A stretch of 64,000 bases of DNA from Novipirellula aureliae. GTDB lineage: Bacteria > Planctomycetota > Planctomycetia > Pirellulales > Pirellulaceae. The stretch lies in assembly GCF_007860185.1 (NCBI RefSeq), contig NZ_SJPY01000002.1, positions 252,374 through 316,373 on the forward strand. The letters run 5' to 3'. Below the pieces are notes generated by a model. The model made no database searches. It was not told the DNA's origin and saw only the letters and a list, made by a program, of their open reading frames with translations. Of this stretch, positions 1 to 64,000 are shown in pieces; the first letter of the stretch is position 1; each line of letters begins with the position of its first letter. The position numbers were made by a program, and so were the translations under genes.

Positions 1-2
1 TC

Positions 3-548
3 TTGCGAGCTGCAGGTACGCTCCATTGGGCACTGATGATCACCGTCTTTAGTCTGTCGCATGCGGCTTACCTGCTTGTCTTCGAGGCTGGTCCCGCTCC
101 ACGAGTTGATGGTAGTTATCCTTCGGAGTTGGGAGCGAGTTATCCAGGTGCCGGGTTACTGCTATTCCTGATTCTGATAACGGAGCTCAACGACATTTTT
201 CAATACATGTGGGGAAAAACACTTGGCCGTCACAAAGTGGCTCCCAACATCAGCCCAGGAAAAACCTACGAAGGCTTGCTTGGTGGTGTGGGAACGACGA
301 TCTTATTTGCCAGTTTGCTGGGCCCACGCTTAACCCTGATGGATGTTAGCCACTCACTTGTCGCGGGGCTGATCATTGCCGTCGCCGGTTTTGCAGGTGA
401 CTTGAGCATGTCGGCATTGAAACGCGACTTGAAAATCAAGGATTTCGGTGCCACCTTGCCTGGTCATGGCGGTGTTTTGGATCGCGTGGATTCTCTTGTG
501 TTTACCGCGCCACTTTTCTTCCATTTCATTTACTACACTTATGGTTAG
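3..548 (+). CDS. cdsA: phosphatidate cytidylyltransferase (CDP-diacylglycerol synthase), 5'-truncated at window start
   Basis: Translation ends with KTYEGLLGGVGTT...LKRDLKIKDFGATLPGHGGVLDRVDSLVF, the conserved C-terminal CdsA/CTP-transferase signature. Multiple TM helices. Followed directly by a plsC homolog (phospholipid operon context). Confidence 0.85.
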   Translation: MRAAGTLHWALMITVFSLSHAAYLLVFEAGPAPRVDGSYPSELGASYPGAGLLLFLILITELNDIFQYMWGKTLGRHKVAPNISPGKTYEGLLGGVGTTILFASLLGPRLTLMDVSHSLVAGLIIAVAGFAGDLSMSALKRDLKIKDFGATLPGHGGVLDRVDSLVFTAPLFFHFIYYTYG

Positions 549-682
549 GCTTTGCCTGAAAAGGGGTCGTGCCTGAAAAGGGGTCGGACCCTCTCCAGAC
601 GAGCCGAAAACAACAAAAAAAGAGTGTCCTCCAAAGGGTCAGCCCCCTTTTTCAGACAAAGCCTAATCGAGGCGATTGACCA

Positions 683-1333
683 ATGAACTCAGTTCTACGC
701 CCCCTGTTTTTTGCAATTGTCGTTCGTCCATTGATGATCATCCTCTTAGGAACGAACGTTCGTCGGCATGAGTTACTACCTGATCATGGCCCCGCTTTGA
801 TTGTCGCGAATCACAACAGTCATTTGGACGTGTTTGCGCTCATGAACATTTTGGGATTAAGACGCTTGTCATCGGTGCGTCCGGTTGCAGCAGCGGACTA
901 TTTTATGACGCGTCCTCTCCGGCGTTGGTTTGCGACACGCATCGTTGGTATCATTCCAATTGATCGCAACAATGTTCGGCGTGATCGAAACAGCAAGCAT
1001 CCGCTCGAACCGATTTCCGAAGTCCTGCGGCAAGGAGGCATTGTCTTGCTTTTCCCCGAAGGAACACGCGGAGAGCCAGAGCGATTGGAGGCATTTCAAG
1101 CTGGCGTCGCCCACCTTGCCCGACGGCATCCCGAGGTTCCCATCACCCCCGTTTTTATGCATGGACTCGGAAAAGCGTTGCCCAAAGGCGAGGCGATTCT
1201 CGTACCATTTTTCTGTGACGTATTCATCGGCCAACCGCTCGATTCTAGCTTGCCCAAAAAAGCGTTCATGGAACAATTGTGTGATCGGTTTGATCGTTTA
1301 TCGAAGGAGCAACCGCCGAAAGAATGGATCTAG
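683..1333 (+). CDS. plsC: 1-acyl-sn-glycerol-3-phosphate acyltransferase (lysophospholipid acyltransferase)
   Basis: HX4D motif (ANHNSHLDVFAL) and FPEGTRG motif, typical of the PlsC family. N-terminal TM helix. Sits downstream of cdsA. Confidence 0.8.
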   Translation: MNSVLRPLFFAIVVRPLMIILLGTNVRRHELLPDHGPALIVANHNSHLDVFALMNILGLRRLSSVRPVAAADYFMTRPLRRWFATRIVGIIPIDRNNVRRDRNSKHPLEPISEVLRQGGIVLLFPEGTRGEPERLEAFQAGVAHLARRHPEVPITPVFMHGLGKALPKGEAILVPFFCDVFIGQPLDSSLPKKAFMEQLCDRFDRLSKEQPPKEWI

Positions 1334-1348
1334 AGCATTTTGATTTTT

Positions 1349-1552
1349 GACGTGGCTGGGGCTTCCAGCCCCAGTTGAGAAGAACGCTGCGACTGGAAGC
1401 CACAGCCACTAAATATGACGTGGCTGGGGCTTCCAGCCCCAGTTGAGAAGAACGCTGCGACTGGAAGCCACAGCCACTAAATATGACGTGGCTGGGGCTT
1501 CCAGCCCCAGTTGAGAAGAACGCTGCGGCTGGAAGCCACAGCCACTAAATAA
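1349..1552. repeat. 68-bp tandem repeat x3, each unit containing the hairpin CTGGGGC-ttcca-GCCCCAG and the CTGGAAGCCACAGCCAC motif
   Basis: Unit gacgtggctggggcttccagccccagttgagaagaacgctgcgactggaagccacagccactaaatat starts at 1349, 1417 and 1485 (third copy has a->g variant). Lies between convergent plsC and DoxX ends. Related solo copies at 25055-25120, 44432-44490 and 63380-63420. Confidence 0.9.
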
Positions 1553-1665
1553 GCAGCCTACGGCTTTTTGCAAAATGCTCTAGGCTGATTCGTTGGAGTC
1601 CAGCCTTGAGGCGATTCTTTTCAGGTAATTGGCTAAAGCCTAAACTCCAACTCACCTGCCCTTGA

Positions 1666-2094
1666 TTACAACCACCAGCCCTTGCCTTGTCGGACGGCGT
1701 AATTCCCAGGGCCGATCAATGCGATTACGAGGGAACCCAACAGGTAAAGCATCGGCAACTCGATCGCCCAGCCACCGTGAGGTCCGATGCTAAGGATGTC
1801 CGCCGAGTGGGCAAGCAAGATGGCGACCAGCATATTGAAGGCAAACACCAAAGAGGAAATTCTTGTAAAAACGCCCGCCAGCATGAGCAGTGGCACGACA
1901 AGCTCCCCCACATAGACTCCATACGCCAACAACGTCGGCACCCCCTTGGCGGCCAACATTCCCTCGATGCCGCCAACCCCACCAATCATCTTGGCGATTC
2001 CATGAAAGAGCATCAAGCCAGCGATCGTGACTCTCAGCAGAAGCTTTCCGTAATCTTCAAGCTTCGCTTGCGAAGCGTTTTTCCAAGTGAGCAT
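1666..2094 (-). CDS. DoxX family membrane protein
   Basis: 142 aa, four predicted TM helices, LLLRVTIAGLMLFHGIAKM... pattern typical of DoxX (COG2259). Confidence 0.65.
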   Translation of the reverse strand: MLTWKNASQAKLEDYGKLLLRVTIAGLMLFHGIAKMIGGVGGIEGMLAAKGVPTLLAYGVYVGELVVPLLMLAGVFTRISSLVFAFNMLVAILLAHSADILSIGPHGGWAIELPMLYLLGSLVIALIGPGNYAVRQGKGWWL

Positions 2095-2126
2095 GCGATC
2101 GATTCTCGATAGAGCGTAGAGAGGAA

Positions 2127-3341
2127 TTAGTAAGTTCTTGGTCGAACCGACGCCTGGACGCGGCTTGGTAGGCCTTGGATTCGCAGGAACCCTTCCGCAT
2201 CGTCTTGGTTGTAGGAACCGCCTCCTTCCATCGTGGCAATTTCGGCATCATACAAACTGTTCGGGCTCGTCCGCGATTCGACGCTAATGTTCCCTTTGTA
2301 TAGTTTCAACGTGACTTCGCCCGTTACCGGTTTTTGAGCCTCTTGAATAAACGCCATCAAGGCATCCATCTTGGGCGTATACCAGAATCCGTAGTACACC
2401 ATCTCGGCGACTTCGGGTGCCAAGCGATCACGCAAGTGCATCAAGTCACGGTCCATCGTCAGTTGCTCTACATACATGACGGCATCGTACAGTACCGTCA
2501 TGCCTGGTGACTCATAAACGCCCCGGCTCTTCATACCGACAAAGCGGTTTTCGACCATGTCGATGCGTCCGATACCGTTGCGGCCAGCGATCTCGTTGAG
2601 CGATTCGACCATCTCCAGTGCATTGACCGACTTGCCGTTAAGCTTGACCGGCACGCCAGACTCGATACCGATCGTAACCGATTCGGATTTATCCGGTGCT
2701 TCTTGTGGACTGACGCCCATTCCGAAATCAACGAGTTCAACCCCGTTAACGTCTAGCTCCTCGAGCTGGCCCGCTTCATAGCTGATGTGCAACACATTTT
2801 CGTCGCTACTGTAGGGTTTTGACGTGGATGCTTTAACGGGGATGTTTTTCTCAGCACAGTAGGCGATCAATTCGGTCCGTCCAGGAAATGCGTCACGAAA
2901 TTCCTTGATCCGCCAAGGAGCAATCGTTTCGACGCTCGGGTCGAGGGCTTCGGCGGCGAGTTGGAATCGGCATTGGTCGTTTCCTTTACCCGTTGCTCCG
3001 TGAGCGTAAGCGGTCGCTCCGACTTCACGAGCGACTTCGAGGCAAACCTTGCTGATCAGCGGGCGGGCAATCGAGGTGCCGAGCAGGTAGATTTGCTCGT
3101 ACTTGGCCTGCCAAGCCAAAACGGGGAAAGCAAAGTCGCGGCACAGTTCTTCGCGAACGTCGATGAGACGAGCGGATTTCGCTCCGCAGTCGCGAGCCTT
3201 TTTCATAGTCGCTTCGCGATCTTCGCCCGGTTGCCCGAGATCGACGTAGACCGCATGCACCTCATAACCCTTGTCTTGAAGCCATCCAAGAATGACCGAA
3301 GTATCCAATCCACCCGAATAGGCAAGTACACAGCTTTTCAT
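2127..3341 (-). CDS. argG: argininosuccinate synthase
   Basis: MKSCVLAYSGGLDTSVILGWL (PP-loop), ...GATGKGNDQCRFQL..., full-length ArgG homology. The ORF track extends to 3428, but the ATG at 3339-3341 (MKSCVLAYSGGLDTS) gives a canonical N-terminus. Confidence 0.93.
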   Translation of the reverse strand: MKSCVLAYSGGLDTSVILGWLQDKGYEVHAVYVDLGQPGEDREATMKKARDCGAKSARLIDVREELCRDFAFPVLAWQAKYEQIYLLGTSIARPLISKVCLEVAREVGATAYAHGATGKGNDQCRFQLAAEALDPSVETIAPWRIKEFRDAFPGRTELIAYCAEKNIPVKASTSKPYSSDENVLHISYEAGQLEELDVNGVELVDFGMGVSPQEAPDKSESVTIGIESGVPVKLNGKSVNALEMVESLNEIAGRNGIGRIDMVENRFVGMKSRGVYESPGMTVLYDAVMYVEQLTMDRDLMHLRDRLAPEVAEMVYYGFWYTPKMDALMAFIQEAQKPVTGEVTLKLYKGNISVESRTSPNSLYDAEIATMEGGGSYNQDDAEGFLRIQGLPSRVQASVRPRTY

Positions 3342-3369
3342 AACGACGCCAACTACCAACAATAAGAGG

Positions 3370-4290
3370 TTGAAACAAGATTCACTGCCCAATTTGAATT
3401 TCGAAACCCTCTTCGTGCAACCGCCCATGCCCAGTCAGCCACCCGATGCGAGAGAAATAATTGCCCAGGTCGCTACGGGAGCAATATCGATTGACGACGC
3501 CCTAGCACGTCTCGGAATCGCTACCGCAGCATCGACAGGGCTTGAAAATCTGCCCAAGAATCGAGCGGAAATGCAATCGATCGGCGGTGCGACCGTCGAT
3601 TTGGGGCGTCGAGAACGTTGTGGATTCAGCGAAGTAATCTACGGTGAGGGAAAAAACGTATCCCTTATCGCCGATATCATTGAAACGCAGCAGCGGGCTG
3701 GGCAGAGTTCTTTGGCTACTCGGCTTGCCCCATCGGCCGCCGAATGGCTACAACAAAAATTCCCTTCGGGCCACTACAATTCATTGGCCAGAACGTTTCG
3801 CACCACAGCCAAAAATCCTCAGCCCCCCTGCCCTGCTGAGCAAAAATCTTTCTCTGCTACCTATCATGCCGCCGTCGTCACCGCGGGAAGCACCGATACT
3901 CCGGTCGCCGAAGAAGCGATCGAAACCCTCATCTGGATGGAGATTCCCTACCAGCGTTTCGATGACATCGGTGTCGCCGGGCCGCAAAGATTACTTGCGG
4001 CCGTGCCCCAGCTTCGCCAGGCATCGGCGGTCGTGGTGATTGCGGGCATGGAAGGCGCGCTGCCAGCGGCCATCGCAGGCCATTTGTCGGCCCCCATTTT
4101 CGCAGTCCCGACCAGCGTTGGCTACGGCGCAACACTGGGCGGCTTGACTCCACTTCTGGGCATGTTGAGTAGTTGTGCTTCGAATGTCGCCACCGTCAAC
4201 ATCGACGCCGGTTTCAAAGGCGGATATTTAGCAGGAATCGTGGTCCAGCAATTGCTCGCTAGTCATTCGCCATTTGGAAAGATAAAGTAG
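3370..4290 (+). CDS. larB: nickel-pincer cofactor biosynthesis protein LarB (PurE-like pyridinium-3,5-biscarboxylic acid mononucleotide synthase)
   Basis: N-terminal REIIAQVATGAISIDDALARL helix domain followed by a PurE-like fold: VVTAGSTDTPVAEEA ... IAGMEGALPAAIAGHLSAPIFAVPTSVGYGATLGG ... TVNIDAGFKGGYLA. This matches the COG1691/LarB architecture. Confidence 0.65.
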   Translation: MKQDSLPNLNFETLFVQPPMPSQPPDAREIIAQVATGAISIDDALARLGIATAASTGLENLPKNRAEMQSIGGATVDLGRRERCGFSEVIYGEGKNVSLIADIIETQQRAGQSSLATRLAPSAAEWLQQKFPSGHYNSLARTFRTTAKNPQPPCPAEQKSFSATYHAAVVTAGSTDTPVAEEAIETLIWMEIPYQRFDDIGVAGPQRLLAAVPQLRQASAVVVIAGMEGALPAAIAGHLSAPIFAVPTSVGYGATLGGLTPLLGMLSSCASNVATVNIDAGFKGGYLAGIVVQQLLASHSPFGKIK

Positions 4291-4341
4291 CCTCCCGTTG
4301 GCCGCCCCCAGCCTACCCGAATCACAAAGGACCACGGACGA

Positions 4342-5208
4342 ATGACAAATCCTCCCCTGCCCTTCCCTTCGCGAAAGACGGACGCTCACAAAGGCGATGT
4401 GGGGAGGGTTTTGCTTGTCGGTGGTTCGCGTGGGATGGCTGGATCGATCTCGCTATCATCCATGGCGGCATTGCACACTGGATCGGGGCTCGTCAGTGCG
4501 GCGGTTCCCGATCGCTGTCTCGAAACGGTGGCCTCGTTTCATCCGTGTTTGATGACCATCCCGCTGGCGGATGATGCAGCAGGCCATTTTGCGAGCGCTG
4601 CGGTAACGGAGATTGCTCAGCAAGTGGACGCCTACGATGCAATCGGTTGTGGACCTGGGATGGGGACAAGTGATGCTGCGATCGAGCTGGTCGAGTTGCT
4701 ACTGCAAAAGAGCGATATCGCACGCGTCTTGGATGCGGATGCCTTGAACGCTTTGTCGAAAACCAATTGGGGCCATCGTCAATCTTCCAAATCGGGGCCA
4801 CTGATCTTGACTCCGCACCCTGGCGAATTACAACGGCTGTCAGGGGTTCGTTCTTCGGACCGCGAACAGCAAATCAAAGCGGCCCATCGATTGGCGGCTC
4901 TTCATGATGTCGTGGTTGTCGTCAAAGGGGGCCCGACGGTGGTCGTCGATGCCGAGCGAAAATGGACCAATACGACCGGTAATCCTGGCATGGCTACGGG
5001 CGGAAGCGGCGATGTCTTGACGGGAGTCGTCACATCGCTGCTCGGACAAGGCATGACGCCATGGGACGCCTCTCGACTCGGTGTTTGGCTGCATGGTGCC
5101 GCAGGCGATCGGGCTGCCGTGAAGCATGGTCAAGCAGGCATGACCGCACGGGAGCTGCTCGACGAGATCCCTGGCGTAATGGCAGCCTATGAAAATCGCT
5201 GCATTTGA
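4342..5208 (+). CDS. nnrD: ADP-dependent NAD(P)H-hydrate dehydratase (YjeF C-terminal domain)
   Basis: HKGDVGRVLLVGGSRGMAGSISLSSMAALHTGSGLV, LTPHPGE and GNPGMATGGSGDVLTGV motifs of the carbohydrate-kinase-like NnrD family. Confidence 0.8.
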   Translation: MTNPPLPFPSRKTDAHKGDVGRVLLVGGSRGMAGSISLSSMAALHTGSGLVSAAVPDRCLETVASFHPCLMTIPLADDAAGHFASAAVTEIAQQVDAYDAIGCGPGMGTSDAAIELVELLLQKSDIARVLDADALNALSKTNWGHRQSSKSGPLILTPHPGELQRLSGVRSSDREQQIKAAHRLAALHDVVVVVKGGPTVVVDAERKWTNTTGNPGMATGGSGDVLTGVVTSLLGQGMTPWDASRLGVWLHGAAGDRAAVKHGQAGMTARELLDEIPGVMAAYENRCI

Positions 5209-5411
5209 TGTTGTTTCGTGGTGTTTTCAACCTAGTCTACGCTTACCGCCCGGGTTTTATTGTGTCCCCCAAGCTAGAAGCCTGGGCCACGTTCTCGGGG
5301 CCAAGCGGCCTTTACAAATTTTGTCCGGTACCAGGTCTACGAAAATGGAACGTTTTGAGTCATACTGTTCCCCCCTGCCCTGCCCCGCTTTTCTGAACTC
5401 GACTTTTATAC

Positions 5412-6332
5412 GTGACGAAACTACTACGCTTAAGCGAAATTACCGATGCGGTTCGTTATGGCGTGATCAGTATCGGCAACTTTGACGGAGTTCACCGCGG
5501 GCACGCGGTCTTGATCGGCGCGGCTCGTCGATTGGCGGATCGTCTCCACGGGCCTGTCGTCGCGGTCGCCTTTGATCCTCATCCTGCCGAAATCCTACGT
5601 CCCGACCGAGCTCCCGCGCAATTGACTTGGTTGGAAAGGCGAGCCGAACTGCTGGGGGAACAGGGGGCGGATTTCCTAGTCATCATCCCCATCGGTCAAG
5701 CCTTCCTAAATTTGTCGGCAACCGAGTTCTTTGTCTCCTTGGTCCGTGACCAATTCGCTAGTAAAGGAATCGTCGAAGGTCCGAATTTCTTTTTCGGCCG
5801 CTCGCGACAAGGAAATATCGAAACGCTCCGATCGCTTTGTGAACAACACAGCATCGAATTGTCCGTCGCCGAATCCTCGAAGGACGCCGAGTCGATGATC
5901 AGTAGCACGCGGGTTCGCGATTTCATTCGAAGTGGCGACATCGACGCCGCCAATGGGCTGATGGGGCATCCACATCGGCTGCGTGGAACCGTTGGGCATG
6001 GGGCCGGTCGGGGGAAAAGCATTGGATTTCCCACGGCGAACCTCACCGACATTGATGTCCTAGTCCCTGGTGTCGGTGTCTACGGCGGGCATGCGATCGT
6101 GGACGGCAACCGACACACGGCTGCGATTCATATCGGGCCGAATCCAACCTTCGACGATTCTGAAAAACGGAAGGTCGAAGTACACCTGCTCGATTACAAT
6201 GGCGATTTGTACCAGCGTCCGATGATGGTTGACGTCGACACTCGAGTGCGTGACATTGTTCGCTTTGATTCGCCTGAAAAACTTGTCGAGCAGCTCAACA
6301 AAGATATCTCATCGATCCGCGAGAATCAGTGA
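5412..6332 (+). CDS. ribF: bifunctional riboflavin kinase / FAD synthetase
   Basis: ISIGNFDGVHRGH nucleotidyltransferase motif at the N-terminus, C-terminal riboflavin kinase domain (GFPTANL, PNPTFDD), 306 aa. Confidence 0.9.
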   Translation: MTKLLRLSEITDAVRYGVISIGNFDGVHRGHAVLIGAARRLADRLHGPVVAVAFDPHPAEILRPDRAPAQLTWLERRAELLGEQGADFLVIIPIGQAFLNLSATEFFVSLVRDQFASKGIVEGPNFFFGRSRQGNIETLRSLCEQHSIELSVAESSKDAESMISSTRVRDFIRSGDIDAANGLMGHPHRLRGTVGHGAGRGKSIGFPTANLTDIDVLVPGVGVYGGHAIVDGNRHTAAIHIGPNPTFDDSEKRKVEVHLLDYNGDLYQRPMMVDVDTRVRDIVRFDSPEKLVEQLNKDISSIRENQ

Positions 6333-6649
6333 GGGACGTCGACTTGAAGACCATGGTAGCGAAAAAGCGTTTAGGGATTCGTCCATGCTTGTTGAAATTG
6401 CTTTATGTTATCGTCGCGAAGCGATGATAGGCGAAGGCCTCAGACACAAGTCTGGGGGGCACAAGCCTGGAGGCTTGCCGCAAACGACGATCGGAGAGTC
6501 CCGTCGGGACTTCCGATTCCAATGAAAACCGAAACCATAGACGAACGTCCGTGGCGATAACCTGCCGTGCCTTCGGCACTCAAAAACGCAACGTTAATTC
6601 TTGCGCTTCGGGTTATGATGAAATGCTAAGTGGCATTGTCCTATAACGT

Positions 6650-7684
6650 ATGAACAAATTTATTTCTCCTTCGAAAGCGAAAAGCCTAATGGGTGTCAAT
6701 TGGAAAGCCTTTGTCGATCAAATCAGCCACTATGAATCGTTTGTTCTCGTCAGCCACATTCGGCCCGACTGTGATGCGCTCGGCAGCGAGCTAGGAATGG
6801 CGGAGGTGCTGCGGTCGGTTGGCAAGAAGGTACGAATCATCAATTCACATCGCACACCCACCGCCTTGCAGTTTCTCGATCCGGCTGGCAATATCGAAGT
6901 TCTCGGCGACCATGTCGAGGCGGAAGATATCACGGCGGATTGCATCATGATCCTAGACACATCTGCATGGGCCCAACTTGGTGACATGGGCGACTTTATC
7001 CGAGCGTCGCGGATCGATAAGATCATTGTCGATCATCATGTCGGCGAAGATGACATCGGCGCAACGTTGTACAAAGACTACCAGGCCGAAGCGACGGGAC
7101 ACTTGGTCGTACAAGCAGCCGATGCGCTCGGCGTACCGCTAACGCGAACCATGGCGGCTCCGCTGTTTGCTGCCATCGCTACCGACACCGGATGGTTCCG
7201 GTTCGGCAGTGTCACACCAGAAACCTACCGCGTGGTAGCCCGGTTAGTTGACGCCGGTGTCGTCCCAAGTGAAATCTATAGTGATCTGTACGAGCGAGAT
7301 ACTCTCGGGCGACTTAAACTGCGAGGCCTGATTCTGTCGCGAACCGAATCGGAAGTCGACGGGGCTTTAATGCATACCTACGTCGAGAAAGAAGACTTTG
7401 CCAAAGTCGGTGCCGAAGCGAGTGACACCGAAGATGCAATCAACTTGACGTTGGCGGTGCAAGGCACCAAGGCGGCGGTCATTTTTGTTGGTCAACTTCG
7501 CGGCGGATTCAAGTTGAGTTTTCGCAGTCGGTGTGCAATGGATTGCAATGAGATCGCACAGCAATTTGGGGGCGGCGGTCACAAAGCCGCGGCTGGAGCT
7601 TTTCAAGAAGGAACCCTCGACGACGTGAAAGCCAAAGTGTTGCCCGTCGTTATCGACGCAGTCCGAAAAGCGATCGAGACTTAA
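6650..7684 (+). CDS. nrnA: DHH/DHHA1 family phosphoesterase (NrnA-like bifunctional oligoribonuclease / pAp phosphatase)
   Basis: VLVSHIRPDCDALGS (DHH motif I), DHHVGED, C-terminal DHHA1 GGGHKAAAGA motif. Confidence 0.7.
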   Translation: MNKFISPSKAKSLMGVNWKAFVDQISHYESFVLVSHIRPDCDALGSELGMAEVLRSVGKKVRIINSHRTPTALQFLDPAGNIEVLGDHVEAEDITADCIMILDTSAWAQLGDMGDFIRASRIDKIIVDHHVGEDDIGATLYKDYQAEATGHLVVQAADALGVPLTRTMAAPLFAAIATDTGWFRFGSVTPETYRVVARLVDAGVVPSEIYSDLYERDTLGRLKLRGLILSRTESEVDGALMHTYVEKEDFAKVGAEASDTEDAINLTLAVQGTKAAVIFVGQLRGGFKLSFRSRCAMDCNEIAQQFGGGGHKAAAGAFQEGTLDDVKAKVLPVVIDAVRKAIET

Positions 7685-7730
7685 TCGAGACTTCGTCGCT
7701 ACCTAGCCTCGGCTTCATGACCTGCGTGTG

Positions 7731-7755
7731 CCCTGCCCTGCCCTGCCCTGCCCTC
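7731..7755. repeat. (CCCTG)5 pentanucleotide microsatellite
   Basis: ccctgccctgccctgccctgccct immediately downstream of the nrnA-like stop codon. Confidence 0.9.
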
Positions 7756-8097
7756 GCTGTTCTACCCAATCGCTACCCAGCCGGTAGGGTTGGACCAAGC
7801 AATCGGATGGACCGTTGGGCTGAAATCGTTGCATGCGCCGCGTGGAAAACAACCGGGGCTCTTCCCCCCAAGGCTGGGAGCCTCGGCATCACTCCTTCCA
7901 GACTGGAAGCCGAGCCGCGGGCAAGATCCCAAGATCCGCTGTCAACCGAGTCACGTTGTGCCGGTTATACAGGTTGGCTTTGTCTGAACTCGTTTTCCTC
8001 GGCCAGATGGTCGAATCCTTACAACTAGAACGAGTGTTTTTGCACTCGTTTCGTTAGCGAAACGGATTATAGCGATCAACCTTCGGAGAAGCGTAGC

Positions 8098-8973
8098 ATG
8101 GATGCGGCTAAACGAAACCAACGATTTACTCTGAGTTGCGAACCGCAAACGGTACGTCCCGCTCTGTGGGTGTTTACGATTGCCACTGCCGTATGCTGCG
8201 TTTCGGCAGCCAAGGCCGCTGGCGGTATCGAGCTTGTTGCGAGTGACTCACGGAAATCTGAAGTGCTGATCGAAGGACCGGTGCGAATTTCCCCGGCCTC
8301 CTTTCCCCATTCCTTGTCTTCTATCAACAAGTCTCACTTCGTCGTGTCGCTGAATGAAGAAGCCCAAGAGGAGTTAGGCTTTGATTCGTTGCCAAAAGAC
8401 CCGAGCGAAACGGATGACGAGGAATTCCGCGATCATCTGAAGAGCCGCGAACAGCGCAACTTGATGGACCAAGATGAATCTCAAGGCCGCCAACCTGAAG
8501 TTGTCAGTGGACGATTCATTTTGCCCGATTTGTCGGCTGCGACAACAAACACTACCGATATCGGCAATGGTAAAACGCCGGACGGTTTCCGTGGTGACTC
8601 ACCTGCTCCACTCGAACCGCTACCGGAATCCGGCGTCGATCGCCCCGGCAGTTGGACATGGTCGATGCGGACCTGGGCCGCCCCCAACACGTTTTCTTAC
8701 CCGCGATATTTCGAAGACCGAATGCTGGAGCGACATGGACATGAACGATGTCCCCATTGGACCCCACTGCTCGCCGGTGCTCGTTTCTTTGGAACCGTCC
8801 CGTTGTTGCCCTATCTAGCCACGGTACAACATCCGTGCGAATGCGAGTATACGCTAGGGTATTACCGAAGCGGCAACTGCGTACCTGCATACCTGCAACG
8901 TCCGCCGTATGAGCGAAAAGCGGTCATTGCGGAAGCTGCCGCCATCACCGCGGGTGTGCTGATCATTCCGTGA
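8098..8973 (+). CDS. hypothetical secreted protein with Cys-rich C-terminus
   Basis: 291-aa ORF in an otherwise empty 1.4-kb interval. Hydrophobic signal-like segment WVFTIATAVCCVSAAKAAGG, acidic middle, C-terminal CPHW...CECEY...C pattern. No recognisable family; the true start is uncertain. Confidence 0.35.
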   Translation: MDAAKRNQRFTLSCEPQTVRPALWVFTIATAVCCVSAAKAAGGIELVASDSRKSEVLIEGPVRISPASFPHSLSSINKSHFVVSLNEEAQEELGFDSLPKDPSETDDEEFRDHLKSREQRNLMDQDESQGRQPEVVSGRFILPDLSAATTNTTDIGNGKTPDGFRGDSPAPLEPLPESGVDRPGSWTWSMRTWAAPNTFSYPRYFEDRMLERHGHERCPHWTPLLAGARFFGTVPLLPYLATVQHPCECEYTLGYYRSGNCVPAYLQRPPYERKAVIAEAAAITAGVLIIP

Positions 8974-9172
8974 TAGAAAGGTCGTTGGGGTCCAAGCTTT
9001 AACCGATTTCGTACTCCGGATCATTTTCCCTGTTGAAAATCGCCGAAAGGCTAGACTCCAACGGTATCGGTATTGACGACTAGGCAATCAACCGGTCATT
9101 CTTTCTTTCTTGTGCTCATGCCTCCGTATCGCATGGGCTTCAGAAACCTCCGCAACTTGAGCGAATTTTGTC

Positions 9173-11404
9173 ATGTCGACTGCATCGTCTGCCTCCCCGT
9201 CCCTACCGAGTCAAATTCAAATCCAGCTTCCTGACGGAACGATCGCCAAACATCCTGGCGATACCACGGCGATGGACATCGCCAAAGGGATCAGCGAGGG
9301 GTTAGCCCGCAGCGTGATGGCAGCCGAGGTTTCGGGAAAGATTGTCGACGCCAATCGCCCACTCGGTGAATTGGCTCAGGATGATTCGCCCATGCCACTT
9401 CGGCTACTGACCAACCGAGACAGCGAATCACTCGATGTGCTCCGTCACTCCGCCGCCCACGTGATGGCTCGTGCCGTGATGCGTCTTTACAAAGGTGTTT
9501 CGCTAGCATTCGGACCGACCACATCTGGCGGTTTCTACTATGATTTCGACATCCCCGAGAAGATTAGCGAAGACGATTTCCCGAAGATCGAAGCCGAAAT
9601 CAAAAAAATCATCAAAGAGAAAGAACCATTCGAGCGGTTTATTCTCGACCGTGACGAAGCAAGAAAGTTGTGCAACGATCTTGAGCAAGATTTGAAGGTC
9701 GAGCATATCGAAACCGGACTCGGCGACCAGCCGACGGTCAGTTTTTATCGCCAAGGCGAATTCGTCGATTTGTGCCGCGGTCCTCATATCCCCGATGCGG
9801 GAAAGATCAAAGCGATCAAATTGATGAGTATCGCGGGTGCGTATTGGAAGGGCGACGCTTCGGGCCGACAACTGCAACGACTTTATGGAACCGCTTTCTT
9901 CGACAAAAAGGAATTGGCGGCCTATTTAGAGCGACTCGAAGAAGCACGCCGACGCGACCATCGTGTGCTCGGTAAACAACACGGCCTGTTCGCGATCAAC
10001 CCCGAAGTGGGTCAAGGTCTATGCCTGTGGCTACCCAAGGGCGCTAGGGTACGTAGTACGCTCGAGGATTTCCTACGAAAAGAATTGCTGTCGCGAGGCT
10101 ACGACCCTGTCTATAGCCCTCATATCGGGCGAGTGGAATTGTATGAAACCAGCGGCCACTTTCCGTACTATCGCGACAGCCAATTCTCGCCATTGTTCGG
10201 TAGTGAAGCAGGTGGCATGATCGACGCCTGGACCCAGCGACTCGAAGCTGGCACGCTCGGCAAAGATGACGAAGAAAAGTTGATGGAAGCGGCCAAAGTG
10301 CTCGGAGCCGATATCCCCGATTACAAACCATCGGCATCGAACGAAGAGAAACGAGCGGTGCTGCATCGTTGGCAATCTGTTCATGAACGGTACTTGGTTA
10401 AACCGATGAATTGCCCGCATCATTGCCACATGTTCAAGGCTCAACCGCGATCGTATCGCCAATTGCCACTCCGGTTATTCGAGTTTGGAACGGTCTACCG
10501 TCACGAGCAAACGGGGGAACTGAACGGCATGCTACGTGTTCGCGGTTTGACTCAAGACGATGCCCATATCTTCTGCACTGCTGAACAAGTGGAAGCGGAA
10601 TTCAAAGCGACAATCGATTTGACCAAGTTTGTCTTGGAAGCGGTGGGACTACGCGACTATCGAGTTCAATTGTCGCTGCGTGATCCCAAGAGCGATAAGT
10701 ATGTCGGCAGCGAAGAGAATTGGACCCATGCCGAAAATGCGCTGCGAGAAGTGATGCAACATTCGGGGCTTCAATTCAACGAGGAACAAGGCGAGGCGGC
10801 CTTCTATGGACCGAAGGCCGACTTCATGGTCCGCGATTGTATCGGTCGATCTTGGCAGCTTGGTACCGTCCAACTCGACTACAATTTGCCTGAGCGTTTC
10901 AAACTCGAATACACAGGCACGGACAACGCGACGCACCGTCCCGTCATGATTCACCGTGCCCCGTTCGGTTCAATGGAACGGTTCACGGGAATGTTGATCG
11001 AGCACTTTGCCGGTGCATTCCCAATGTGGCTATCGCCCGAGCAAGTTCGCGTATTACCGCTTAGTGACAAGTCGATTGACTATGCCGTCGCGGTCGCAAA
11101 GCAGTTTGATGAAGCCGGGCTAAAGGTCACGATCGATAACAACGATGGCAAAGTCCAAGCCAAGATTCGCAATGCCCAGCTCGACCTCGTCAACTACATG
11201 GCCGTCGTCGGACCCAAGGAAGCGGAAGCGGGTCACGTTGCCCTGCGAGACCGGATTGAAGGCGATTTGGGATCGATGCCAATCGCCGAGGCGATTGCAA
11301 AATTGACGAAGGAAACCGACGAGCGAATCGTCCGCCAAGCGGTTCAAGGAACAGTCGACGGCGCCGCCGCCGTCGACTCCGGTGCCACCGGTCACGAGTA
11401 CTAA
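9173..11404 (+). CDS. thrS: threonine--tRNA ligase
   Basis: TGS domain at the N-terminus, [11 protein letters not shown] editing motif, class II core ([34 protein letters not shown]), anticodon-binding domain. 743 aa with extensions at both ends relative to the ~640-aa canonical enzyme. Confidence 0.95.
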
Positions 11405-11512
11405 ACACTCCAACCCCTAGTGCCCCAAGCTTTAGCCTCTACACGAGTGTTCAGAGGACCGGAAGGCTTGCGCCCGGTCGTTAATTTGTTAGCGGAACGG
11501 CGCAAGCGGACT

Positions 11513-11930
11513 GTCGAGTCAATCGTTTAACGCTTAGCCGAAGGCGCCAGCTTTCCCATAAGCGGTCGCCTTTGGCTTGGCGTTAAACAATAAGTCGAGT
11601 CAATCGTTTAACGCTTAGCCGAAGGCGCCAGCTTTCCCATAAGCGGTCGCCTTTGGCTTGGCGTTAAACAATAAGTCGAGTCAATCGTTTAACGCTTAGC
11701 CGAAGGCGCCAGCTTTCCCATAAGCGGTCGCCTTTGGCTTGGCGTTAAACAATAAGTCGAGTCAATCGTTTAACGCTTAGCCGAAGGCGCCAGCTTTCCC
11801 ATAAGCGGTCGCCTTTGGCTTGGCGTTAAACAATAAGTCGAGTCAATCGTTTAACGCTTAGCCGAAGGCGCCAGCTTTCCCATAAGCGGTCGCCTTTGGC
11901 TTGGCGTTAAACAATAAGTCGAGTCAAACC
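11513..11930. repeat. 81-bp tandem repeat x5 (plus partial sixth), each unit a long imperfect hairpin
   Basis: Unit gtcgagtcaatcgtttaacgcttagccgaaggcgccagctttcccataagcggtcgcctttggcttggcgttaaacaataa starts at 11513, 11594, 11675, 11756 and 11837. The stem GTTTAACGC...GCGTTAAAC has a secondary arm CCGAAGGCG/CGCCTTTGG. Lies between convergent thrS and glycosyltransferase 3' ends. Confidence 0.9.
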
Positions 11931-11991
11931 GATTAAATCAACAGCCTGCAAGCCGTCCGGTTTCACCGTAATGTTCAACCTGGACCAAGCA

Positions 11992-13290
11992 CTAGGATTG
12001 AGCAAACAATGTTGCCAAGGCTCGGCTGGCATTTTCGATCGAGTGTTTTTCGTGTACTGATCTGTGCCCGTTTTTGCTCAGTTCTTTTCGCAGTAACGGA
12101 TCGTTCTTTAATCGCAGGATCGCCTCGGCTAATGCGTGATGGTCGTTCGGTGGCACGAGGATGCCGCCGCCTGTCGATGCGATGAGCTCCGAAAACCCAC
12201 CGTGGTCTGGCAACACGACGGGAACCCCCGACGCCATGGCTTCAAGTGCAAACAATCCCTTTGGGTCTTCGTACTCGGTTGGCACGGACAACAAATCAAG
12301 AGACTGTAAAAACGCAACCTTCTCGGCCAATTCAGGGCTGCCGTGATACGTGAAACGGTCTTCCAAACCGGCTTCACGGACTCGCGTTTGGATCGTCTTC
12401 AAATAGGGACGATTGACTTCGCCGAGCCAACCAGCGACCTCGAGTGTGACGTCGTGATGCTCGTTTGCAAGGTGCAGAAACGCGTCAACCAGACGATGCA
12501 GTCCCTTTTCGGGTGATATTCTGGCCAAGTATCCAATGCGAAAGGTTTTGGTTTTGCCGTGCGATCGATCGGGCACGGATGTTAGAGACGCGGAGTAGGC
12601 GGCAGCATCGATCGACAAAGGCGTTTGAAAGAGTTTCTCCGGGGGGATGTTCAAAAGCGTGCCCATTCTATCAGCGTAAAAACGGCTGTTAACGACAAAT
12701 CGATCGACCGAACTGACCAGTTTGCTGCACAAGGCGATCGCTTCAGCACGGGCTTCGGTCGGAAGGTGGTCGAGAAAGATATCATCGCCTTGCAACATCA
12801 CAATAACCTGAGTCTCTGGAAGCCGACGATGGACGAGCGGAAGCGAACCACCAATGAGCAGATTGCTCAAAATAAGTACGTCGGGTTGAATTTTGTTCTC
12901 TAACCAATCAACCAGCCGGATAACTTCTTCGGACTGCCGCCCGTCGGTTCCTTGGAGCATCGAGATTGCCAAGTCGCCGAGTTTCGCGGGATCGGTCGAT
13001 GCGGCTTTACGAGTTGCCACTCGGATCAACGGCGGCCAATCGAGAAATCGGCGTGCGGATTGAGGGACAAACCGCAGCCACGGCATCTGTTGGAGCAAAT
13101 AAACGTGAATGCCGCCAAAGAAGATTTTCTCACTCGCAACGCTGATCGAATCGGTCCGAATCGGCGTATAGATTGGTTGCAGCAAACAATCGTAGCCATC
13201 AGCGATGAGCGTTCGAGCCAACGCGTTGTCGTGCATGCAACTGCCGCAGTACATGCCAGCAGCACCGGCGGTCAAGAAGACAACTTTCAT
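11992..13290 (-). CDS. glycosyltransferase family 4 (GT-B, GT1-type C-terminal domain)
   Basis: MKVVFLTAGAAGMYCGSCMHDN N-terminal domain and C-terminal E..GLFALEAMASGVPVV motif characteristic of GT4 retaining glycosyltransferases. Start set to the ATG at 13288-13290 (MKVVFLT) rather than the longer track ORF. Confidence 0.75.
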   Translation of the reverse strand: MKVVFLTAGAAGMYCGSCMHDNALARTLIADGYDCLLQPIYTPIRTDSISVASEKIFFGGIHVYLLQQMPWLRFVPQSARRFLDWPPLIRVATRKAASTDPAKLGDLAISMLQGTDGRQSEEVIRLVDWLENKIQPDVLILSNLLIGGSLPLVHRRLPETQVIVMLQGDDIFLDHLPTEARAEAIALCSKLVSSVDRFVVNSRFYADRMGTLLNIPPEKLFQTPLSIDAAAYSASLTSVPDRSHGKTKTFRIGYLARISPEKGLHRLVDAFLHLANEHHDVTLEVAGWLGEVNRPYLKTIQTRVREAGLEDRFTYHGSPELAEKVAFLQSLDLLSVPTEYEDPKGLFALEAMASGVPVVLPDHGGFSELIASTGGGILVPPNDHHALAEAILRLKNDPLLRKELSKNGHRSVHEKHSIENASRALATLFAQS

Positions 13291-13539
13291 GTTTGTTTTC
13301 AGCGATCGGATGGTTGATTGTGGTTGTTCCATGCGGATTCTATACTCTCGGTACGGTTGTCCGACGACCGCACCGCCGCATTTCCCCCACACACCTTAAT
13401 GCCTTCAAAGCCAGGAGGCAATTCGCCCCCTTATAACGCCGCGAGCGGTGTCCTGGACAGCAGAACACCCAATCGTCGCACTTAGGCGAGAATAAGAGAT
13501 GTCGAAATTCGCTTTTCGAGTATCCTCACAAGAAACAAT

Positions 13540-15351
13540 ATGTCAGCAAATAATACAGCATCAAACATCCGCAATTTTGCCATCATTGCCCATATCGACC
13601 ACGGCAAGAGCACGTTGGCCGACCGATTGTTGGAATTTACCGAGACGGTGACCCTGCGGCAAATGAAAGAGCAATTGCTCGACGATTTAGAACTTGAACG
13701 GTCGCGAGGGATCACGATCAAGGCCCACGCGGTTTCCATGCGATTTAACCGCAAGGGCAAGGATTACGAGCTAAATCTAATCGACACGCCCGGACACGTT
13801 GACTTTCATTACGAGGTTTCCCGATCGTTAGCATGTTGCGAAGGCGTGCTACTGCTCGTTGATGCGTTTCAAGGTGTCGAAGCACAAACGGTCGCCAATG
13901 CGTATGCCGCGATGGAGCACGATCTGAAAATCATTCCGGTCATCAACAAAATTGACTTGACTCACGCCCGGCCAGATGAAGTTGCCGAAGAGATGATGAA
14001 TTCACTCGGCACCGACCCGGATGAATGCGTCCGGGTCAGTGCGAAGACAGGCGAAGGGGTTCCCGATCTACTCGACGCGATCATCGAACACATACCCGCG
14101 CCAACGGGTGACGCCCAAGCGACGTTGCAAGCGATGGTGTTCGATTCGAATTATGACGATTTCCGAGGTGCGATCACCTATGTGCGGATCATGAACGGAA
14201 CCGTCCGCAAAGGTCAAAAAATCCGTTTTTTGAGAGCGGGTTCTGTCCATGAAGTGGTCGAACTAGGGCGATTCTCTCCACAACGCGTTGCTTGCAACGA
14301 ACTAAAGGCGGGACAAGTCGGCTATTTGATTTGTAACATCAAAAGTCTCAGTGACGTTCACATTGGCGACACGATTAGTATCCCAGGTGATAAACCGGCA
14401 CCAGCGTTGCCTGGCTACTCACTGCCCAAACGAATGGTTTACTGTGGTTTGTTCCCAAGCGATGGCCAAGATTTTTCGGAATTGCGTGATGCACTCGAGC
14501 GATTGTCGATCAATGACCCAAGCTTCGAATTCGAACCGGAAACCAGCGACGCATTGGGCTTCGGTTTCCGCTGTGGTTTCCTAGGGCTTTTGCACATGGA
14601 GATCATCCAACAGCGATTGGAGAATGAATCCGACATTGACTTGGTTCAAACCGCCCCGAATGTGACCTACGAGATTGTGACGAAACGCAATCAGCTTCTA
14701 ACGATTCACAAGCCGCAAGACGTCCCCGATCCAGGTGATATCGAAGAGTTCCGCCAACCGATCGTCAGGTGTAGCATCGTTGTTCCTGACGAATACATCG
14801 GATCGGTGATCCAATTGTGCCAAGAACGTCGAGGGATTCTCAAAACGCAAGAGTACATTGGCGCTGGGCGAGCGATGTTGGTTTATAACATTCCATTAGC
14901 GGAAGTCGTTTACGATTTGCATGATAAAATAAAGAGCTGCACGCGAGGCTACGGGACGCTCGATTACGAGATGGTGGGCTACGAGCCAGCGGACTTGTGC
15001 CGATTGGACATTATGGTCAATGGGAATCGAGTCGATGCATTGAGTATCGTTTGCAACAAAGCGGATGCCGATCGCCGCGGCCGAGCGGTCGCAAAGAAAT
15101 TAAAAGCGGAAATTGATCGGCACATGTTTGAAGTTGCCGTTCAGGCCGCGATCGGCAGTCGGGTGATCGCCCGAGAAACGGTTCCCGCAATGCGAAAAAA
15201 CGTGACGGCGAAGTGTTACGGAGGCGATATCACTCGCAAACGCAAGTTACTACAAAAGCAGAAGGAAGGAAAAAAACGCATGAAGGCGATTGGCAACGTC
15301 GAGATCAGCCAAAAAGCATTCATGGCCGTGCTAAGCGATGGTGAAGGCTAA
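13540..15351 (+). CDS. lepA: elongation factor 4 (translational GTPase LepA)
   Basis: IRNFAIIAHIDHGKSTLADRLL G1 motif, DTPGHVDF, NKID, full-length LepA including the unique C-terminal domain. Confidence 0.95.
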   Translation: MSANNTASNIRNFAIIAHIDHGKSTLADRLLEFTETVTLRQMKEQLLDDLELERSRGITIKAHAVSMRFNRKGKDYELNLIDTPGHVDFHYEVSRSLACCEGVLLLVDAFQGVEAQTVANAYAAMEHDLKIIPVINKIDLTHARPDEVAEEMMNSLGTDPDECVRVSAKTGEGVPDLLDAIIEHIPAPTGDAQATLQAMVFDSNYDDFRGAITYVRIMNGTVRKGQKIRFLRAGSVHEVVELGRFSPQRVACNELKAGQVGYLICNIKSLSDVHIGDTISIPGDKPAPALPGYSLPKRMVYCGLFPSDGQDFSELRDALERLSINDPSFEFEPETSDALGFGFRCGFLGLLHMEIIQQRLENESDIDLVQTAPNVTYEIVTKRNQLLTIHKPQDVPDPGDIEEFRQPIVRCSIVVPDEYIGSVIQLCQERRGILKTQEYIGAGRAMLVYNIPLAEVVYDLHDKIKSCTRGYGTLDYEMVGYEPADLCRLDIMVNGNRVDALSIVCNKADADRRGRAVAKKLKAEIDRHMFEVAVQAAIGSRVIARETVPAMRKNVTAKCYGGDITRKRKLLQKQKEGKKRMKAIGNVEISQKAFMAVLSDGEG

Positions 15352-15411
15352 GGCTGTTCCGCGATTTTCGAGAAACACTGCAAAACCGCCTTCTGGGCCA
15401 TCACGAACAAA

Positions 15412-16995
15412 CTACAACGTCAATCCTAACTGAGAACGCGTTTTTTCGGGTACGACTCGGTCGAAAATGATGGCGGCACTGGAGTTGGTTTTATGCAATT
15501 CTTTGTAGGCGGCTTGCAGTTGAGCTTGAGTCTCCTGCAATAGCTCGGGGCGGTCCAACTGTTTGAGCCCCTCGCAGCGACTCACCAAGGCTAAAGTCCG
15601 ATAGAGCCGATCAATTTTTGGATCTGCGGACAATCGCCGCAGCACTTCCTCGGCCGCGCGCCATTGATTATCACTTTGCATTTGCCGCGCCATTTGCAAT
15701 TGGCTCTTTGCATAGTAACGGATATGGAGGGATTGGTTTTCAACGGGTGGGAAGTAGTCCGATACCGCGGACCACCCTGCTTCGTCGTTGCGAACGACAG
15801 CGATCAGGTATTGCTCTTCAACGCTTGTTGCCTGCGGAACTTGGTCAGGACGAAGTATTTGCGTGACACTTTTTGGTGGCCTCGACAGCATCGCGGCGCA
15901 AGTCCCGATGATTCCGATCATGACCGCCGCGACAGCCCCGGTCCATTTCAAAGCCTTGCGTCGGTTTCGCTGGCGGGACTCATCTACGATTCGTTGCAGC
16001 CGGACCGTCGCGGCAGCGGTTCCAATCGTTACAGCCGAAGTGCCACCGGAGATGGTTTGAGCATGAATCGCCGCGAGCACTTCGCTAGGTGATTGAAAAC
16101 GATCTTCGGGTCGTTTGCGAATCAATTTCGCCACGATCGCGATCAGCCATTCGGGAACATCGCTTGATCCACGCGCCAAATCCAAGGGAGCTGGAATCTC
16201 GTGTAGATGCATGACCGCCAAGGCCAGCGGATCTTCCGCTTCGAACGGTGGACGGCCTGCGATCAAATGGTACATCGAAATGCCGAGCGAATACAAATCG
16301 CTGCGAACATCGACAACATGCCCTTGAATCTGTTCGGGGCTCATGTACCGCGGCGTGCCGAGTGTCAACCCAACTTGCGTCAGGTCGCTTCGAGTGGCAT
16401 CGACGGAGTCGGTTGCCACTCGAGCCAATCCAAAGTCGGCAACTTTAATGATCCCGCGACTCGAACGCATGATGTTTTCGGGTTTGATATCCCGGTGCGT
16501 AATCCTTGCCTCGGCCGCAACTTCCAAAGCCGAACCGACTGCCATCAAAACCTCAATCGCTTCGTCCGCACTGACAGCCCCGGACCGAGTGATCACCTGC
16601 CGTAAATTGTCGCCATCGACCAATTCTTGAGCAATGTAGTGAAAGGAATCGACGTTTCCAACTTCGTAAATTTGAATAATATTGGGGTGGTTTAACTTTG
16701 CGGCCGCCTTGGCTTCTCGGCGAAATCGATTGACGTACGTTTCATCACTGGCAAAATCGCTTCGCAGTACTTTGATCGCGACTTCACGTCCTAGAATCAG
16801 ATCGCGTGCGGCATAGACATCCGCCATTCCGCCCCGGCCAAGTTTCCGTAAGATTTGATAGTTGCCTAACCGCGATCCCATCAACTGAGACGAGGACACG
16901 ATACCTTTTCGTTCCGAAACCGAATCCATTGCTTCGCCCATTGCTTCGGTACGCTCAGCCAACGGATCGCTTAGATCAGAGTCGTCGTGAATCAA
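15412..16995 (-). CDS. serine/threonine protein kinase with single TM helix and C-terminal extracytoplasmic domain
   Basis: Hanks kinase motifs LGRGGMADVYAARD, AIKVL, HRDIKPENIM, DFGLA, SPEQ. One hydrophobic helix (AVAAVMIGIIGTCAAML) followed by ~150 aa. Confidence 0.9.
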   Translation of the reverse strand: MIHDDSDLSDPLAERTEAMGEAMDSVSERKGIVSSSQLMGSRLGNYQILRKLGRGGMADVYAARDLILGREVAIKVLRSDFASDETYVNRFRREAKAAAKLNHPNIIQIYEVGNVDSFHYIAQELVDGDNLRQVITRSGAVSADEAIEVLMAVGSALEVAAEARITHRDIKPENIMRSSRGIIKVADFGLARVATDSVDATRSDLTQVGLTLGTPRYMSPEQIQGHVVDVRSDLYSLGISMYHLIAGRPPFEAEDPLALAVMHLHEIPAPLDLARGSSDVPEWLIAIVAKLIRKRPEDRFQSPSEVLAAIHAQTISGGTSAVTIGTAAATVRLQRIVDESRQRNRRKALKWTGAVAAVMIGIIGTCAAMLSRPPKSVTQILRPDQVPQATSVEEQYLIAVVRNDEAGWSAVSDYFPPVENQSLHIRYYAKSQLQMARQMQSDNQWRAAEEVLRRLSADPKIDRLYRTLALVSRCEGLKQLDRPELLQETQAQLQAAYKELHKTNSSAAIIFDRVVPEKTRSQLGLTL

Positions 16996-17855
16996 CGCGC
17001 GGTTCCCGTAGAAGTGGAGGTGGATGGACGAGTGAGATCGAAACCGACCAATACTTGGTTCAAGCTTCCTGATCGCAAACCTTCGACATCAACGGTAACA
17101 AACTGAAACCCAAGTGAGCGGAAGAATTGGTTCATCCGCTCCGCCAATCGGTTTTCACGGAGGCGATCTTGCTCGCTAGGTAGCAATTCCACACGAGCCA
17201 ATTCGTCAGCGTGGAGGCGAACGCGAAGGTCACTAAAACCTTGACCTCGCAGCCAAGCTTCCGCTCGTTCGATGCGGTCAAGACGGTCTGGGGTGACCGC
17301 CACTCCGTAAGAAATTCGACTGGCCAAGCAAGGGGATGCGGGCAATTCGGCATTGTCAAGCTTGAAATGGCGTGCCAGTTCCCGAACGTCCTGTTTCCCC
17401 AACCCTAAATCGGCGAGCGGTGTTTTGACCGAAGCAAGGTTTCCTGCTTCGATGCCAGGACGGTAATCGCCAAGATCGTCCGCATTGGTGCCACTGAGGA
17501 TCACCGCTCCATCGTACCGGACGGCCAACGTTGCCAACGTTTGATAGAGCGTTTGTTTGCAGTAAAAGCACCGCTTCGAATCGTTGCGCACATAGGAAGC
17601 ACGTTCGCCCTCGCGAGTGTCAACGATTTGGTGGTCGATTCCAATTTGGCTAGCAATCCGCTTCGCCCAATCAATTTGCCACTCAGGGACACTGGCCGAA
17701 TGCCCCGTTACCGCGATCGCCGAATCGAGACCAGCGAGGGCAGCAGCGGCAGCAACGACGCTACTATCGACGCCGCCCGAAAATGCGATCACGACCCGAC
17801 CGAGTGGACGGAGGTGATCGATCAGCAAATTTGCATTTTCAGAAACGGAAGACAT
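16992..17855 (-). CDS. larE: ATP-dependent sacrificial sulfur transferase LarE (PP-loop ATP pyrophosphatase family)
   Basis: Aligns along its whole length with LarE: PP-loop VVIAFSGGVDSS, DYRPGIEAG, conserved sacrificial-Cys region ASPCLASRISYG, LRVRLHADELARVELLP and LGFQFVTVDVEGLRSG. Its start overlaps the kinase stop by 4 bp. Confidence 0.8.
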   Translation of the reverse strand: MSSVSENANLLIDHLRPLGRVVIAFSGGVDSSVVAAAAALAGLDSAIAVTGHSASVPEWQIDWAKRIASQIGIDHQIVDTREGERASYVRNDSKRCFYCKQTLYQTLATLAVRYDGAVILSGTNADDLGDYRPGIEAGNLASVKTPLADLGLGKQDVRELARHFKLDNAELPASPCLASRISYGVAVTPDRLDRIERAEAWLRGQGFSDLRVRLHADELARVELLPSEQDRLRENRLAERMNQFFRSLGFQFVTVDVEGLRSGSLNQVLVGFDLTRPSTSTSTGTAR

Positions 17856-18095
17856 AAGTACTTGCGATTATAGCAAAAAAACGGGTTATAACGTCAACCA
17901 GTGCGTTGCAGGCGTACATTGTAAGCGAAAGCGGTGATTCATGCTGCGAGGCCTTCATTGAAAAAGCTAGGTTTCAAAGCCACAGTCTGAAAACGTAGCG
18001 AACATTGATGGTTTTCAGGCAGAGCCTCGTGCCTTTCTCGTGCCTTTACCGTAATTTTTTGCATTTTTACAATACAGCGACCTACTGGACTATCT

Positions 18096-19262
18096 ATGTT
18101 TTCCATTGAACGAACGGATCATTTGGCGACAATCGTTTCGGGGGCTGATTCGTCACGCGAACTTTGGAATTCGCTCGCCGATGGCGTCCCGTTTCGCGAA
18201 CCGAGTTGGTTGGAATCTTGGTGGGAATCGTTTTCAAATGGACAAGAACCCTACATTCTAATCGCACGCGACGCGTCGCGGCAAATTTGTGGCCTGTTGC
18301 CACTCTATCGAAAATCGGGTTCGCCCCGAGTATTGTGCTCCTTTGGCAATAATAATGTCTGCAGCGACTTCGTGTCCGTCATCGCCAAGCCTGAGAATGC
18401 AAAGGAAATCGCAAAGGCAATGGCAAATTTCCTAATCGATCAAATGAACGATTCGAACGATAGTTGGGATCTGATTGAAATGGATGGAATCAGTGAAAAC
18501 GATGAAGTCATGAAAACCTTTGCCGCAGAACTGGGAAAACGTAGTGCGATCGTTCACGCTCAGTCTCGGATGCACACTTGGCTGTTCGAATGTCAAGCAA
18601 CATGGGACGATTGGCTGCAAAAACTAAGTCGCCGAACTCGCCGAAAACACCATTTATTGGAATCTCGGGTCGAGGATACCGACGGCATGGAACTCGTCGT
18701 TGCATCAAATCACGACGAAGTAACCGCGCTCATCGACGGCTTGATCGATCTACATCAACGCCGCTGGAACGCGGTCGGGGAACCCGGCAGCTATGCGGAT
18801 CCGAAAATGCGAAGCTTTATCCAACAAGTCGCCAAGCATTGGCACGACCGAAACCGACTGCACCTCGTTGCGATTCTGATGGATGGAAAAACGATCGGTA
18901 ATGCGCTAAATTACCGAAGTGACGATGGATGCCTCTACGTCTATAGCACTGGCTATGACATCGAGGCGTCAAAACTCGAGCCAGGCCGAGTTTTGACGAC
19001 CAAGACGTTGAAATATGCTCACGAGCAGAAGATGAAAGGCGTTGAGTTTTTGCGTGGTGACGAAGCCTACAAAAAGATGCTCGGAGCCGTTCCAACGCGA
19101 TTGTTGGAATACCGAATCGTCGCACCTCGACTCTGGGCAAAGCTCAGTCATGCCGCCTGGGCTACCCAGTTCGAGCTAAAACAATGGGTACGTCGGCGCA
19201 CAGGCCGCGAAACCCTCGAGGTCGTCGATATCGCCAGTAGCAGCGTCTCTCCGAGACGCTGA
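18096..19262 (+). CDS. GNAT-fold acyltransferase, FemAB/BioF2-like (Acetyltransf_6) family
   Basis: 388 aa; N-terminal ~150 aa plus a C-terminal acyltransferase-like region (YVYSTGYD...GVEFLRGDEAYKKMLGA) resemble the FemAB/CelD-like GNAT family. The 3' end runs into the 60-bp repeat array. Confidence 0.5.
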   Translation: MFSIERTDHLATIVSGADSSRELWNSLADGVPFREPSWLESWWESFSNGQEPYILIARDASRQICGLLPLYRKSGSPRVLCSFGNNNVCSDFVSVIAKPENAKEIAKAMANFLIDQMNDSNDSWDLIEMDGISENDEVMKTFAAELGKRSAIVHAQSRMHTWLFECQATWDDWLQKLSRRTRRKHHLLESRVEDTDGMELVVASNHDEVTALIDGLIDLHQRRWNAVGEPGSYADPKMRSFIQQVAKHWHDRNRLHLVAILMDGKTIGNALNYRSDDGCLYVYSTGYDIEASKLEPGRVLTTKTLKYAHEQKMKGVEFLRGDEAYKKMLGAVPTRLLEYRIVAPRLWAKLSHAAWATQFELKQWVRRRTGRETLEVVDIASSSVSPRR

Positions 19263-19416
19263 ACACACCAAATCTCGGAGTGAATCGGCAACATACGTAG
19301 CAGCGTCTCTCCGAGACGCTGAACGCACCGAATCTCGAAGTGAATCGGCAACATACGTAGCAGCGTCTCTCCGAGACGCTAAACACACCAAATCTCGGAG
19401 TGAATCGTCAACATCT
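19237..19416. repeat. 60-bp tandem repeat x3 carrying the palindrome AGCGTCTCTCCGAGACGCT
   Basis: Unit gtagcagcgtctctccgagacgctgaacacaccaaatctcggagtgaatcggcaacatac starts at 19237, 19297 and 19357. First copy overlaps the last codons of the upstream CDS. Member of the GTCTC/GAGAC palindrome family also seen at 39712, 59143 and 61593. Confidence 0.9.
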
Positions 19417-19499
19417 TGCCAAAAACGATTTTTCGCGATATCGTCCTACGATCCGTCGTCTAACCGTTCTTTCAATGTCGATTTGCCTTTTATCTACCT

Positions 19500-20129
19500 A
19501 TGATCACTATCGTTGATTACCAAATGGGGAATCTCCGCAGCGTCCAGAAAGGGATCGAGCGGATTGGCGGTTCGGCAACCATTAGCTCGGATCCGAAGGA
19601 AATCGCAAAGGCTTCCCAGTTGATCTTGCCGGGCGTTGGTGCATTTGGTGATGCGATGGCTGAAATCAATCGCCGCGATCTGGCGAAACCTATTCTCGAT
19701 TTCATCGCATCAGGACGCCCCTTTTTGGGGATTTGTCTCGGCCTGCAATTGCTGTTTGAACGAGGATTTGAGCACGGCGAACATGAGGGACTCGGGGTGC
19801 TTGCCGGTGATGTGGTTCGCTTTGACCTGCCAAACAACTACAAAGTTCCGCACATGGGATGGAACACCGTTTCCACCCGGAAACCCTGCCGAATCGTTAA
19901 TAAACTCAATGACGAAACACACTTTTACTTCGTGCATTCCTATTTTGTTCGTCCAACCGACCCATCCGTGATTGCACTGGAGTGTGATTATGGCGGTCCG
20001 TTTTGTGCAATGGTCAGCCGTGACAACCTATTTGCGACTCAATTTCATCCCGAAAAGAGTCAAGAAGTAGGGCTAAAACTATTGGCCGAATTCTCGAAGT
20101 TAGGCGACGCAAACGGAGTCGATGAGTGA
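19500..20129 (+). CDS. hisH: imidazole glycerol phosphate synthase glutamine amidotransferase subunit
   Basis: MITIVDYQMGNLRSV, GVGAF, catalytic Cys in LGICLGLQ, HPEKS at the C-terminus. Class I glutamine amidotransferase, 209 aa. Confidence 0.9.
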   Translation: MITIVDYQMGNLRSVQKGIERIGGSATISSDPKEIAKASQLILPGVGAFGDAMAEINRRDLAKPILDFIASGRPFLGICLGLQLLFERGFEHGEHEGLGVLAGDVVRFDLPNNYKVPHMGWNTVSTRKPCRIVNKLNDETHFYFVHSYFVRPTDPSVIALECDYGGPFCAMVSRDNLFATQFHPEKSQEVGLKLLAEFSKLGDANGVDE

Positions 20130-20623
20130 TCACCTCGCCTCCTGATTTGAATCTTGCTTCGCAGGATGGATCGATTCAAGTTTGCTTCCGATGGCACCAA
20201 GACCGATACCAACACCACTTTGGCACGGCAGCGGAAATGCCGCTAATGACAAGCATCGAAGACAACGGCGGTCTCGCTTGGCCCTGCTCACCGCCAATCC
20301 AACAATTGTCGCTCGAGGCGATTCCCCTGGGGGACGCGTTACTCGGCGTTGGTGGTGCGGGGACGAGTCATTGGAGCATCAGTGTTCACCACGTCGCCTC
20401 GGCCAACCAACCAACATTACAATTCGAATTGGCTTGTCGCTATAAGATAGCACCCGGCTTTTTGGGGAGTCGTTACGACCACCATCCGGATCTGATCGTC
20501 ACAGCGGGTGATGACGCGACGCTCGATCTTGACGGGGATGTTTTGACCGTCAAACCGAAGAGGATTGCCAATCAGGGCACGAGCCGATGGAGTTATCAGG
20601 TTTCTAAGCCACTGGGGCGATAG
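20126..20623 (+). CDS. hypothetical protein (overlaps hisH stop by 4 bp)
   Basis: 165-aa ORF in an ATGA overlap with hisH where hisA is usually found. It is not HisA-like and has no recognisable motifs. Confidence 0.35.
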   Translation: MITSPPDLNLASQDGSIQVCFRWHQDRYQHHFGTAAEMPLMTSIEDNGGLAWPCSPPIQQLSLEAIPLGDALLGVGGAGTSHWSISVHHVASANQPTLQFELACRYKIAPGFLGSRYDHHPDLIVTAGDDATLDLDGDVLTVKPKRIANQGTSRWSYQVSKPLGR

Positions 20624-20785
20624 CCTCGGTCTGAAAACGAGAACTCCAGCCTAGGACCGCAACAAACCCCAGGCCGTCGCGTTAATAATGAACTTGGCTT
20701 GTTGATAATTCACATCTCAACAGTCATAATCTATTTTGCTTCCCCATACCCAATCCCCACGTTCTTCACCTTCGGAGTGTTAACC

Positions 20786-21526
20786 ATGCTACGTCTTTCG
20801 CTTGCTATGCTGATTGGTTCATTTGTTACCCATTTAATCGCCGATGACGTATGGCAACCATCCGCTGCGGATTCGACCGAATGGAAATCTTTGTTCAATG
20901 GCGAAAACTTGGATGGCTGGGACGGTGACTCTCGACTTTGGTCGGTCGTCGATGGAGTCATCCATGGTGAAACAACCACCGAAAATCCAGCGAAAGGTAA
21001 CACCTTCCTGATTTGGAAAGGTGGCAATGTCAATGACTTTGAAATGAGCCTTTCGTTCCGTTGCAATGCAGTGAACAATTCGGGGATCATGTATCGATCT
21101 GAACAGATCACGAATCAAAACCCATGGTCGATGAAAGGTTATCAACACGAAATTCGAAACGAAGAGATTTTCCCAAACGTATCGAGCTTTATCTACGAAG
21201 AGAAAGGCAAACGAGGCCGCATTTGTCTGGTCGGCGAAAAAGCGGTTTGGACGGCAGATGGAAAAAAGGTGCTCGACGATTCATTGATCAGCGAACCAGC
21301 CTTCAAGGAATTGATGAAGGTCGATGATTGGAATCATGTGACGATTATTGCCAAGGGAAACCGCATCCAACACTACCTGAACGGCAAATTGGTTGTCGAC
21401 TTTACTGACGAACACCCTGAATTGGCTCGTTCGGAAGGCAAAGTCGGACTGCAACTTCACGCCGGAAAACCAATGTGGGCCGAGTTCAAAGACATACGCC
21501 TGCGTGAATTGAACAGCGAAGAGTAG
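20786..21526 (+). CDS. DUF1080 domain protein (3-keto-disaccharide hydrolase-like), secreted
   Basis: Signal peptide MLRLSLAMLIGSFVTHLIA, then LFNGENLDGWDGDSRLWSVVDGVIHG ... GNTFLIWKG ... SGIMYRSE ... GYQHEI ... VGLQLHAG, the conserved blocks of the DUF1080 jelly-roll family. ATG at 20786 chosen over the upstream in-frame codon. Confidence 0.7.
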   Translation: MLRLSLAMLIGSFVTHLIADDVWQPSAADSTEWKSLFNGENLDGWDGDSRLWSVVDGVIHGETTTENPAKGNTFLIWKGGNVNDFEMSLSFRCNAVNNSGIMYRSEQITNQNPWSMKGYQHEIRNEEIFPNVSSFIYEEKGKRGRICLVGEKAVWTADGKKVLDDSLISEPAFKELMKVDDWNHVTIIAKGNRIQHYLNGKLVVDFTDEHPELARSEGKVGLQLHAGKPMWAEFKDIRLRELNSEE

Positions 21527-21540
21527 TACTTTTTTAAAGT

Positions 21541-21588
21541 AGTGGATCTTGTTAAAGATCCTACGCACGGGATCTTTAACAAGATCCA
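21541..21588. terminator. perfect 20-bp inverted repeat with 8-nt loop between convergent genes (putative bidirectional terminator hairpin)
   Basis: GTGGATCTTGTTAAAGATCC-tacgcacg-GGATCTTTAACAAGATCCAC, 15 bp after the DUF1080 stop and 62 bp before the pfk stop on the other strand. No flanking U-tract on either side. Confidence 0.5.
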
Positions 21589-21649
21589 CTACCGCCAACC
21601 CTCGTTCTTATCCAGGCCGTCGTCCCAGGCTACTGCCCTGCCCTGCGGC

Positions 21650-22774
21650 CTACGGACGGCCGAGGCAAACGCCGGTGAGTTCGGCGGTTCGGACCCAGGG
21701 GTGATCCTCCGTCACCAGCTTTTTTTTGCCGGCGATATCCGCTAGCGGTAGCGCTTCGAATCCGTCACCGCGAGCTGCGACCATGACACCATAGGTCTGG
21801 TTGTGCAGCAGTTCTGCACAGGATGCACCGAGCCGAGTCGCCAGAATGCGGTCGGTAGCCGATGGCGTGCCGCCACGTTGCAAGTGACCGAGAATGGTCA
21901 AGCGTGATTCGATTCCTGTCAACTCTTCCAATTTCTTCGTTAACTTGAGCGTATTACCAACATGGTTTTCATGGAATTCGGCCAGTTCTTCTGACGCTTG
22001 CTTGCGTTCTTTCTTTGAATCGGCTTCTTTTTTCTGGCGAGCTAATTCTTCGATCTTTTCCGATTCGATCGCCGTCATTGCTCCTTCGGCAACGGCCACG
22101 ATGCTGAATCGACGTCCGCGCCGAGCACGTTCTCTGATCGCGCCTGCGACCGATTCGATCGAGTAAGGGATTTCAGGGATCAGAATCGCATCGGCTCCAC
22201 CCGCGATCCCAGCTCCAAGGGCCAACCATCCGGCGCGATGCCCCATTGTTTCGACCACGATGATGCGATGATGGCTCGTTGCGGTCGAATGCAATCGATC
22301 GATGGCTTCGGTGACAATTTCCAATGCGGTATCAAAACCGAACGAAACATCGGTACCAAAGATGTCGTTATCAATCGTCTTGGGGAGGGTGATCACATTG
22401 AGCCCCGCGTCGGCCATACGTAGCGCATTTTTCTGAGTACCGCCGCCCCCGATGCAAACGACGGCATCGAGCCCATGTTTACGGTAGGTATCGACGGCGG
22501 CCTGAGTCATATCCTCGGTTCGATCACCGATCGGCATTTTGTGCGGTTTATCGCGACTCGTTCCGAGTATGGTGCCTCCATCGGTCAGGATCCCAGCGAG
22601 TTGTTCCCCATCGATACGTAAAATCCGATCTTGGGTCAGCCCTCGAAAACCGTCGCGAAAACCGATGACGGCCATGTCAAATTCATCCATCGCCGCCTTG
22701 CCGACTCCTCGAATCGCTGCATTAAGGCCAGGACAATCACCGCCGCTCGTTAAAATTCCAATTGATCTTCTCAC
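21650..22774 (-). CDS. pfk: 6-phosphofructokinase (PFK-A family; phosphoryl donor not resolved)
   Basis: [19 protein letters not shown], ...[11 protein letters not shown]..., [20 protein letters not shown]. The GGDGS box is GGGGT here, so PPi-dependence cannot be excluded. Confidence 0.85.
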
Positions 22775-23034
22775 GTATTAGATTCCTGCTGTTGAAGAGT
22801 TAAAGTTCATGCGATTCGTTCATGCGATTCAAGGTTGAAGTGAATAGTTTACCACACGACAAGCTTCCTTCGAAATCACCGCAATTTTTGCCTCCTGGCG
22901 AATTCTGCGTTAAGCTCGGGGAATCCCCCCGAGCACAATTTTGACACGATCGGTCGATTGATACCGAGACGGGTATTGTTTGCGAGTCAGCGATGTGGGG
23001 ATGCGGAACAAACCGTGGCCATCCCCAAAACCGC

Positions 23035-24939
23035 TCAGCGTCTGCGGCGTCCCTGCTTTGCTTTGCGTTTGATCATTGCTTTGCGTTTTCGGACCCATTC
23101 GGGTTGCACGCTGGCAAGATCAATTCCAGCAGCGAGGAGTGCCTTGTCCCAGTCGCCATAGAATTTTTCAGCCGTCAATATCAGAGCACTATCGCGAATA
23201 TCATCGTCGCCATGCGAAACCGCTCGATGGTTGAGTGGTATCCCCTCCTTGTGCCGACGTTGTAACTCCGCGATGACTTCGTCGCGGCTTTCATAGGTGC
23301 GATAAGTACGCTTCTTCATCGCTTCGTAGTCTTGCTGCTTGTGAACCACCGAATCGTACTCGATTCCAGCGGCTTCGATCGCCGCTTGCCAACTGCCAAA
23401 CAATTTACGAGCACTGTAGAGCAGTGGCTGATCGGTGGCATCGCCGTGGGTAAGGCCACGTACGTTAATCGGCTGGTCCTTCTTTTGCCGTTTGCGAATT
23501 TCGTCGACGACTTGCTTTTCCGTAACGTATTTCCGAATCGGTTCGAGGTTGAATTGATGGTAAGCTTTCGGATCTTGTCCCGACGCCCTGACGGCAGCCT
23601 GCCAGGTGCCAAAGAAACCGCTAGCCATACAATAAAGTTGCTTGTCGATCTCGTTTTGGCAAAGTTGCTCTCTTGCCAACGACCGACCGCCGCGGTTCCG
23701 TTTCTTCAGCTCAGCGGTCACTTTTGCAGTCGTTGAAAATGGGGTTTGACTGGCCTCGCGAATTTGTCGCGAATTGCCACCCGCCTTTTTGACGGCGTTT
23801 CGCCAACTGCCGAAGAGCTCGAACGCTTTCTTCCATAACCGCAAATCAGAGCGAGAACCGTAGTAGAGATCGAGAGGTGCTAGGCTATACTGATGATCCA
23901 ATCGATAGCGGATCGCTTCAAGCACATCCTGTTCGGTTTCATAGTTCACACGTCGGACACGCAACTTTTGCGGAACCCGAGCGGCATCGAGACAGGCGGT
24001 CCAATTACCAAAAAAACGAGCTGCTGCGTCGGTTAGCTGCGTGCCATTCGGCCACAAACTTACTGCCGTATGAGACAAATCCGCCTTTTCTCGGCTCTTT
24101 CGCCGCACCTCCTTTAACACCGATTCCTTCGTCAGATAGTGATGACCTCCAAAAACGGCTTTGCCAAAATCAACCTTCGCTGCTTCTAACGCGGCGGTCC
24201 AGTTGCCGTAACGGCGCATCGCCCAAACAAATTGCCGCGGTCGCCGATGCCACGTGTCATACTCTCCGAGTAACGTGACTTGCGTGCAATCGACTCCTCG
24301 ACTTTCACGGTCCTCAAGCCATTGCTTGAAATCGGCGAGCGTAAAGTCACTGTCTCGCGTGAACCCTCGATACTCCACAGGGTCAATATCGATTCGCCGC
24401 AGCACATCATCCCAGCTCATCGGATCGAGGAAGATTTTGAACACACCAACCAAGGAGCAATCGATCGTCGTCATCGTTTCATAGTCCATCCAAAAGCCCC
24501 GCATGGCATATTCGTTGATACGGTCCAATATGTATTCGGCGGTGTAAATGGGTTCCCAATGTGGAATGAACTCGGGATGAGGGGGGCGTTTTGAATTGCC
24601 TGTCAATTTTTCGCGTAAACGCTCGCTGACGAGTTCCGCATCGGGATACTCCTCGCGATAATCTTCGGTCGACATCTCGTGAGCCGACCGCAGATGTACC
24701 GTCAAATTCTGAAAACGACGGCCACAAACACGACACTCCGTCGTTTCACGCACATAAATGCGGATTTTATCATACGTCAAACCGGCATCCGCCAGGGCCG
24801 CTTTCCATCCCCAATACGGAGTTTCCGCATAGACAGCCGAAACCAATTCCGGATGGTCTCGTTTGACAGCAGAAAGGTTCAACGGTTCACATCGCCGATG
24901 TAGACGGCGAATGGTTTGGATTACTTGTTTACGGTTCAT
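23035..24939 (-). CDS. MucR/Ros-type C2H2 zinc-finger protein fused to ~7 homing-endonuclease-associated (HNH_repeat-like) repeats
   Basis: Near N-terminus: CRVCGRRFQNLTVHLRSAHEMSTEDYREEY (C-X2-C-X9-H-X4-H plus the E-YR-W/Y tail of the Ros/MucR domain). Then repeated ~60-aa modules each ending in an aromatic-G-x-W-x-x-A-h-x-x-A-G motif: YGNWTAALEAAK, FGNWTACLDAAR, FGSWRNAVKKAG, FGTWQAAVRASG, FGSWQAAIEAAG, YGDWDKALLAAG. Basic C-terminal tail. Confidence 0.6.
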   Translation of the reverse strand: MNRKQVIQTIRRLHRRCEPLNLSAVKRDHPELVSAVYAETPYWGWKAALADAGLTYDKIRIYVRETTECRVCGRRFQNLTVHLRSAHEMSTEDYREEYPDAELVSERLREKLTGNSKRPPHPEFIPHWEPIYTAEYILDRINEYAMRGFWMDYETMTTIDCSLVGVFKIFLDPMSWDDVLRRIDIDPVEYRGFTRDSDFTLADFKQWLEDRESRGVDCTQVTLLGEYDTWHRRPRQFVWAMRRYGNWTAALEAAKVDFGKAVFGGHHYLTKESVLKEVRRKSREKADLSHTAVSLWPNGTQLTDAAARFFGNWTACLDAARVPQKLRVRRVNYETEQDVLEAIRYRLDHQYSLAPLDLYYGSRSDLRLWKKAFELFGSWRNAVKKAGGNSRQIREASQTPFSTTAKVTAELKKRNRGGRSLAREQLCQNEIDKQLYCMASGFFGTWQAAVRASGQDPKAYHQFNLEPIRKYVTEKQVVDEIRKRQKKDQPINVRGLTHGDATDQPLLYSARKLFGSWQAAIEAAGIEYDSVVHKQQDYEAMKKRTYRTYESRDEVIAELQRRHKEGIPLNHRAVSHGDDDIRDSALILTAEKFYGDWDKALLAAGIDLASVQPEWVRKRKAMIKRKAKQGRRRR

Positions 24940-25054
24940 CAGAATGCTGGCAGAAAGTGATTGGCGATCGACAATTCATTTTACCAGAATCGACGCCTCA
25001 CTGCGGCCTCCGCTAGCCAAGTGTTCGAGCCTGCCTATTGCTTTGTCACCGCTT

Positions 25055-25120
25055 GATTTTTAGGCTTGGCAAAAGTCTCGCCCCAGAAAACGGCGGCTAG
25101 AAGCCACAGCCACGAAAGAG
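25055..25120. repeat. solo copy of the GGCTTGGCAAAAG...GCCCCAG...AGAAGCCACAGCCACGAAAGA hairpin element
   Basis: aggcttggcaaaagtctcgccccagaaaacggcggctagaagccacagccacgaaagagg. Related to the 1349-1552 array and to 44432-44490 and 63380-63420. Confidence 0.6.
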
Positions 25121-25691
25121 GCTTCATTTTCGATCCGCTCACGTTTCCAATCTTGGCCTGTACAGCACATTGCCATGCAAAAAAGGTGTATTGAAATCCT
25201 TTAGGGAGAGTCGGACATGCCGGAAACGAAGCATGACGCACGATTGAATGTTCGAATCAACAGCGTATGGAAGAAAACCATAGAAGACGCCGCTGCTCAA
25301 ACACTTCACATCGCTTAACTCGTTGGAATTCGAGCGGTAGAAGTTGACGCTATCGATAATGCGGCTCAACCATTCTATCTCATGTTTGGATTCGGAAAAT
25401 CGCTCAAATTGAACTGGTTGACGCCGCGTAGTGGGGAGCTTGGCAAAATCATATAAACCCATCTTTTCACCGCTTATCCTCGAACCTTATCCGGGCTAGC
25501 TCGGATGATTCATGGGCTTGCAAATTGTTTTGCTAACGTCTACGCCTTCAAGCGTTTACGTTCTTTGCTCGAAAAACAGTCTGCGTATCATCCGGGCTAG
25601 CTGGTTTTAGGTTTGACCGTCAATATCGCCGACGATTTTGTTTTTCCGAAAGCTGGGGAGAAGCGGCGAAAGCCTGGACTCCAACGAGTGG

Positions 25692-28600
25692 TTATCGATC
25701 CGGTGGGGGGGTGCGTGGTTCGAACGATGCCTCGGCTTCGTCGTACTGTTGGAGCATTTTTTCGAGTTGTTTTTTCAGACCTTCTAGGTCGCGGCTGTTG
25801 TCTAAGGATTCATTCAATAGCGGACGAAGCCATTCTTGCATTAAATGAAATTGGCCTTTGACTAATTCGGCAATCTCTCGAGGCACGCGGTACTGGACCA
25901 CCACCTTTTGCTCGGGCGGCGACAGTGCTTGCTGGGTGCTGATCTGTTCCAGATTCTTACTCGTTGCCGTTAACGTATCGGATAACTGTGATGCGGATGT
26001 CGATAGACTTTGCCGCAGCAGATCGAGCCGTGTGTCCATCCGCTCTTCCGCTCCTTCGCGGCCGATCGCGATGGCTTTGGAGATAACTTGCCGAATCGAT
26101 TCGAGTCCATCTCGCATCGATGCTAATTGTCGCATCAACTGGCCCGCCTGATCTTCACTATCCATTCCCTGCATCCGTACACTTTCGACATAAGCGTACT
26201 TGATCGCATCCCAACGCTCTTTCTCTTCCGCCGTCAAAATCCCCATAATCTCTTTGAACTTTAAAACGTTCGCTTCGTTGTCGGTCGTCAGTGTTTGTGC
26301 ATCCTGCTCGTACGTACTGACGATCAAGGTTTGCAACTCTCGCTCGTTCATCACGCCCGCCACCCGCTCGGCGATGCGGTTCATGTTTCGGTAACTACCC
26401 TGCAATTTGAACGCTGGCTCCGTTCGATAGGCATCCGCTTGCGCCGCACTTCGGATGTAGGCACGATTGACCTTCAACACGACGTCGCGAACCCGCAGCA
26501 GTTTACGGATAACTTCGAACATTTCGCGAACTTGATCGACCGATAGATTACTTTCAAGCTCAATCCCCTCGAGTGAATCTCGCCCTGCGGCGCGGATAAT
26601 CGCTCTCGCATCCTCGGGCGGTGCGGTCGCCAACGGCGAGAGCGTACGATTGCTGGTCAAGCAATTCTCTAGATAGCTCATTTCGAATGCGTCAGCCGAA
26701 TCGCCGATGATTTCACCGAGGTTATAGACATCGGCACGGTTGCTGAGCATATCGGGAACTTGGAATCGCTCACCACTTTCGGTATACGGATTACCCGCCA
26801 TGACGACGGCGACACGGCGTCCTCGCAAATCGTACGTCCGCGTTTTCCCATTGCGCACCCCTTCGATCTTGCGAGTCGCATCGCAGAGCGAAATAAACTT
26901 TTGCAGTAACTCGGGATGGGTGTGTTGGATGTCATCCAAGTACAGCATCACGTTGTCACCCATTTCCAAAGCCAAGTTCAAACGCTCGACCTCTTCGCGG
27001 GCCGCCGCGTTGGGTGCTTCAGCTGGATCGAGTGACGTGACGCCATGACCGATCGCAGGTCCGTTGATCTTCATGAACACCACGCCGAGACGGTTTGCAA
27101 TATACTCCATCAACGTGGTTTTCCCGTAACCAGGCGGTGAAATCAACAGTAGCAACCCCATGCGATCGGTCCGTTTGTCCGCGCCGGCGACTCCCATTTG
27201 TTTTGCCAAGTTATCGCCGATCAGCGGCAGATAGACTTCATCGAGCAGTTGGTTGCGTACGAAACTGGTTAGCACTCGCGGCTTGAACTCCTCTAACCGC
27301 ATCGAGTCGCGTGCGTCGTCCACCAACCGACTTTTCGTTTCATGAAGCTTTCGATAGCGTGGAACAACGTCCGAGCGATAGTGTCGGACTCGGTCAAGAA
27401 TTTCATGGTAGTTCAAACTCATCACGCCGCGAGTAATCCGCGAATGGCTACCCGCCATCGACTCCAGCTTCTTGGCAACCGCCGCCTTGACGACCTTCAT
27501 CGAAGTAGGTCCTGCGTTATAGATTAGCCATGCCAATTCATCGAGATAGGAGGCCGCAGGGTCAAGATCATCGCTGTCACTGTGCTTACTTAAAAACGCA
27601 TCGGCCCAATTGCGTGACAAGATGAATGCGGATGTAGGTGACGACTCGTTCGCTTTGATCGAAGCGGCAACCAGCTTTTCGCGAGTCTCTTCGGGAAGTG
27701 ATTCAGCGAACGAGTGATGTAGATCGGCTGCTCGACTGCTGACGACTCCACGCCGTGGCGATTCGACGAATTGTTCGAACAAGTAGTCTGCCATCAGCTC
27801 GGGGGTAACGTTTTGCGAAAAGATTGGTTTCCACAACAATCCATCCGCTTCGGCAAGCTCGCTCAAACGGTGACGAAACTCCACGGCAGGTTTTGCCTCC
27901 GGAAATGCTTTTGCCAATTTCGCGAATCCCGCGATCCAATCGGTCATCGCTTTGCGTTGTTTCGAGTCGAGTAACTTATTAAACCACAGCAGCGACGCGG
28001 TGCGAACCGACGGAGAATGTCGGAGCAGCCCAATCGATCGGCTAAATTCTAGAAGCGACTTCAAGATCTGCATCGCGTCGAGATCGTGAACCCCTTTGGA
28101 ATAACCTTCACGAAACCGGTCTTGCAATTGTGAATTCATCCAGGCGGGTGTGACCGCTTCCGAATCGGTAAACACAGACGACTCAAATAAATCGACGGCC
28201 AGAAATTCGCTCCGATAGACGTCTCCGTTTTCACTGATCAGCTCTTGGTCCCACAAGTCCTTTGCGTTCGAGAGGTCCTCGTTTTGCAGCGGTTCGAAAA
28301 ACTGGGTGCCAGTCAGATGCAAACAAATCTCACCATCTCGCAGCACCGTTGTTAAATCGAGTGTTTGAGTGTTTACTGCGAAGCGGTGCCGTCCGAGGCG
28401 GATCACATCGCCACCGTCTTCGTAGAGGTCTTGTCGATCCTTTAGCTGCCGCGACGCGTCTTCTCGAATCGTCTTGAGGCGGCTTTCCAGGTCACCGACA
28501 CGAACCGCATCCCCAAGTTCGCCTAGTTGGCGGATGATGTCGCGGACCTTTTCGACCATCAAATCGCCAGCGAAATAGGCAGCGATTTCTTCGCTCGACT

Positions 28601-30929
28601 CCATCGCTCGCGCACGTGAATCGATCCCCTTGATGATTCGACTGGCGGCCGATGCCAACGATTCAGCTCGGCGGTTTTGCTTTTCAATCAGCTGAACCTT
28701 ACAAGACTCGAAGGCCGCATAAACCTCTTCACGTCGCTCAGCCAATTGGACGACGAATTGATCAAACTCGGCAAACCGGCCTTCCAACTCTTCTAGCTGG
28801 ACCATGATTTTGGTCAGATACTCTTCGCATTTCGCTGGCGTATCCGAAACATCAAGATAACCAGCCGTGGTTTGCTGAAGCAACTTGAGCTGCGACGCGA
28901 ATTCTGCTTTTCCTTCGACGCTTACCAGTTCGCTGACTCGTGCCTTGAGCGAACTGCGTACTCGATTGAGTGATGCGAAAACGGTCCCGATCGCGTCAAT
29001 AATCTCCGTTCGTTTCGTGGCGTCATCAATGCGAAGATTACTGACCGTTTCGGTTAGTAGTTCCAACTGGGAAGCACTTTCGTCGATCGATTCGCCTAAT
29101 TTTTTCGCTTCGGTAACCGACTCAACCGCCGTGACGTTTTCGCCCGCTTCCTCCACACGTGTTTGGTAGAGATCGAGCGAACCAGGGGTCAGTAGAAAAT
29201 CGACACAACGTCGACTGATCCGCTCGGCTTTTTCAGCAGCATCCTTTTCCAGGCTATCGACAATCGCCTCGTCAACATAGCGAAGGTCTTTGAGAGCCAA
29301 GGCTGCGCCCCGTACATGCCGTAGTTTCGCTAGTGCGTCGACAAAATCATCGATCGAAGTGAATCGTCCCCGCTCGATCGTCTTCATCAAATCGGCGACG
29401 TCTTGCTGTACCTTCTTGGTTGCCGACTCCGTTTCGCGGCGAACGCGAACCACTTTTTCGAATTCGTCGACCGCTGCCGAAGCCGCATCGCGAATCTTAC
29501 CGATCGGCTCAGCAAGATGCTCGGTTTCAGCCTTGTCGATCCAAAAATAGTTATCCAGAATACTGGCCGAATTCTTGACCAAATCGACGTAAAGTCCATC
29601 GTAGTTGTCATCCTTGTCGATCAGGTTCAATAGCTCGCTGCATTCGGCCATGCCGCGAACGATTTCCTTATTGCCGATTTTGTAGAGCATCGAGTCGGTT
29701 TGATTGTCCGACACAAAATCAGCGGTCGTAAACGGTGTCTGCCAAACTTGAATCGCATGATGCTTTTGCGGTTCATTGTTCGTCTTGAAGCAAACCATCT
29801 CTCCTGCTTCGAAAAACGTTTGTCCGTTGCAAATCATCGGTGTTTCCACCGTTTGGCGAATCAGGTTATAGGCGAGTTGGACGTAGGTTCCCGATTCTGG
29901 GTTGTAGAACAGGTACAAGAAATCCTCGCCGTTGCTTGATGCGATCGTGCGTTGGTATTGCATATCGCTCAGCCCGTGATCAAACCGCTTGCATTGGCCT
30001 GTTTGTAGGTAATAGCCGCCTGGGAAGATCAGTCCTTGATCGCTCGGCAGCATCACGCAGGCGTGTGCAATTTCATCCAGTCGAATGGCGCTTTGGATCT
30101 TTCCGTTGTAGACCAAATAGCGGGTCGTCGTCTCTTGATAGGGACGGACCTTCATCAGAATCAAATTGCCAACGATCGCATAGTGGATCTCAGCATCGTC
30201 AAGTTTTTGGTCGGCGTGGTCGACGGGTTCGGCGTAAATCCCTTCGCCCGAGTCCGTATTGTTTTCGATCTTGACCGTCAAATCGCCACCAACCGTTTCG
30301 ATGAATACTCGGTCGTCGATCGAAATATGCGGATGTGTTCCGTAGTGATGTTGATCGCGAGTCGTCCGTTCCCAGCGAAACTCGTGCTGCGGCGGCACCT
30401 TCACTTCTTGTTCACTGCGGTTATCGATGTACTCGATCGAATCGGCTGTCATCCGCCATTTGAAACTCTTGATGTCTCGCGATGTTTTGCCGACGCGGAA
30501 TACCATGTGTAACATCGGGCCGGCACGAAAGAAGCGGGCGAACTTCGTGTCTTTATAAAACCGATACAGCTCGTGGAAATCGTTTCGAAAACGCTTGTCC
30601 CCGATCAGATCGAGCGGTTGTTCGTGAAATCGATTCTCACTGAATTGATAAACGGAAAAGACATCCTGCAGTTCAATCTCGTTTTTCAATCCAAATTGGA
30701 CGTTGTAGCCAAAGATAAATCGATCACCGATCGAAATCAGATCGCGAGGAATGCAATTGTGCTCCGTTGTCACCCGTTCGGTTGTGAGCAAACGTGTATC
30801 GATATTTCCAAAGACCGAGGCACGTTGCTCATTGAGCCTCTTCAATCGTCCGCGCAAATCGGTTGCCGCCTCGCGCAGACGATTGCGAAGGACCTCATAG
30901 GTGCCAGCCGCTAAAGGGGTATCCGGCAT
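25692..30929 (-). CDS. giant (1,745 aa) protein with a single MoxR/AAA_5-type AAA+ ATPase module and long coiled-coil regions
   Basis: Uninterrupted 5.2-kb ORF. Walker A LLLISPPGYGKTTLMEYIA, Walker B NVMLYLDDIQHTHPE, sensor-1-like RRVAVVMAGNPYTE (MoxR/dynein-type). The rest has no recognisable domains, with many predicted coiled coils in the central ~600 aa. Last gene of the NfeD-flotillin operon. Confidence 0.65.
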   Translation of the reverse strand: MPDTPLAAGTYEVLRNRLREAATDLRGRLKRLNEQRASVFGNIDTRLLTTERVTTEHNCIPRDLISIGDRFIFGYNVQFGLKNEIELQDVFSVYQFSENRFHEQPLDLIGDKRFRNDFHELYRFYKDTKFARFFRAGPMLHMVFRVGKTSRDIKSFKWRMTADSIEYIDNRSEQEVKVPPQHEFRWERTTRDQHHYGTHPHISIDDRVFIETVGGDLTVKIENNTDSGEGIYAEPVDHADQKLDDAEIHYAIVGNLILMKVRPYQETTTRYLVYNGKIQSAIRLDEIAHACVMLPSDQGLIFPGGYYLQTGQCKRFDHGLSDMQYQRTIASSNGEDFLYLFYNPESGTYVQLAYNLIRQTVETPMICNGQTFFEAGEMVCFKTNNEPQKHHAIQVWQTPFTTADFVSDNQTDSMLYKIGNKEIVRGMAECSELLNLIDKDDNYDGLYVDLVKNSASILDNYFWIDKAETEHLAEPIGKIRDAASAAVDEFEKVVRVRRETESATKKVQQDVADLMKTIERGRFTSIDDFVDALAKLRHVRGAALALKDLRYVDEAIVDSLEKDAAEKAERISRRCVDFLLTPGSLDLYQTRVEEAGENVTAVESVTEAKKLGESIDESASQLELLTETVSNLRIDDATKRTEIIDAIGTVFASLNRVRSSLKARVSELVSVEGKAEFASQLKLLQQTTAGYLDVSDTPAKCEEYLTKIMVQLEELEGRFAEFDQFVVQLAERREEVYAAFESCKVQLIEKQNRRAESLASAASRIIKGIDSRARAMESSEEIAAYFAGDLMVEKVRDIIRQLGELGDAVRVGDLESRLKTIREDASRQLKDRQDLYEDGGDVIRLGRHRFAVNTQTLDLTTVLRDGEICLHLTGTQFFEPLQNEDLSNAKDLWDQELISENGDVYRSEFLAVDLFESSVFTDSEAVTPAWMNSQLQDRFREGYSKGVHDLDAMQILKSLLEFSRSIGLLRHSPSVRTASLLWFNKLLDSKQRKAMTDWIAGFAKLAKAFPEAKPAVEFRHRLSELAEADGLLWKPIFSQNVTPELMADYLFEQFVESPRRGVVSSRAADLHHSFAESLPEETREKLVAASIKANESSPTSAFILSRNWADAFLSKHSDSDDLDPAASYLDELAWLIYNAGPTSMKVVKAAVAKKLESMAGSHSRITRGVMSLNYHEILDRVRHYRSDVVPRYRKLHETKSRLVDDARDSMRLEEFKPRVLTSFVRNQLLDEVYLPLIGDNLAKQMGVAGADKRTDRMGLLLLISPPGYGKTTLMEYIANRLGVVFMKINGPAIGHGVTSLDPAEAPNAAAREEVERLNLALEMGDNVMLYLDDIQHTHPELLQKFISLCDATRKIEGVRNGKTRTYDLRGRRVAVVMAGNPYTESGERFQVPDMLSNRADVYNLGEIIGDSADAFEMSYLENCLTSNRTLSPLATAPPEDARAIIRAAGRDSLEGIELESNLSVDQVREMFEVIRKLLRVRDVVLKVNRAYIRSAAQADAYRTEPAFKLQGSYRNMNRIAERVAGVMNERELQTLIVSTYEQDAQTLTTDNEANVLKFKEIMGILTAEEKERWDAIKYAYVESVRMQGMDSEDQAGQLMRQLASMRDGLESIRQVISKAIAIGREGAEERMDTRLDLLRQSLSTSASQLSDTLTATSKNLEQISTQQALSPPEQKVVVQYRVPREIAELVKGQFHLMQEWLRPLLNESLDNSRDLEGLKKQLEKMLQQYDEAEASFEPRTPPPDR

Positions 30930-30935
30930 GTTGGA

Positions 30936-33065
30936 CTACCCTTTCTTGCCATTTGACTTCGCCACTTTGGCCTCCAACATCGTACTGGCCTTCCGGTCGG
31001 CAATCGCAGCCGTTCCGGCCACGCCGAGCAAGCTAGTCAATTGGCTACGGACATCCTCGCTCTTAGCCATGCCCATCATCTTGGCAATCAGGGCGGCGAT
31101 CGAGAGGTCTTTGACGCCGTCTGTATCCAGGTTAAAACTGGAAACCATCTCGTTCAGCTGGCCACGGAAATAGTCGGCATTTCCATCAAAGAAGGTGTCC
31201 TTGATATCGGTTGCCACTCGGCTGTTGTAAACGAAGCGGTCGATTGCCTTTCCACCTTTGACCGCAGAAGTGATTTGGTCGAAGAATTCGCCATCGCCAC
31301 CAACGATATCGATTCTTGCCGCACGCAGTGCTTCACCAACGACACCCGCTTGGCTTTCGGCAATCCCGCGTTGAGCATCGATCGCCGCGATTTCGACGGC
31401 TTTTTCTTTGTCGAGTTTGAGTTTGAACTCTTCGTGTTCTTTGCCGACACCGTCGAGTTGTTTCATCGCTTCGGCCTTCTCGGTAATTCCGATTGCTTCG
31501 CTGCGATACTTCTCCAGGTCGACGTTCGCTTCGGCCAGCCCTTGTTTCTGGTTCGCCGCGGCGCGAGCTTCGATCCCCTTTGCTTCGGCCATCGCTTTCT
31601 TCTCTAAAATGCTTGCTTCGGCGGTCCCTTCCTTTTCCAAACTGACCGATTTGGCTTCTTGCACTTTCGCTTCGGCCAATCCAGCGGCAGCGGCCCTTGC
31701 AGCTTCCGCTTCGGCGAGCATTTTGGTAGCGGCCGTTTCTTTTTCCGCCGCGTCGCGTTTTGCTTCCGCTTCGATGCGGACTTTTTCGGCCAACAAGGTA
31801 CTCGCATCCTTTTCGGATTGAGCTTGTTTGGTGACGCGAATCAGTTCCTCTTCCGCTCGCATCTCTGCTGCGGTCACTTGTACCTTCTTCAGCCGGTCGG
31901 CTGCCGCGTGTTCCTGCGTGTCTTTGATCCGTTCTTGTTCTTCGACGACCGCCCGTTCGACGGCGACTCGTTCGCGGATCACTTCTTGGATGTTACGTTT
32001 TTCGACCTCGATCGCCTTTTCTTTTTCGACTTCGGCAACGCCGACGACTCGTAGTCGTTCGGTCATTTCTAAGTCGCGATCGCGGTTGACTCGTTCTAAT
32101 TCGACGGCGTCGGTCTTTTCCTTGTTTCGCTGTGCGACCAAGACTTGTCGAGCTTTGTTTTCTTCGGCAATCCCCAATTCCTCTTCGGTCGCAATCCGTG
32201 CTCGCTCAGCTTCGAGCCGTTGTTCTTCACGAACCTTTGCAGCGGACGCTTGTTCGCGTGACGTGATCTCGGCGATTTCTCGTGTTTGTTTCTCGACCGC
32301 TTCGACACGTTGGCGTTCGAGTTCGAGGATGGTTTCTTCCGCTTCGACGTCTTGCTTTTTAAGTATCTTCTCTTTATCGCGAGTGAATTGGTTTTCCTTG
32401 ACCTTTTCGCCAGCCGTCAATTCGGTAATCTTCTTGATACCTTCAGCATCGAGAATGTTGTTCGGGCTGAGTTTTTCGATCGGCGTTTGTTCCAAGTAGT
32501 CGATCGCCGCATCATCCAATTGGTAACCGTTCAAATCGGTACCGATAACCTTCAAAATCTCTTCTTTGAACTTGTCTCGCTGGTCGTAAAGATCGACGAA
32601 GTCAAATTGTTTTCCGACCGTCTTGAGTGCTTCACTGAATTTTGCATCAAACAATTCGCGAAGCGTGTCGATCTCGCTACATCGTTTCGCGCCGATCGAC
32701 TGGGCAACCTCTTTGATTTGTTCGTTCGAACTGTCGACGCGGATAAAGAAGGCGACCTTGATGTCCGCTCGGATGTTGTCTTTACAAATCAAGCCCTCAC
32801 TGCCTTGCCGGGCGATCTCGAAGCTCTTCAGCGTCAAGTCCATGAACTCGTAGCGGTGCAACAGCGGGATGATGAATGCCCCATTATTCGTCGAGACATT
32901 CAAGCCGCCAGCACCCGATTTGACGATCGCACGGTCGGGCCCGACGATGACAAAACATTTCTTAAAGGTAATCATCGCCGCAAAGATCGCGACAACACCA
33001 ATCACCACGACCACAATCCAAAATTGTGTCCAGCTTATCTCGGCAAGAAAAAACAGTGAGTTCAC
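30936..33065 (-). CDS. flotillin / SPFH (band-7) domain protein, YqiK/FloT-like
   Basis: N-terminal TM helix, SPFH core (FVIVGPDRAIVKSGAGG...DLTLKSFEI...KDNIRADIKVAFFIRV), long E/A/K/R-rich coiled-coil flotillin region (AEAEAARAAAAGLAEAKVQEAK), C-terminal GG-rich tail. 709 aa. Confidence 0.8.
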   Translation of the reverse strand: MNSLFFLAEISWTQFWIVVVVIGVVAIFAAMITFKKCFVIVGPDRAIVKSGAGGLNVSTNNGAFIIPLLHRYEFMDLTLKSFEIARQGSEGLICKDNIRADIKVAFFIRVDSSNEQIKEVAQSIGAKRCSEIDTLRELFDAKFSEALKTVGKQFDFVDLYDQRDKFKEEILKVIGTDLNGYQLDDAAIDYLEQTPIEKLSPNNILDAEGIKKITELTAGEKVKENQFTRDKEKILKKQDVEAEETILELERQRVEAVEKQTREIAEITSREQASAAKVREEQRLEAERARIATEEELGIAEENKARQVLVAQRNKEKTDAVELERVNRDRDLEMTERLRVVGVAEVEKEKAIEVEKRNIQEVIRERVAVERAVVEEQERIKDTQEHAAADRLKKVQVTAAEMRAEEELIRVTKQAQSEKDASTLLAEKVRIEAEAKRDAAEKETAATKMLAEAEAARAAAAGLAEAKVQEAKSVSLEKEGTAEASILEKKAMAEAKGIEARAAANQKQGLAEANVDLEKYRSEAIGITEKAEAMKQLDGVGKEHEEFKLKLDKEKAVEIAAIDAQRGIAESQAGVVGEALRAARIDIVGGDGEFFDQITSAVKGGKAIDRFVYNSRVATDIKDTFFDGNADYFRGQLNEMVSSFNLDTDGVKDLSIAALIAKMMGMAKSEDVRSQLTSLLGVAGTAAIADRKASTMLEAKVAKSNGKKG

Positions 33066-33808
33066 GATGATTGCTCCGAAGGTTGAAGAGAGACTTTGTA
33101 GATGCGTTTCCGTTTGTCAAATCCGATGATCCAAACCTCGGTCCCCTTGGGGATCGTCGGACCATCAGTACGAATGTTTAAAAGTAGTGGTGCGGCCTCG
33201 GCGCGAAACTTCGCTTGGCCGAATTCAGGGGTTGCTTCCGTGGTCGTCACCTCACACGTGGCACCCATTAAATGGTTCTCGTCGTATGCTGGACCTTTGG
33301 CAAATGTTCCGACAAGCGGCCCGGTGGCTAATTTCGTTCCCGCAACCGCAATCACGACGTTGCGAATGGAAAGCAGGACACTGGCCCCTACCGCCGGCTC
33401 ATAGCGATTTGAATCGAAGCCATGCCACAACAGGAAAGACACCGACCAAAATATCGTTGCAAAGATGCCGCCCCAAACGATAACCGGAACGCGGCCAAAG
33501 TTGGTCCAGCGAGCTGAAACCGCTCCGATACCGTGCCAAAAATCCCATTCGACCACCGAATCAAGATCCAAACCAGGATCCAAACCAGGATCGAGATCGA
33601 CCTCGGGGACATCAAACCCGAAATCCAACAAACCTATCATCGCCAATGCGGTGTAGGCGATCAACAAGCACACCAAGATCGATGCGGGCCAAATCGGACC
33701 GACGAACATGTTGTTGACCGGATCGGTAATCGAATCCGCGAAGTTCATGGATGCATTGACAAATGAATGGAAAACGAGCCCCGCCACGCAGAGGGGTGTA
33801 CTCAGCAT
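33062..33808 (-). CDS. NfeD/YqiJ-like membrane protein (flotillin partner)
   Basis: 248 aa, 4-5 TM helices, then a soluble C-terminal ~80 aa (GATCEVTTTEATPEFGQAKFRAEAAPLLLNIRTDGPTIPKGTEVWIIG) resembling the NfeD OB-fold. Overlaps the flotillin start by 4 bp, as in yqiJ-yqiK / yuaF-floT pairs. Confidence 0.5.
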   Translation of the reverse strand: MLSTPLCVAGLVFHSFVNASMNFADSITDPVNNMFVGPIWPASILVCLLIAYTALAMIGLLDFGFDVPEVDLDPGLDPGLDLDSVVEWDFWHGIGAVSARWTNFGRVPVIVWGGIFATIFWSVSFLLWHGFDSNRYEPAVGASVLLSIRNVVIAVAGTKLATGPLVGTFAKGPAYDENHLMGATCEVTTTEATPEFGQAKFRAEAAPLLLNIRTDGPTIPKGTEVWIIGFDKRKRIYKVSLQPSEQSS

Positions 33809-34109
33809 AATAGCAAGGCCTGCAGAGAACCAATCCAGGGCGCAAAAGCGGTATGGATTTTGAAGAATAGTGTGGGGGTCAGTGCGCGCAGGCTGATTCC
33901 ATTAGTTTTTACGACGCCGAACCGCCCTAAGTTACTCCAACACGGCTAAAGAGATCGCTCGACGACCGGTAACAAAGGCAGCCGTTCGAATCAATCCTCG
34001 GCATCGATCGTTCCATCGAATAGCAAATCGAATAGCAAACGGTCCGCCGTCATCGTCGATGGCTGCGGAGGATTGGAAGGCCGATAGGGATTGATGGGCG
34101 AGTCCCGAT

Positions 34110-34685
34110 TCACTTTAGCGGTTTCATGCCCTGATGATCGCGGAGGCGATTGAGCCATGCGAATGCGGCAGGGACCGAACGGACAAAGTTAACGAGTGAT
34201 GTCGTGCTCGTCCCCCACTCTTTTGCCACGAAACGGGTCTGTCCGCCCGCAGTATACAAGTCGTTTAACAACAATGCTAAAACCGCGGGTTTGTCCTCGT
34301 TGTTATCATTCATTCGTTTCAGAATTTGACGATACCGATCGCGGAGACTAGCCTCGATCGGATCAGTCGGCGTATCCAATTTTGGCTGACTGCGAATTTC
34401 GATTGCCAGTCGGAAACGAAGCCGCTTTAACGCGATGCGACGATTGTCCGCTTGACTACGTCGCTCGGTCGCCTCGCCAACGATTTGCGAGGGACGGTGT
34501 ATCAAAAACACGCCAGAGCTGGTTTTGTTTCGATGTTGCCCGCCTGGTCCGCTACGCCGCTGAGTTCTCAGTTCACACTGCTCAAGTAAATCCTTTGGCG
34601 ATTGTACCGCCGGATGCACGCCAGCTATCGTGAGAACGTCCATTGGCAACGTCTTCTTCGGTTCGCTCGATTCGCTATCCACCAC
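34110..34685 (-). CDS. arfB: ArfB-like peptidyl-tRNA hydrolase (class I release-factor GGQ domain protein)
   Basis: GGQ motif in RRSGPGGQHRNKTSSGVFLIHRP followed by a basic C-terminal tail (RRIALKRLRFRLAIE). 191 aa, longer than typical ArfB at the C-terminus. Confidence 0.6.
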   Translation of the reverse strand: MVDSESSEPKKTLPMDVLTIAGVHPAVQSPKDLLEQCELRTQRRSGPGGQHRNKTSSGVFLIHRPSQIVGEATERRSQADNRRIALKRLRFRLAIEIRSQPKLDTPTDPIEASLRDRYRQILKRMNDNNEDKPAVLALLLNDLYTAGGQTRFVAKEWGTSTTSLVNFVRSVPAAFAWLNRLRDHQGMKPLK

Positions 34686-36708
34686 TCACAAACTCGCTTA
34701 GCATATTCACGAAATCGGCTGCCAAACTGCGTGAAGGCAATTTCACCACTCCAACGCAAGAACGCCCGATCGAATCGAGCAATGGTTCATGCGGAAGAGT
34801 TGGCAGCGGACATATCACTCGATAGACGGCATCGCGAGTGACGCTCGTTCGATCCTCGCTCATTTGGGAAACCGATTCGATTTTCGTATCGACCCATTCA
34901 CGTTGACCGTAATCGATTCTCACTCGAATCGCGGTACCGCGCGTCACCCAGCGTTGGTCTTTGGCATCGAGCCAAAACATCGCTTGACGCTCTTCGTTCG
35001 TTGCGATTCGGCAAAACGGTTGGCGTGAATCATAGACCGTACCTGCGAAACTGGCCAACCATACGCTCTGATTCGGTTCGTCAACCGGTGTGGTTGCTTG
35101 AGGCGGTATGACGACTCCAGATACCGGCGAATGCACCTGAGTTTCTGCCAATCGTTTTTTCGCTTTGTCGAGTAACGCCCCGACGGACTCTTCGGCAGCT
35201 TGTAGTGTCTTCCACTGTTCGGCGACCTTGGGCCGATCGAGTGCATCGCGACGTGCCAGCTCGCCCCGCATATTCGCCAATCGCAATTCGCCCTCGAGTC
35301 GAGTAATCTCGATTCGCGACGTTTCATCGGTTAGTAGCGCCAATCGGTCTCCGGCGGCTACATGGTCACCGTATTCCGCTTTGATTTTTGAAATTTGGCT
35401 TGAGGGTGGTAAAAAGACGCTCGAGGAGTTTGCCGCATCAATGATTCCTGCTACTTCGCGATAACGCGGTAATGGTAGAAACAAAATCAACAATAGCAAA
35501 ACGGCGGGGGTCGATACGATCGCAAAACGGCGCCACTTCGATACACCCATCCAACTCCCCTTTCCTTGCAAGACACTAATAGAAGCCTTTGTTTTTGCCG
35601 CCATCAACCGTACCGCTACGATACAAACCAAGCCGATTCCTAATACGCTCAAATGAAGCAAATTGGCGACATGAACGATCAACGCGGCAATAGCGAATAG
35701 AACGGTCGTTCGATAGATCGTCGATGCGATGTGATAGCTCGACAACCCAATCGCTATTTTATCTGAGCGGCGGATTTTCTGGTACTGTTTTCCCGCAATC
35801 CTCGCAATGATCGTCGACTCGAACGCTTCACGCGCTTCGCGACGCAAATTCGTACTACCGACGGCATCCAACAACACATAGTAACCGTCATATCGCATGA
35901 GCGGATTGGCATTGAACAGCACGGTGCTGATGCCACAAACCAAGATTAGATTCATCGCATACATTCGTGCCGCCGGATCATCCGCTAATACCCAAACCCA
36001 GGTTGCGGAAGCCGCAATAATCAATTCGACATAGATGCCAGCCAACATGACTGCCGCACGCCGCACCGGGTTCGCAATTCGCCAAACATCGGTCACGTCG
36101 CAATAGGGGCATGGAACGCCGCAAAACAGATAGACACCTACCGATTTACTCTCCGCACCCATCCGTCGACACATGACCGCATGCGCCAATTCGTGGAGGA
36201 CTTTTGTGATCAAAAAAGTGATGCCGATCCCAAACGCATTTGCACTGCGAAGGTACACAGGCAACAAGCGAAGAGACGCGACCCACGCTTCCGATCGACT
36301 TACCAGTACCGCTATCGAAGCGACAATGATTGACATCCAAAATAGAATCGCGACCGGTGAGAAAAGGAATCCGCTAACCGGAGCGAGTCGTCTTGCGATG
36401 CCGTCAATACTGCCTAGCGGAATCTGAATCGCTAAAAAGTTAAACGGCTTGGATGGATTGGATGGAGACTCGAGTCGCTCGCAGGTCCAATCCGCCACTT
36501 TGGCTTGAGTCGACAAGGACGGGTCGACGCGGTCACCGTGAAGTTGTTGCCATGCGTGCTCGCTTATCCTGGAAAATTTCCCGCTAACGTCATCGATTAC
36601 CATTCGATAAGCTCGGGCGTAGCCTTGAACGGATACGCTACGCAGATCCCTTCGAATGAGAACGGAGGGAACGGAGCGAATCTCGTTTGGTAAAATCGAA
36701 TCGGCCAT
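34675..36708 (-). CDS. membrane-embedded M50-like zinc metalloprotease domain fused to a HlyD-type periplasmic adaptor domain
   Basis: HEXXH inside a TM segment (LITKVLHELAHAVMCRRMG), several further TM helices. C-terminal ~300 aa has coiled-coil plus beta-barrel-like HlyD features (AEYGDHVAAGDRLALL ... VHSPVSGVV). 677 aa. Confidence 0.55.
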   Translation of the reverse strand: MADSILPNEIRSVPSVLIRRDLRSVSVQGYARAYRMVIDDVSGKFSRISEHAWQQLHGDRVDPSLSTQAKVADWTCERLESPSNPSKPFNFLAIQIPLGSIDGIARRLAPVSGFLFSPVAILFWMSIIVASIAVLVSRSEAWVASLRLLPVYLRSANAFGIGITFLITKVLHELAHAVMCRRMGAESKSVGVYLFCGVPCPYCDVTDVWRIANPVRRAAVMLAGIYVELIIAASATWVWVLADDPAARMYAMNLILVCGISTVLFNANPLMRYDGYYVLLDAVGSTNLRREAREAFESTIIARIAGKQYQKIRRSDKIAIGLSSYHIASTIYRTTVLFAIAALIVHVANLLHLSVLGIGLVCIVAVRLMAAKTKASISVLQGKGSWMGVSKWRRFAIVSTPAVLLLLILFLPLPRYREVAGIIDAANSSSVFLPPSSQISKIKAEYGDHVAAGDRLALLTDETSRIEITRLEGELRLANMRGELARRDALDRPKVAEQWKTLQAAEESVGALLDKAKKRLAETQVHSPVSGVVIPPQATTPVDEPNQSVWLASFAGTVYDSRQPFCRIATNEERQAMFWLDAKDQRWVTRGTAIRVRIDYGQREWVDTKIESVSQMSEDRTSVTRDAVYRVICPLPTLPHEPLLDSIGRSCVGVVKLPSRSLAADFVNMLSEFVSGG

Positions 36709-36711
36709 CGT

Positions 36712-37689
36712 TTATCGCCAATCGGTCATTCGAATTTTCGCCGACTTGATCGCCGCATCACTGGCGTCAATCCTCATACGAACACTTGTTCCTGGCACCA
36801 ACATCCATTGTGTCATCGGCGAATCGGCGTTCCCATCGATTTGATTGATGACCTCCGCGTGTAATCGATACCGGCCACCCGGTAACCGCTGTGGATCGGA
36901 AGACAGAACGTTGCCCCGGAGCACTTTTTCGTTTCCATTGCTTGAATCGGTAAAGTGGACACTGACGGGCAATCCAGCACAATGTTTGGGCGACAATTGG
37001 TCTTCGCGAACGAGGGCATGAACATGCAATCGATCCATTTTGGCGACCGTCGCAATCGGCTGCCCCTTTTCGATCCATTCACCACTCGACCGAGCGATTT
37101 CGACGACGGTGCCCGCGAGGGGTGAGCTGATTCCAAGATTCTCGATTTGGTCGTCAAGCATGGCCAGATCCGCTTCGCGGAGTTGGACTTCGACAAACAA
37201 TTCACGTCGACGTTTTTCGGCTTGGGCAACCTCAAGTTCGCCACGTTCGACCGCCAATCGCAAACGGCGAAGGTGGCTCATAGGAACCGCACCATTCACA
37301 TCGTTATAAATCGAGCGGTTGGAGTCGAGCTCCGCCTTGGCTTCGGCGAGTGCCGTTTCGGCATACTTTTGTTCAACGTCGTCACCGGCAGCTTGGCGAG
37401 CATGCTCGAGACGCAATGACGAAGCACGGCGACGAATTTTAAGTGTTCGATCGTCAAGTCGTGCAAGTGTCTCATTTTCATTGACTCGCTGGTTAAGTTT
37501 CACTGCGATTTCGGCAATGCGACCCGACTCCAAACTCGGCACTTCAACCTCATCCGCAAAACGCACCACACAATCGGTTACTTCGACGATGCTGCTTTGG
37601 GCGCAGAGGATCGTTGGTGATGCGGCGAGCACGAGCGAAACGATCAAGCGAACTCGCAGAGCTTGTCTTGTTAGCAGCAGTCTGTTCAT
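36712..37689 (-). CDS. HlyD family secretion / efflux adaptor protein
   Basis: Signal-anchor N-terminus, biotinyl-lipoyl-like hairpin (RIAEIAVKLNQRVNENETLARLD ... SSPLAGTVVEI), central coiled coil. 325 aa. 3 bp from the downstream M50-HlyD gene. Confidence 0.55.
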   Translation of the reverse strand: MNRLLLTRQALRVRLIVSLVLAASPTILCAQSSIVEVTDCVVRFADEVEVPSLESGRIAEIAVKLNQRVNENETLARLDDRTLKIRRRASSLRLEHARQAAGDDVEQKYAETALAEAKAELDSNRSIYNDVNGAVPMSHLRRLRLAVERGELEVAQAEKRRRELFVEVQLREADLAMLDDQIENLGISSPLAGTVVEIARSSGEWIEKGQPIATVAKMDRLHVHALVREDQLSPKHCAGLPVSVHFTDSSNGNEKVLRGNVLSSDPQRLPGGRYRLHAEVINQIDGNADSPMTQWMLVPGTSVRMRIDASDAAIKSAKIRMTDWR

Positions 37690-37723
37690 ATTTGGATTTC
37701 TGGTTCAATTTGATCGTAGCTTA

Positions 37724-37900
37724 GGTTTCCAGCCTGGACTCCAATTTTTCCCAGGCTGGAAGCCTAGGCTACGTGAATCGGTTAATGCCTGAACGCCAAT
37801 TTCCCCCAGGCTGGAAGCCTAGGCTACGTGAATCGGTTAATGCCTGGACTCCAATTTTCCCAGGCTGGAAGCCTAGGCTACGTGAATCGGTTATTGCCTG
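37724..37900. repeat. ~54-bp tandem repeat x3 carrying the GCCTGGACTCCAATTTT and CCAGGCTGGAAGCCTAGG motifs
   Basis: ccagcctggactccaatttttcccaggctggaagcctaggctacgtgaatcggttaatgcc repeated three times with variants, in the 223-bp gap between two co-directional HlyD genes. The GCCTGGACTCCAA core recurs at 1594-1624 (reverse), 9043-9060 and 25668-25690. Confidence 0.85.
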
Positions 37901-37912
37901 GACTCTAACGGT

Positions 37913-40147
37913 CTAAAAATACATCTTCAAGTTTGCTCGAATCATTTCGATGGCATCGTAAAACACCACGTTAACCAGTGGCAGATCCTCACATTGGAAC
38001 ATGACCCGAATTGGAGTCCCGTTCACGGAACCACGGTTTTGAAGCGAGCGGCATAGCTCCATCGACTTCTCGGATGATTCGATTTGCAGCACGACTGCTT
38101 TTGCATCGGTTCCGTCCTTGGTGTTGCGGATCACCGGACCGATCGATTGCATCGTCAATGGCAACGGTTGGTCTTTTGCATCGTTCATCGTTGCGACTGC
38201 GGACAGGACGCCTTTTTGGTTTGCATGATGGACGGGATCGATTCGGGACAGTGGCACACGCGCGTCAACGAACCATCGAGTCTCATTGCCAATAACTTCC
38301 AATAAAGCATCTCCGCGATTGACGGGTCGACCTTGTAAACGCTGCTCGATTTGCCACGCATCCACGACACCATCGTTTGTCGCTCGTATGACCAGCGATT
38401 GTTTCACTTCTTCGAGATCGGCTAATTGTTGATCAATGGTTTGCAGCTCTTCCGCCAACAAACTTCGCTCACTTTGCAATTGTTCGCTACGGTCGGTTCG
38501 GTTGGAAGCCGTATCGACGAGAGCGGTCATGAAAGCTGATTGCTTCTGAATCAGAATCGATCGCCGGCCGATCAACGCGGTCATTTGTTGCTCAAGCGTA
38601 GGATCGCTCATCGACAACAGTTTCTGACCGCTTGTAACCGATTCCCCATTTGCGACATGGATCGATTCGATGACGGCCGACCTTGGCGCAAAAACTCGTT
38701 GCACGTCTGCTGGCCGAAGTACCGCCGGTGCAGTCACTCGCATCGGAACGGGGTAGAGTGCTGCAACCGCCACAAGAGCCATGAAGAGGATGCCAACGAC
38801 GGGGTTGAACCACTTCGCACGACGTCGCGAATGGATTTGGTTCGCCAATGCCCCGATCACGCGCCCCATGGGAATCGCTTCGAGCATTCGACGATGCCGA
38901 ATCGCTAACCCCGTGTGCAATGCGATGCGGCAGAGCGGTTCGCTTAGCAAATCGTCGAGCGGTTCCGAACCGCTGCGGACGAATCCTACCAAGCAAACGG
39001 CATCGCATTCTTCTGAACTGGCAACGAAACGAACTTCTAAATCGGAAGATCCTCCCTCTTGTTCGTCCGGAAGCATAATACACGAGGTTGCGGGACAATA
39101 GTACTCGTTGGCGACCGCTTCGATCTGTTTCGCTGCACTGCCGTTCCGGTCGATCGTACCAACATGACTCACCGCAACCAATTTGCAATCGTTTGCTTCG
39201 ACGTAGCACAATGCAACCCGGTCAAGGGGAAAAATCTTGGCGACCGAGTCGACCGCGAGCATTTCGATAGAACGGCTGTTGGTTTGGGCATGAAGCGAAG
39301 CAATGATCGCATCGACTTGGTCGTTTACACGTGCTTTGTGATCGAGACAGCGAAGTTGATCGTTGCGCAAAAACTCGCCAGCTAAATCTGCCATTTGAGC
39401 GACGAAACGCAGGTAGCCACGCTGGGTCGCGATCCCGCAATCGGGTTCAAGAAAGACTTCGAGGACATACGAAGGATGCGGCGAGATCGGATTGGACTCG
39501 ATCGGTACGACCGCCGCAGCCACATGGGTTGGATTGGCTGGAAGAGCGGAATCGGTAGCCCCGGGAGTTGCCGGAACAACGACCGGCTGTCCCGAGGCAA
39601 TCACTTCCGCAATCATTTGCAGGTGAGTGTTTGCCGATTCAGACGGAATCGTTTGGTCTGTCACCTTGCCAATCCGATGAGCAACCGAAAACGTCCATTC
39701 ATCAGTAGATCCGTCTCTCCGAGACGGACAGCCCGGCACCGTGGTTTCGTCTCTCCGAGACGGACAGCCCGGCACCGTAGGTTCGTCTCTCCGAGACGGA
39801 CAGCCCGGCACCGTAGGTTCGTCTCTCCGAGACGGACAGCCCGGCACCGTAGGAGCGTCTCTCCGAGACGGACACTCCCTCGTATCAACATTCCAAATCA
39901 CAACGCCTTCTGCTGCCATAGCCACCAGAATACGGTTGGCTAGCATTCCTAGAAATTGGTGACGCGAGGCATGACTGCGAGCCGCCAGTGCCACTTCGCG
40001 AACAATGTCGGCGATTTCACGCCGCGTTTCTTGGACGAGTGGGTTATTTTCGCCCGTCGACCGCTGCGGATGCGGCGCAGCGTTACCACCTGGAGCAGGT
40101 CCAGAAGGAGAAAAGACGAACGGTTGGTCGTGAACATCCGCTTGCAC
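37913..40147 (-). CDS. HlyD family adaptor protein with large N-terminal cytoplasmic GAF-like region and an in-frame 12-aa x5 repeat
   Basis: 744 aa. N-terminal ~450 aa is soluble with GAF-like blocks, then a TM helix (VVGILFMALVAVAALY), then a HlyD-like periplasmic domain (coiled coil LAEELQTIDQQLADLEEVK; beta-strands). Residues ~90-150 are CPSRRD(A/E)PTVPG x5, encoded by the palindromic 36-bp repeat. Confidence 0.5.
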   Translation of the reverse strand: MQADVHDQPFVFSPSGPAPGGNAAPHPQRSTGENNPLVQETRREIADIVREVALAARSHASRHQFLGMLANRILVAMAAEGVVIWNVDTRECPSRRDAPTVPGCPSRRDEPTVPGCPSRRDEPTVPGCPSRRDETTVPGCPSRRDGSTDEWTFSVAHRIGKVTDQTIPSESANTHLQMIAEVIASGQPVVVPATPGATDSALPANPTHVAAAVVPIESNPISPHPSYVLEVFLEPDCGIATQRGYLRFVAQMADLAGEFLRNDQLRCLDHKARVNDQVDAIIASLHAQTNSRSIEMLAVDSVAKIFPLDRVALCYVEANDCKLVAVSHVGTIDRNGSAAKQIEAVANEYYCPATSCIMLPDEQEGGSSDLEVRFVASSEECDAVCLVGFVRSGSEPLDDLLSEPLCRIALHTGLAIRHRRMLEAIPMGRVIGALANQIHSRRRAKWFNPVVGILFMALVAVAALYPVPMRVTAPAVLRPADVQRVFAPRSAVIESIHVANGESVTSGQKLLSMSDPTLEQQMTALIGRRSILIQKQSAFMTALVDTASNRTDRSEQLQSERSLLAEELQTIDQQLADLEEVKQSLVIRATNDGVVDAWQIEQRLQGRPVNRGDALLEVIGNETRWFVDARVPLSRIDPVHHANQKGVLSAVATMNDAKDQPLPLTMQSIGPVIRNTKDGTDAKAVVLQIESSEKSMELCRSLQNRGSVNGTPIRVMFQCEDLPLVNVVFYDAIEMIRANLKMYF
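39712..39885. repeat. 36-bp tandem repeat x5 (CGTCTCTCCGAGACGGACAGCCCGGCACCGTRGKTT) lying in-frame inside the GAF-HlyD CDS
   Basis: Copies start at 39712, 39748, 39784, 39820 and 39856 (last degenerate). The core CGTCTCTCCGAGACG is the same palindrome as in the intergenic arrays at 19237, 59143 and 61593. Confidence 0.9.
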
Positions 40148-40601
40148 GAATTGGTTGGCCTAAGCGAAACAGAAGAGAACAGGAAAACAACTCACGTTTT
40201 CCATAGCAAAACGGTCTGCTCACTCGCAACCCTCAAATACGCGGGAATTTAGGGACTCCCGGACGAACGCGACCACGGGGGCGTCTACAGAGAAATTTGC
40301 TCGAAGACGAGAAGAATGGTGGGTGAAAGCTGAATGTGCAGCCCTTGTTCGCTCATGAACGCGAATCGGCGGTTTGAGACCGGCTTGCCGCACATGCTCT
40401 GGCAATCTTCATTGACTAAGCTGGTAATCTGATGAAGCGTGCCGGTTATGCGGCGTGTTCCATCAAAGCGGGGTGCTAGCAATTCGGGTTTTGCTGATTT
40501 TGCTAGGTAGGAATCTCGGCTACGCCGATCATTTTAAGAGTAGCCGATTGGTAGGCACTTACGCTTTAGACACCTAGAATCTCGAAACGAATTTCGAAAC
40601 C

Positions 40602-41474
40602 GTGGCAAACGCTCGCGAACGACCGACGCTATTTCGCTGGTTCTTTTTGATCGGTCCAGCGCGGACGAGTGAGTTTTTGGGTGAGCAATTCCTAAGCCGA
40701 CTTGGCACGATCGTTTCGATCTTGGCAATGCTTTGGGCAACGGTTCGATTGGCGATTCGCCCCGCTTCCTGGACTCCCCCGATCCGCAGTATTTTTGCCC
40801 GTCAACTCTTGTTTAGCAGCGTTGACGGGGTCATCGTCGCGGTGCGGTTCGGAGCCGCGGTCGGTGTATTGATTATTGTCCAAGCTGCGCTTTGGGTCGA
40901 CGCGTTCGGCGTCACGACGGACGCGATTGCCCCGATTCTATGGCGTGCAATCGTTCGCGAATTGGCACCATTACTAGCGTGTCTGGTTGTGATCGGGCGC
41001 AGCGGGATCGCGATTTCGACCGAACTGGCCACGATGCTCGTCAACCACGAAGTCGACGTCCTCGACGCACAGGGGATCGATCCGATGACAGCGTTAGTGA
41101 TGCCGCGGATTCTCAGTATGGTGATCAGTGTCTTTTGTTTGGCAATCATCACTGCCACATCGATGATTGTGACGGGCTATGTGATTGGTTGGTCTGTGGG
41201 TGCGATCCATATCCCCTGGACCACCTTTCTCGATGGTATCTTTCGTGAATTCAATTCACTCGACTTGCTATTTTTCGTCTCCAAAACGATCATTGCTGGC
41301 GGCTTTGCTGGAGCCATTTGTTGCATCGATGGACTGAGTGTTGGCAGTAGTGTCACCGACGTTCCGCGGGTGTCGAGCCGGAGTGGAATCCGGGCGTTAA
41401 CGGCCGTCTTTGTTGTCTCTGCCGTGTTGTCCATATTGATTTATGGACGCATCCTCGTATTCAAAGTATTGTAA
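40602..41474 (+). CDS. mlaE: MlaE-family ABC transporter permease
   Basis: 290 aa, five TM helices, conserved MlaE/YrbE blocks (LFRWFFLIG ... VIGRSGIAISTELATM ... DAQGIDP). Confidence 0.8.
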   Translation: MANARERPTLFRWFFLIGPARTSEFLGEQFLSRLGTIVSILAMLWATVRLAIRPASWTPPIRSIFARQLLFSSVDGVIVAVRFGAAVGVLIIVQAALWVDAFGVTTDAIAPILWRAIVRELAPLLACLVVIGRSGIAISTELATMLVNHEVDVLDAQGIDPMTALVMPRILSMVISVFCLAIITATSMIVTGYVIGWSVGAIHIPWTTFLDGIFREFNSLDLLFFVSKTIIAGGFAGAICCIDGLSVGSSVTDVPRVSSRSGIRALTAVFVVSAVLSILIYGRILVFKVL

Positions 41475-41487
41475 CGAGCCGCACAGC

Positions 41488-42216
41488 ATGACAACCATCC
41501 AAACAACGATTCCAAACGAAAAGCCGATCGTACTGAGGTTATCGGATGTTTCTTTTCGTGCAAGTCGCGAAAGCGACATTCATTTCAATCGATTGACGAT
41601 GACGGTACGTCAAGGCGACTTGGCAATGATCCATCTTGACCGCTCCCAAAAGGTCCGCGAAACGGTTTCCGTTTTAGAGGGATTGATTCAGCCCCATGAA
41701 GGCACGGTGCTATTCGAGCAAAACGATTGGCTTGGTGACGATTACGACCGCCATTTTAGAATGAGAAGTCGGATTGGCCGCGTCTTTGAGAATAATGCAT
41801 GGATCCAAAATCTGAACATTGCCGAAAACGTCACACTGGCGCGGCGTCATCACCAAATGGAGCCGAAATCGATTGATACCGATCTGACCGTTTGGCGAAC
41901 ACGGTTCGACGTGGCAAACGTTCTGAATCAGCGTCCCGCCTTTGTTGAGCCATCGACACTACAAGTCTACCAGTGGATTCGTTCTCTGATATCAAAGCCT
42001 CGACTACTCTTGCTCGAACGCCCAATGCAATCGGTTTCACCATCCCGATTGACGGCACTTGTTAACGTATTGAATGAGGTTCGAATGGCGGGAACTGCCG
42101 TGGTCTGGTTCACGAGTAATCCGGAGGACGCAAGCGGCAAATTCGCTGATCCGCAGAGTCACTACACGCTAGCGGATGGAAAACTTGTGCAAACCGAAGG
42201 AGCATCGAGTCCATGA
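41488..42216 (+). CDS. ABC-ATPase-fold protein with degenerate catalytic motifs (MlaF-like pseudo-ATPase)
   Basis: Position, length and overall pattern match an MlaF-type nucleotide-binding subunit, but every catalytic motif is changed. Walker A is HLDRSQKV instead of GxSGxGKS/T. The Q-loop Gln is Glu (VFENNAW). The signature is PSTLQVYQ instead of LSGGQ. Walker B is LLLLERP instead of hhhhDEP. There is no H-loop His. ATG at 41488 chosen. Confidence 0.55.
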   Translation: MTTIQTTIPNEKPIVLRLSDVSFRASRESDIHFNRLTMTVRQGDLAMIHLDRSQKVRETVSVLEGLIQPHEGTVLFEQNDWLGDDYDRHFRMRSRIGRVFENNAWIQNLNIAENVTLARRHHQMEPKSIDTDLTVWRTRFDVANVLNQRPAFVEPSTLQVYQWIRSLISKPRLLLLERPMQSVSPSRLTALVNVLNEVRMAGTAVVWFTSNPEDASGKFADPQSHYTLADGKLVQTEGASSP

Positions 42217-43322
42217 ATGAACCTTTGCGTTTGCGATACACCAACCAAATCGTTGGCGTATTCTTGCTGATCTTGCTGCTATTCGTGATCGGTCTGTCCG
42301 TGCTACTGTTGCAGGCGACCGACTATTTCGTAGAGCAGGATTTGTACTGGATTGAAATCGCGCAAGAGGACGTCGACGATCTCTATAAGGGAGCGGATGT
42401 GATGATTCTCGGCGAACGAGCTGGTGCGGTCGACAGTATTCGCTACATCGACGGCAGCGACCGAATTCGGGTAAACCTAAGAATCGATCCGACGAAAAGC
42501 GCTGATATCTTTACCGATTCGGTCGTCTTGCTACAGCGGAGGTTTGGACTGGGAAACCCGATACTTGTCATCCGCCGCGCTCATCGCGATGGGGCTAGCG
42601 AAGCACAATCGCTACCTGCGGGAAGCCGACTAGAAAACTTTCATGGTGAGGACGACCGAATCGACCAAATGGCTCGCGAGGTCGCGACGGTCAGCGATTC
42701 GGTTAGAAAAATCCAACAAAAACTCGACCCCACATTGACAGGGATTGAACAGTCAGCGAAGCGTTTCACAAGCTCGCTTGACGATTCCGTGGATCCCGCT
42801 CTAGCCAGTACTCGTCGTGCATCCGATTCCGTTCGAGTAACGAGCGAAGCGGTTCGCCCAGAGGTGGTCGACACGATGCAAACGGTCCGCACGGCCACCG
42901 AAAATCTAGAATCACGCATCGAAACTCTAACGGGAAAAATTGAACAACTGGTCGAAAAGGATGTACGCCGAACGCTCGCCGATGTTCGTGAATCAACCGA
43001 CGACATTAGCGAGGCCGCTAAAGGTGTCAACCAGAGCACTGAAACCGTTAGCGAAGATATCGCCGAGACGCTCGCCGCACTGCGAGTTGCCGCCGAACAG
43101 GTGCAACAGCTTGCTACCGAGACACGCGAAGTGGTACGAATGGTTCGAAAGGAAGCGAACGATCTACCGGGTACAACACAGCGAGTTAACGATACCGTCA
43201 GCGACACACAAGAATTGGTCGGCGAAGTTCGTAGCCACTGGCTGCTACGTCGATACCGAGATCAATCGACTGCGTCAGAGCAATTGTCACCATCGAGTGT
43301 GCGCGGAGGTTCCGCCAGATGA
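42213..43322 (+). CDS. MCE/MlaD-family periplasmic substrate-binding protein with long helical C-terminal extension
   Basis: N-terminal TM anchor (IVGVFLLILLLFVIGLSVLLL), MCE beta-barrel region (GADVMILGERAGAVDSIRYIDGSDRIRVNLRID), then ~200 aa of helical heptad-like sequence. Overlaps the upstream gene by 4 bp. Confidence 0.7.
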   Translation: MNEPLRLRYTNQIVGVFLLILLLFVIGLSVLLLQATDYFVEQDLYWIEIAQEDVDDLYKGADVMILGERAGAVDSIRYIDGSDRIRVNLRIDPTKSADIFTDSVVLLQRRFGLGNPILVIRRAHRDGASEAQSLPAGSRLENFHGEDDRIDQMAREVATVSDSVRKIQQKLDPTLTGIEQSAKRFTSSLDDSVDPALASTRRASDSVRVTSEAVRPEVVDTMQTVRTATENLESRIETLTGKIEQLVEKDVRRTLADVRESTDDISEAAKGVNQSTETVSEDIAETLAALRVAAEQVQQLATETREVVRMVRKEANDLPGTTQRVNDTVSDTQELVGEVRSHWLLRRYRDQSTASEQLSPSSVRGGSAR

Positions 43323-44395
43323 ATGCAGCTACAAGGGTCCATGCCGTTGCCGTCTCGGTTGTATTGGCCATCTTGCTTGTGCAGTCGGGATGCCGCACCC
43401 CCTCGCTCTCACCGATCAAGGAGGTTGACAGCACACTCGTGCGACATTCAAAGTCAGCCAAGGAAGCCTATGCGGAAGGCGATATCGACGCTGCAATTCG
43501 CGAATACCGAAAAGCAATCCGGCGAGCCTGGGCGATCGACAATCCCTATGAATCGGGCACCGCTGCATACAATTTGGCCGCTTGCATGACCAGCCTCGAC
43601 AAGAATGCAGAAGCAAAGGACTGGTTGGTCGATGCCAGGATTGAGTTGTGTCGTGCAGGAAGTTCGACAGGCAACACGTGGCTGCTCGAAGCTAAAATCG
43701 CCTTGCAAGAATGCCGCTTTGATGAGGCTCAGCAAATGCTGGATCGCGCTGCGTGTTGCACCCCGCCCTGTAGCCAAAATGGACACGATTCCTGTTGCCG
43801 TCCACACGATCCTTGTCAAGGATCTTGCGTGACACAAATTCCTTGCGTGGGGAAAAAGCTCAAACAAAAGAAACAAACCGAACAGTGTGAGGATGATTAC
43901 CAGGCTCAAATCCATTTGGCACGCGCACGATTGGCTGCCGAGAAGTACGACATTCTCTGCGCCGAACAATCGTTCGAAAGTGCTTGCAAATTGGCGGCCG
44001 ACGTTTGTAGTGAAGAACTACAAGCCGAACTGCAAAACGTCGCGGCGATGATCCATTTAGCGAAAGGCGAATATTTCCAAGCCGCATGCCATTTCGACAA
44101 AGAAGCCGAACATCTACGTTTGGCAGGCAATTTCCGAGAAGTACCGATCGCACTTGAATTTGCATCGGCGGCCTACGAACAGTCGGGGCGAATGGATTTG
44201 GCCACCACTCGGATGTGCCGGGTTGCCAGAATCTGGTTCGGTCGCGGAGAGACGAAGAAGTCATGGGACTACGTCCAAACCGCTTCCGAGTTGGCCGAGT
44301 TCTGCGAGTCGCAAACCGCCCGCATCCGACTGGCACTTTTAGTCAACGAAATTGAACGAGCACTCGCTGATGGAGAGGTGGTGGCTACTCGCTAA
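43319..44395 (+). CDS. lipoprotein with TPR-like helical repeats (Mla-operon accessory protein)
   Basis: Lipobox LLVQSGC after the signal peptide. Alanine-rich helical repeat pairs (AYAEGDIDAAIREYRKAIRRA, FEAQQMLDRAA ...). 4-bp overlap with the MCE gene. Confidence 0.5.
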   Translation: MNAATRVHAVAVSVVLAILLVQSGCRTPSLSPIKEVDSTLVRHSKSAKEAYAEGDIDAAIREYRKAIRRAWAIDNPYESGTAAYNLAACMTSLDKNAEAKDWLVDARIELCRAGSSTGNTWLLEAKIALQECRFDEAQQMLDRAACCTPPCSQNGHDSCCRPHDPCQGSCVTQIPCVGKKLKQKKQTEQCEDDYQAQIHLARARLAAEKYDILCAEQSFESACKLAADVCSEELQAELQNVAAMIHLAKGEYFQAACHFDKEAEHLRLAGNFREVPIALEFASAAYEQSGRMDLATTRMCRVARIWFGRGETKKSWDYVQTASELAEFCESQTARIRLALLVNEIERALADGEVVATR

Positions 44396-44431
44396 TGCTT
44401 CGGCACAATTGGATGTTCGACTTGGCAATAG

Positions 44432-44490
44432 AGTGGCTGGGGCCTCTTGCCCCAGCAAGCTGCGTTTGGAAGCCACAGCGACGAAAGAAA
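44432..44490. repeat. solo copy of the GTGGCTGGGGC...GCCCCAG...GGAAGCCACAGCGACGAAAGA hairpin element
   Basis: gagtggctggggcctcttgccccagcaagctgcgtttggaagccacagcgacgaaagaaac, 37 bp after the lipoprotein stop. Same family as the 1349-1552 array. Confidence 0.7.
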
Positions 44491-44726
44491 CTTACCCTCA
44501 TTCCTCGTTGTGACAACGCACTAGAATCCGATTGTTTGGAACAATCGTTAAAGTCCTGTTTCGAGTCGTGAGCGGACTCGTAGGAGACGATAGATCGTTA
44601 GGAAGAGACGTTGGGGAGCCGAACTCTCTGCGCGTCGTGCTGCGCTGTCGCGACGATCCGTGATTTGATCACTTTCATTGACGCGAAAACCGTGTCCGAA
44701 TTCCTCGGTTTTGAAGGCCATACGGC

Positions 44727-45950
44727 ATGAACTTTCCTCTACTATCCGTCTTTGCGGTTGTGACGGTAGTGTGCCTGTTCGGTTTCCCGAAAGCAGGTGT
44801 GTATTTGGGTGACATCCCGATCACGTTCGGCTACCTTCTGCTCGGCGTGACGGGTGGAATCCAACTGATTCGTTTGGCGGCGAACTCAAAGCGGCGAATA
44901 CGCCCCGAGTACGCTGCGTTGGGTCTGCTATTTTTCCTGCTCTCTACCGTCGAGTTGGCTGGTTTTTCCCAGTACGGCTACGCATCCAAAGGCGCATTGA
45001 TTTCGATCGTTGTCAGTACCATTATCGTGCCGGTTTTGTCATTGCTAAGCATCCACTACTTCATCGACATTCTCGGCACACCACGATTCTTGAAGCTGCT
45101 ACGAATTTCATTGCTGATCGTCTTCGGCTTTGGGGTACTGTCATTCGTTGTTTACAATACAACTCACATCGTCATCGGCATACCGTTTCTAACGACGACG
45201 GGCGCAGACATCCATTTGGTAGCCGAGCGTCACAATCTTCGCGGCAGCATGATTAAGATGTTTTCCACGTACAACAATGGAAACATTCTAGGAGTCAACT
45301 TACTGATTTGGGGGCCGATCGCAGCGATTGGCGCAGCGGGAGCCCGATTTCAGTTTCGTTCCATTTGCATACTCACTCTTTCGAGAAGCGTTTGGATAGG
45401 CTTTGCCGCCTATGAATTTGTTAACGCGGTCGTCCAGAGAAAGATTGCCAGGATTTTCTACGCGGGCGCCTTTGTCCTTGTACTGTTCGCCATTTTTGTC
45501 GGGGCTTCTTACGTAATGGGCCGCGAGCCGTTCGCATTTCTCCTCGACTCAAACCTCGGAGGCCGCGTCTCGAACTTTCGAGATGAGCTGCATGGAATGG
45601 GCACGCAAAAGCTGGCCTGGACAAGTGAAAGTCTATACCTAGCCGCCTACTTAACATTCGGCTGGATGGGCGTCGCGCTCATCACCCTGATCTGGCTGCT
45701 CCCAATCGTCTTTGGCGGTCGCAGCCCGATCGAAATCCAAAGTCGGATCGTTCTGGCAATCTATTTGTTTATTGCCAGTTCTGAAGCTGCTTTTAACCTG
45801 ATTCCCACGCAGGCGGTTTATTGGATGGTTGCTGGATTGGCGCTTGGTGCGGCTGGGACAAAGCCGGATGAAATTGACGACGAATGGACTAATCTGCCAA
45901 ACATTCCGCATAGAGACCCAAGTGCTGATCGACCACACGTTTTCGAGTAA
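44727..45950 (+). CDS. polytopic membrane protein, O-antigen ligase / Wzy-like polymerase candidate
   Basis: 407 aa, ~10-11 TM helices, one larger loop. Sits within a cluster of GT4 transferases, a flippase and methyltransferases. No strong motif, so the call is by topology and context. Confidence 0.4.
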   Translation: MNFPLLSVFAVVTVVCLFGFPKAGVYLGDIPITFGYLLLGVTGGIQLIRLAANSKRRIRPEYAALGLLFFLLSTVELAGFSQYGYASKGALISIVVSTIIVPVLSLLSIHYFIDILGTPRFLKLLRISLLIVFGFGVLSFVVYNTTHIVIGIPFLTTTGADIHLVAERHNLRGSMIKMFSTYNNGNILGVNLLIWGPIAAIGAAGARFQFRSICILTLSRSVWIGFAAYEFVNAVVQRKIARIFYAGAFVLVLFAIFVGASYVMGREPFAFLLDSNLGGRVSNFRDELHGMGTQKLAWTSESLYLAAYLTFGWMGVALITLIWLLPIVFGGRSPIEIQSRIVLAIYLFIASSEAAFNLIPTQAVYWMVAGLALGAAGTKPDEIDDEWTNLPNIPHRDPSADRPHVFE

Positions 45951-46995
45951 ACTCGGACGCAACTCGCTCTTTGCCGCTTTCGATCATTTGCTGAGTCTTA
46001 CTTGGCTCCGCAACAACCGCCCTTAGTGCCGCTACAAAAGCAGCTCGATTCTCGCTTGGTGCAACACGCCCATCCACTTGATCACGGACCACTTCGGTGC
46101 ATCCGTTCACGTCACTGATGACAACGGCCAATCCCATCGCCATCGCTTCGACCGGTGCGATCGGTAGCCCTTCCCACAAGCTCGCCATCAAAAAGGTGCC
46201 ACACTCAGACATTCGAAAAAGTCCATCGCGACGTGATTGGTCACCATGAAAGATCACGTTGTGAATCTGCTGCGTTTGCGCTCTTGATCGAATTTCGGCC
46301 TCCATGTCGCCACCGCCTATGAAGTGAAACACAAAACCTTCGTTGGCCAAATCGGCGGCGATATCGAGAACGAGATGCGGGTTTTTCTGAATGGTCAGTC
46401 GCCCGAGAACAGCAACATTTAACCGGCGAGCTTCGTCATCGGCGCTTGATCGATTTGGAGATGGGATGTCCGCCAAACGAATGCCGTTGCGAATAACGAC
46501 GCTGTCGTGATTGTCGACAACAAAGCGGCGGTCAATTGCAACCTGTTGATCACTTTGGCTGACATGAACCGTTCGGAAAATGGATTGGCTAATTTTCCGT
46601 TCGACTCGTTCAGCCAAAAAACGCATCAAAAACGTCTTTCGCCAAAAATGGTAACCCCGTACGGTATAAAGCATCTTTTGCAACTGTGGTGGCGTAGCCC
46701 CGCGAACCATCGCAAACGCAGCCCGCCCGCCATGCGCATGCACGATGTCTGCAGATGCCTCTTTAACGGCTGCACGTAGCTCATTTACGATCCGCGTATC
46801 AATTCGACTGCGGAAAAAGTGAAGTCCATCATATACTTCGGCACCAAGTTTCCGAGCTTCCTCGGTCGCATACGAATGCCCTTCACTGCAAAAGACAACC
46901 TCGACACCTTGATCGATTAAGTCTTCCGTCAAAGCCAATACATTGGTGGTTCCGCCGCCTGGGCTTCCGTCGGCAACAATTTGCATTACTCTCAT
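45889..46995 (-). CDS. glycosyltransferase family 4
   Basis: MRVMQIVADGSPGGGTTNV N-terminal GT-B domain and C-terminal EGLPIAPVEAMAMGLAVVISDVNG motif. ATG at 46993-46995 chosen, because the longer track ORF would overlap the upstream GT gene by 140 bp. Confidence 0.7.
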   Translation of the reverse strand: MRVMQIVADGSPGGGTTNVLALTEDLIDQGVEVVFCSEGHSYATEEARKLGAEVYDGLHFFRSRIDTRIVNELRAAVKEASADIVHAHGGRAAFAMVRGATPPQLQKMLYTVRGYHFWRKTFLMRFLAERVERKISQSIFRTVHVSQSDQQVAIDRRFVVDNHDSVVIRNGIRLADIPSPNRSSADDEARRLNVAVLGRLTIQKNPHLVLDIAADLANEGFVFHFIGGGDMEAEIRSRAQTQQIHNVIFHGDQSRRDGLFRMSECGTFLMASLWEGLPIAPVEAMAMGLAVVISDVNGCTEVVRDQVDGRVAPSENRAAFVAALRAVVAEPSKTQQMIESGKERVASEFTRKRVVDQHLGLYAECLAD

Positions 46996-47005
46996 GATCG
47001 TGGCT

Positions 47006-48166
47006 TCACACCTCTCTCGATGCAATCGATTGATCTTGGCAAGGCTCAACCATCCGATCAATGAATCGTTGCCATGTGAATTGCCTTCCATGTTGGCGAA
47101 TACGATCGCTATCAAAGATCCGTCGATGGTTGAGAATTTCTTCAATGGTATTGGTCAATGGACCGATATCCGCATTATTTAGTAAAACACCAGAAACACC
47201 GTCTGCGATCGCCTCCCCGACGCCGCCATTGTCAACACCGATGCTGGCAACACCTCTCGTCGCGGCTTCGGCAAATGAAATACCAAATCCTTCGACGGTA
47301 TTGTTTTTTAATAGCCGATTGGGCATCACATATAGATTCAACAGGTCGTAGTGACAGACATGTTCACTCTCCGAAACACGACCAGCGAATACAACGTGAT
47401 CGGAGACACCGAGTTCCTTGACTCTATTTTCCAAGAAAGCACGTTGCGGTCCCGTGCCACCGATCAAGTACTTAAGATTCGGATACTTGGTTGCTAGTGC
47501 TGCAACCGCGTCGATGACGAGATCGTTTCCTTTACGCTCATCAAGTCGGCTGATCGTTCCAATAACAAAATCATTGGCATCAAAACCGTAGCGACTTCGG
47601 AGCTCGCGTTGTTTTTCAGGATCTGCGTGATTTTGAATGAAGTTGTCGCCAACACCGCAGGAGGTTCGAATACTATCGTGACCGTACTTTGACTTTAGTT
47701 GAGATTCAACAAAACGCGTCGTACTAAAAATACGTTTGGCGTTTCCGAGCGCCAAACGCATGAGACGGTCCGTCGTTGCGTTGCGTGAATAGCGAATCAA
47801 TTCCGAGCCATGAAGCAAAACCTCGTACTCGATCGCTCCCATCTTTGTCATGATTGGAAATGGAAGGGCATTCGATGCATCGATGACAAGTATTCGGTCA
47901 AATCGCTGTCGACGAATCCAGCGCCCGTTCACCATTGGCCAGAGAGAGCATAGATATACTTTTCCTAATGCCGCATTCCGAGGCCGATGATAGTATTCCA
48001 TTTTGGCTTTTTCATCGCCAAAATCGTTGATCGCTTTTCGTGATCCGTTGGTCAAAACCGTCACATCGTGGTTGCGTTCGACTAAGCCATCGGCCAATGC
48101 GCAGGCAACACGGGCGATTCCGCCGATCGTGGGTCGATATTCGTCGCTAATCAGCAAATATTTCAT
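47006..48166 (-). CDS. glycosyltransferase family 4
   Basis: MKYLLISDEYRPTIGGIARVACALADGLVERNHDVTVLT, C-terminal EGFGISFAEAATRGVASIG E-x7-E-type motif. Confidence 0.75.
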   Translation of the reverse strand: MKYLLISDEYRPTIGGIARVACALADGLVERNHDVTVLTNGSRKAINDFGDEKAKMEYYHRPRNAALGKVYLCSLWPMVNGRWIRRQRFDRILVIDASNALPFPIMTKMGAIEYEVLLHGSELIRYSRNATTDRLMRLALGNAKRIFSTTRFVESQLKSKYGHDSIRTSCGVGDNFIQNHADPEKQRELRSRYGFDANDFVIGTISRLDERKGNDLVIDAVAALATKYPNLKYLIGGTGPQRAFLENRVKELGVSDHVVFAGRVSESEHVCHYDLLNLYVMPNRLLKNNTVEGFGISFAEAATRGVASIGVDNGGVGEAIADGVSGVLLNNADIGPLTNTIEEILNHRRIFDSDRIRQHGRQFTWQRFIDRMVEPCQDQSIASREV

Positions 48167-49533
48167 GGGCTGAACGTTTCGGGTTCCGGATTCACTTTCG
48201 TTGCTTCCTTGCGGATCAAGAAGTCAGGAGAGAACGAAAGGTAAACGCAAACAATTGCAAACAGTATGGCTAGCAACGCTTCGCACGCTAAACTCGTCCA
48301 GATCGCTCCATACCATGAATAGAGTGGAATAAACACAATCCCTGCGATAACATAGGTTACAAGGACAACAATTTGAAGAAAAGTGCGGATCCATTGATAG
48401 CCAGTAGCCGTTAAAAAATTACCACATGTGTAGTGGATCGCTTGGATAACCGGTAACAGAAATCCAATGCGAAGGATTGCGATGGAGCCTTCGAACTCGG
48501 CTCCGAACAAGTAGATTGCATACGGAGCGAGGACATAGAGCGTCAAGGCTATCAGACCGCCTAACACGACATTCACTAACAACACGGCACCCGAAAACCG
48601 AACGCAGGCAGATCGATCTTTATCAGCCAATTCGACCGTGCGTGGAAAGGTCGCTTCTAAAATGGCCCGCATCGGCATGAACGACAAGGCTAGAATTTTG
48701 TAGCCTGCCGAATAGGTTCCGACAATCGCAGCGTTGGACCATCGTGTCAAGAACAGCTTGTCAAGATCGGTGTACACCACCTTGCACATGACGCTCAAAC
48801 CAAATGAAATTGACAGCCGAAAATTCTCCCTTAGTTCAAACCATGATACTCGGGAGATTCGAACGAGACGAGCAAACGAGGAAAGAAAGAGGAACAGCGT
48901 AATCGACAGACCGAGATTCAAGAACAAGACCAGAAGCAGAATCGAGCGATAACCGGCCATGAACAAGATAAACGCAACCAATGCCTTTGTCGCAGCGACA
49001 AGCGTATTGATGGCCGCCGTTCGCGTGATGTCACGTCGAGCTTGATGAATGCGTCCAATCGCCAAACAGCATCGCACCAGAACCAACTCACTGATCGCCA
49101 AGCCAAATATCAAATGCCAAGGCAGCCAGCGGTCCGTACCGATGGCTGCAGAAGCGAGCGCTAAGAGAACCGCGAAAACACCCCCCATGGCGAATGTTGT
49201 CGCCATCGTGTTGGCGACCCAAATCCCCGTTGTTTTTCGATCGCTGCTGACTCGCAATAAGGCGACTTCGGCGTAGCCAATTCCGGATAACGGTGCAAGC
49301 ATTGCAATGGCAGCCAAGGCAGCAGCGAATTGACCAAACCGTTCAACGCCCAACATCCGTGTCAACAGAACAAAGTAGCCCATTTGAAAAGCGAGTTGAG
49401 CGACATATCCGATCCCCAACGTGGCAGATGCCGTCAGATGGGTCCGTGCATGACGAACCTTTTCAACCGAAAAAGCCACGCTACGAATAAGCAACGATGC
49501 TAGACTAGGAGCTGTTCCTCGATGCTTGCTCAC
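48163..49533 (-). CDS. polysaccharide biosynthesis protein / Wzx-like oligosaccharide flippase (MOP superfamily)
   Basis: 456 aa, ~12-14 TM helices with the internal duplication typical of MOP flippases. 4-bp overlap with the downstream GT gene. Confidence 0.6.
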   Translation of the reverse strand: MSKHRGTAPSLASLLIRSVAFSVEKVRHARTHLTASATLGIGYVAQLAFQMGYFVLLTRMLGVERFGQFAAALAAIAMLAPLSGIGYAEVALLRVSSDRKTTGIWVANTMATTFAMGGVFAVLLALASAAIGTDRWLPWHLIFGLAISELVLVRCCLAIGRIHQARRDITRTAAINTLVAATKALVAFILFMAGYRSILLLVLFLNLGLSITLFLFLSSFARLVRISRVSWFELRENFRLSISFGLSVMCKVVYTDLDKLFLTRWSNAAIVGTYSAGYKILALSFMPMRAILEATFPRTVELADKDRSACVRFSGAVLLVNVVLGGLIALTLYVLAPYAIYLFGAEFEGSIAILRIGFLLPVIQAIHYTCGNFLTATGYQWIRTFLQIVVLVTYVIAGIVFIPLYSWYGAIWTSLACEALLAILFAIVCVYLSFSPDFLIRKEATKVNPEPETFSP

Positions 49534-49555
49534 ACTATCGCTTTTTCATGGCGGG

Positions 49556-50143
49556 TCACTTGGTTGCTTCGATTCGCATATCTCGTCCCGGATAATGCGT
49601 TTCGGTGCGATGGGTAATTCTCACCTTCGAAAACCCGATGGAACGCAACTCTCGCTTGATCTCTCGTGCGGACCAAACGTAGCGATGCGTTTCGAATTCA
49701 ATGCGGTCCCATTGGTTTCCATAAAACTGGTTTTTCGCGACTTGGCGTCGCCTTGCAAGCGGATGAAACAACCACAACACACAACGAGTGAAGTCAGCCA
49801 CTTCGATTACTAATCGCCCGCCGTTTCGAAGCATGCGATGCCAATCGGTAAACATGTCGAGCCCAGCCCATCGAGTGAAATGATCAATGGTGTGATAGGT
49901 TTGAATCTCGTCGACGGTGCAATCGTCGAGCCCCAACTTAGTCATGTCCGCAAACACATCCGCATCACATCCATCACGCGAGGAATCTTGGATCTCAGGA
50001 TCATGGGGATGCAGATCCACATTGAGAAACCCTTCAAGACGGACACCGCCGCAACCAAGATGCAAGCGGATCGGTTGCCCTGAAAGCTGCGCAATGCGTG
50101 TCTTCAGATCGGACGATTCAGAGGATTGCGTGGGGGTTTGCAT
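49556..50143 (-). CDS. class I SAM-dependent methyltransferase
   Basis: LHLGCGGVRLEGFLNVDL glycine-rich SAM motif I, followed by an acidic motif II region. 195 aa. Confidence 0.6.
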   Translation of the reverse strand: MQTPTQSSESSDLKTRIAQLSGQPIRLHLGCGGVRLEGFLNVDLHPHDPEIQDSSRDGCDADVFADMTKLGLDDCTVDEIQTYHTIDHFTRWAGLDMFTDWHRMLRNGGRLVIEVADFTRCVLWLFHPLARRRQVAKNQFYGNQWDRIEFETHRYVWSAREIKRELRSIGFSKVRITHRTETHYPGRDMRIEATK

Positions 50144-50622
50144 GGGATAATCTGGTCGAAAGCAAGGTTCCGCGTCAACTCAGCAGCAGACGGACAAAAG
50201 ACAACGGACTGATGGTTACCGTCATGACCATACGATAGATTACTCATTCTCGGAAAGTGCAATTTCACGACTCCTGCGACCTGCGACCTGGGGTGCATGC
50301 CTGAATTTGCAGTGATCCCCCACCGCTGCCGTGAATGGACACTGCCCCACGACCATCATTAGAGGTCCTGCAAGCAACGCAACTCTTTTCTTAAACCACC
50401 TTTTCTGATTTCGTGCAAAAATGAAGATTAATCGTTTTCCAGCGACGATTAGGACTAGCTGAAATTGGCCAGGTATCGTAAGAACGTCTACGCGAAGTCG
50501 AAATCGCCTCTCCTCGAAATCGCTCGCCTTCGCTGGTACAAATCCGAAACAATTGTTGCCTCCGATCGTTTTGTCCGCCAAGCTGCCAAGGCAAAACTCG
50601 GTCTCTGGCCCATCCCTAAGAA

Positions 50623-51276
50623 ATGTCCAAAGCCATGAATCGTCAATCCAAATTCGCAAGCATTTACGACGAACACGAATGGGGAAGCACGTCTCGCAGC
50701 GGCCCTGGATCGGAGCTTTTCCGATTGAAAGAATACGTTGACTGCTTAGAAAAAGTGATTGCACGCGATGACATCCAATCGGTTGTCGACATTGGCTGCG
50801 GCGACTGGAGTTTTTCAAAAAACCTGGATTGGTCTCAAGTGGACTACACCGGCGTCGACATCGTTCCGTCGCTATCGGAGCAACTCAATCGCGAACACGG
50901 AAGCGAAAACATGAGATTCGCTTGTGCGGATCTGACCAGCGATGAACTGCCAACCGCTGATCTGTGCATCTGCAAAGACGTGCTACAGCACCTCTCGAAC
51001 CACTCTGTGCAAAAGTTTTTGTCCGGCAATCTGAAACGTTATCGTTATGCCTTACTAACCAATGATTGGCGGAAGACGAAACGAAACCGTTTTAGCATTT
51101 TTGGAAAGATGCGAGAATTTCAAGTGCCAAACTCAGAGACAGTTGACGGCGGGTCCAGACCAATCCGACTGACCGAGCCACCGTTCAATTTACCAGCAGA
51201 ACAGTTGGCCCTTTTTGATATGCGAATTGGACGAACTCTATTCACGAAAGAAACGCTGCTTTGGACGCGTACTTGA
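50623..51276 (+). CDS. class I SAM-dependent methyltransferase
   Basis: VVDIGCGDWSFSKN (motif I), DYTGVDIV (motif II acidic residue), CKDVLQHL (motif III). 217 aa. Confidence 0.55.
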   Translation: MSKAMNRQSKFASIYDEHEWGSTSRSGPGSELFRLKEYVDCLEKVIARDDIQSVVDIGCGDWSFSKNLDWSQVDYTGVDIVPSLSEQLNREHGSENMRFACADLTSDELPTADLCICKDVLQHLSNHSVQKFLSGNLKRYRYALLTNDWRKTKRNRFSIFGKMREFQVPNSETVDGGSRPIRLTEPPFNLPAEQLALFDMRIGRTLFTKETLLWTRT

Positions 51277-51340
51277 TACCAACCATCGATTTGCCGAAAA
51301 AACATTAGCGTGGCTGAATCCCCCAGGCTTACCCAACCTG

Positions 51341-53218
51341 TCACTTCGTTGTGTCGACGACTTCCTCTTCGGCTGGCTGCTCTTCTTCCGCTGGCAATCG
51401 CCCGCCGTTTTCTCGTGCTTGGATGATGTCAGCATCAATCTCGCGTAGTCTTGCGGGACTGATATGCTTCGACAACAATCGCCTTGTCATCGTGAACATT
51501 TCATCGATCTTTTTCCGCTGACGTAAATTTTGGGGGCCAGCCAATGCTTTTAAAAACGCCGCTTGCTTTCGCCCCATGTCATCGCTAAGTCGCTCACTGG
51601 TTGGTTGTTTCGAAAGTGCATTGAACAGTTCTTCCGCTCGGTCCAACTCACCACTTTGAAGATGATTTTTAATACGCGCGGCGAACAATTCGCGAATGGC
51701 AACGAGATCAACAATCGCATTTTGGACGCCGCGAATATAGGCCTCCGCTTGTAGCCGCATATCGTCACCACTTAAGTCGGCTACCTCTCGCTCGGTTAAC
51801 CCAGGCACCATCGGCAAACGGGCTAGAATAGCACCGCCGTTCTTGACATACATCAATCGCAGTGGACTTCGATCGATGCGGCCAACTTCCAAACGCCCGT
51901 TCCAATCCGTTCGTCCGACAAACGTCATGTCGCCGGTCTCGAGATTTTTATCGTGAATTTCGTAGCCAATGAGCGGAAAGTCCTTGTCGCCTTGGGCGTG
52001 CAACCGCAGCATCGTCGATTCGTTGACGGGCCGAACCCGAAGTGCCATGCGGAAGGTGCGATTGTTTTTGCGGCCCTGTAACCCACCCGCTCGGCCAGCG
52101 TGGTAGTCCATTTCGACCTTAGAGCCGTCCTTTTCTTTTACGACCAAGAATGCCCACTCCAGTGGCCCAATCGTGGTGGGATTCCCGTTGCGATCATTCT
52201 TGCGAATCATCGGTTCAAGCACGTCGCCAACGTTGATCATCGCTGGTGATTTTGGGTCCAAGGCCAAACCACCGGCGCGGATAAGCGCTTTCGCACTGCG
52301 GACGCCTGACTCTTCGATTCGGACCATTGGAGCAAACGAATCGGTGACTGCCAAACCTATCGTACTGGGAATCTCGGACAAATTCAGGCAGGATTCCTCC
52401 GCAACGGTTCCAAAATGTCGCATCAAAGAATCGAGTTCGATGGAACTAACATGCGTCAGCAACGAACGGCGATCGACGCGAACAATAAAAATCTTGTCGT
52501 AATTTCTGGCTGCATCAATGATCAATCCGTTTTGTGGGACGGTAATGATTTTGGCAGCCGGCTCAAGCGTATCCGCCATGCCCCGAGCAACCAAAATCGC
52601 CTCGGTATCCTTTTTCTTCCAGTGCTCAAGCAGCGATAACGTATCACCTTCAATCGCTTTGAGCTTCGGTTTGACACCATCGATTGTTTCGTTATCGATT
52701 TCGGCGGCGGCTTGCTCGACTTGCTCGATCAATGCAGTTGTTCCATAAACGGTCGAAACGTATTGACCGACATTCTCGGCAACTCGAAGTCGAACGGAAT
52801 CGGGATGATCCCGCTTGACGGCTACCACCGGGTCAGTCGATGCGATTTCTTCAAAACTGATATCGGCCAGATGACGCTGAGCTGCCGTCGCAACCGCAGG
52901 CGGTGCATCGGCGATGTCGACTTTCCAAAGTGCGGCAAAATCGCGGTCCAAATAAGTTCTCAACTCATCTTCGACGTCGGCGGCATCTACCAATGGATCG
53001 TTCGACGCGATCCAAATCAGCACACGGTAAGGTGCGAAATCCCAAGGCTGGTCAATTTGCAATGGGTCTTCGACCGATGCCCACGTTGAAGCTTTCTCGG
53101 AACCAGACTCGGAATCTTGAGCCGCCGAAAAGCGGGTGAAACAAACGCACAATACGAGCAGCAAAGATCCTACAAGCGATTGATATGTCATGGAACGATT
53201 CACTATTGCCACCGCCAT
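51341..53218 (-). CDS. hypothetical secreted protein
   Basis: 625-aa ORF with an N-terminal signal peptide (LVGSLLLVLCVCFTRFSAAQD), acidic C-terminus and no recognisable catalytic motifs. 16-bp overlap with the upstream gene. Confidence 0.45.
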   Translation of the reverse strand: MAVAIVNRSMTYQSLVGSLLLVLCVCFTRFSAAQDSESGSEKASTWASVEDPLQIDQPWDFAPYRVLIWIASNDPLVDAADVEDELRTYLDRDFAALWKVDIADAPPAVATAAQRHLADISFEEIASTDPVVAVKRDHPDSVRLRVAENVGQYVSTVYGTTALIEQVEQAAAEIDNETIDGVKPKLKAIEGDTLSLLEHWKKKDTEAILVARGMADTLEPAAKIITVPQNGLIIDAARNYDKIFIVRVDRRSLLTHVSSIELDSLMRHFGTVAEESCLNLSEIPSTIGLAVTDSFAPMVRIEESGVRSAKALIRAGGLALDPKSPAMINVGDVLEPMIRKNDRNGNPTTIGPLEWAFLVVKEKDGSKVEMDYHAGRAGGLQGRKNNRTFRMALRVRPVNESTMLRLHAQGDKDFPLIGYEIHDKNLETGDMTFVGRTDWNGRLEVGRIDRSPLRLMYVKNGGAILARLPMVPGLTEREVADLSGDDMRLQAEAYIRGVQNAIVDLVAIRELFAARIKNHLQSGELDRAEELFNALSKQPTSERLSDDMGRKQAAFLKALAGPQNLRQRKKIDEMFTMTRRLLSKHISPARLREIDADIIQARENGGRLPAEEEQPAEEEVVDTTK

Positions 53219-55641
53219 TTGTCTGCGTCCTGATAAAGCGAAACGATATCGCGACCGACTCCGCGAAGACTACGCCGGTATGCATAGGAATCGACCATCT
53301 GCCATAGCGGGATGACCGGTAGTTCATGGTGCGTGATACCGTGCAGAACCAATAACTGATCGCGAACTTCGCGCCAATTCCGAGCCTCTTCCAACCGCCG
53401 CAGGCCCAGCCCGACGAGTTGATCGGTACTGCCCGCCAATCCGCTCGGGCCAAGCAAGCGGCGGGCATCAATGATCGGTTCCCAAATCGCGGCTGCTACA
53501 TAAACGAGATCGGCGGTGTCAGCGTCGGGGAAGGTACGACCGACGGGAAGTTCGACCAGTTCAACTTCCAATCCAACGAGTTTCCACTGAGTCGAAATTG
53601 CTTCACATGCGACTCGTGACAAGTTATCCGATGGAAACGCCAACCGAATCGGTTTCATCTCAGGCACCTCGTCCTTCTTGCGTTCCGCTTCCGACTTCAT
53701 TTGATTTTCGTTCATCGTCATCAAAAGCTGGGACAACCTCGGTTCGTAACCACGGGCTAAAATCTCTTGATCGTAGGCGTAGCCGAGTGGATCGTTTGGG
53801 TCCATCCCAGCTGGAAATGGTCCCGATACGACTTGGCAGCCCGGGAACTCCATCCCTTGAAGCAACTCACCCTGCAAAATATCTTGCCGGTTGATTGCAT
53901 ACAGCAGTGCTCGCCGGAACGTACTTTCGGCCACAAAGGGATGATCCGAACAAGGGATCAACATATGCACCGTCGGCAAGGGATACTTTTCGACTCGGAT
54001 ATCGTCGCTACGACTAAGTTGGATCGCATCGGCTGGGAACAATTGATCGAGCATATCAAGTTCACCCTTTAGCAACATGGTCACCCCATCGCTAGCCGAT
54101 TCCGTTCGCACCTCGACAATTTCCTTGATCTGTTGGGGGCTGTCGGGCTCGCGGGCCAACACATAGCGAACGGTATCATCGGTGACGACGTCGCGCCGAT
54201 AGGTCCCCGTCGGCTCGCCAGGTTTTCCACCGAACCATTCTCCGTCGATCGGTACTTGCAATAGGCAAGTCGGCAACACGTGCGGACGCCGCAGTAGACA
54301 TTCGATCCGCTGAGGACCACTCAGTCCGATCGCATCCACGGCTGCAGCCCAGGCAGGAAAATAGGTTGGCGATGTACGTTGAGCACGCGCCGCCAAGACA
54401 TCCGCCAGGTAAAAGCCACGAACTTGATCGAGCGGAGGCGGCAATTTCTCGGGTTGTAGATCGAGATCCAATTGCATGCGATCCGGAGTCATCTCGGTAT
54501 CGCCGAAGACGAAGTCGTACTCGCCACCTTCGGGACCCGCTCCCTTCATTTCGAACAGTGTTCGGTAGACCAACCGTCCCGATCGACGTGACGCCCAATT
54601 ATCGATACGTGTCGGATCAAGCACCGTTGCCGTTTGCAGAACACCAACACGCACGAGTGGATAGATGGTATCGATTTCGCGAACAAGTAGCTGGCCCCCC
54701 TCAATTCCCGGGCTCAACTCCACGCTCTCACGAGCGAGCAAACGGGCGGCCCGATAATCCTCTCGATCTTTGGCTGCCAACGCCTCTTTGCGTTTTTCCA
54801 TCGCCATTGCCAAAAAGCTGTCGTTCCATTTCGTGATCGATGTTAATTGCCGTGCACCATATTCCTTTTCCAACCGCGCCAACATTTGCTGAGCTAACGT
54901 GAATTGTTCATCGTCCACCAACTTTTTCATCAACCGATCCGTCACGCCACTGAGTGCGCGAAGGACAACGTCCTTCTTGTACTCTGGTGCAAACCGATGC
55001 AACTCTTCGAGTGTCGCCAGCGTCGCTTTGAAATCTCCTTGGCGAGCGCGGTACACCGAATCTTGAAGCAAATACTCGGCCCGTAGCTCTTTTATCCCAG
55101 GTCGCTCAGGGTAGTCGCGAATCAAGACAGCCAGAAACGGGTAGGCTCCCTTAAAGTCTTGTTTCGCAATCAGATCGGCCGTTTCACGCTCAAGTCGCTT
55201 TTCCCAAAAATCGATTCGTTCGATGTCTTCCCATTTCGCGGTGAGTTTTTGGGTTTCAATCCCCAGCACCTCAAAGAGAAGTCCACCCTCGGGGTTCGAC
55301 GGCATCCGTCGGCCGGGCAGATCGAGTAGCGGCGTTTTGACCCAACCACCGCCTGACTCTTCGGTAAAGAAGATCAAGTCGTGCGGCTCTTCTTGCAAAA
55401 GCTCTAAACCAACCGGATCCGGCACACCCGAATCGGCGTAGTTGACGATTTGAGCCTGAAGCGGCGTCGTAAAAAGGGCCAGACAAAAGAGCGACCATGC
55501 ATTCGCGGCGATCCACTTCTTCCTGGTGGGCAAACCAGAAACGCGGATCGGTCGAGCATCGAAAATTAACTGCATAAGTAAAACCATGATTATGCCCAAG
55601 GGGCGTCGATTGTATTTTTTGGAGGCAGCGGAAGTCGTCAA
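53203..55641 (-). CDS. large extracytoplasmic protein with TPR-like N-terminal half and solute-binding-protein family 5-like C-terminal half
   Basis: 812 aa, signal or TM segment near the N-terminus (WSLFCLALFTTPLQAQI). The C-terminal ~450 aa resemble ABC peptide/nickel SBP family 5, but no partner permease or ATPase is nearby. Confidence 0.45.
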   Translation of the reverse strand: MTTSAASKKYNRRPLGIIMVLLMQLIFDARPIRVSGLPTRKKWIAANAWSLFCLALFTTPLQAQIVNYADSGVPDPVGLELLQEEPHDLIFFTEESGGGWVKTPLLDLPGRRMPSNPEGGLLFEVLGIETQKLTAKWEDIERIDFWEKRLERETADLIAKQDFKGAYPFLAVLIRDYPERPGIKELRAEYLLQDSVYRARQGDFKATLATLEELHRFAPEYKKDVVLRALSGVTDRLMKKLVDDEQFTLAQQMLARLEKEYGARQLTSITKWNDSFLAMAMEKRKEALAAKDREDYRAARLLARESVELSPGIEGGQLLVREIDTIYPLVRVGVLQTATVLDPTRIDNWASRRSGRLVYRTLFEMKGAGPEGGEYDFVFGDTEMTPDRMQLDLDLQPEKLPPPLDQVRGFYLADVLAARAQRTSPTYFPAWAAAVDAIGLSGPQRIECLLRRPHVLPTCLLQVPIDGEWFGGKPGEPTGTYRRDVVTDDTVRYVLAREPDSPQQIKEIVEVRTESASDGVTMLLKGELDMLDQLFPADAIQLSRSDDIRVEKYPLPTVHMLIPCSDHPFVAESTFRRALLYAINRQDILQGELLQGMEFPGCQVVSGPFPAGMDPNDPLGYAYDQEILARGYEPRLSQLLMTMNENQMKSEAERKKDEVPEMKPIRLAFPSDNLSRVACEAISTQWKLVGLEVELVELPVGRTFPDADTADLVYVAAAIWEPIIDARRLLGPSGLAGSTDQLVGLGLRRLEEARNWREVRDQLLVLHGITHHELPVIPLWQMVDSYAYRRSLRGVGRDIVSLYQDADKWRWQ

Positions 55642-55715
55642 GACTTTCGTTTTCCAGCATGGACGAAAGTTTTAACGATTTCCGCTACGACCAAAGGCGA
55701 CTCTGTTTCAAGCCG

Positions 55716-58700
55716 CTAACGGGTTGCCGGAACGTCGGTGATGTAAATCAAACCTTCAGCGCCGGGGACAAGCAAACGATTACCAACCGCAACCGGGGCG
55801 GCTGACAACGGCTGACCGATATCGGATTGCCCTATCAATTCACCACTTGCCGGGTCGTAAGCGATGATCCATCCCGGTTTGCCGGCCAACACCATCACGT
55901 CACCTACCCGAACCGGAGCCGCAACGGGATCGCCCGCGGGAGCGTCAAGTTCAAAGCGTTGTTTACCCTTGGAATCGTAGGCACGAAGTTTGCCATCACT
56001 TGTGCGGAGCAAACATTCATCGCCCGCCTGGACAGGCCCCCAAACGGCTCGGCCATCCAACAGGATTCGGAACGCTTCGTTTAGACTACTCAGATCATAA
56101 CCGACCAAAAAGTCAGCCGCTGGGCCGCTCGTCGTCCCGACGTACACGCCACCGACAACAGCGGCAGGCCCCAGTAACGGCGTTTGTATGTCTTTACTGG
56201 CCAATTCGTTGACCTGTTCGCCAGCCCGTAACCGATAAATCTTTTTGCGGCTATCGGCAATCACGACCTGGTCCGGATCATTTGGCAATGTCACCGGAAC
56301 GGACCATACCACGGTCGATTCGGGGGCTGCGGCTGGTTGGAACGGACTGCCTAACATGATGCCGGTTTCATAATCCATCAACACAACGCGGCCGGTACTC
56401 AGTGGAACGAGTAATCCGCCCCCTGATATGATGGCGCCACCACCGACATCCTTCCCGCCGGGATCACTTCCGCCTACGTGTGCGGTCGGTTTGCCGGCAC
56501 CGAGCCCGAGTTGCAAACGTCTTAGCTTCTCTCTTCTACGGTCAGGATCGTAGACAATGATCTCGCCCGAACCGTTCTGATTCAGCATCACGTAGACGTT
56601 CTCGTCAACCTTGATCGGGTTTTCAAATCGCATTGCAACGCCCGAACCGCCTGGATTTTCGATCGGCCCCTTGGTCGAACCGGTTTGCAACGATTCACGA
56701 TTGATTTCGAACAATGTCGCTTGAGTCGTGATCGCATGATAACTCTGGTTCGCCGGATAAGGCGTAATCATCGCAACCGGGACACCGACATCGGTTTGCC
56801 AAATCTCTTTTCCCGTTTTCGCATCAGCGGCGGTCATACGGATTGCCGACGTTCCACGAAGCACACGAGCGTGTACGAGCGTATCATCGCTAGCGAACGG
56901 TTCGCCGATAAAGTTATCGGCTTCATGCTTGAACCAATCTTGCACAACGCGCCCTGTATTGATCTGCAGCTCATAGCGTCCGATGCGAGTTCCGGTCACC
57001 CACATTTGACTCTTGCTGACGGCCATTTGAGTATTTGTCGGACGATCATACGTGGCAACCTGTTCCGCCACGATACTGACCTTTTCACGTTCAGCCGTGG
57101 GCTCGACTTCGATGACGACCACCTGACCAAGGTCGGTCAAGACGATCACACGGCGACCTTGAACGAGTGGTTTGATTTTCACATTTCCGGTCAAACGAAT
57201 GGGTGCCTGTGCCGGCTTGAGCGATTCGCCACTTTCGTCCAGCGCAAGGATATGCACGCGAGCGAAGTCGGTCCCCGCGTTTTCAAAGACAAACAGATGC
57301 TCCATCAGTGGCACGGGTGCAACCGCAATCGCGCCTTCGGCATGTCCCACGTAGTAGCTTTCCAAGCAAGAACCATCACGTGTGTTGAGCACATACAAGT
57401 TGCTGTGGTTCCCCGGTTGGTAAGCGCGTGCGGTTCGAGGATCGACACCAGGGCCTGCGTCGAGCGGTTGTGGGATCATGGTCGCCCAATTGGTTTCACC
57501 CGAATCGGCATCAAGAACCGCCAACCGCCCCGAAACGCTGGCAACATAGACATCATCACGAACCGCATTGGGTTCACTGAATGGCTCACCGATTCTCGTA
57601 CGCCACCGGAGAACGCCATCTTCGCCATTAAAACGTTGGACTTCGAGTTTCTTTGATTCGCTAAGCAGCACTCCTGATCCGCCTTCAACACGCACCGGTA
57701 AATGACCTTGACCATAGCCAACGAATTTCCGCCACTTCAAATTGCCGGTTTCGCCATCGAACGCTAACACGGCACCGCCTGCGTCGAGATACAGAATCTG
57801 ATCGGACAAGTCGAGTGCTTTGCCCCCAGTGACGGTCGTCAGCACGATCGACTCGGTCGAATCATCGACCTCCGACGCATCGACGACTTGCGGCAAATCG
57901 GTTGCTGGCTTGACCAAGGTTTTCTGGATTTGGCTCGCCGATTGAATCAATTGACTGAGCCGCTTGTCATCACCGAGTTCGGGGAATTCGCGTAGCAGTT
58001 CAAACCGGACATCGTAGGCTTCCTTGGTGTTCTTGGCATCGAGAGCGGATTGCATCGCAGCGACCGATTCGTCGAGCCGGACGTTGCGGTTGATGTCACG
58101 GCGAACACGGTCGCGAGTTTCTTCGACCGTCTGAATCCTCGCTGCCAAGCTCGTTCTCAAACTGCCGGTAATGTAGTTCGGGTTGTCCATCAACTCCATC
58201 TGCTCCGCCAATCGTCCGAGCAATTGTTCCTTCTCGGGGGTATCCTCTGCTTCGCTTGCAGCGTTCGCGATATTCTCGGCAATGTCGACAAGCAATGCGG
58301 CCAAGTTAGCTCGCTCGTCGTTCAAGCCAAGTTCATTCTCAATCGTTGGCAATTTTTCTTTTGCCAAATCAAGTGCCACGGTCGGATCCGTCATCGTCTC
58401 AGCACGATACAGTTCGATCATTACCAAGCGGGTTTTCGCAATCGATGAAAATTGGTGCGTATCGCCATAGGCTTCCAAGAATCCGTTGTAACGCTCTTGT
58501 GCAGGCACGAAGTTCTGTTGATCGTACAACGTGTTCGCTTCGCCGATGTATTCGTCGGCACTTTGACGCGTCAGTAGCGAATACAGACCATAGCCGGAAA
58601 GCAGCAAAAGAATGATGATGCCGGCAAAACCGTAGATTTTAAACGAGTCCCAAACCGATTTGTGTTCGGGTGGCTTTGGCCGCGAACGAACCGGACGCGA

Positions 58701-59111
58701 ACCGCCCGATCCAACGCCGTCACCAACCGCTTCGACCGGGACCGCTTCGACCGGCTCCGCGTCGACGGCAACCGCTTCGACCGGAACCGCTTCGGCAAAC
58801 GGCTCAGCCTCGACCGCTTCGGCTTCGGCAAACACATCGTCACCACTACCGTCAGAGGCGATCGCTAGATCGTCCATACCACCTGCAACGGCCACCGCCC
58901 CGTCCGCTTCCTCGTATTCACCTTCGCGAATTTCGCTGATCAGTTTCGTAGCTTGAAAACGTGTCAATTGACCATTGTCGACCAACAACTTGGCAACCGC
59001 CTCGGGGGTCACGCGAGTTCCTTGGTCCAACTGCTCTCGAAGAGCTTCGATAATTTCCTGATCGAGCAACCCACGGCGTTCGAGCCGATCGATCAATTCG
59101 TTAGCAAGCAT
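55716..59111 (-). CDS. giant PQQ-like beta-propeller repeat protein with N-terminal cytoplasmic domain and TM anchor
   Basis: 1131 aa. Acidic low-complexity stretch (EAVPVEAVAVDAEPVEAVPVEAV), one TM helix (IYGFAGIIILLLLSGYGLYSLL), TPR-like helical region. Then more than 10 PQQ/BamB-type blades, each with an A-x-D-x-x-T/S-G-x-x-x-W signature (DGETGNLKWRKFVG; DADSGETNWATMIP; DAKTGKEIWQTDVG; DPASGELIGQSDIG). Confidence 0.6.
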   Translation of the reverse strand: MLANELIDRLERRGLLDQEIIEALREQLDQGTRVTPEAVAKLLVDNGQLTRFQATKLISEIREGEYEEADGAVAVAGGMDDLAIASDGSGDDVFAEAEAVEAEPFAEAVPVEAVAVDAEPVEAVPVEAVGDGVGSGGSRPVRSRPKPPEHKSVWDSFKIYGFAGIIILLLLSGYGLYSLLTRQSADEYIGEANTLYDQQNFVPAQERYNGFLEAYGDTHQFSSIAKTRLVMIELYRAETMTDPTVALDLAKEKLPTIENELGLNDERANLAALLVDIAENIANAASEAEDTPEKEQLLGRLAEQMELMDNPNYITGSLRTSLAARIQTVEETRDRVRRDINRNVRLDESVAAMQSALDAKNTKEAYDVRFELLREFPELGDDKRLSQLIQSASQIQKTLVKPATDLPQVVDASEVDDSTESIVLTTVTGGKALDLSDQILYLDAGGAVLAFDGETGNLKWRKFVGYGQGHLPVRVEGGSGVLLSESKKLEVQRFNGEDGVLRWRTRIGEPFSEPNAVRDDVYVASVSGRLAVLDADSGETNWATMIPQPLDAGPGVDPRTARAYQPGNHSNLYVLNTRDGSCLESYYVGHAEGAIAVAPVPLMEHLFVFENAGTDFARVHILALDESGESLKPAQAPIRLTGNVKIKPLVQGRRVIVLTDLGQVVVIEVEPTAEREKVSIVAEQVATYDRPTNTQMAVSKSQMWVTGTRIGRYELQINTGRVVQDWFKHEADNFIGEPFASDDTLVHARVLRGTSAIRMTAADAKTGKEIWQTDVGVPVAMITPYPANQSYHAITTQATLFEINRESLQTGSTKGPIENPGGSGVAMRFENPIKVDENVYVMLNQNGSGEIIVYDPDRRREKLRRLQLGLGAGKPTAHVGGSDPGGKDVGGGAIISGGGLLVPLSTGRVVLMDYETGIMLGSPFQPAAAPESTVVWSVPVTLPNDPDQVVIADSRKKIYRLRAGEQVNELASKDIQTPLLGPAAVVGGVYVGTTSGPAADFLVGYDLSSLNEAFRILLDGRAVWGPVQAGDECLLRTSDGKLRAYDSKGKQRFELDAPAGDPVAAPVRVGDVMVLAGKPGWIIAYDPASGELIGQSDIGQPLSAAPVAVGNRLLVPGAEGLIYITDVPATR

Positions 59112-59142
59112 GTTTTGTATTAGTTAGTATTGGATGAAAAGG

Positions 59143-59380
59143 TGTAGTAGGCGAGTCTCTCCGAGACTCGTAATGTATCGTAGTAGGCGAGTCTCTCCGA
59201 GACTCGCAATTTCAGCGTCTCAATTTCAGCGTCTCAGTTTCAGCGTCTCAATTTCAGCGTCTCAATTTCAGCGTCTCAATTTCAGCGTCTCGGAGAGACG
59301 CTGCTACTGTTCAGCGTCTCGATTTCAGCGTCTCGGAGAGACGCTGCTACTGTTCAGCGTCTTGGAGGGACGCTGCGACG
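59143..59380. repeat. composite repeat block: 35-bp unit x2 (GTAGTAGGCGAGTCTCTCCGAGACTCG), 14-bp microsatellite (AATTTCAGCGTCTC) x6, and two copies of CAGCGTCTCGGAGAGACGCTGCTACTGTT
   Basis: Read directly. The last element is the reverse complement of the GTAGCAGCGTCTCTCCGAGACGCTG core of the 19237 array. Lies between the PQQ-protein start and the ExbD stop. Confidence 0.9.
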
Positions 59381-59386
59381 GATTGG

Positions 59387-60163
59387 CTAATCAAAACCGT
59401 CGACTTGGGTGACGGAGATGTCGACAAACCCGGCGATCGTGCCCGCGTCCATCGCGTCCACGAGGAATTGCAGCTTGGCCATTTCGTGAACCTTAATGGC
59501 CAACTTCATGCCCTCCGAGCCATTGGTCATCGCCTGTTTCAGGGCAATCGTCAAATTCTGTTTTCCTGGTGTCTCCCTTTCCCAATCATTTGCCATAACC
59601 AAGAAGGAACCTCGTTCATCGATTTGCACATCGACCTTGTCAAGATCTTCGTCTTCATTGGAAACGTTAAAGCTTGCCTCATCACTTTGTTGACGCGGCA
59701 CTTCGATCGACTTTTGCAAACTAAAACTGGCCGTCACCATAAAGAAGATCAATAACAAGAACGTCACGTCGACCATCGGTGTCATGTCGAGTTCATCGTC
59801 ATCGCGAGGCTTCCGCTTGGGAATCGCATCGCTATCGTCGTCTTCCCAGACCGCTGGGGAGATGGGTTCTGGCATGATCTCGGCTTTTCCCGATGCCGAG
59901 CCCGATGAGGACATTGAAGCTTGCTCAAGCGGAACGGCTTCGACTGCGATTGCTTCGGCGGGCATGACATCGACAGGCAAAGCTTCAAAGTACTCCGTTT
60001 CGATCATATCGTCACTCGAGTCGACTTCGATGACGGCATCGTCCGCTTCGGGGACGTGGATCGCTGTTTCACAATTCGAGCATCGGACACGCCGACCAGC
60101 CAAGCGGGCATTGACACGAAGTAGGCTTCCGCACTGAATACATTTGACTTCGATCGCCGACAT
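59387..60163 (-). CDS. exbD: ExbD/TolR-family biopolymer transport protein with N-terminal zinc-ribbon
   Basis: N-terminal C-x2-C...C-x2-C (CIQCGSLLRVNARLAGRRVRCSNC). Acidic linker, then the canonical ExbD TM plus periplasmic domain (DMTPMVDVTFLLLIFFMVTASF). Confidence 0.7.
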   Translation of the reverse strand: MSAIEVKCIQCGSLLRVNARLAGRRVRCSNCETAIHVPEADDAVIEVDSSDDMIETEYFEALPVDVMPAEAIAVEAVPLEQASMSSSGSASGKAEIMPEPISPAVWEDDDSDAIPKRKPRDDDELDMTPMVDVTFLLLIFFMVTASFSLQKSIEVPRQQSDEASFNVSNEDEDLDKVDVQIDERGSFLVMANDWERETPGKQNLTIALKQAMTNGSEGMKLAIKVHEMAKLQFLVDAMDAGTIAGFVDISVTQVDGFD

Positions 60164-60165
60164 CG

Positions 60166-60672
60166 TTATTGCTCCTTGACTGCCACGTAGGTGGATTCAA
60201 TATCTTCAAAGGAATCGCCGATTATTTTCTGCACTCGTGTTACCTGGCCAACTTTCACATCTTTGTCTCCCATAATCATCACATGGTTTTTATTACGTCC
60301 TTGAGACTTCTCGAGTTCACTGGTGACGTATTCGACGATCTCGGACGCTTGCGTTGCTTCGTCGCGACTGAATTCGGTCCCATCGAGCCGTTCGACAATC
60401 GCGTCCTCACCCGCCCCTGGCTTGATGAAGATTACGGCCGAGTCTTTTGCTGAAATGGCCAATGCGTTATCCGCTTCAGGAATCGAGCCAATTTGTGTGG
60501 GGTCCATTTTCGAGGCGACGACAAAGAAGATGAGCAGCAAGAATGTGATGTCGATCATCGGCGTGATGTCCATTTCCTCGTCATCACGCTTCTTGCGAGG
60601 CAGCATCACCTCCTCTTCTTCTTCTACGTCCACATCGACTGCGTCATTGTTGGTCGGATTTGCGGTACTCAT
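60166..60672 (-). CDS. exbD: ExbD/TolR-family biopolymer transport protein
   Basis: MDITPMIDITFLLLIFFVVASK signature. 168 aa. 2-bp gap to the downstream exbD. Confidence 0.8.
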   Translation of the reverse strand: MSTANPTNNDAVDVDVEEEEEVMLPRKKRDDEEMDITPMIDITFLLLIFFVVASKMDPTQIGSIPEADNALAISAKDSAVIFIKPGAGEDAIVERLDGTEFSRDEATQASEIVEYVTSELEKSQGRNKNHVMIMGDKDVKVGQVTRVQKIIGDSFEDIESTYVAVKEQ

Positions 60673-60683
60673 GTCAGGCTCCC

Positions 60684-61415
60684 TTATCGTTGGGGCGATT
60701 GCATTGCTGACGCCATTTGCGGGTCGGTCGCCGCAGCAGCAGGCCGAGCGGACACCGCTTGACCACCGACCGCACCGCCAGCCAAAGCTTCACGATAAAT
60801 CGACATAAACCGACCAAGCCCCGAGCCGACCAAGTCTTCCATCTTGGCGATTTTGATATTCACATTGGCGGTCAAAATCATCAATGGAATCGCGATCGCC
60901 AAACCGCAGGCGGTCGTTCGAAGAGCGATATTAATGTCACCAGCCAAGTCGGATGGGTTGACGGACGCCGAAGACGCCAACGTGTTGAACGCCCCCATCA
61001 TCCCAAACACCGTCCCGAACAGCCCGATCATCGGTGCCGCCTTGATGACCGTACTGACCCAGCTCAACCGATACTCGAGATCGCTCATCACGTCACGCTG
61101 GAAGCGGTCCATGACAAATTGGCGAGCCCGCTTGTAGCCGAGGTCGCGATGGTGCATCGACATTTCGACAATTTGTGGGATCGCCCGCGCGTCGCCTTCA
61201 CAGTACTCCGCAACCCCCTCAAAATCGCGGTCGGTGACCATTTGTTCAACGTCATCCATGAAGACATCCTGCTCGTCCTCACTCTTGAACCGTTTCTGAC
61301 TCACGCGAGTCCAGACGACAACAATACAGTAAAGTCCCCACAACGCAGCCCCGGCCAACGCACCGTAGGTGGCTTGTGAGATGATATCGAAAACAGAAAT
61401 TTCAGCGAACAGCAT
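60684..61415 (-). CDS. exbB: MotA/TolQ/ExbB proton-channel family protein
   Basis: Three TM helices with the conserved APMIGLFGTVFGMMGAF segment and C-terminal TM. 243 aa. Confidence 0.8.
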   Translation of the reverse strand: MLFAEISVFDIISQATYGALAGAALWGLYCIVVVWTRVSQKRFKSEDEQDVFMDDVEQMVTDRDFEGVAEYCEGDARAIPQIVEMSMHHRDLGYKRARQFVMDRFQRDVMSDLEYRLSWVSTVIKAAPMIGLFGTVFGMMGAFNTLASSASVNPSDLAGDINIALRTTACGLAIAIPLMILTANVNIKIAKMEDLVGSGLGRFMSIYREALAGGAVGGQAVSARPAAAATDPQMASAMQSPQR

Positions 61416-61592
61416 CGGTTACTCGTGTGGATTAGGTCCGTAAGAATGGTCATGGTGGAGGTAGTGTAGTATCTTTCTACCTAGAATCACCAAAAGCGGG
61501 CATGATTTCCAGCACTATCCTAACCGATTACGAATATTTATGGGGTGAGGGTGCGACAAGATTTCACGCCGTATCGAAAAAAAGGTTTAGCC

Positions 61593-62043
61593 TAGTAGCG
61601 GCGTCTCTCCGAGACGCCGAACACAGGCCAGCCCAGTAGCGGCGCCTCTCCGAGACGCCGAACACAGGTCAGCCCAGTAGCGGCGTCTCGCCGAGACGCC
61701 GAACACAGGTCAGCCCAGTAGCGGCGTCTCGCCGAGACGCCGAACAAAAGGTCAACCCAGTAGCGGCGCCTCTCCGAGACGCCGAACACAGGCCAACCCA
61801 GTAGCGGCGTCTCGCCGAGACGCCGAACAAAAGGCCAACCCAGTAGCGGCGTCTCGCCGAGACGCCGAACACAGGTCAGCCCAGTAGCGGCGTCTCGCCG
61901 AGACGCCGAACAAAAGGTCAGCCCAGTAGCGGCGCCTCGCCGAGACGCCGAACACAGGTCAGCCCAGTAGCGGCGTCTCGCCGAGACGCCGAACACAGGC
62001 CAACCCAGTAGCGGCGTCTCGCCGAGACGCCGAACAAAAGGTG
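61593..62043. repeat. 41/42-bp tandem repeat x~11 (AGTAGCGGCGTCTCGCCGAGACGCCGAACA[C/A]A[G/A]G[T/C]CA[G/A]CCC)
   Basis: Eleven head-to-tail copies with 3-4 variant positions per unit. Each carries the GCGTCTC(G/T)CCGAGACGC palindrome. There are no unique spacers, so this is a minisatellite, not a CRISPR array. Confidence 0.9.
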
Positions 62044-62292
62044 CAATAGGCCCCCCGTCTGTCGTACCTAAACCGACAGGCTCGAAGCCTATCCCACACT
62101 CTTATCCTACGCTCTTATCCTACGTTGAGGTTCATTTAGCAAAACCCCATCCTGGCTTGGGCCTTCATCAGACCCAACGGACGATTGCAAAATGCAAAAG
62201 GGGAATTTGCAAAATGCGAAAGGGAAGACGCGAGGTCTGGAGAGCATTGTTCAAATTGCAATGTTCAAATTGCCATTTGCAATCCTCTATCC

Positions 62293-63234
62293 TTAGCGTC
62301 TTGGTTTTCGGTAGCGTTGGCTGGTGACCACGAATTTAAAACCGCTTCCATCCGGCTCGCTTTCAAAGATGGTCTTGGCGATTTCTTTTACCGTATCGTG
62401 TCCATTGGCCTTGGCGTATTGCATTTCGGTCTGCTCGAGCAATCCTTCCAAGTTCTCAGGGATAAACTTCAGGATTTGCCGGCCAGGCAGAGGGATCCCC
62501 GCTTTTTGTAGCAATTGGCGGTCATATTGCAATAGCGGTCCTGGCGTGGTCCACATGAAATAGAGACGCTTCTCATTCTCGGTATCGACAATACGGTACT
62601 TCTGAGGGCTTCCCGCCAAATTTTTTGCCGTATCAACGCCCTGGATCGATCCGCCGAGCGCTCCGAGTTCAATCTTGTAAAAATCAAGCTGGGTTGCATA
62701 CCCATTGATATTCTTGGCACTAAACTTCAGTTGCCAGCGTTCGGCACGCGGAATGATGTCCTCACCCTCTCCCAACGGTCCCGGAGGTCGACTATCCCCT
62801 TTTCCGTCCGTTGCCGAAAAGTTGGTAGCACTGACCGTCGCCGCCACGCTACTGACCGCATTGGTGACCGCCATAATGTTTTCTTCGAGTGTCGGTTCCA
62901 GCAATTCCTCGACCTCTTCGGCGGCAGGCGGATCGAAGTCTCGCTCGGTTCCCTCGGCATTCGGGCCTCGGCCCGCCGCATTCTCGATCGACGGTTTGAT
63001 CGGCTTAGGCGGGAATTCAAAACGCGTAAACAACCAAACCAGGAACAACATCAAAACGAAGGTCCCGATGAACAAAATCAACGACAGGAACAGACTGGTG
63101 ACAATATCAAAACGGCTTGTACGCAGTTTTTGACGCTCTTGGAGCCGCTCAAGCCGCCGCTGTTCGAGTTCAGCGGGTGTGGCTGAATCGGCTGGGACCG
63201 TATCAGACGATGATTTATCAGCGACCGACGACAT
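62293..63234 (-). CDS. hypothetical single-pass membrane protein (paralog 1 of a tandem pair)
   Basis: 313 aa. Polar N-terminus, one TM helix (IVTSLFLSLILFIGTFVLMLFLVWLF), proline-rich linker, conserved C-terminal ~160-aa domain (ERWQLKF...YFMWTTPGPLLQYD...QRYRKP). That domain is ~70% identical to the next gene. Confidence 0.5.
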   Translation of the reverse strand: MSSVADKSSSDTVPADSATPAELEQRRLERLQERQKLRTSRFDIVTSLFLSLILFIGTFVLMLFLVWLFTRFEFPPKPIKPSIENAAGRGPNAEGTERDFDPPAAEEVEELLEPTLEENIMAVTNAVSSVAATVSATNFSATDGKGDSRPPGPLGEGEDIIPRAERWQLKFSAKNINGYATQLDFYKIELGALGGSIQGVDTAKNLAGSPQKYRIVDTENEKRLYFMWTTPGPLLQYDRQLLQKAGIPLPGRQILKFIPENLEGLLEQTEMQYAKANGHDTVKEIAKTIFESEPDGSGFKFVVTSQRYRKPRR

Positions 63235-63443
63235 GGGGGAAGAACCTTCCGAACGAGAGACAATCCTATTAGCAAATGATGATTCTGTTCAATTGTAACG
63301 TATCGCAGAGGCCAACGCCAAGACTTTCGCAAGCAAAGGACGGTAAAAACCGTATCCTAGTGCTTGGTCACCGCTTAATTTCAGGCTTGGCAAAAGAGTG
63401 GCTGGGGCTGGAAACCAAATCATCGAATAACAGCTTCTCTCAA

Positions 63444-64000
63444 TCAACGGCTTGGTTTTCGATAGCGTTGATCAACGACTTCGAATTGATAACCGCCACC
63501 GTCGGGCTGGCTTTCAAAAACCGTCTTAGCAATCTCTTCAACGCTCGATCGCCCATTGGCTTTGGCATACTCCATCTCGGTCTGTGCCAACTGGGCCTCC
63601 AAGTTTTCTGGAACGAACTTTAGGATCATGCGTCCTGGCAGCGGAATGCCCGCTTTTTGTAGCAATTGTTTGTCGTACTGTAGAAGCGGCCCAGGAGTGG
63701 TCCACATGAAATACAAACGTTTTTCGTTTTCCGTATCAACGATTCGAGCTTTCTGCGGGCTTCCCGCCAGGCTCTTGACCGTATCGACGCCCTGGATCGA
63801 GCCTCCGATTGCCCCCAGTTCGATTTGAAAAAAATCGAGCTGGGAGGTATACCCGTCAATATTGTTGGCATTGAACTTCAGTTGCCATCGTTCAAAGCGA
63901 GGGACAATATCGTTCCACTCGCCCACGGGTCCGGACGGTCCGCTGTCGGTGTAGCCATCGATGGGTGAATCGTTTACCGCACCGACGGTCGCCTTGGTAC
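63444..64000 (-). CDS. hypothetical membrane-associated protein (paralog 2, truncated at the 5' end by the window edge)
   Basis: The C-terminal domain aligns with paralog 1 (RFERWQLKFNANNIDGYTSQLDFFQIELGAIGGSIQGVD ... YFMWTTPGPLLQYDKQLLQKAGIPLPGR). The reading frame stays open upstream to the window end; the track's start at 63926 is GTG and homology to paralog 1 continues before it. Confidence 0.5.
   Translation of the reverse strand, partial: TKATVGAVNDSPIDGYTDSGPSGPVGEWNDIVPRFERWQLKFNANNIDGYTSQLDFFQIELGAIGGSIQGVDTVKSLAGSPQKARIVDTENEKRLYFMWTTPGPLLQYDKQLLQKAGIPLPGRMILKFVPENLEAQLAQTEMEYAKANGRSSVEEIAKTVFESQPDGGGYQFEVVDQRYRKPSR

What the first reader, a model, noticed from the sequence alone, without database searches (positions are those of the whole stretch)
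11513..11930. Five tandem 81-bp units each folding into a ~25-bp-stem hairpin, between convergent thrS and glycosyltransferase genes
Each unit contains GTTTAACGC-TTAGCCGAAGGCG...CGCCTTTGGCTTGG-CGTTAAAC, a long imperfect inverted repeat with a ~20-nt loop. Tandem arrays of strongly structured units at convergent gene ends can act as bidirectional terminators or RNA-stability elements, or be REP/BIME-like. Copies here are almost identical, which indicates recent amplification or ongoing homogenisation. The 418-bp block is the largest non-coding feature in the window.
Basis: seen in the sequence. Interest (0 to 1): 0.5.

Follow-up and report, generated by a model that had tools for sequence, protein, structure and literature searches.

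The report
Tandem REP-type hairpin repeats, RayT-linked
The five identical 81-bp hairpin units are real; they are a tandemly amplified copy of a palindromic repeat family that is scattered through planctomycete genomes and travels with its own RayT-like single-strand DNA transposase, so this is the planctomycete counterpart of the REP/BIME repeats of E. coli, not a locus-specific regulatory device.

Summary
Observation confirmed. Window 11513-11927 holds 5.1 perfectly identical 81-bp units. Each carries a 64-nt hairpin (about 27 pairs, 6-nt loop; RNA -42.9 kcal/mol, z = -7). The array lies between convergent thrS and a GT4 glycosyltransferase gene in Novipirellula aureliae.

The hairpin is not locus-specific. 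Its two 29-nt arms (family consensus TCGTTTAACGCCCAGCCGAAGGCGCCGGC) belong to a dispersed family found in at least 120 places in about 20 Planctomycetota genomes. Arms occur mostly as inverted doublets with GTTTAAC outside (72 versus 2), and also as single arms and short tandem arrays.

A covariance model built without the window scores each unit at 63.5 bits. Other hairpins in the window reach at most 26.

In five independent genomes the arms flank a 207-208-aa gene of a divergent Y1/HUH transposase group (NCBIfam REP-associated tyrosine transposase; predicted fold matches IS200/IS605 TnpA and E. coli TnpA-REP). N. aureliae encodes a homologue (Q31b_10170).

So this is a BIME-like cluster of REPIN-like doublets. 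It was probably amplified by slippage between 10-bp direct repeats.

A terminator or RNA-stabiliser role is plausible but untested: there is no U-tract and the family shows no 3'-end bias. It is a new member of a known kind. Copy number cannot be verified without reads.

The parts
11513..11927 (.). Tandem array: five complete 81-bp units (11513-11593, 11594-11674, 11675-11755, 11756-11836, 11837-11917) plus a 10-bp partial sixth unit
   Evidence: TRF period 81, 5.1 copies, 100% identity, score 830; the repeat finder register; sequence
11525..11588 (.). Hairpin of unit 1 (about 27 pairs, 6-nt loop TTCCCA). The same hairpin recurs at 11606-11669, 11687-11750, 11768-11831 and 11849-11912.
   Evidence: strand folding RNA -42.9 kcal/mol z -7.05, - strand -38.8, DNA -25.3. 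Covariance model R2, built without the window, scores 63.5 bits, E 1.9e-14, for each unit.
11523..11551 (+). Left 29-nt arm TCGTTTAACGCTTAGCCGAAGGCGCCAGC (3 mismatches to the family consensus). Repeats at +81, +162, +243 and +324.
   Evidence: Fuzzy match to consensus. The 22-mer GTTTAACGCTTAGCCGAAGGCG also occurs exactly in L001 and in metagenome loci L132 and L133.
11562..11590 (-). Right 29-nt arm (reverse complement TTGTTTAACGCCAAGCCAAAGGCGACCGC, 5 mismatches to the consensus). Repeats at +81, +162, +243 and +324.
11552..11561 (.). Inner linker (centre of the doublet) TTTCCCATAA. A related centre, TTTGTCCCATAGCA, is seen in the single-copy relative L132.
11591..11603 (.). Outer linker TAAGTCGAGTCAA between successive doublets (four copies). 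Its last 10 bases are the direct repeat that bounds the array.
   Evidence: sequence
11513..11522 (.). 10-bp direct repeat GTCGAGTCAA at the left edge. The identical copy at 11918-11927 forms the right edge. This implies an ancestral single doublet flanked by a 10-bp direct repeat.
   Evidence: sequence; 5.1 copies in TRF
9173..11404 (+). thrS (threonyl-tRNA synthetase), upstream convergent neighbour. Its stop codon lies 108 bp before the array.
   Evidence: Pfam; 100% identical to Novipirellula aureliae ThrRS
11992..13392 (-). GT4 glycosyltransferase, downstream convergent neighbour (the NCBI protein is 432 aa, so the start is probably near 13290). Its stop codon lies 64 bp after the array.
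   Evidence: Pfam Glycos_transf_1; P0121 100% identity

Best explanation
The block is a BIME-like cluster. It holds five head-to-tail copies of one REPIN-like doublet, that is, two inverted 29-nt REP-type arms that pair into a long hairpin.

The doublet belongs to a repeat family spread through genomes of Pirellulales and related Planctomycetota. The family is tied to a dedicated, divergent RayT-like Y1/HUH single-strand DNA transposase, a homologue of which N. aureliae encodes elsewhere.

Shown here:
- family membership of the window units;
- dispersal of the family;
- a strict orientation rule for the arms;
- arms more conserved than their flanks;
- physical linkage of the arms to the RayT-like gene in five genomes;
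- the Y1/HUH nature of that protein.

Inferred:
(a) Copies are made or maintained by the RayT-like enzyme acting on the hairpin in single-stranded DNA, as for E. coli TnpA-REP.
(b) A single doublet flanked by the 10-bp direct repeat GTCGAGTCAA was expanded to five copies by replication slippage or unequal recombination between those repeats. This happened recently, hence 100% identity.
(c) At this convergent junction the ten arms give both transcripts five very stable hairpins. These may impede read-through or 3' exonucleases, or be cut by RNase III. That would be a by-product, not the reason the element exists.
For: Family and dispersal:
- There are 221 arms. Adjacent-arm pairs are 72 '+-' (GTTTAAC outside) against 2 '-+' and 21 in the same orientation; 81 arms are single, not part of a doublet.
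- Nine genomes share the identical 29-nt consensus, although LepA identity among host genomes is as low as 71-73%.

Membership of the window units:
- R2, built from 63 doublets of other genomes, scores 63.5 bits per unit. Any other window hairpin scores at most 26 bits, and RayT-flanking doublets score 50-53 bits.

Pairing:
- 94.2% of cells are paired. Compensatory types occur at three or more positions (CG/GC/AU). 0 of 500 shuffles reach the observed covariation.

Constraint:
- In two orthologous insertions shared by two species, the arms are 115/116 identical against 527/613 for the flanks, Fisher p = 3e-6.

Transposase link:
- The L074 ORF hits Pfam Y1_Tnp and lies between arms.
- It has 4676 homologues, named RayT by JGI, including N. 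aureliae Q31b_10170.
- Arms or doublets flank the gene in L074, L134, L135-138, L139/140 and L141.
- NCBIfam REP_Tyr_transpos matches 27/27 members and Pfam Y1_Tnp 26/27.
- HxH and Y-x-x-x-N-P are invariant.
- The AF2 model's top 30 PDB hits are all IS200/IS605 TnpA or TnpA-REP 4er8.

Tandem reiteration:
- It is recurrent in the family, with 11 arrays in the fetched loci.
- Di Nocera et al. 2013 (PMC3733652) describe it for REPs generally.
Against: - The classical REP tag (an unpaired 5' GTAG) is absent. The conserved outer motif is (TC)GTTTAAC and it is part of the stem.
- The RayT-like proteins score below the curated cut-offs: NCBIfam about 42 versus 80 bits, and Pfam 20-23 versus 23.
- Only this one locus of the family is seen in the 64-kb window.
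- The N. aureliae RayT context and the genome-wide copy number could not be fetched, so activity of the system in this genome is not shown.
- The 10-bp direct repeat bounding the array looks like a target-site duplication, which Y1 transposases do not make.
- No binding, cleavage or transcript data exist.
- Covariation in a DNA palindrome family can arise from copying subfamily arms and does not prove selection for structure.
Confidence: 0.8

Rival explanations
1. A MITE: a non-autonomous deletion derivative of a DDE-transposase insertion sequence. The 29-nt arms would be its terminal inverted repeats. It would have inserted with a 10-bp target-site duplication (GTCGAGTCAA) and then been amplified between the duplicated target sites.
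For: The arms look like TIRs. The array is bounded by an exact 10-bp direct repeat. Elements bounded by arms with long centres (about 340 bp) exist in L141.
Against: No direct repeats flank the doublets in other genomes (contexts). No arm pair encloses a DDE transposase in 120 loci. The only transposase linked to the arms is a Y1/HUH enzyme, which works without TIR recognition or target-site duplication. Single arms and tandem single arms are common.
Confidence: 0.07
2. Integron attC sites: a cluster of attC sites lacking an integrase (CALIN) made of five empty cassettes, recombined by an integron integrase.
For: The outer heptamers fit the attC R''/R' consensus exactly (GTTTAAC = RYYYAAC, GTTAAAC = GTTRRRY). 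The hairpins are imperfect in the window's subfamily. Integrons do occur in Planctomycetes (Cury 2016; Ghaly 2021).
Against: The published Planctomycetes attC model reads GCCUAAC, then a 5-nt unpaired spacer, then GUU, then an extrahelical G, then CAGC, then a long variable loop. The family consensus here is a perfect palindrome with no unpaired spacer and no extrahelical base. The 81-bp spacing leaves no room for cassette ORFs. Copies are scattered singly between housekeeping genes. Half-sites occur alone and in tandem. The arms are linked to a Y1 transposase, not a tyrosine recombinase.
Confidence: 0.03
3. A locus-specific functional RNA or DNA device: a bidirectional transcription terminator or mRNA 3'-end stabiliser selected at the thrS / glycosyltransferase convergent junction, which merely resembles repeats elsewhere.
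For: The position lies between convergent genes. There are five hairpins of -39 to -43 kcal/mol on either strand. A relative with 97% ThrRS identity also has a hairpin array immediately after thrS, from a different hairpin type that scores 48 bits with the family model and shares the GCCCAGC core.
Against: The same element family occurs in many unrelated intergenic contexts: 44 co-directional, 11 divergent and 10 convergent by crude ORF calling. No U-tract follows the stem and the scan finds no terminator-like site in the array. There is no Rfam match. The spacer is not conserved in other Novipirellula species, whose thrS neighbours differ.
Confidence: 0.05
4. Assembly artefact of copy number: the element is real, but 'five identical copies' is an assembler's resolution of a repeat longer than the reads.
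For: Identity is 100% over 415 bp. Draft genome in several contigs: the two N. aureliae genes found here sit on separate contigs of 0.996 and 1.55 Mb. Metagenome contigs of the close relative break inside its hairpin array. No independent assembly contains the unit-to-unit junction: 0 hits in metagenome contigs.
Against: Tandem arrays of 2-6 units with family arms are seen in many independent assemblies. Six other arrays are assembled in the same window, several with diverged copies.
Confidence: 0.15

Closest known systems
E. coli REP/BIME elements, especially BIME-2, with their RAYT (TnpA-REP, PDB 4ER8)
   Same: Short palindromic units are dispersed in extragenic DNA. Clusters have units alternating in orientation, separated by two alternating linker types and reiterated in tandem. 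The cognate Y1/HUH transposase gene is flanked by the repeats (REPtron). The predicted fold of the planctomycete protein matches 4er8 and IS200/IS605 TnpA.
   Different: There is no unpaired GTAG foot. The arms are 29 nt and pair with each other into a hairpin of about 27-33 bp instead of each forming its own small stem-loop. The transposase is a divergent 207-208-aa group below the curated family cut-offs. Gyrase, IHF or Pol I binding is unknown.
REPINs of Pseudomonas fluorescens (Bertels & Rainey 2011; cited from my own knowledge and from the reference list of PMC3733652)
   Same: The commonest unit is a doublet of two inverted REPs forming one long hairpin with a variable centre. Singlets and higher-order clusters also occur. 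The doublets are associated with a single-copy RAYT.
   Different: The planctomycete arm sequence is shared almost unchanged by at least nine species-level genomes of several genera or families, whereas I recall REPIN sequences as generally lineage-specific (from memory, not checked here). Population-level evidence of mobility is lacking here.
TIRtrons, TIRYT and 'TIR repeats' (Di Nocera, De Gregorio & Rocco 2013, PMC3733652)
   Same: RAYT-like genes are flanked by long inverted repeats without a GTAG tag. Those repeats form moderately abundant families organised as dimers and clusters. The authors list Rhodopirellula baltica among the organisms in which a plethora of tyrosine transposase genes with corresponding flanking repeats was found.
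   Different: The GTTTAAC family does not appear in the searchable text or supplements of that paper. Their shared motif GGGGWSAS is absent here.
Bacterial MITEs that fold into long hairpins (Correia/NEMIS, ERIC/IRU)
   Same: Small size, terminal inverted repeats, long RNA hairpins when co-transcribed, and intergenic location.
   Different: Those elements derive from DDE-type transposition with target duplications (TA for Correia). Here no consistent duplication is seen and the linked enzyme is Y1/HUH.
Integron attC sites / CALIN
   Same: Imperfect palindromes bounded by RYYYAAC ... GTTRRRY.
   Different: The internal architecture, spacing, genomic distribution and associated enzyme all differ.

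Membership tests
REP/REPIN-RAYT system (REPtron) | Short palindromic repeat present in many copies, mostly extragenic, within a genome | tested here: met
   At least 120 stretches; 16-20 loci each for four MAGs in a truncated scan. 65 of 88 clusters are intergenic by crude ORF calling. For N. aureliae itself only this locus is seen in 64 kb, and the genome-wide count could not be obtained.
REP/REPIN-RAYT system (REPtron) | A Y1/HUH tyrosine transposase (RAYT) gene flanked by copies of the same repeat | tested here: met
   Met in five independent genomes: L074, L134, L135-138, L139/140 and L141. N. aureliae encodes a homologue, P0300, but its flanks could not be fetched.
REP/REPIN-RAYT system (REPtron) | The transposase has the HUH motif, the catalytic Tyr and the RAYT-type Y-x-x-x-N-P signature, on a Y1 fold | tested here: met
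   H105-x-H107 and Y175/N179/P180 are invariant in 27 members. NF047646 matches 27/27, though below cut-off. Pfam Y1_Tnp matches 26/27. Foldseek's top 30 hits are all IS200/IS605 TnpA or 4er8.
REP/REPIN-RAYT system (REPtron) | Conserved unpaired 5' GTAG (or CGTC) tetranucleotide at the foot of each REP | tested here: not met
   The arms start (TC)GTTTAAC, which pairs with the partner arm. By contrast, GTAG-tagged REPs of another family are present elsewhere in the window.
REP/REPIN-RAYT system (REPtron) | Inverted doublets (REPINs) as the predominant arrangement | tested here: met
   72 '+-' pairs against 2 '-+'. Centre lengths cluster at 12 and 25-26 nt.
REP/REPIN-RAYT system (REPtron) | The enzyme binds and cleaves the repeat as single-stranded DNA | not testable with these tools
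   Needs biochemistry.
BIME (cluster of REPs) | REPs in alternating orientation separated by alternating conserved linkers, with a variable number of tandem motifs | tested here: met
   Ten arms alternate in orientation. The inner linker is 10 nt and the outer linker 13 nt, repeated five times.
BIME (cluster of REPs) | Binding of gyrase, IHF or Pol I | not testable with these tools
   No data.
MITE (DDE-IS derived) | Target-site duplication of fixed length at every copy | tested here: not met
   A 10-bp direct repeat bounds the window array only. None is seen around the doublets listed. No filled-versus-empty site pair was available, so the test rests on visual inspection of flanks.
MITE (DDE-IS derived) | A parent IS with the same terminal inverted repeats enclosing a DDE transposase | tested here: not met
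   None in 120 loci. The linked gene is a Y1/HUH transposase.
Integron attC / CALIN | R'' RYYYAAC and R' GTTRRRY at the ends | tested here: met
   GTTTAAC ... GTTAAAC.
Integron attC / CALIN | Unpaired central spacer and extrahelical bases between the R and L boxes | tested here: not met
   The family consensus is a perfect palindrome. The published Planctomycetes attC model has a 5-nt unpaired spacer and an extrahelical G. The window subfamily has mismatches, but not in that pattern.
Integron attC / CALIN | Sites separated by cassette ORFs, with an intI nearby or elsewhere in the genome | tested here: not met
   The 81-bp period leaves 13 nt between hairpins. The neighbours are housekeeping genes. 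Presence of intI in the genome was not tested.
Intrinsic (Rho-independent) terminator | GC-rich stem-loop immediately followed by a U-tract | tested here: not met
   No terminator-like site in the array on either strand. The stems are followed by AAUAAGUCG on the + strand and GAUUGACUC on the - strand.
Rfam RNA families | Match to a curated covariance model at its gathering score | tested here: not met
   Only sub-threshold miRNA-precursor noise, 25.6 bits against a cut-off of 116.6.

The most novel reading that the evidence does not exclude
The GTTTAAC hairpin family and its RayT-like partner may be a domesticated, order-wide system and not a selfish repeat.

Grounds for this reading: nine species-level genomes share the same 29-nt consensus arm, although LepA identity among host genomes is as low as 71-73%. 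Arms at orthologous sites are conserved far better than the surrounding genes (115/116 versus 86%). Hairpin arrays of one kind or another recur at the same thrS junction in related species.

The arms would then be recognition sites with a host function, such as chromosome structuring, replication-associated processing, or transcript 3'-end formation in a phylum where canonical terminators may be scarce. Tandem arrays such as this one would be tuned doses of that function.
Probability: 0.12. Interest if true: 0.6.

Novelty: new member of a known kind. Interest (0 to 1): 0.3.

Why it matters
It puts a name and a mechanism on one class of the long hairpin repeats in Pirellulaceae intergenic DNA; breaks at hairpin arrays were seen in metagenome contigs of a close relative. 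It also gives a concrete REP-RAYT pair outside the Proteobacteria: a 29-nt arm consensus plus a well-populated protein family of more than 4600 homologues. The REP sequence is unusually stable across genera. That makes the pair a useful comparative system for asking whether REP/RAYT systems are selfish or domesticated. For annotation, such arrays should be masked as repeats. They should not be called as ORFs, as happens to the other REP arrays at 39705-39874 and 61592-61996 of this window. For this locus nothing suggests a special regulatory device.

Tried and rejected
- Rfam scan of the spacer at E <= 10: only miRNA-precursor noise.
- Promoter/terminator scan: nothing in the array.
- Search for more copies in the window, by 22-mer with 3 mismatches and by two covariance models with filters off: none.
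- Viral contigs: no match to the family pattern.
- Metagenome scan for the unit-to-unit junction: no independent copy of the array.
- Synteny in relatives. Three other Novipirellula species have different genes after thrS and no element. The closest relative (97% ThrRS) has two extra genes and a different hairpin array, so no empty site could be aligned.
- Recurrent neighbouring genes in 120 loci: only the large planctomycete paralogue families, namely sulfatase, Ser/Thr kinase, GFO/IDH, DUF1501, PSD1 and ECF sigma.
- A strict RAYT motif regex found nothing. The relaxed regex found L074, plus one false positive, L026.
- attC hypothesis: tested against the published Planctomycetes attC model and rejected.
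- Small hairpin within a single arm (AGCCG-N7-CGGCT) as the true REP unit: not kept in the arm variants that flank RayT genes in other genomes (inspection), so dropped.
- The window's arms are not measurably closer to the arms next to the RayT most similar to the N. aureliae protein than to other variants, so no such claim is made.
- Exact-sequence look-ups of the N. aureliae ThrRS, GT and RayT contigs failed.
- Single-sequence PDB search of the RayT-like protein gave nothing meaningful. The profile search gave only weak hits. The fold search was needed.
- Full Pfam annotation of the window was prepared but not run.
Full report
**Observation**

The sequence at 11513-11927 is a perfect tandem array. 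Tandem Repeats Finder reports period 81, 5.1 copies, 100% matches, no indels and score 830. The repeat finder gives the same register.

One unit reads GTCGAGTCAA / TCGTTTAACGCTTAGCCGAAGGCGCCAGC / TTTCCCATAA / GCGGTCGCCTTTGGCTTGGCGTTAAACAA / TAA.

Each unit folds into a single hairpin, 11525-11588 in unit 1:
- about 27 pairs, one 1x1 mismatch, two single-base bulges and a 6-nt loop;
- RNA + strand -42.9 kcal/mol, z = -7.05;
- RNA - strand -38.8 kcal/mol, z = -6.4;
- DNA -25.3 kcal/mol, z = -6.7;
- no shuffle folds as well.

All five hairpins survive folding of the whole spacer. The array stops 10 bases into a sixth unit, so it begins and ends with GTCGAGTCAA.

The block is also not the largest non-coding repeat in the window: the 41-bp array at 61575-62036 spans 462 bp.

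**Surroundings and organism**

ORF 9173-11404 (+) is threonyl-tRNA synthetase. ORF 11992-13392 (-) is a GT4 glycosyltransferase. lepA follows at 13540-15351. The genes converge on a 587-bp spacer.

The ThrRS is 100% identical to that of Novipirellula aureliae (Pirellulaceae, Planctomycetota). The spacer has no Rfam match, no sigma-70-like promoter and no stem-plus-U-tract terminator in the array.

**The hairpin is a member of a dispersed family**

A degenerate 22-mer that fits both arms (GTTTAACGCNNNGCCNAAGGCG) was scanned over one genome per species. Nearly all are Planctomycetota MAGs labelled Pirellulaceae, Thermoguttaceae, Planctomycetaceae or Planctomycetia, with 16-20 fetched loci each for four of them. 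The few hits in Proteobacteria or Bacteroidota are single matches, most of them inside ORFs by the crude calls, and look like chance.

The family consensus is TCGTTTAACGCCCAGCCGAAGGCGCCGGC, then a variable centre, then GCCGGCGCCTTCGGCTGGGCGTTAAACGA.

Statistics over 221 arms:
- adjacent-arm pairs within 100 nt: 72 inverted with GTTTAAC outside, 2 in the opposite arrangement, 21 in the same orientation;
- 81 arms are single, meaning not part of an inverted doublet;
- centre lengths cluster at 12 and 25-26 nt.

Nine genomes share the identical 29-nt consensus, even though LepA identity among host genomes is as low as 71-73%.

The window's arms differ from the consensus at 3 and 5 of 29 positions. 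Its left-arm 22-mer recurs exactly in a Pirellulaceae MAG (L001). It also recurs in a metagenome contig (L132) that carries a single copy with a related loop and the same ending, AAACAATA.

A covariance model built from 63 doublets of other genomes scores each window unit at 63.5 bits (E 1.9e-14). Any other hairpin in the window scores at most 26 bits. No further member exists in the 64 kb.

**Structure and constraint**

On 64 aligned doublets, 94.2% of the cells of a 30-pair helix are standard pairs. Three positions show several compensatory pair types (for example CG 38, GC 9, AU 5). None of 500 shuffles reaches the observed covariation, and sliding the partner column collapses pairing to 25-44%.

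Because whole subfamilies inherit a change, and because a doublet can be assembled from two copies of one arm type, this shows that complementarity is kept. It does not show that an RNA structure is selected.

Two insertions are orthologous between two species (L038/L040 and L059/L102). Across them:
- arms: 115/116 identical;
- centres: 31/38 identical;
- 150-bp flanks: 527/613 identical (Fisher p = 3e-6).

The arms are therefore either constrained or homogenised.

**Link to a Y1 transposase**

No gene recurs next to the elements apart from the big planctomycete paralogue families. A relaxed HUH...Y motif search of all fetched loci then picked an ORF in L074. This ORF:
- hits Pfam Y1_Tnp (23.0 bits);
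- carries HVHLV and YVQQNP;
- lies between a doublet plus an arm on one side and an arm on the other.

Its protein has 4676 homologues at E <= 1e-5. They are 207-208 aa long, and JGI names many of them 'REP element-mobilizing transposase RayT'. One is N. aureliae Q31b_10170 (59% identity), located on another contig.

The contexts of four further homologues all show family arms or doublets on both sides of the gene, each with its own arm variant:
- Candidatus Laterigemmans baculatus: three tandem arms plus one inverted arm upstream, and an inverted arm downstream.
- A Thermoguttaceae lineage seen in four assemblies: doublets on both sides.
- The homologue closest (77%) to the N. aureliae protein.
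- A 2.4-Mb contig of GCA_963852535.

Evidence that the protein is a Y1/HUH transposase:
- H-x-H and Y-x-x-x-N-P are invariant in 27 members.
- All 27 match NCBIfam 'REP-associated tyrosine transposase', although below its cut-off, and 26 match Pfam Y1_Tnp.
- A profile search of PDB sequences ranks IS200/IS605 transposases first, weakly.
- An AlphaFold model of the N. aureliae protein (pLDDT 71.7, pTM 0.73) has as its 30 best Foldseek matches only ISDra2, IS608 and archaeal IS200 TnpA, plus E. coli TnpA-REP bound to a REP hairpin.

A repeat family flanking its own Y1 transposase is the defining arrangement of REP/RAYT systems.

**How the array arose (inferred)**

The array is [10-bp repeat + 71-bp doublet] x 5 + [10-bp repeat]. 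The simplest history is one doublet lying between two copies of GTCGAGTCAA, expanded by slipped-strand mispairing or unequal exchange between them. The expansion would be recent enough that no copy has mutated.

Tandem reiteration of arms, with or without flanking DNA, is common in the family: 11 arrays with periods of 32-98 bp in the fetched loci. Di Nocera et al. describe it for REP clusters in general (PMC3733652). It is also the rule in this window, where 21 GTAG-tagged REPs of another family all sit in four tandem arrays.

A role of the RayT-like enzyme in making arrays cannot be excluded.

**What it does here (inferred, weakly)**

Both convergent transcripts would acquire up to five hairpins of about -40 kcal/mol. 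In E. coli, REPs and BIMEs have been proposed to stabilise upstream mRNA and attenuate transcription (reviewed in PMC3733652). A near-perfect RNA duplex of about 27 bp would also be an RNase III substrate (my inference from general knowledge).

Points against a dedicated terminator role:
- No U-tract follows the stem.
- By a crude ORF map, family members lie in 44 co-directional, 11 divergent and 10 convergent spacers.
- The spacer is not conserved among Novipirellula species.

One point in favour of some local selection or fragility: the closest relative (97% ThrRS) also has a hairpin array immediately after thrS. It is of a different type (31-pair stem, three tandem 37-bp half-arms), scores 48 bits with the family model, and has two extra genes before the glycosyltransferase.

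**Rivals**

- attC sites. The outer heptamers match RYYYAAC/GTTRRRY exactly. But the published Planctomycetes attC model requires an unpaired 5-nt spacer and an extrahelical G that the family lacks. The spacing, distribution and associated enzyme are also wrong.
- DDE-type MITE. Only the 10-bp direct repeat speaks for it. No such repeats flank other copies, and no DDE gene lies between arms.
- Assembly artefact. The element is certainly real, but the number five cannot be verified. No independent assembly carries the junction.

**Comparison and novelty**

In working principle and in membership tests this is a REP/BIME-type element with a RAYT-like partner. It is closest to the REPIN doublets of Pseudomonas and to the 'TIR repeats/TIRYT' class of Di Nocera et al. 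Those authors already noted many tyrosine transposases with flanking repeats in Rhodopirellula baltica.

It differs in three ways:
- it lacks the GTAG foot;
- its 29-nt arms pair with each other;
- its arm sequence is unusually conserved across genera.

I found no description of the GTTTAAC family in the searchable literature. That search is limited to open-access text. I therefore class it as a new member of a known kind, of modest interest.

**Limits**

- Gene contexts rest on crude ORF calling.
- The taxonomic labels of the MAGs are loose.
- The N. aureliae genome outside the window could not be read.
- Nothing here is experimental.

Noticed in passing
window 19237-19414, 39705-39874, 59207-59362, 61575-62036: Four tandem arrays hold 21 copies of a classical GTAG-tagged REP (GTAG-CAGCGTCTC-TCCG-GAGACGCTG and variants). 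This is a different REP family from the finding. The last array (41 bp x 10.9, 462 bp) is longer than the array of the finding.
   Followed up: partly
window 39705-39874 within ORF 37913-40147 (-); window 61592-61996 (-): REP arrays are read through by long ORFs. The 744-aa ORF begins with PGCPSRRDEPTV-type peptide repeats encoded by the REP array, so its true start is probably downstream. The 134-aa ORF inside the 41-bp array is almost certainly spurious.
   Followed up: no
window 1348-1551 and 37732-37905: Two more tandem arrays (68 bp x 3 and 55 bp x 3.2). Their units contain GTGG/GTAG + 7-bp stem + TTCCA loop hairpins, possibly a third REP family. The first lies between convergent ORFs.
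   Followed up: no
window 11466-11507: A separate hairpin (GCTTGCGCC ... GGCGCAAGC, with an inner 7-bp stem) lies between the thrS stop and the array. It has no U-tract and may be the original 3' structure of thrS.
   Followed up: no
L121:3459-3625, L123, L128 end (metagenome relative, 97% ThrRS identity): Immediately after thrS this relative carries three tandem 37-bp half-arms (CCCGTTAAACCGCGTGCCCAGCGGGCCGCGCGTCTG) plus an inverted arm. Together they form a 31-pair hairpin (-52 kcal/mol as DNA). It shares GCCCAGC and a GTTAAAC/GTTTAAC end with the family, but with the heptamer polarity inverted. Three of the four thrS contigs and one GT4 contig end in or next to it. The relative also has two extra genes (239 aa; 3-keto-disaccharide hydrolase) between thrS and the glycosyltransferase.
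   Followed up: partly
L020:5874, L118:1724, L134:2001-2732; window lepA 13540-15351: Family elements, and in L134 the RayT-like gene itself, lie next to lepA in three other genomes. The window array is 1.6 kb from lepA. This may be chance or an old shared insertion region.
   Followed up: no
alignment A1 centres (e.g. L072, L093, L096, L101, L008): Many 25-30-nt centres of doublets share a GCGTT(C/T)CAC / GTGGAACGC motif in either orientation, suggesting a conserved loop feature in one subfamily.
   Followed up: no
L010, L017, L004, L046, L031, L088, L089 (MAG DAIOWH01); L056, L116, L081, L023, L043 (MAG JAAYAY01 and a relative): In some genomes the doublet is embedded in a longer genome-specific repeat, with 40-120 nt of conserved flank on each side. 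These are composite elements built around the arms.
   Followed up: no
window 23035-24939 (-): A 634-aa ORF with several internal repeats of a motif ending in W..A...AG. No family was assigned because it was not scanned.
   Followed up: no

Follow-up and report, generated by a model that had tools for sequence, protein, structure and literature searches.

A nuclease-free planctomycete protein that combines a Ros/MucR-type zinc finger with an array of HNH_repeat-like units, a candidate multivalent DNA-binding protein

The DNA analyzed here, a stretch of 64,000 nucleotides referred to below as the window, comes from Novipirellula aureliae, a marine planctomycete belonging to the Pirellulaceae (Planctomycetota). 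The product of one of its open reading frames matches a hypothetical protein of this species, Q31b_14430, with 100% identity. The protein consists of eight HNH_repeat-like units, a single Ros/MucR-type zinc finger placed after unit 1, and a basic tail, with no nuclease (Table 1). It is basic overall (pI 9.41), as are its full-length homologues (pI 8.3 to 11.4). On the same strand, 752 bp upstream of the gene, lies the coding sequence of a 1745-aa DUF3686/DUF7902/AAA protein, itself preceded by genes for a 709-aa protein without a Pfam match and a weakly NfeD-like protein; a phosphofructokinase gene lies 260 bp downstream. A promoter and terminator scan returned sites at a frequency not above the shuffled-sequence count, and an Rfam scan of the long flanks found no noncoding RNA, the only matches being two sub-threshold, chance-level ones located elsewhere.

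Table 1. Features of the Q31b_14430 gene, with nucleotide positions counted from the first letter of the window
Feature	Residues (aa)	Position in window	Strand	Remarks
Whole gene		23035..24939	-	634 aa plus stop codon, ATG start
Repeat 1	1-57	24769..24939	-	Diverged HNH_repeat-like four-helix unit, ends in YWGWKAALADAGL; N-terminal to the finger
Ros/MucR-type zinc-finger domain	61-115	24595..24759	-	Ligands C69, C72, H82, H87
HWEP motif	127-130	24550..24561	-	Joins the finger to repeat 2
Repeat 2	128-188	24376..24558	-	Most diverged unit, net charge -9, ends in PMSWDDVLRRIDI
Repeat 3	199-259	24163..24345	-	HNH_repeat, 17.4 bits alone
Repeat 4	265-325	23965..24147	-	HNH_repeat, 13.9 bits alone
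Repeat 5	331-391	23767..23949	-	HNH_repeat, 17.6 bits alone
Repeat 6	398-458	23566..23748	-	HNH_repeat, 12.9 bits alone
Repeat 7	469-529	23353..23535	-	HNH_repeat, 24.4 bits alone
Repeat 8	549-609	23113..23295	-	HNH_repeat, 22.0 bits alone, full-length profile match
C-terminal tail, basic	610-634	23038..23112	-	Net charge +11, predicted helix

An initial annotation, made from the letters of the sequence, had described about seven repeats of ~60 aa and matched them to the repeat that accompanies HNH homing endonucleases. The repeats are real, and so is their identity: the Pfam HNH_repeat profile (PF18780) matched the protein in four stretches with 61.8 bits (E = 7.9e-17), well above its gathering threshold of 26, and a [FY]G.W..A motif closes units at residues 244, 310, 376, 443, 514, and 594. 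The count, however, had to be raised. Setting the unit borders by anchoring on the conserved G-x-W yielded eight units, of which repeats 1 and 2 are too diverged to match HNH_repeat when scanned singly against Pfam. We compared profiles built from the orthologue alignment using hhalign, which paired repeat 7 with repeat 8 at 99.7%, repeat 1 with repeats 7 and 8 at 97.9% and 97.0%, and repeat 2 with repeat 6 at 94.7%, whereas the finger segment, included as a negative control, reached at most 1.2% against any repeat. Because units 1 and 2 are thus homologous to the rest, the array comprises eight repeats, one of which stands ahead of the finger. The repeats are anciently diverged and share no DNA-level similarity with one another; the gene as a whole holds no DNA-level repetition of note. 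Every repeat position retains its own conserved polar and charged residues among orthologues, which, as far as the alignments go, suggests that each repeat makes nonequivalent contacts and that the array is not a uniform polymer.

Each unit is predicted to fold into four helices, some 13, 6, 10, and 7 residues long, with a short linker helix after them; repeat 5, when modelled singly, gave the same set with a pLDDT of 92.7. The model of the repeat unit hints at a helix-turn-helix-like topology. Compared with solved structures, it had no close relative and no convincing match to a DNA-binding fold, and the helix that closes each repeat is short, with many Ala and Gly residues, unlike a typical base-reading helix. 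A Foldseek search of viral models with a single repeat returned one uncharacterized phage protein and nothing else. The AlphaFold model of the whole protein reached a pLDDT of 83.6 with a pTM of 0.40, so that the placement of the modules with respect to one another is of low confidence; searched against the PDB, it produced nothing significant except the Ros87 structure 2jsp, and the nonsignificant matches were generic helical-repeat scaffolds and RNA binders (PPR, IFIT, and armadillo proteins). Within the array, repeat 2 is acidic and repeat 8 slightly acidic. The C-terminal tail, in contrast to these two units, is strongly basic, and its W615-V616-x-x-R619 start and Lys/Arg-rich character are kept in orthologues.

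The finger reads C69-RV-C72-GRRFQNLTV-H82-LRSA-H87-EMST-EDYREEY, with EDYREEY spanning E92 to Y98, exactly the C-X2-C-X9-H-X4-H arrangement and E-(D/E)-YR-E tail that had been noticed at the outset; it fits the C-x2-C-x9-H-x3/4-H pattern of the Ros/MucR zinc site. It had been placed at the N-terminal end of the protein; it does lie near the N terminus, but repeat 1 precedes it. All four zinc ligands (C69, C72, H82, and H87) are invariant in 12 of 12 full-length orthologues, and the finger motif recurs in 41 of 43 homologues and, in its strict form, in 139 of 142 further cluster representatives. The assignment to Ros/MucR is borderline for Q31b_14430 alone and firm at the family level: against a gathering threshold of 25.4, the Pfam ROS_MUCR profile (PF05443) gave 22.0 bits with the whole protein and 25.8 bits with the isolated finger segment, while relatives of the same architecture scored 56.3, 27.6, and 26.8 bits, and an orthologue profile matched the Ros87 structure (PDB 2jsp) over query residues 65 to 98 with an E value of 5.7e-5. 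Foldseek also matched the Q31b_14430 model to 2jsp (probability, 0.91; TM, 0.46). In the model, the finger has strands at residues 67-68 and 75-76, helices at 79-86 and 91-97 (the latter formed by EDYREEY), and an extra helix at 106-112. The published elements of Ros are β2 at 76-78, β3 at 85-86, α1 at 89-97, and α2 at 101-108 (PMC7283297), and the two sets are related by a constant offset of 10 residues, equal to that between C69 and Cys79 of Ros; strand β1 of the Ros core is the sole element left unassigned in the model. Because profile, offset, and Foldseek match agree, we conclude that a structured Ros/MucR DNA-binding core is present in Q31b_14430. Both domain assignments of the initial annotation, HNH_repeat and Ros/MucR, thus survived profile testing.

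In Ros/MucR proteins, AT-rich DNA is bound by the zinc-finger region at the C terminus, and oligomerization is the task of the N-terminal domain (PMC9779718, PMC7283297). The literature treats these fingers as an alphaproteobacterial family that relies for its function on the N-terminal oligomerization domain (PMC9779718, PMC11662661). Q31b_14430 matches positions 65 to 96 of the 123 positions of the ROS_MUCR profile and leaves positions 1 to 64 unmatched; the MucR oligomerization domain (Ros residues 1 to 55) is absent, and repeat 1 occupies its place. This absence is, after the number of repeats and the position of repeat 1, the third correction to the initial annotation.

Near-full-length orthologues, about 28 in number and 47 to 58% identical to Q31b_14430, were found in Novipirellula, Neorhodopirellula, Rhodopirellula, Roseimaritima, Pirellula, and metagenomes, and the zinc ligands and repeat cores are invariant in the full-length orthologues aligned. 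The gene is conserved under purifying selection, and one locus was found per Pirellulaceae genome. Among more distant homologues (25 to 35% identity), the module formed by repeat 1, the finger, HWEP, and repeat 2 is kept in 41 of 43. Across the wider family, W128 and E129 of the HWEP motif never vary and H127 and P130 hardly do, and the motif is a signature of the repeat-finger-HWEP-repeat architecture. A word-indexed search with an alignment of the N-terminal module returned five fragments only, and an exhaustive profile search with the module against 1.84 billion cluster representatives (50% identity) was used instead. This search gave 4,248 matches at E ≤ 1e-3, 1,464 at E ≤ 1e-10, and 324 at E ≤ 1e-30, the weaker of which will include generic HNH_repeat proteins. 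Counted as clusters at 50% identity, the family thus has 324 members or more, and it is sizeable and conserved; most of the matches are metagenome proteins. Nearly all of the best 150 matches listed have the whole module near the N terminus, with a variable array after it; the 142 new cluster representatives among them carry 1 to 14 repeat units and are 222 to 1,057 aa long, although many of these relatives are probably fragments. One representative (P0049) contains two copies of the entire repeat-finger-HWEP-repeat module, and another (P0143) has its finger at the extreme N terminus, without repeat 1. Named members come from Pirellulaceae, Verrucomicrobiales, Akkermansiaceae, and Chthoniobacterales, which is a lower bound on the spread of the family, and the family looks centered on Planctomycetota and Verrucomicrobiota. 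Both domains are already tagged in databases; what is new is the arrangement of these known domains as a finger with a repeat array, and in the library searched for the repeat and for MucR in Planctomycetota and Verrucomicrobia, neither the family, with its fusion, nor a function of the repeat is described.

The absence of a nuclease, observed at the outset, extends beyond the protein itself. Pfam detected ROS_MUCR and HNH_repeat as the only domains in 20 of 20 relatives scanned, with no nuclease domain among them, and searches of Q31b_14430 against Pfam, NCBIfam, PHROGs, and PADLOC revealed no nuclease or defense domain, the PHROG search giving weak matches to two families of unknown function. 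An adjacent degraded nuclease had been suggested as something to look for; six-frame fragments of both flanks gave no Pfam match of any kind at E ≤ 1. A reading of the gene as part of antiphage defense was rejected on the lack of a PADLOC match. Searched for in 2.9 million viral contigs, the signature of the family, HWEPx[WY][ST]x[EL]Y, had no match.

We also compared the surroundings of the gene with those of its orthologues and distant relatives. The initial annotation had placed it immediately downstream of a flotillin-AAA+ operon on the same strand, and this position is real, albeit with a 752-bp gap. At about 19 distinct loci, however, the neighbors seen in the window recur in none. A blastp comparison of all open reading frames of loci L001 to L022 with those of the window recovered nothing beyond the gene and generic Ser/Thr kinase paralogues, and the gene tables of the distant loci L024 to L026 did not contain the window's neighbors. 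Neighboring genes differ in every one of the ~19 loci and are mostly housekeeping genes. Lying downstream of the flotillin/AAA+ genes has no functional meaning, because this position is conserved in no other locus, and an operon link to these genes was rejected for the same reason. In one orthologue lineage, a tyrosine integrase gene lies ~740 bp upstream of the gene, and one distant member of the family sits within a conjugative element with TrwB and ArdC genes. From the nonrecurring neighbors, the mostly housekeeping contexts, and the missing viral-contig signature, the gene is most likely a stand-alone gene without a conserved partner that belongs neither to an operon nor to the remains of a mobile element.

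We consider it somewhat more probable than an even chance that Q31b_14430 is a stand-alone, nuclease-free, multimodule nucleic-acid-binding protein that would bind DNA as a multivalent monomer and serve as a regulator or a nucleoid protein; that the protein as a whole binds DNA is likelier than this fuller reading. The finger would anchor the protein on DNA, as it does in Ros/MucR, and the repeats, which we infer to bind DNA as well, would supply extra contacts together with the basic tail in the same polypeptide. Multivalency would then reside within a single chain, whereas that of MucR arises via oligomers. The output may be transcriptional regulation from an extended or composite site, or the DNA coating and bridging of a nucleoid protein, and Q31b_14430 would work alone, with no partner gene conserved beside it. 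A repeat-based DNA-recognition protein, as first proposed, stays the best reading that the sequence suggests.

The main alternative is that nucleic acid is contacted by the finger only and that the repeat array serves as a scaffold between proteins or as a surface that binds RNA, recruiting or sequestering other factors. Consistent with this, solved DNA-binding folds give no convincing match to the repeat, the Foldseek search with the whole model drifts toward helical scaffolds and RNA binders (none significant), repeat 2 is acidic, and the conserved surface residues specific to each repeat would fit defined protein partners equally well. We nonetheless regard this alternative as unlikely: basic charge is uniform across the family, the neighborhood holds no conserved partner gene, the repeat recurs with domains that act on nucleic acids (HNH according to Pfam, a zinc finger here), and a repeat number that ranges from 1 to 14 among relatives is easier to understand as additive binding to a polymer than as a fixed protein complex. 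A different origin for the repeat array was raised by the initial annotation, in which the protein was possibly a domesticated or remnant mobile-element product; on this view, an HNH endonuclease would have lost its nuclease and left the repeats that once targeted it to DNA. HNH_repeat is indeed defined in Pfam through its occurrence with HNH endonucleases and phage proteins, and the C-terminal end of a finger-less homologue (P0043) may, by eye, resemble a PD-(D/E)xK nuclease motif; to these can be added the integrase near one orthologue, the distant member in a conjugative element, and the weak PHROG matches. A decaying or domesticated homing-endonuclease or mobile-element protein is highly improbable all the same, as the gene is intact and full-length, conserved at 47 to 58% identity across Pirellulaceae genera at one locus per genome, and set among mostly housekeeping neighbors, with no nuclease domain in the protein, its flanks, or the 20 relatives scanned. 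The unmatched signature in viral contigs, the lack of a PADLOC match, and the ancient divergence of repeats that share no DNA-level similarity argue in the same direction. Least probable of all, to the point of being nearly negligible, is that the gene is the last of an operon of NfeD-like, putative flotillin, and DUF3686-AAA+ genes and regulates or works with it. The gene does follow that of the 1745-aa protein directly on the same strand, and Pfam describes DUF3686 as an "ATPase involved in DNA repair," but the two genes are separated by the 752-bp gap and flotillin/AAA+ neighbors occur at none of the ~19 loci.

Three known systems come closest to Q31b_14430. With Ros/MucR, Q31b_14430 shares the C-x2-C-x9-H-x4-H site, a second helix of the EEYRExW type (EEYREKW in Ros), a predicted β-β-β-α-α core, and sequence homology detectable at the family level; by analogy, DNA binding via the finger domain is probably common to both. 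The two differ in that Q31b_14430 has no N-terminal oligomerization domain, is 634 aa long compared with 142 aa for Ros, carries helical repeats on both sides of its finger, and belongs to a family of Planctomycetota and Verrucomicrobiota rather than of alphaproteobacteria, and if it is multivalent, it would be so within one chain, without forming oligomers. With the HNH_repeat proteins (PF18780), which occur with HNH homing endonucleases in haloarchaea and phages, it shares the repeat of ~55 to 65 aa with its P-L...FGSW..A(L/I)..AG core. Its array is unlike theirs in being long (eight units), individually diverged in each unit, fused to a zinc finger, free of HNH or any other nuclease, and encoded by a chromosomal gene that is conserved among related genera rather than mobile. 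Q31b_14430 is a bona fide HNH_repeat protein by score, without the nuclease association that gave the repeat its name. The H-NS-like silencers (H-NS, MvaT, Lsr2, Rok, and MucR; PMC9779718, PMC9410896) offer a possible functional analogy, being basic proteins that combine a small DNA-binding domain with a means of making many contacts; they have no homology to Q31b_14430 outside the finger, and Q31b_14430 lacks an oligomerization domain. Any AT-rich preference or transcriptional repression of the Ros/MucR kind, DNA bridging, or gene silencing by Q31b_14430 is putative. In its most extended form, the idea would make the family a Planctomycetota/Verrucomicrobiota counterpart of the MucR/H-NS-type silencers, in which a monomer with one finger and up to 14 helical DNA-contacting modules coats, bridges, or compacts DNA, or in which the repeats read an extended site module by module; we think this quite unlikely.

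The family places a Ros/MucR finger core in Planctomycetota and Verrucomicrobiota, inside a repeat array otherwise known solely from the company of homing nucleases, and offers a tractable route to the role of the HNH_repeat module. Whether single-chain multivalent DNA binding can substitute for oligomerization in a MucR-type protein could be tested with it as well. To our knowledge, Planctomycetota are poorly characterized with respect to their nucleoid-associated proteins and global regulators, and in such a field this family is a candidate nucleoid or global regulator. The hypothesis is conceptually neat, with nothing mechanistically surprising about it yet. Because the oligomerization domain is absent, the architecture of Q31b_14430 places it outside the MucR family; one of its orthologues carries the NCBI label "MucR family transcriptional regulator."

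Immediately upstream of the finger-repeat gene Q31b_14430 is a long spacer and, beyond it, a cluster of three genes. We examined the products of this cluster for recognizable domains. The largest contains DUF3686, described as an "ATPase involved in DNA repair," along with DUF7902 and AAA domains, and gives a weak PADLOC match to IetA (18 bits). The initial annotation had labeled the 709-aa protein a flotillin, an assignment that the Pfam search left unconfirmed. The 248-aa protein shows only a subthreshold domain match.

The spacer itself (window positions 24940 to 25691) is unusually long at 752 bp. A 12-mer, GCTAGCCCGGAT, occurs in it twice on the minus strand, with starts at ~25600 and ~25498, and it also contains a small ORF for which no Pfam match was found. 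Long 5' spacers of about 475 to 760 bp are likewise present at three orthologue-carrying loci (L002, L004, and L006). These upstream spacers, including that in the window, could be regulatory regions or leaders.

Coordinates of features near Q31b_14430 and at locus L001
Feature	Coordinates	Strand	Size	Remarks
Ser/Thr protein kinase gene (window)	15412-16995			~6 kb from Q31b_14430
ORF inside spacer (window)	25139-25462	minus	107 aa	
Upstream cluster, three genes (window)	25692-33808	minus		
Cluster gene 1			248 aa	weak, subthreshold match to NfeD C-terminal (16.9 bits)
Cluster gene 2			709 aa	no Pfam match even at E<=1
Cluster gene 3			1745 aa	DUF3686 + DUF7902 + AAA domains
AHH and DUF559/MTES_1575 genes (L001)	78-578 and 4484-4915	both opposite		

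A Ser/Thr protein kinase gene, such as the one in the window, also lies within a few kilobases of the orthologue at L004, L006/L007/L010, L014, and L017, so that several otherwise unrelated loci share this feature. Considering that planctomycete genomes encode many such kinases, their proximity to the family gene may well be due to chance.

Other neighbors were noted at particular loci. The identical orthologue P0016 is encoded on two metagenome contigs (L002, 4737 to 6080; L003, 4304 to 5647), and both carry a tyrosine integrase ~740 bp upstream of its gene. Past the integrase, L002 and L003 differ in their genes, suggesting that the integrase lies at the border of a variable island adjoining the P0016 gene. 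The surroundings of the Neorhodopirellula pilleata orthologue (L001) include a DUF559/MTES_1575 gene (Vsr-like endonuclease) as well as a small gene of the AHH type (HNH-like toxin); neither was seen at the other loci examined. In a Verrucomicrobiales genome (L024, 4531 to 5958), the gene for a sigma-54-activating response regulator precedes the family member on the same strand with a gap of only 43 bp, and the two may therefore be co-transcribed there.

The N. aureliae protein is 58% identical to that of strain SH139, 56% to that of Neorhodopirellula, and 52% to that of its congener N. caenicola. That orthologues from other genera are nearer than the congener's could reflect paralogous subfamilies, transfer, or unequal rates of evolution. 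Relatives also vary in architecture. P0049 (801 aa) contains two complete copies of the repeat-finger-HWEP-repeat module, P0143 (647 aa) has the finger at its very N terminus followed by ~10 canonical repeats, and P0029 (919 aa) consists of the repeat array and nothing else. In P0043 (536 aa), the repeats are followed by a C-terminal region with "VPDFVD...IDTK," which, judging from its sequence, may be a candidate PD-(D/E)xK nuclease motif.

Follow-up and report, generated by a model that had tools for sequence, protein, structure and literature searches.

A Conserved Gene Trio Encoding a YqiJ-like Membrane Protein, a YqiK-type Flotillin and a Giant DUF3686 AAA+ Protein in Novipirellula aureliae

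Organization of the Locus

The analyzed window, a 64,000-nucleotide stretch of the Novipirellula aureliae genome (contig NZ_SJPY01000002.1), contains three consecutive genes on the minus strand, to which all feature coordinates given below refer. Gene 1 (33062..33808) encodes a YqiJ-like protein of 248 aa and starts with ATG, gene 2 (30936..33065) encodes a YqiK-type flotillin of 709 aa and starts with GTG, and gene 3 (25692..30929) encodes a giant DUF3686 AAA+ protein of 1,745 aa with an ATG start. The first junction reads ...TCGTGAAC..., where the GTG start of gene 2 and the TGA stop of gene 1 share 4 bp (33062-33065), and the second one reads TAG-TCCAAC-ATG, with a 6-nt spacer at 30930-30935. 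The three open reading frames, the overlap and the spacer had been described in an earlier note on this DNA, and all of them were reproduced from the sequence. The 301-bp intergenic region upstream of gene 1 (33809..34109) is the putative promoter region of the operon; no convincing match to a sigma-70 promoter was found in it. A 107-aa ORF at 25139-25462 does not belong to the module; no downstream or flanking gene is conserved. Around the operon, the window encodes housekeeping functions (PFK, LepA, Mla, and HlyD/M50), and the GC content of the operon is unremarkable and in line with its surroundings.

The YqiJ-like Protein and the Flotillin

Gene 1 is predicted to encode a YqiJ/NfeD-like inner-membrane protein with three transmembrane segments (residues 43-61, 109-127, and 139-157, as judged by hydrophobicity); the protein also has an acidic loop rich in D and, at the C-terminus, a soluble OB-like domain. 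The latter (33116..33274, residues 179-231) corresponds to the partner-binding domain of NfeD/YqiJ-type proteins; it gives a weak match to the Pfam NfeD model (E=0.007, 16.9 bits against a gathering score of 29.1) and pairs with the YqiJ_OB part of Escherichia coli YqiJ in hhalign. The relationship to E. coli YqiJ is detected both by BLASTP (26% identity over 192 aa, E=6e-6) and by the hhalign comparison of a 15-sequence profile of gene 1 with this protein (probability 96.7%, E=4.7e-10, 176 columns). None of the Pfam models YqiJ_N, YqiJ_OB, and NfeD scores above threshold on gene 1, and the homologs linked to the giant gene in other genomes score at or below threshold. Because the Pfam models are sub-threshold yet the profile-profile match is positive, gene 1 represents a divergent YqiJ/NfeD subfamily.

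Gene 2 encodes a protein that its sequence features identify as a membrane-anchored YqiK-type SPFH/flotillin. Its N-terminal membrane anchor is a predicted transmembrane segment (residues 15-33), which precedes the SPFH/Band_7 domain (32517..32948, residues 40-183) and a long helical region rich in E, A, and K; the C-terminal part carries a conserved extension. The Pfam Band_7 model matches the first 250 aa of the protein (E=4.2e-13, 50.2 bits against a cut-off of 23.6). The full-length query returned zero Pfam or NCBIfam matches, which is probably an artefact of the compositional-bias filter; the Pfam Flot C-terminal model did not match C-terminal fragments of the protein either, and their low-complexity composition triggers the HMMER bias filters. 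The homology to E. coli YqiK extends past the SPFH domain (31% identity over 446 aa, residues 16-458, E=1e-49, BLASTP). Across 65 aligned flotillins that are linked to a giant gene, the segment of residues about 540-600 shows a conservation of 0.72, and E. coli YqiK has a gap there. Thus, the assignment of genes 1 and 2 as an NfeD/YqiJ plus SPFH/flotillin pair in the earlier note is upheld by the hhalign, Band_7 and YqiK matches.

The Giant DUF3686 AAA+ Protein

The product of gene 3 is predicted to be soluble, with no transmembrane segment. It had been described as matching no standard family, with the AAA module as its only recognizable element; both statements proved wrong. Pfam model PF12458 (DUF3686) covers residues 24-462 (29544..30860) over the entire length of the model (positions 1-448, E=2.5e-192; score 639.8 bits, cut-off 25), PF25472 (DUF7902) covers residues 585-666 (E=4.9e-26), and there are more than 4,300 homologs. 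DUF3686 genes are found in at least 584 species genomes and form 959 clusters at 50% identity. All homologs listed carry PF12458 and PF25472, nearly all of them also PF00004, and the protein fits this architecture of DUF3686, DUF7902 and a C-terminal AAA+ domain in a chain of about 1,600-1,900 aa. By sequence, it is a member of the Pfam DUF3686/DUF7902 family, and the gene is found at 65-93% identity across many Pirellulaceae genera. The name "DNA repair ATPase", which stands in the Pfam entry PF12458 and is given by NCBI to many of the homologs, together with weak matches to RuvB_N and RuvB, would suggest that the giant protein repairs DNA and that its adjacency to the flotillin is unrelated to its function. 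We regard this reading as very improbable: Pfam detected no DNA-related domain in the protein, the RuvB similarity is limited to the P-loop, and the literature searches found no support for the name, which we consider unsupported.

In the AlphaFold2 model, an N-terminal helix (residues 8-40) opens the protein, and about 27 strands then form a beta-propeller-like domain (residues 46-397, pLDDT about 90). The high-probability Foldseek matches of this domain in the PDB are beta-propellers, including the Kelch protein KLHDC3, the WD40 protein DCAF1, CyRPA, the clathrin N-terminal domain, and prolyl oligopeptidase (target TM scores of 0.3-0.4, E about 1e-5). The next part was previously described as a coiled-coil-rich region of about 600 aa; it actually consists of a linker of long helices of about 420 aa (28425..29690, residues about 414-835), which contains DUF7902 (28932-29177), and a conserved, confidently modelled beta/alpha domain (27510..28412, residues about 840-1140). 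The latter domain has the near-invariant motifs HRFxVN (848-853), HLTGT (871-875), and GVHDxDA (946-952). The possibility that GVHDxDA marks an HD-type phosphohydrolase was dropped, as neither a profile nor a fold match supports it. Pfam gave no match on the middle domain and the C-terminus, sequence and profile searches of the PDB with the giant protein detected only P-loop-level similarity to p97, Rix7, and RuvB, and NCBIfam returned only sub-threshold RuvB and CDC48 P-loop matches.

The AAA+ ATPase core (26580..27182, residues about 1250-1450) contains the three motifs reported earlier, namely the Walker A motif GYGKT (27117-27131, residues 1267-1271), the Walker B motif LYLDD (26931-26945, residues 1329-1333), and AGNPYTE with the sensor-1 asparagine (26778-26798, residues 1378-1384), as well as a candidate arginine finger, R1398 (26718-26741). 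The Walker B motif departs from the canonical hhhhDE, and neither D1332 nor D1333 varies in two alignments, of 31 and 71 sequences. The core as a whole is extremely conserved, with the invariant motifs SPPGYGKTT, DDIQH, GNPY, and PDML.NR, which argues for an active enzyme under selection. It is followed by the AAA+ lid and C-terminal helices (25695..26579, residues about 1451-1745), where conserved post-AAA helices with the motif RTEPxFKLQGSYRNMN precede long C-terminal helices of low model confidence. The fold of the core is nearest to those of MoxR, midasin, and dynein, with a match to AAA_5 and a beta-hairpin between the Walker B helix alpha-3 and strand beta-4 in the model, and we place it with these proteins. 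AAA+ proteins of the MoxR type, CbbQ and NorQ among them, act as chaperone-like remodellers. The analogy to them is incomplete, because the model shows no evident helix-2 beta-hairpin and a VWA partner is lacking: no VWA domain was matched in the ten proteins around the locus, and no VWA-like neighbor family recurs in the 64 surveyed loci.

The same model could also be read structurally, with the giant protein acting mainly as a scaffold, tether or coat-like element that organizes flotillin domains or membrane shape and the AAA+ module serving as a nucleotide-dependent assembly switch, with no motor function. This reading draws on the architecture, in which helical bundles extend over hundreds of residues behind a beta-propeller; Foldseek also finds coats or scaffolds that combine a propeller with helices, among them ROD, IFT-A, nucleoporins, and the clathrin N-terminal domain, at low TM scores, and the DD form of Walker B could mean slow hydrolysis. 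However, in the structure comparison the helical part resembles generic three-helix bundles only, not alpha-solenoids, the AAA+ catalytic residues and the motifs around them are the best-conserved part of the protein, and the DUF3686 family is not limited to bacteria with complex endomembranes. On balance, we find a mainly structural role rather unlikely.

Conservation of the Gene Neighborhood

The gene-neighborhood census covered the best 80 of at least 584 genomic matches (at least 44% identity) together with five other loci and the window, and the linkage counts rest on the 64 loci whose upstream sequence extends for 3.2 kb or more. In 61 of these, the flotillin gene immediately precedes the giant gene on the same strand, and 58 of the 61 have the YqiJ-like gene as well; the flotillin pair is missing from three loci (L031, L034, and L052). 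The trio extends well beyond the Planctomycetes, a question that the earlier note had raised, and spans eight phyla (Planctomycetota, Bacteroidota, Verrucomicrobiota, Desulfobacterota, Clostridia, Actinomycetota, Deinococcota, and Pseudomonadota). The median gap is 15 nt between yqiJ and the flotillin gene and 124 nt between the latter and the giant gene, and no downstream or flanking gene is conserved among the surveyed loci, where the flanks vary even among Pirellulaceae. The module occurs, for example, in Pseudomonas (pQBR103), Flavobacterium, Hymenobacter, Streptomyces, and Deinococcus, and some copies reside on large plasmids, among them pQBR103 and others from Hymenobacter, Streptomyces, and Deinococcus. 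Small genes between the flotillin and giant genes in Bacteroidota were considered as a fourth component and rejected, as they are variable lipoprotein and membrane genes.

Recurrence of this gene order across phyla is beyond chance. One could still suppose that a standard yqiJK pair merely happens to stand beside an unrelated large gene, given that E. coli has yqiJ-yqiK without such an ATPase, but the constancy of order and strand across eight phyla (61 of 64 loci), with differing flanks, refutes this, and the 4-bp overlap and 6-nt spacer of the window copy also speak against it, so that we assign it next to no probability. The claim that the three genes form a functional unit, which the earlier note would have given up for homologs that are not syntenic with flotillin/NfeD, therefore stands.

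PspA is encoded in 19 of the surveyed loci, and in 17 of them a CesT/Tir-like gene accompanies it; in the Bacteroidota and on pQBR103, the giant protein is co-encoded with PspA and a CesT/Tir-like chaperone. A divergent gene for a LexA-like HTH-protease regulator is present in 17 loci of Bacteroidota. HMMs built from 20 PspA and 18 Tir-like neighbors found neither protein in the 64-kb window.

The regulator and the plasmid-borne copies would suit an anti-phage system of the abortive-infection type, in which the flotillin/YqiJ pair would sense or execute membrane damage and the giant protein would be the sensor or effector; giant NTPases are, in addition, common in conflict systems. Against this reading, the sole match in PADLOC-DB v2 is to IetA, with 18 bits over 29 residues of the P-loop; a search of 50,697 phage records yielded no homolog, and no defense genes recur near the giant gene in the 64 loci. 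The housekeeping neighbors, the GC content and the vertical, core-like pattern of conservation across Pirellulaceae genera point the same way. We consider a defense function quite unlikely, and the suggestion of an "abortive-defence type machine, not housekeeping" finds no support in either of its parts.

Discussion

An operon of this kind has been described in silico, contrary to the view that the system was undescribed. Ravi et al. (2024; mSystems, PMC11237479) reported a PSP-associated operon that encodes CesT/Tir, PspA, YqiJ/YuaF, a band-7/flotillin protein and a protein combining a beta-propeller, a coiled coil and an AAA+ domain, gave "abbreviated" forms of it without PspA, and predicted sub-membrane assembly and remodelling roles; the membrane-remodelling role proposed in the earlier note is the same prediction. 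Their account of the operon is one predictive paragraph, with no Pfam assignment, AAA+ clade or experiments. Our literature searches on DUF3686/PF12458 and on a flotillin-linked ATPase returned nothing else of relevance, two SPFH reviews or surveys being silent on the ATPase, and found no experimental work on any member of the DUF3686 family. The present analysis further places the AAA+ core with MoxR, midasin, and dynein and shows an invariant DD Walker B motif and a conserved domain outside all family models.

We think it probable that the trio is a self-contained envelope-maintenance module, a PspA-less abbreviated form of the PSP-associated operon, in which a cytoplasmic MoxR-like remodeller acts on the membrane assembly of the flotillin/YqiJ pair. 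The gene linkage suggests that the three proteins interact physically. By analogy with other SPFH/NfeD pairs, flotillin and YqiJ would probably form an oligomeric scaffold or cage at the cytoplasmic face of the inner membrane. The giant protein would probably oligomerize via its AAA+ ring, dock on this scaffold by its propeller or helical arms, and spend ATP on the assembly, opening or disassembly of the scaffold, or on the release or extraction of clients held there. FloA-NfeD was characterized as an ATP-independent holdase for unfolded membrane proteins (Ukleja et al., 2024; PMC11222466). The giant protein may be the ATP-dependent arm of such an otherwise ATP-independent flotillin/NfeD holdase under membrane stress.

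What bacterial flotillins do is still a matter of debate, and we know of no characterized energy-consuming partner specific to them. With a giant, highly conserved ATPase whose gene nearly always accompanies the flotillin/YqiJ pair, the module provides a concrete handle on this function. More tentatively, the giant DUF3686 ATPase might be the first motor known to be dedicated to bacterial flotillin (SPFH/NfeD) assemblies and driven by ATP, a possibility toward which we remain somewhat skeptical: flotillin cages would be opened, disassembled or unloaded by a ring of the MoxR/dynein clade whose six helical arms carry propellers at their tips. If so, the trio would be an energized machine for membrane-protein quality control or repair in about ten phyla, cooperating with the ESCRT-III-like PspA where the latter is co-encoded, and "DNA repair ATPase" would be a misnomer in public databases.

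Comparison with Known Systems

The E. coli YqiJ-YqiK and Bacillus subtilis YuaF-FloT operons likewise pair a three-transmembrane/OB protein with a downstream flotillin that has an N-terminal anchor, an SPFH domain and EA-rich helices; unlike the window, neither includes a giant ATPase. In addition, the flotillin of the window exceeds theirs by about 150 aa, and its conserved C-terminal extension is absent from E. coli YqiK. Compared with the MoxR family (CbbQ, NorQ, and RavA), whose members are stand-alone proteins of about 300 aa, the AAA+ module of the giant protein sits in a multidomain protein of 1,745 aa, has DD in place of DE in Walker B, and shares only 13-14% sequence identity. FtsH-HflK/C, in which an AAA+ protein is coupled to an SPFH cage, and Vps4/ESCRT-III, in which one acts on a membrane-remodelling polymer, share a concept with the trio by analogy only; FtsH and Vps4 are classical AAA proteins of another clade, whereas the giant protein has no protease domain, MIT domain or transmembrane segment.

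With the operon of Ravi et al. (2024), the window trio shares the three core architectures and the gene order: the YqiJ/YuaF-type protein has three transmembrane segments, and the AAA+ domain is preceded in the same chain by a beta-propeller, at the N-terminus, and a coiled coil. Bacteroidota loci, for example L038, L046, L050, and L077, match the full arrangement of Dokdonia ANH61663.1 (Table S3 of Ravi et al.), including the divergent HTH-protease regulator; from the identical architecture and arrangement in related Flavobacteriaceae, we infer that the neighbor of ANH61663.1 is a DUF3686 protein. The window copy differs from this full form in having no CesT/Tir-PspA dyad within 64 kb and thus corresponds to the abbreviated form. 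It is an ordinary Pirellulaceae member of the PspA-less form and adds no new biology beyond that.

Organization of the Locus

The three genes are consecutive on the minus strand and encode a YqiJ/NfeD-like protein (gene 1, 33062-33808, 248 aa, ATG start), a YqiK-type flotillin (gene 2, 30936-33065, 709 aa, GTG start), and a giant AAA+ ATPase (gene 3, 25692-30929, 1,745 aa, ATG start). At the gene 1/gene 2 junction, TCGTGAAC, the TGA stop and the GTG start share 4 bp, and a 6-nt spacer (TCCAAC) separates the TAG of gene 2 from the ATG of gene 3; the coordinates and tight packing in the earlier note are thus correct. The GC content of the locus (0.51-0.535) is the same as in the remaining window.

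In related Pirellulaceae, the trio is not accompanied by the flanking genes of the window, namely those for an RF-1-domain protein, an M50-HlyD fusion, and an HNH-repeat protein, and a 107-aa ORF; on a Crateriforma contig, the trio is intact but its gene context differs. Just upstream, a four-gene minus-strand run (34110-40147) encodes the RF-1-domain (ArfB-like) protein (34110-34685), an unusual peptidase-M50 and HlyD_3 fusion (34675-36708, overlapping the RF-1-domain gene by 11 nt), an HlyD-family protein (36712-37689), and a further HlyD protein, at 37913-40147, that weakly matches GAF. In other genomes, this cluster and the trio are not linked. A Mla-like lipid-transport cluster (40602-43322), including MlaE permease (40602-41474) and an MlaD-domain protein (42213-43322), lies on the plus strand, opposite to the trio and ~7 kb upstream of it. 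Downstream of the giant gene, the minus-strand 107-aa ORF (25139-25462) matches no family, does not recur in related loci, and may not be a real gene. The minus-strand gene for a 634-aa protein (23035-24939) with a homing-endonuclease-associated HNH_repeat (E = 8e-17) and a weak ROS/MucR zinc-finger-like match is not kept beside the trio in relatives. Housekeeping genes of the window include those for LepA (13540-15351), a Ser/Thr kinase (15412-16995), and PFK (21650-22774).

The YqiJ-Like and Flotillin Proteins

The gene 1 product combines three predicted TM segments with a C-terminal soluble part. Its Pfam NfeD score (16.9 bits) is under threshold, and BLASTP aligns it with Escherichia coli YqiJ at 26% identity over 192 aa (E = 6e-6). 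A 15-sequence profile of gene 1 homologues encoded beside giant genes matched E. coli YqiJ in hhalign (probability 96.7%, E = 4.7e-10, 176 columns). The full-length gene 2 product yields no Pfam or NCBIfam match, probably an artefact of bias filtering on its E/A/K-rich helical region; residues 1-250 match Band_7/SPFH with E = 4.2e-13 and 50.2 bits (cut-off 23.6). This protein has a single N-terminal hydrophobic anchor (residues 15-33) and shares 31% identity with E. coli flotillin YqiK over residues 16-458 (E = 1e-49); unlike YqiK, it carries a conserved C-terminal extension. The YqiJ profile match, the Band_7 match, and the YqiK identity confirm the classic YqiJ/NfeD-like and flotillin pair, both members of which represent divergent subfamilies.

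Stacked long ORFs with TTG starts and lengths of 130-257 aa occur antisense, on the plus strand, within the flotillin gene (31041-33059), and comparable ORFs recur opposite the flotillin gene in 63 loci. Rather than genes, they appear to be shadow ORFs that arise from the E/A/K-rich coding sequence of the coiled coil (AT skew -0.21).

The Giant ATPase

The giant protein, for which no standard family had been recognized, does belong to one: residues 24-462 cover the whole Pfam model PF12458 (DUF3686, E = 2.5e-192) and residues 585-666 match PF25472 (DUF7902, E = 4.9e-26), while the AAA region has weak matches to AAA, RuvB_N, AAA_22, and AAA_5. More than 4,300 homologues were found at E<=1e-5. 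The closest are from Pirellulaceae, including a metagenomic protein (93% identity) and that of Novipirellula artificiosorum (82%), with 65-80% identity across Rubripirellula, Stieleria, Roseiconus, Rhodopirellula, Crateriforma, and Roseimaritima. With residues 1-700 as query, an exhaustive search returned 959 clusters (50% identity) at E<=1e-3, mostly of proteins with 1,600-1,900 aa. Our literature search found no paper that mentions DUF3686 or PF12458. The Pfam description, "ATPase involved in DNA repair," and the NCBI name of many homologues, "DNA repair ATPase," are the sole basis for a role in DNA repair, which we regard as highly improbable: the similarity to RuvB is limited to ~50 P-loop residues, and the modeled fold prefers MoxR. 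The family is very probably misnamed in databases.

Structural statements rest on AlphaFold2 models built from 71-sequence homologue alignments (34-96% identity). The model of residues 1-1190 (mean pLDDT 82.5) predicts an N-terminal helix (residues 8-40), a domain of ~27 beta-strands (46-397, pLDDT ~90), long helices (414-835), a small beta unit (842-880), and a helical domain (906-1137, pLDDT up to 96). Residues 840-1140 (27510-28412) are confidently modeled and strongly conserved, with near-invariant HRFxVN, HLTGT, and GVHDxDA motifs; Pfam models do not match them even at E<=5, structural searches returned nothing informative, and they constitute a candidate new domain family within DUF3686 proteins. 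The model of residues 1150-1745 (mean pLDDT 79) contains a confident AAA+ core and then a lid domain and low-confidence C-terminal helices; within the core, a beta-hairpin lies between helix alpha-3 and the sensor-1 strand. No TM segment is predicted, and no solved structure is related to the protein beyond the P-loop. Propeller-plus-helix coat proteins among the weak Foldseek matches would suit a structural scaffold or coat-like protein with a switch ATPase; the modeled helices, however, seem to resemble generic bundles, and we consider this reading unlikely.

The motifs noticed earlier are all present (GYGKT, 1267-1271; LYLDD, 1329-1333; AGNPYTE, 1378-1384). Conservation peaks in the AAA+ core, where SPPGYGKTT, DDIQH, GNPY.E, and PDML.NR are invariant in sets of 31 and 71 diverse homologues. 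Most AAA+ proteins have a Walker B motif ending in DE; here, the DD of LYLDD (26931-26945) is invariant in 31/31 and 71/71 aligned homologues, presumably resembling the DDIQ Walker B of DnaA.

Conserved Gene Linkage

A tblastn search of plasmid records detected the giant family in Hymenobacter, Pseudomonas fluorescens pQBR103, Streptomyces, Deinococcus, Nonomuraea, Proteus, Vibrio, Halomonas, and Photobacterium. In all four inspected annotated loci, the "DNA repair ATPase" gene is immediately preceded by genes for a small membrane protein and a 640-720-aa SPFH/flotillin protein; the Hymenobacter and pQBR103 loci also contain PspA and a CesT/Tir (YjfI)-type gene. When one genome per GTDB species was scanned, at least 584 relatives were confirmed. 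The census comprised the best-scoring 80 of these loci (>=44% identity), five other loci, and the window, with naive ORF calling. The best 80 are from Bacteroidota (34), Planctomycetota (21), Verrucomicrobiota (16), Clostridia (5), and Desulfobacterota (3), with one unclassified. Neighbors were identified with iterated HMMs from the window proteins in the 64 loci where >=3.2 kb of sequence precedes the giant gene.

The flotillin gene is directly upstream on the same strand in 61/64 loci, and flotillin and YqiJ-like genes are both present in 58/64. The homologues are therefore syntenic with the pair, and the possibility that the adjacency is incidental is refuted. Three census loci (L031, L034, and L052) have no such pair within 5 kb upstream of the DUF3686 gene, and L031 has NTPase/TPR-like ORFs in its place. 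Median gaps are 15 nt (yqiJ-flotillin) and 124 nt (flotillin-giant gene). Several Bacteroidota loci (L027, L030, L035, L038, L039, L044, and L083) have inserts of 0.5-2.4 kb at the latter junction. These consist of small genes for lipoproteins or membrane proteins, which vary between loci, or in single cases of a transposase-like or DUF559-like gene; insertions here are tolerated by the operon. PspA is encoded upstream in 19 of the 64 loci and the CesT/Tir-like family in 17, these being Bacteroidota loci and pQBR103, and no gene family recurs downstream of the giant gene. The adjacency is meaningful: the trio forms a self-contained module, and the functional linkage of its genes is strongly supported.

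The suggestion that this module is a defence system draws on copies carried by megaplasmids and on LexA-like regulators, divergently oriented at 17 loci. Neither PADLOC support nor phage homologues were found, however, and the housekeeping neighbors in the window, the native composition of the locus, and the vertical-looking distribution in Pirellulaceae also make it improbable.

Proposed Role and Relation to Known Systems

SPFH proteins and their NfeD partners form large membrane-attached oligomers, such as HflK/C and QmcA-YbbJ, and MoxR-clade AAA+ proteins are chaperone-like remodelers. According to Ukleja et al. (2024, PMC11222466), FloA-NfeD of Staphylococcus aureus acts on unfolded membrane proteins as an ATP-independent holdase. 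Based on these three properties, we propose a docked ATP-driven remodeler. The soluble giant ATPase would oligomerize via its AAA+ ring and dock on the cytoplasmic flotillin/YqiJ assembly via its propeller and/or helical arms, possibly at the family-specific C-terminal extension of flotillin. ATP use could then drive scaffold remodeling or client release in envelope stress, in cooperation with PspA where the latter is co-encoded. The window genes very probably belong to the module; the proposed mechanism is tentative, with chances slightly short of even, and membership and mechanism stated jointly are somewhat favored.

The system is not undescribed, as had been supposed: Ravi et al. (2024; mSystems 9:e00847-23, PMC11237479; preprint 2020) reported operons joining CesT/Tir-PspA with three proteins, including a 3-TM YqiJ/YuaF protein, and the Flavobacteriaceae loci of our census have the same arrangement. 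The earlier observation was largely right, also in its functional linkage, but not in denying the giant protein a family or the system a prior description. The 64-kb window contains no PspA or Tir-like ORF, and its copy is the abbreviated form, that is, the trio without the CesT/Tir-PspA dyad. It is an ordinary instance, and a new Pirellulaceae, PspA-less member, of a system described computationally and known only from comparative genomics, which makes an attractive candidate for an ATP-driven partner of bacterial flotillins.
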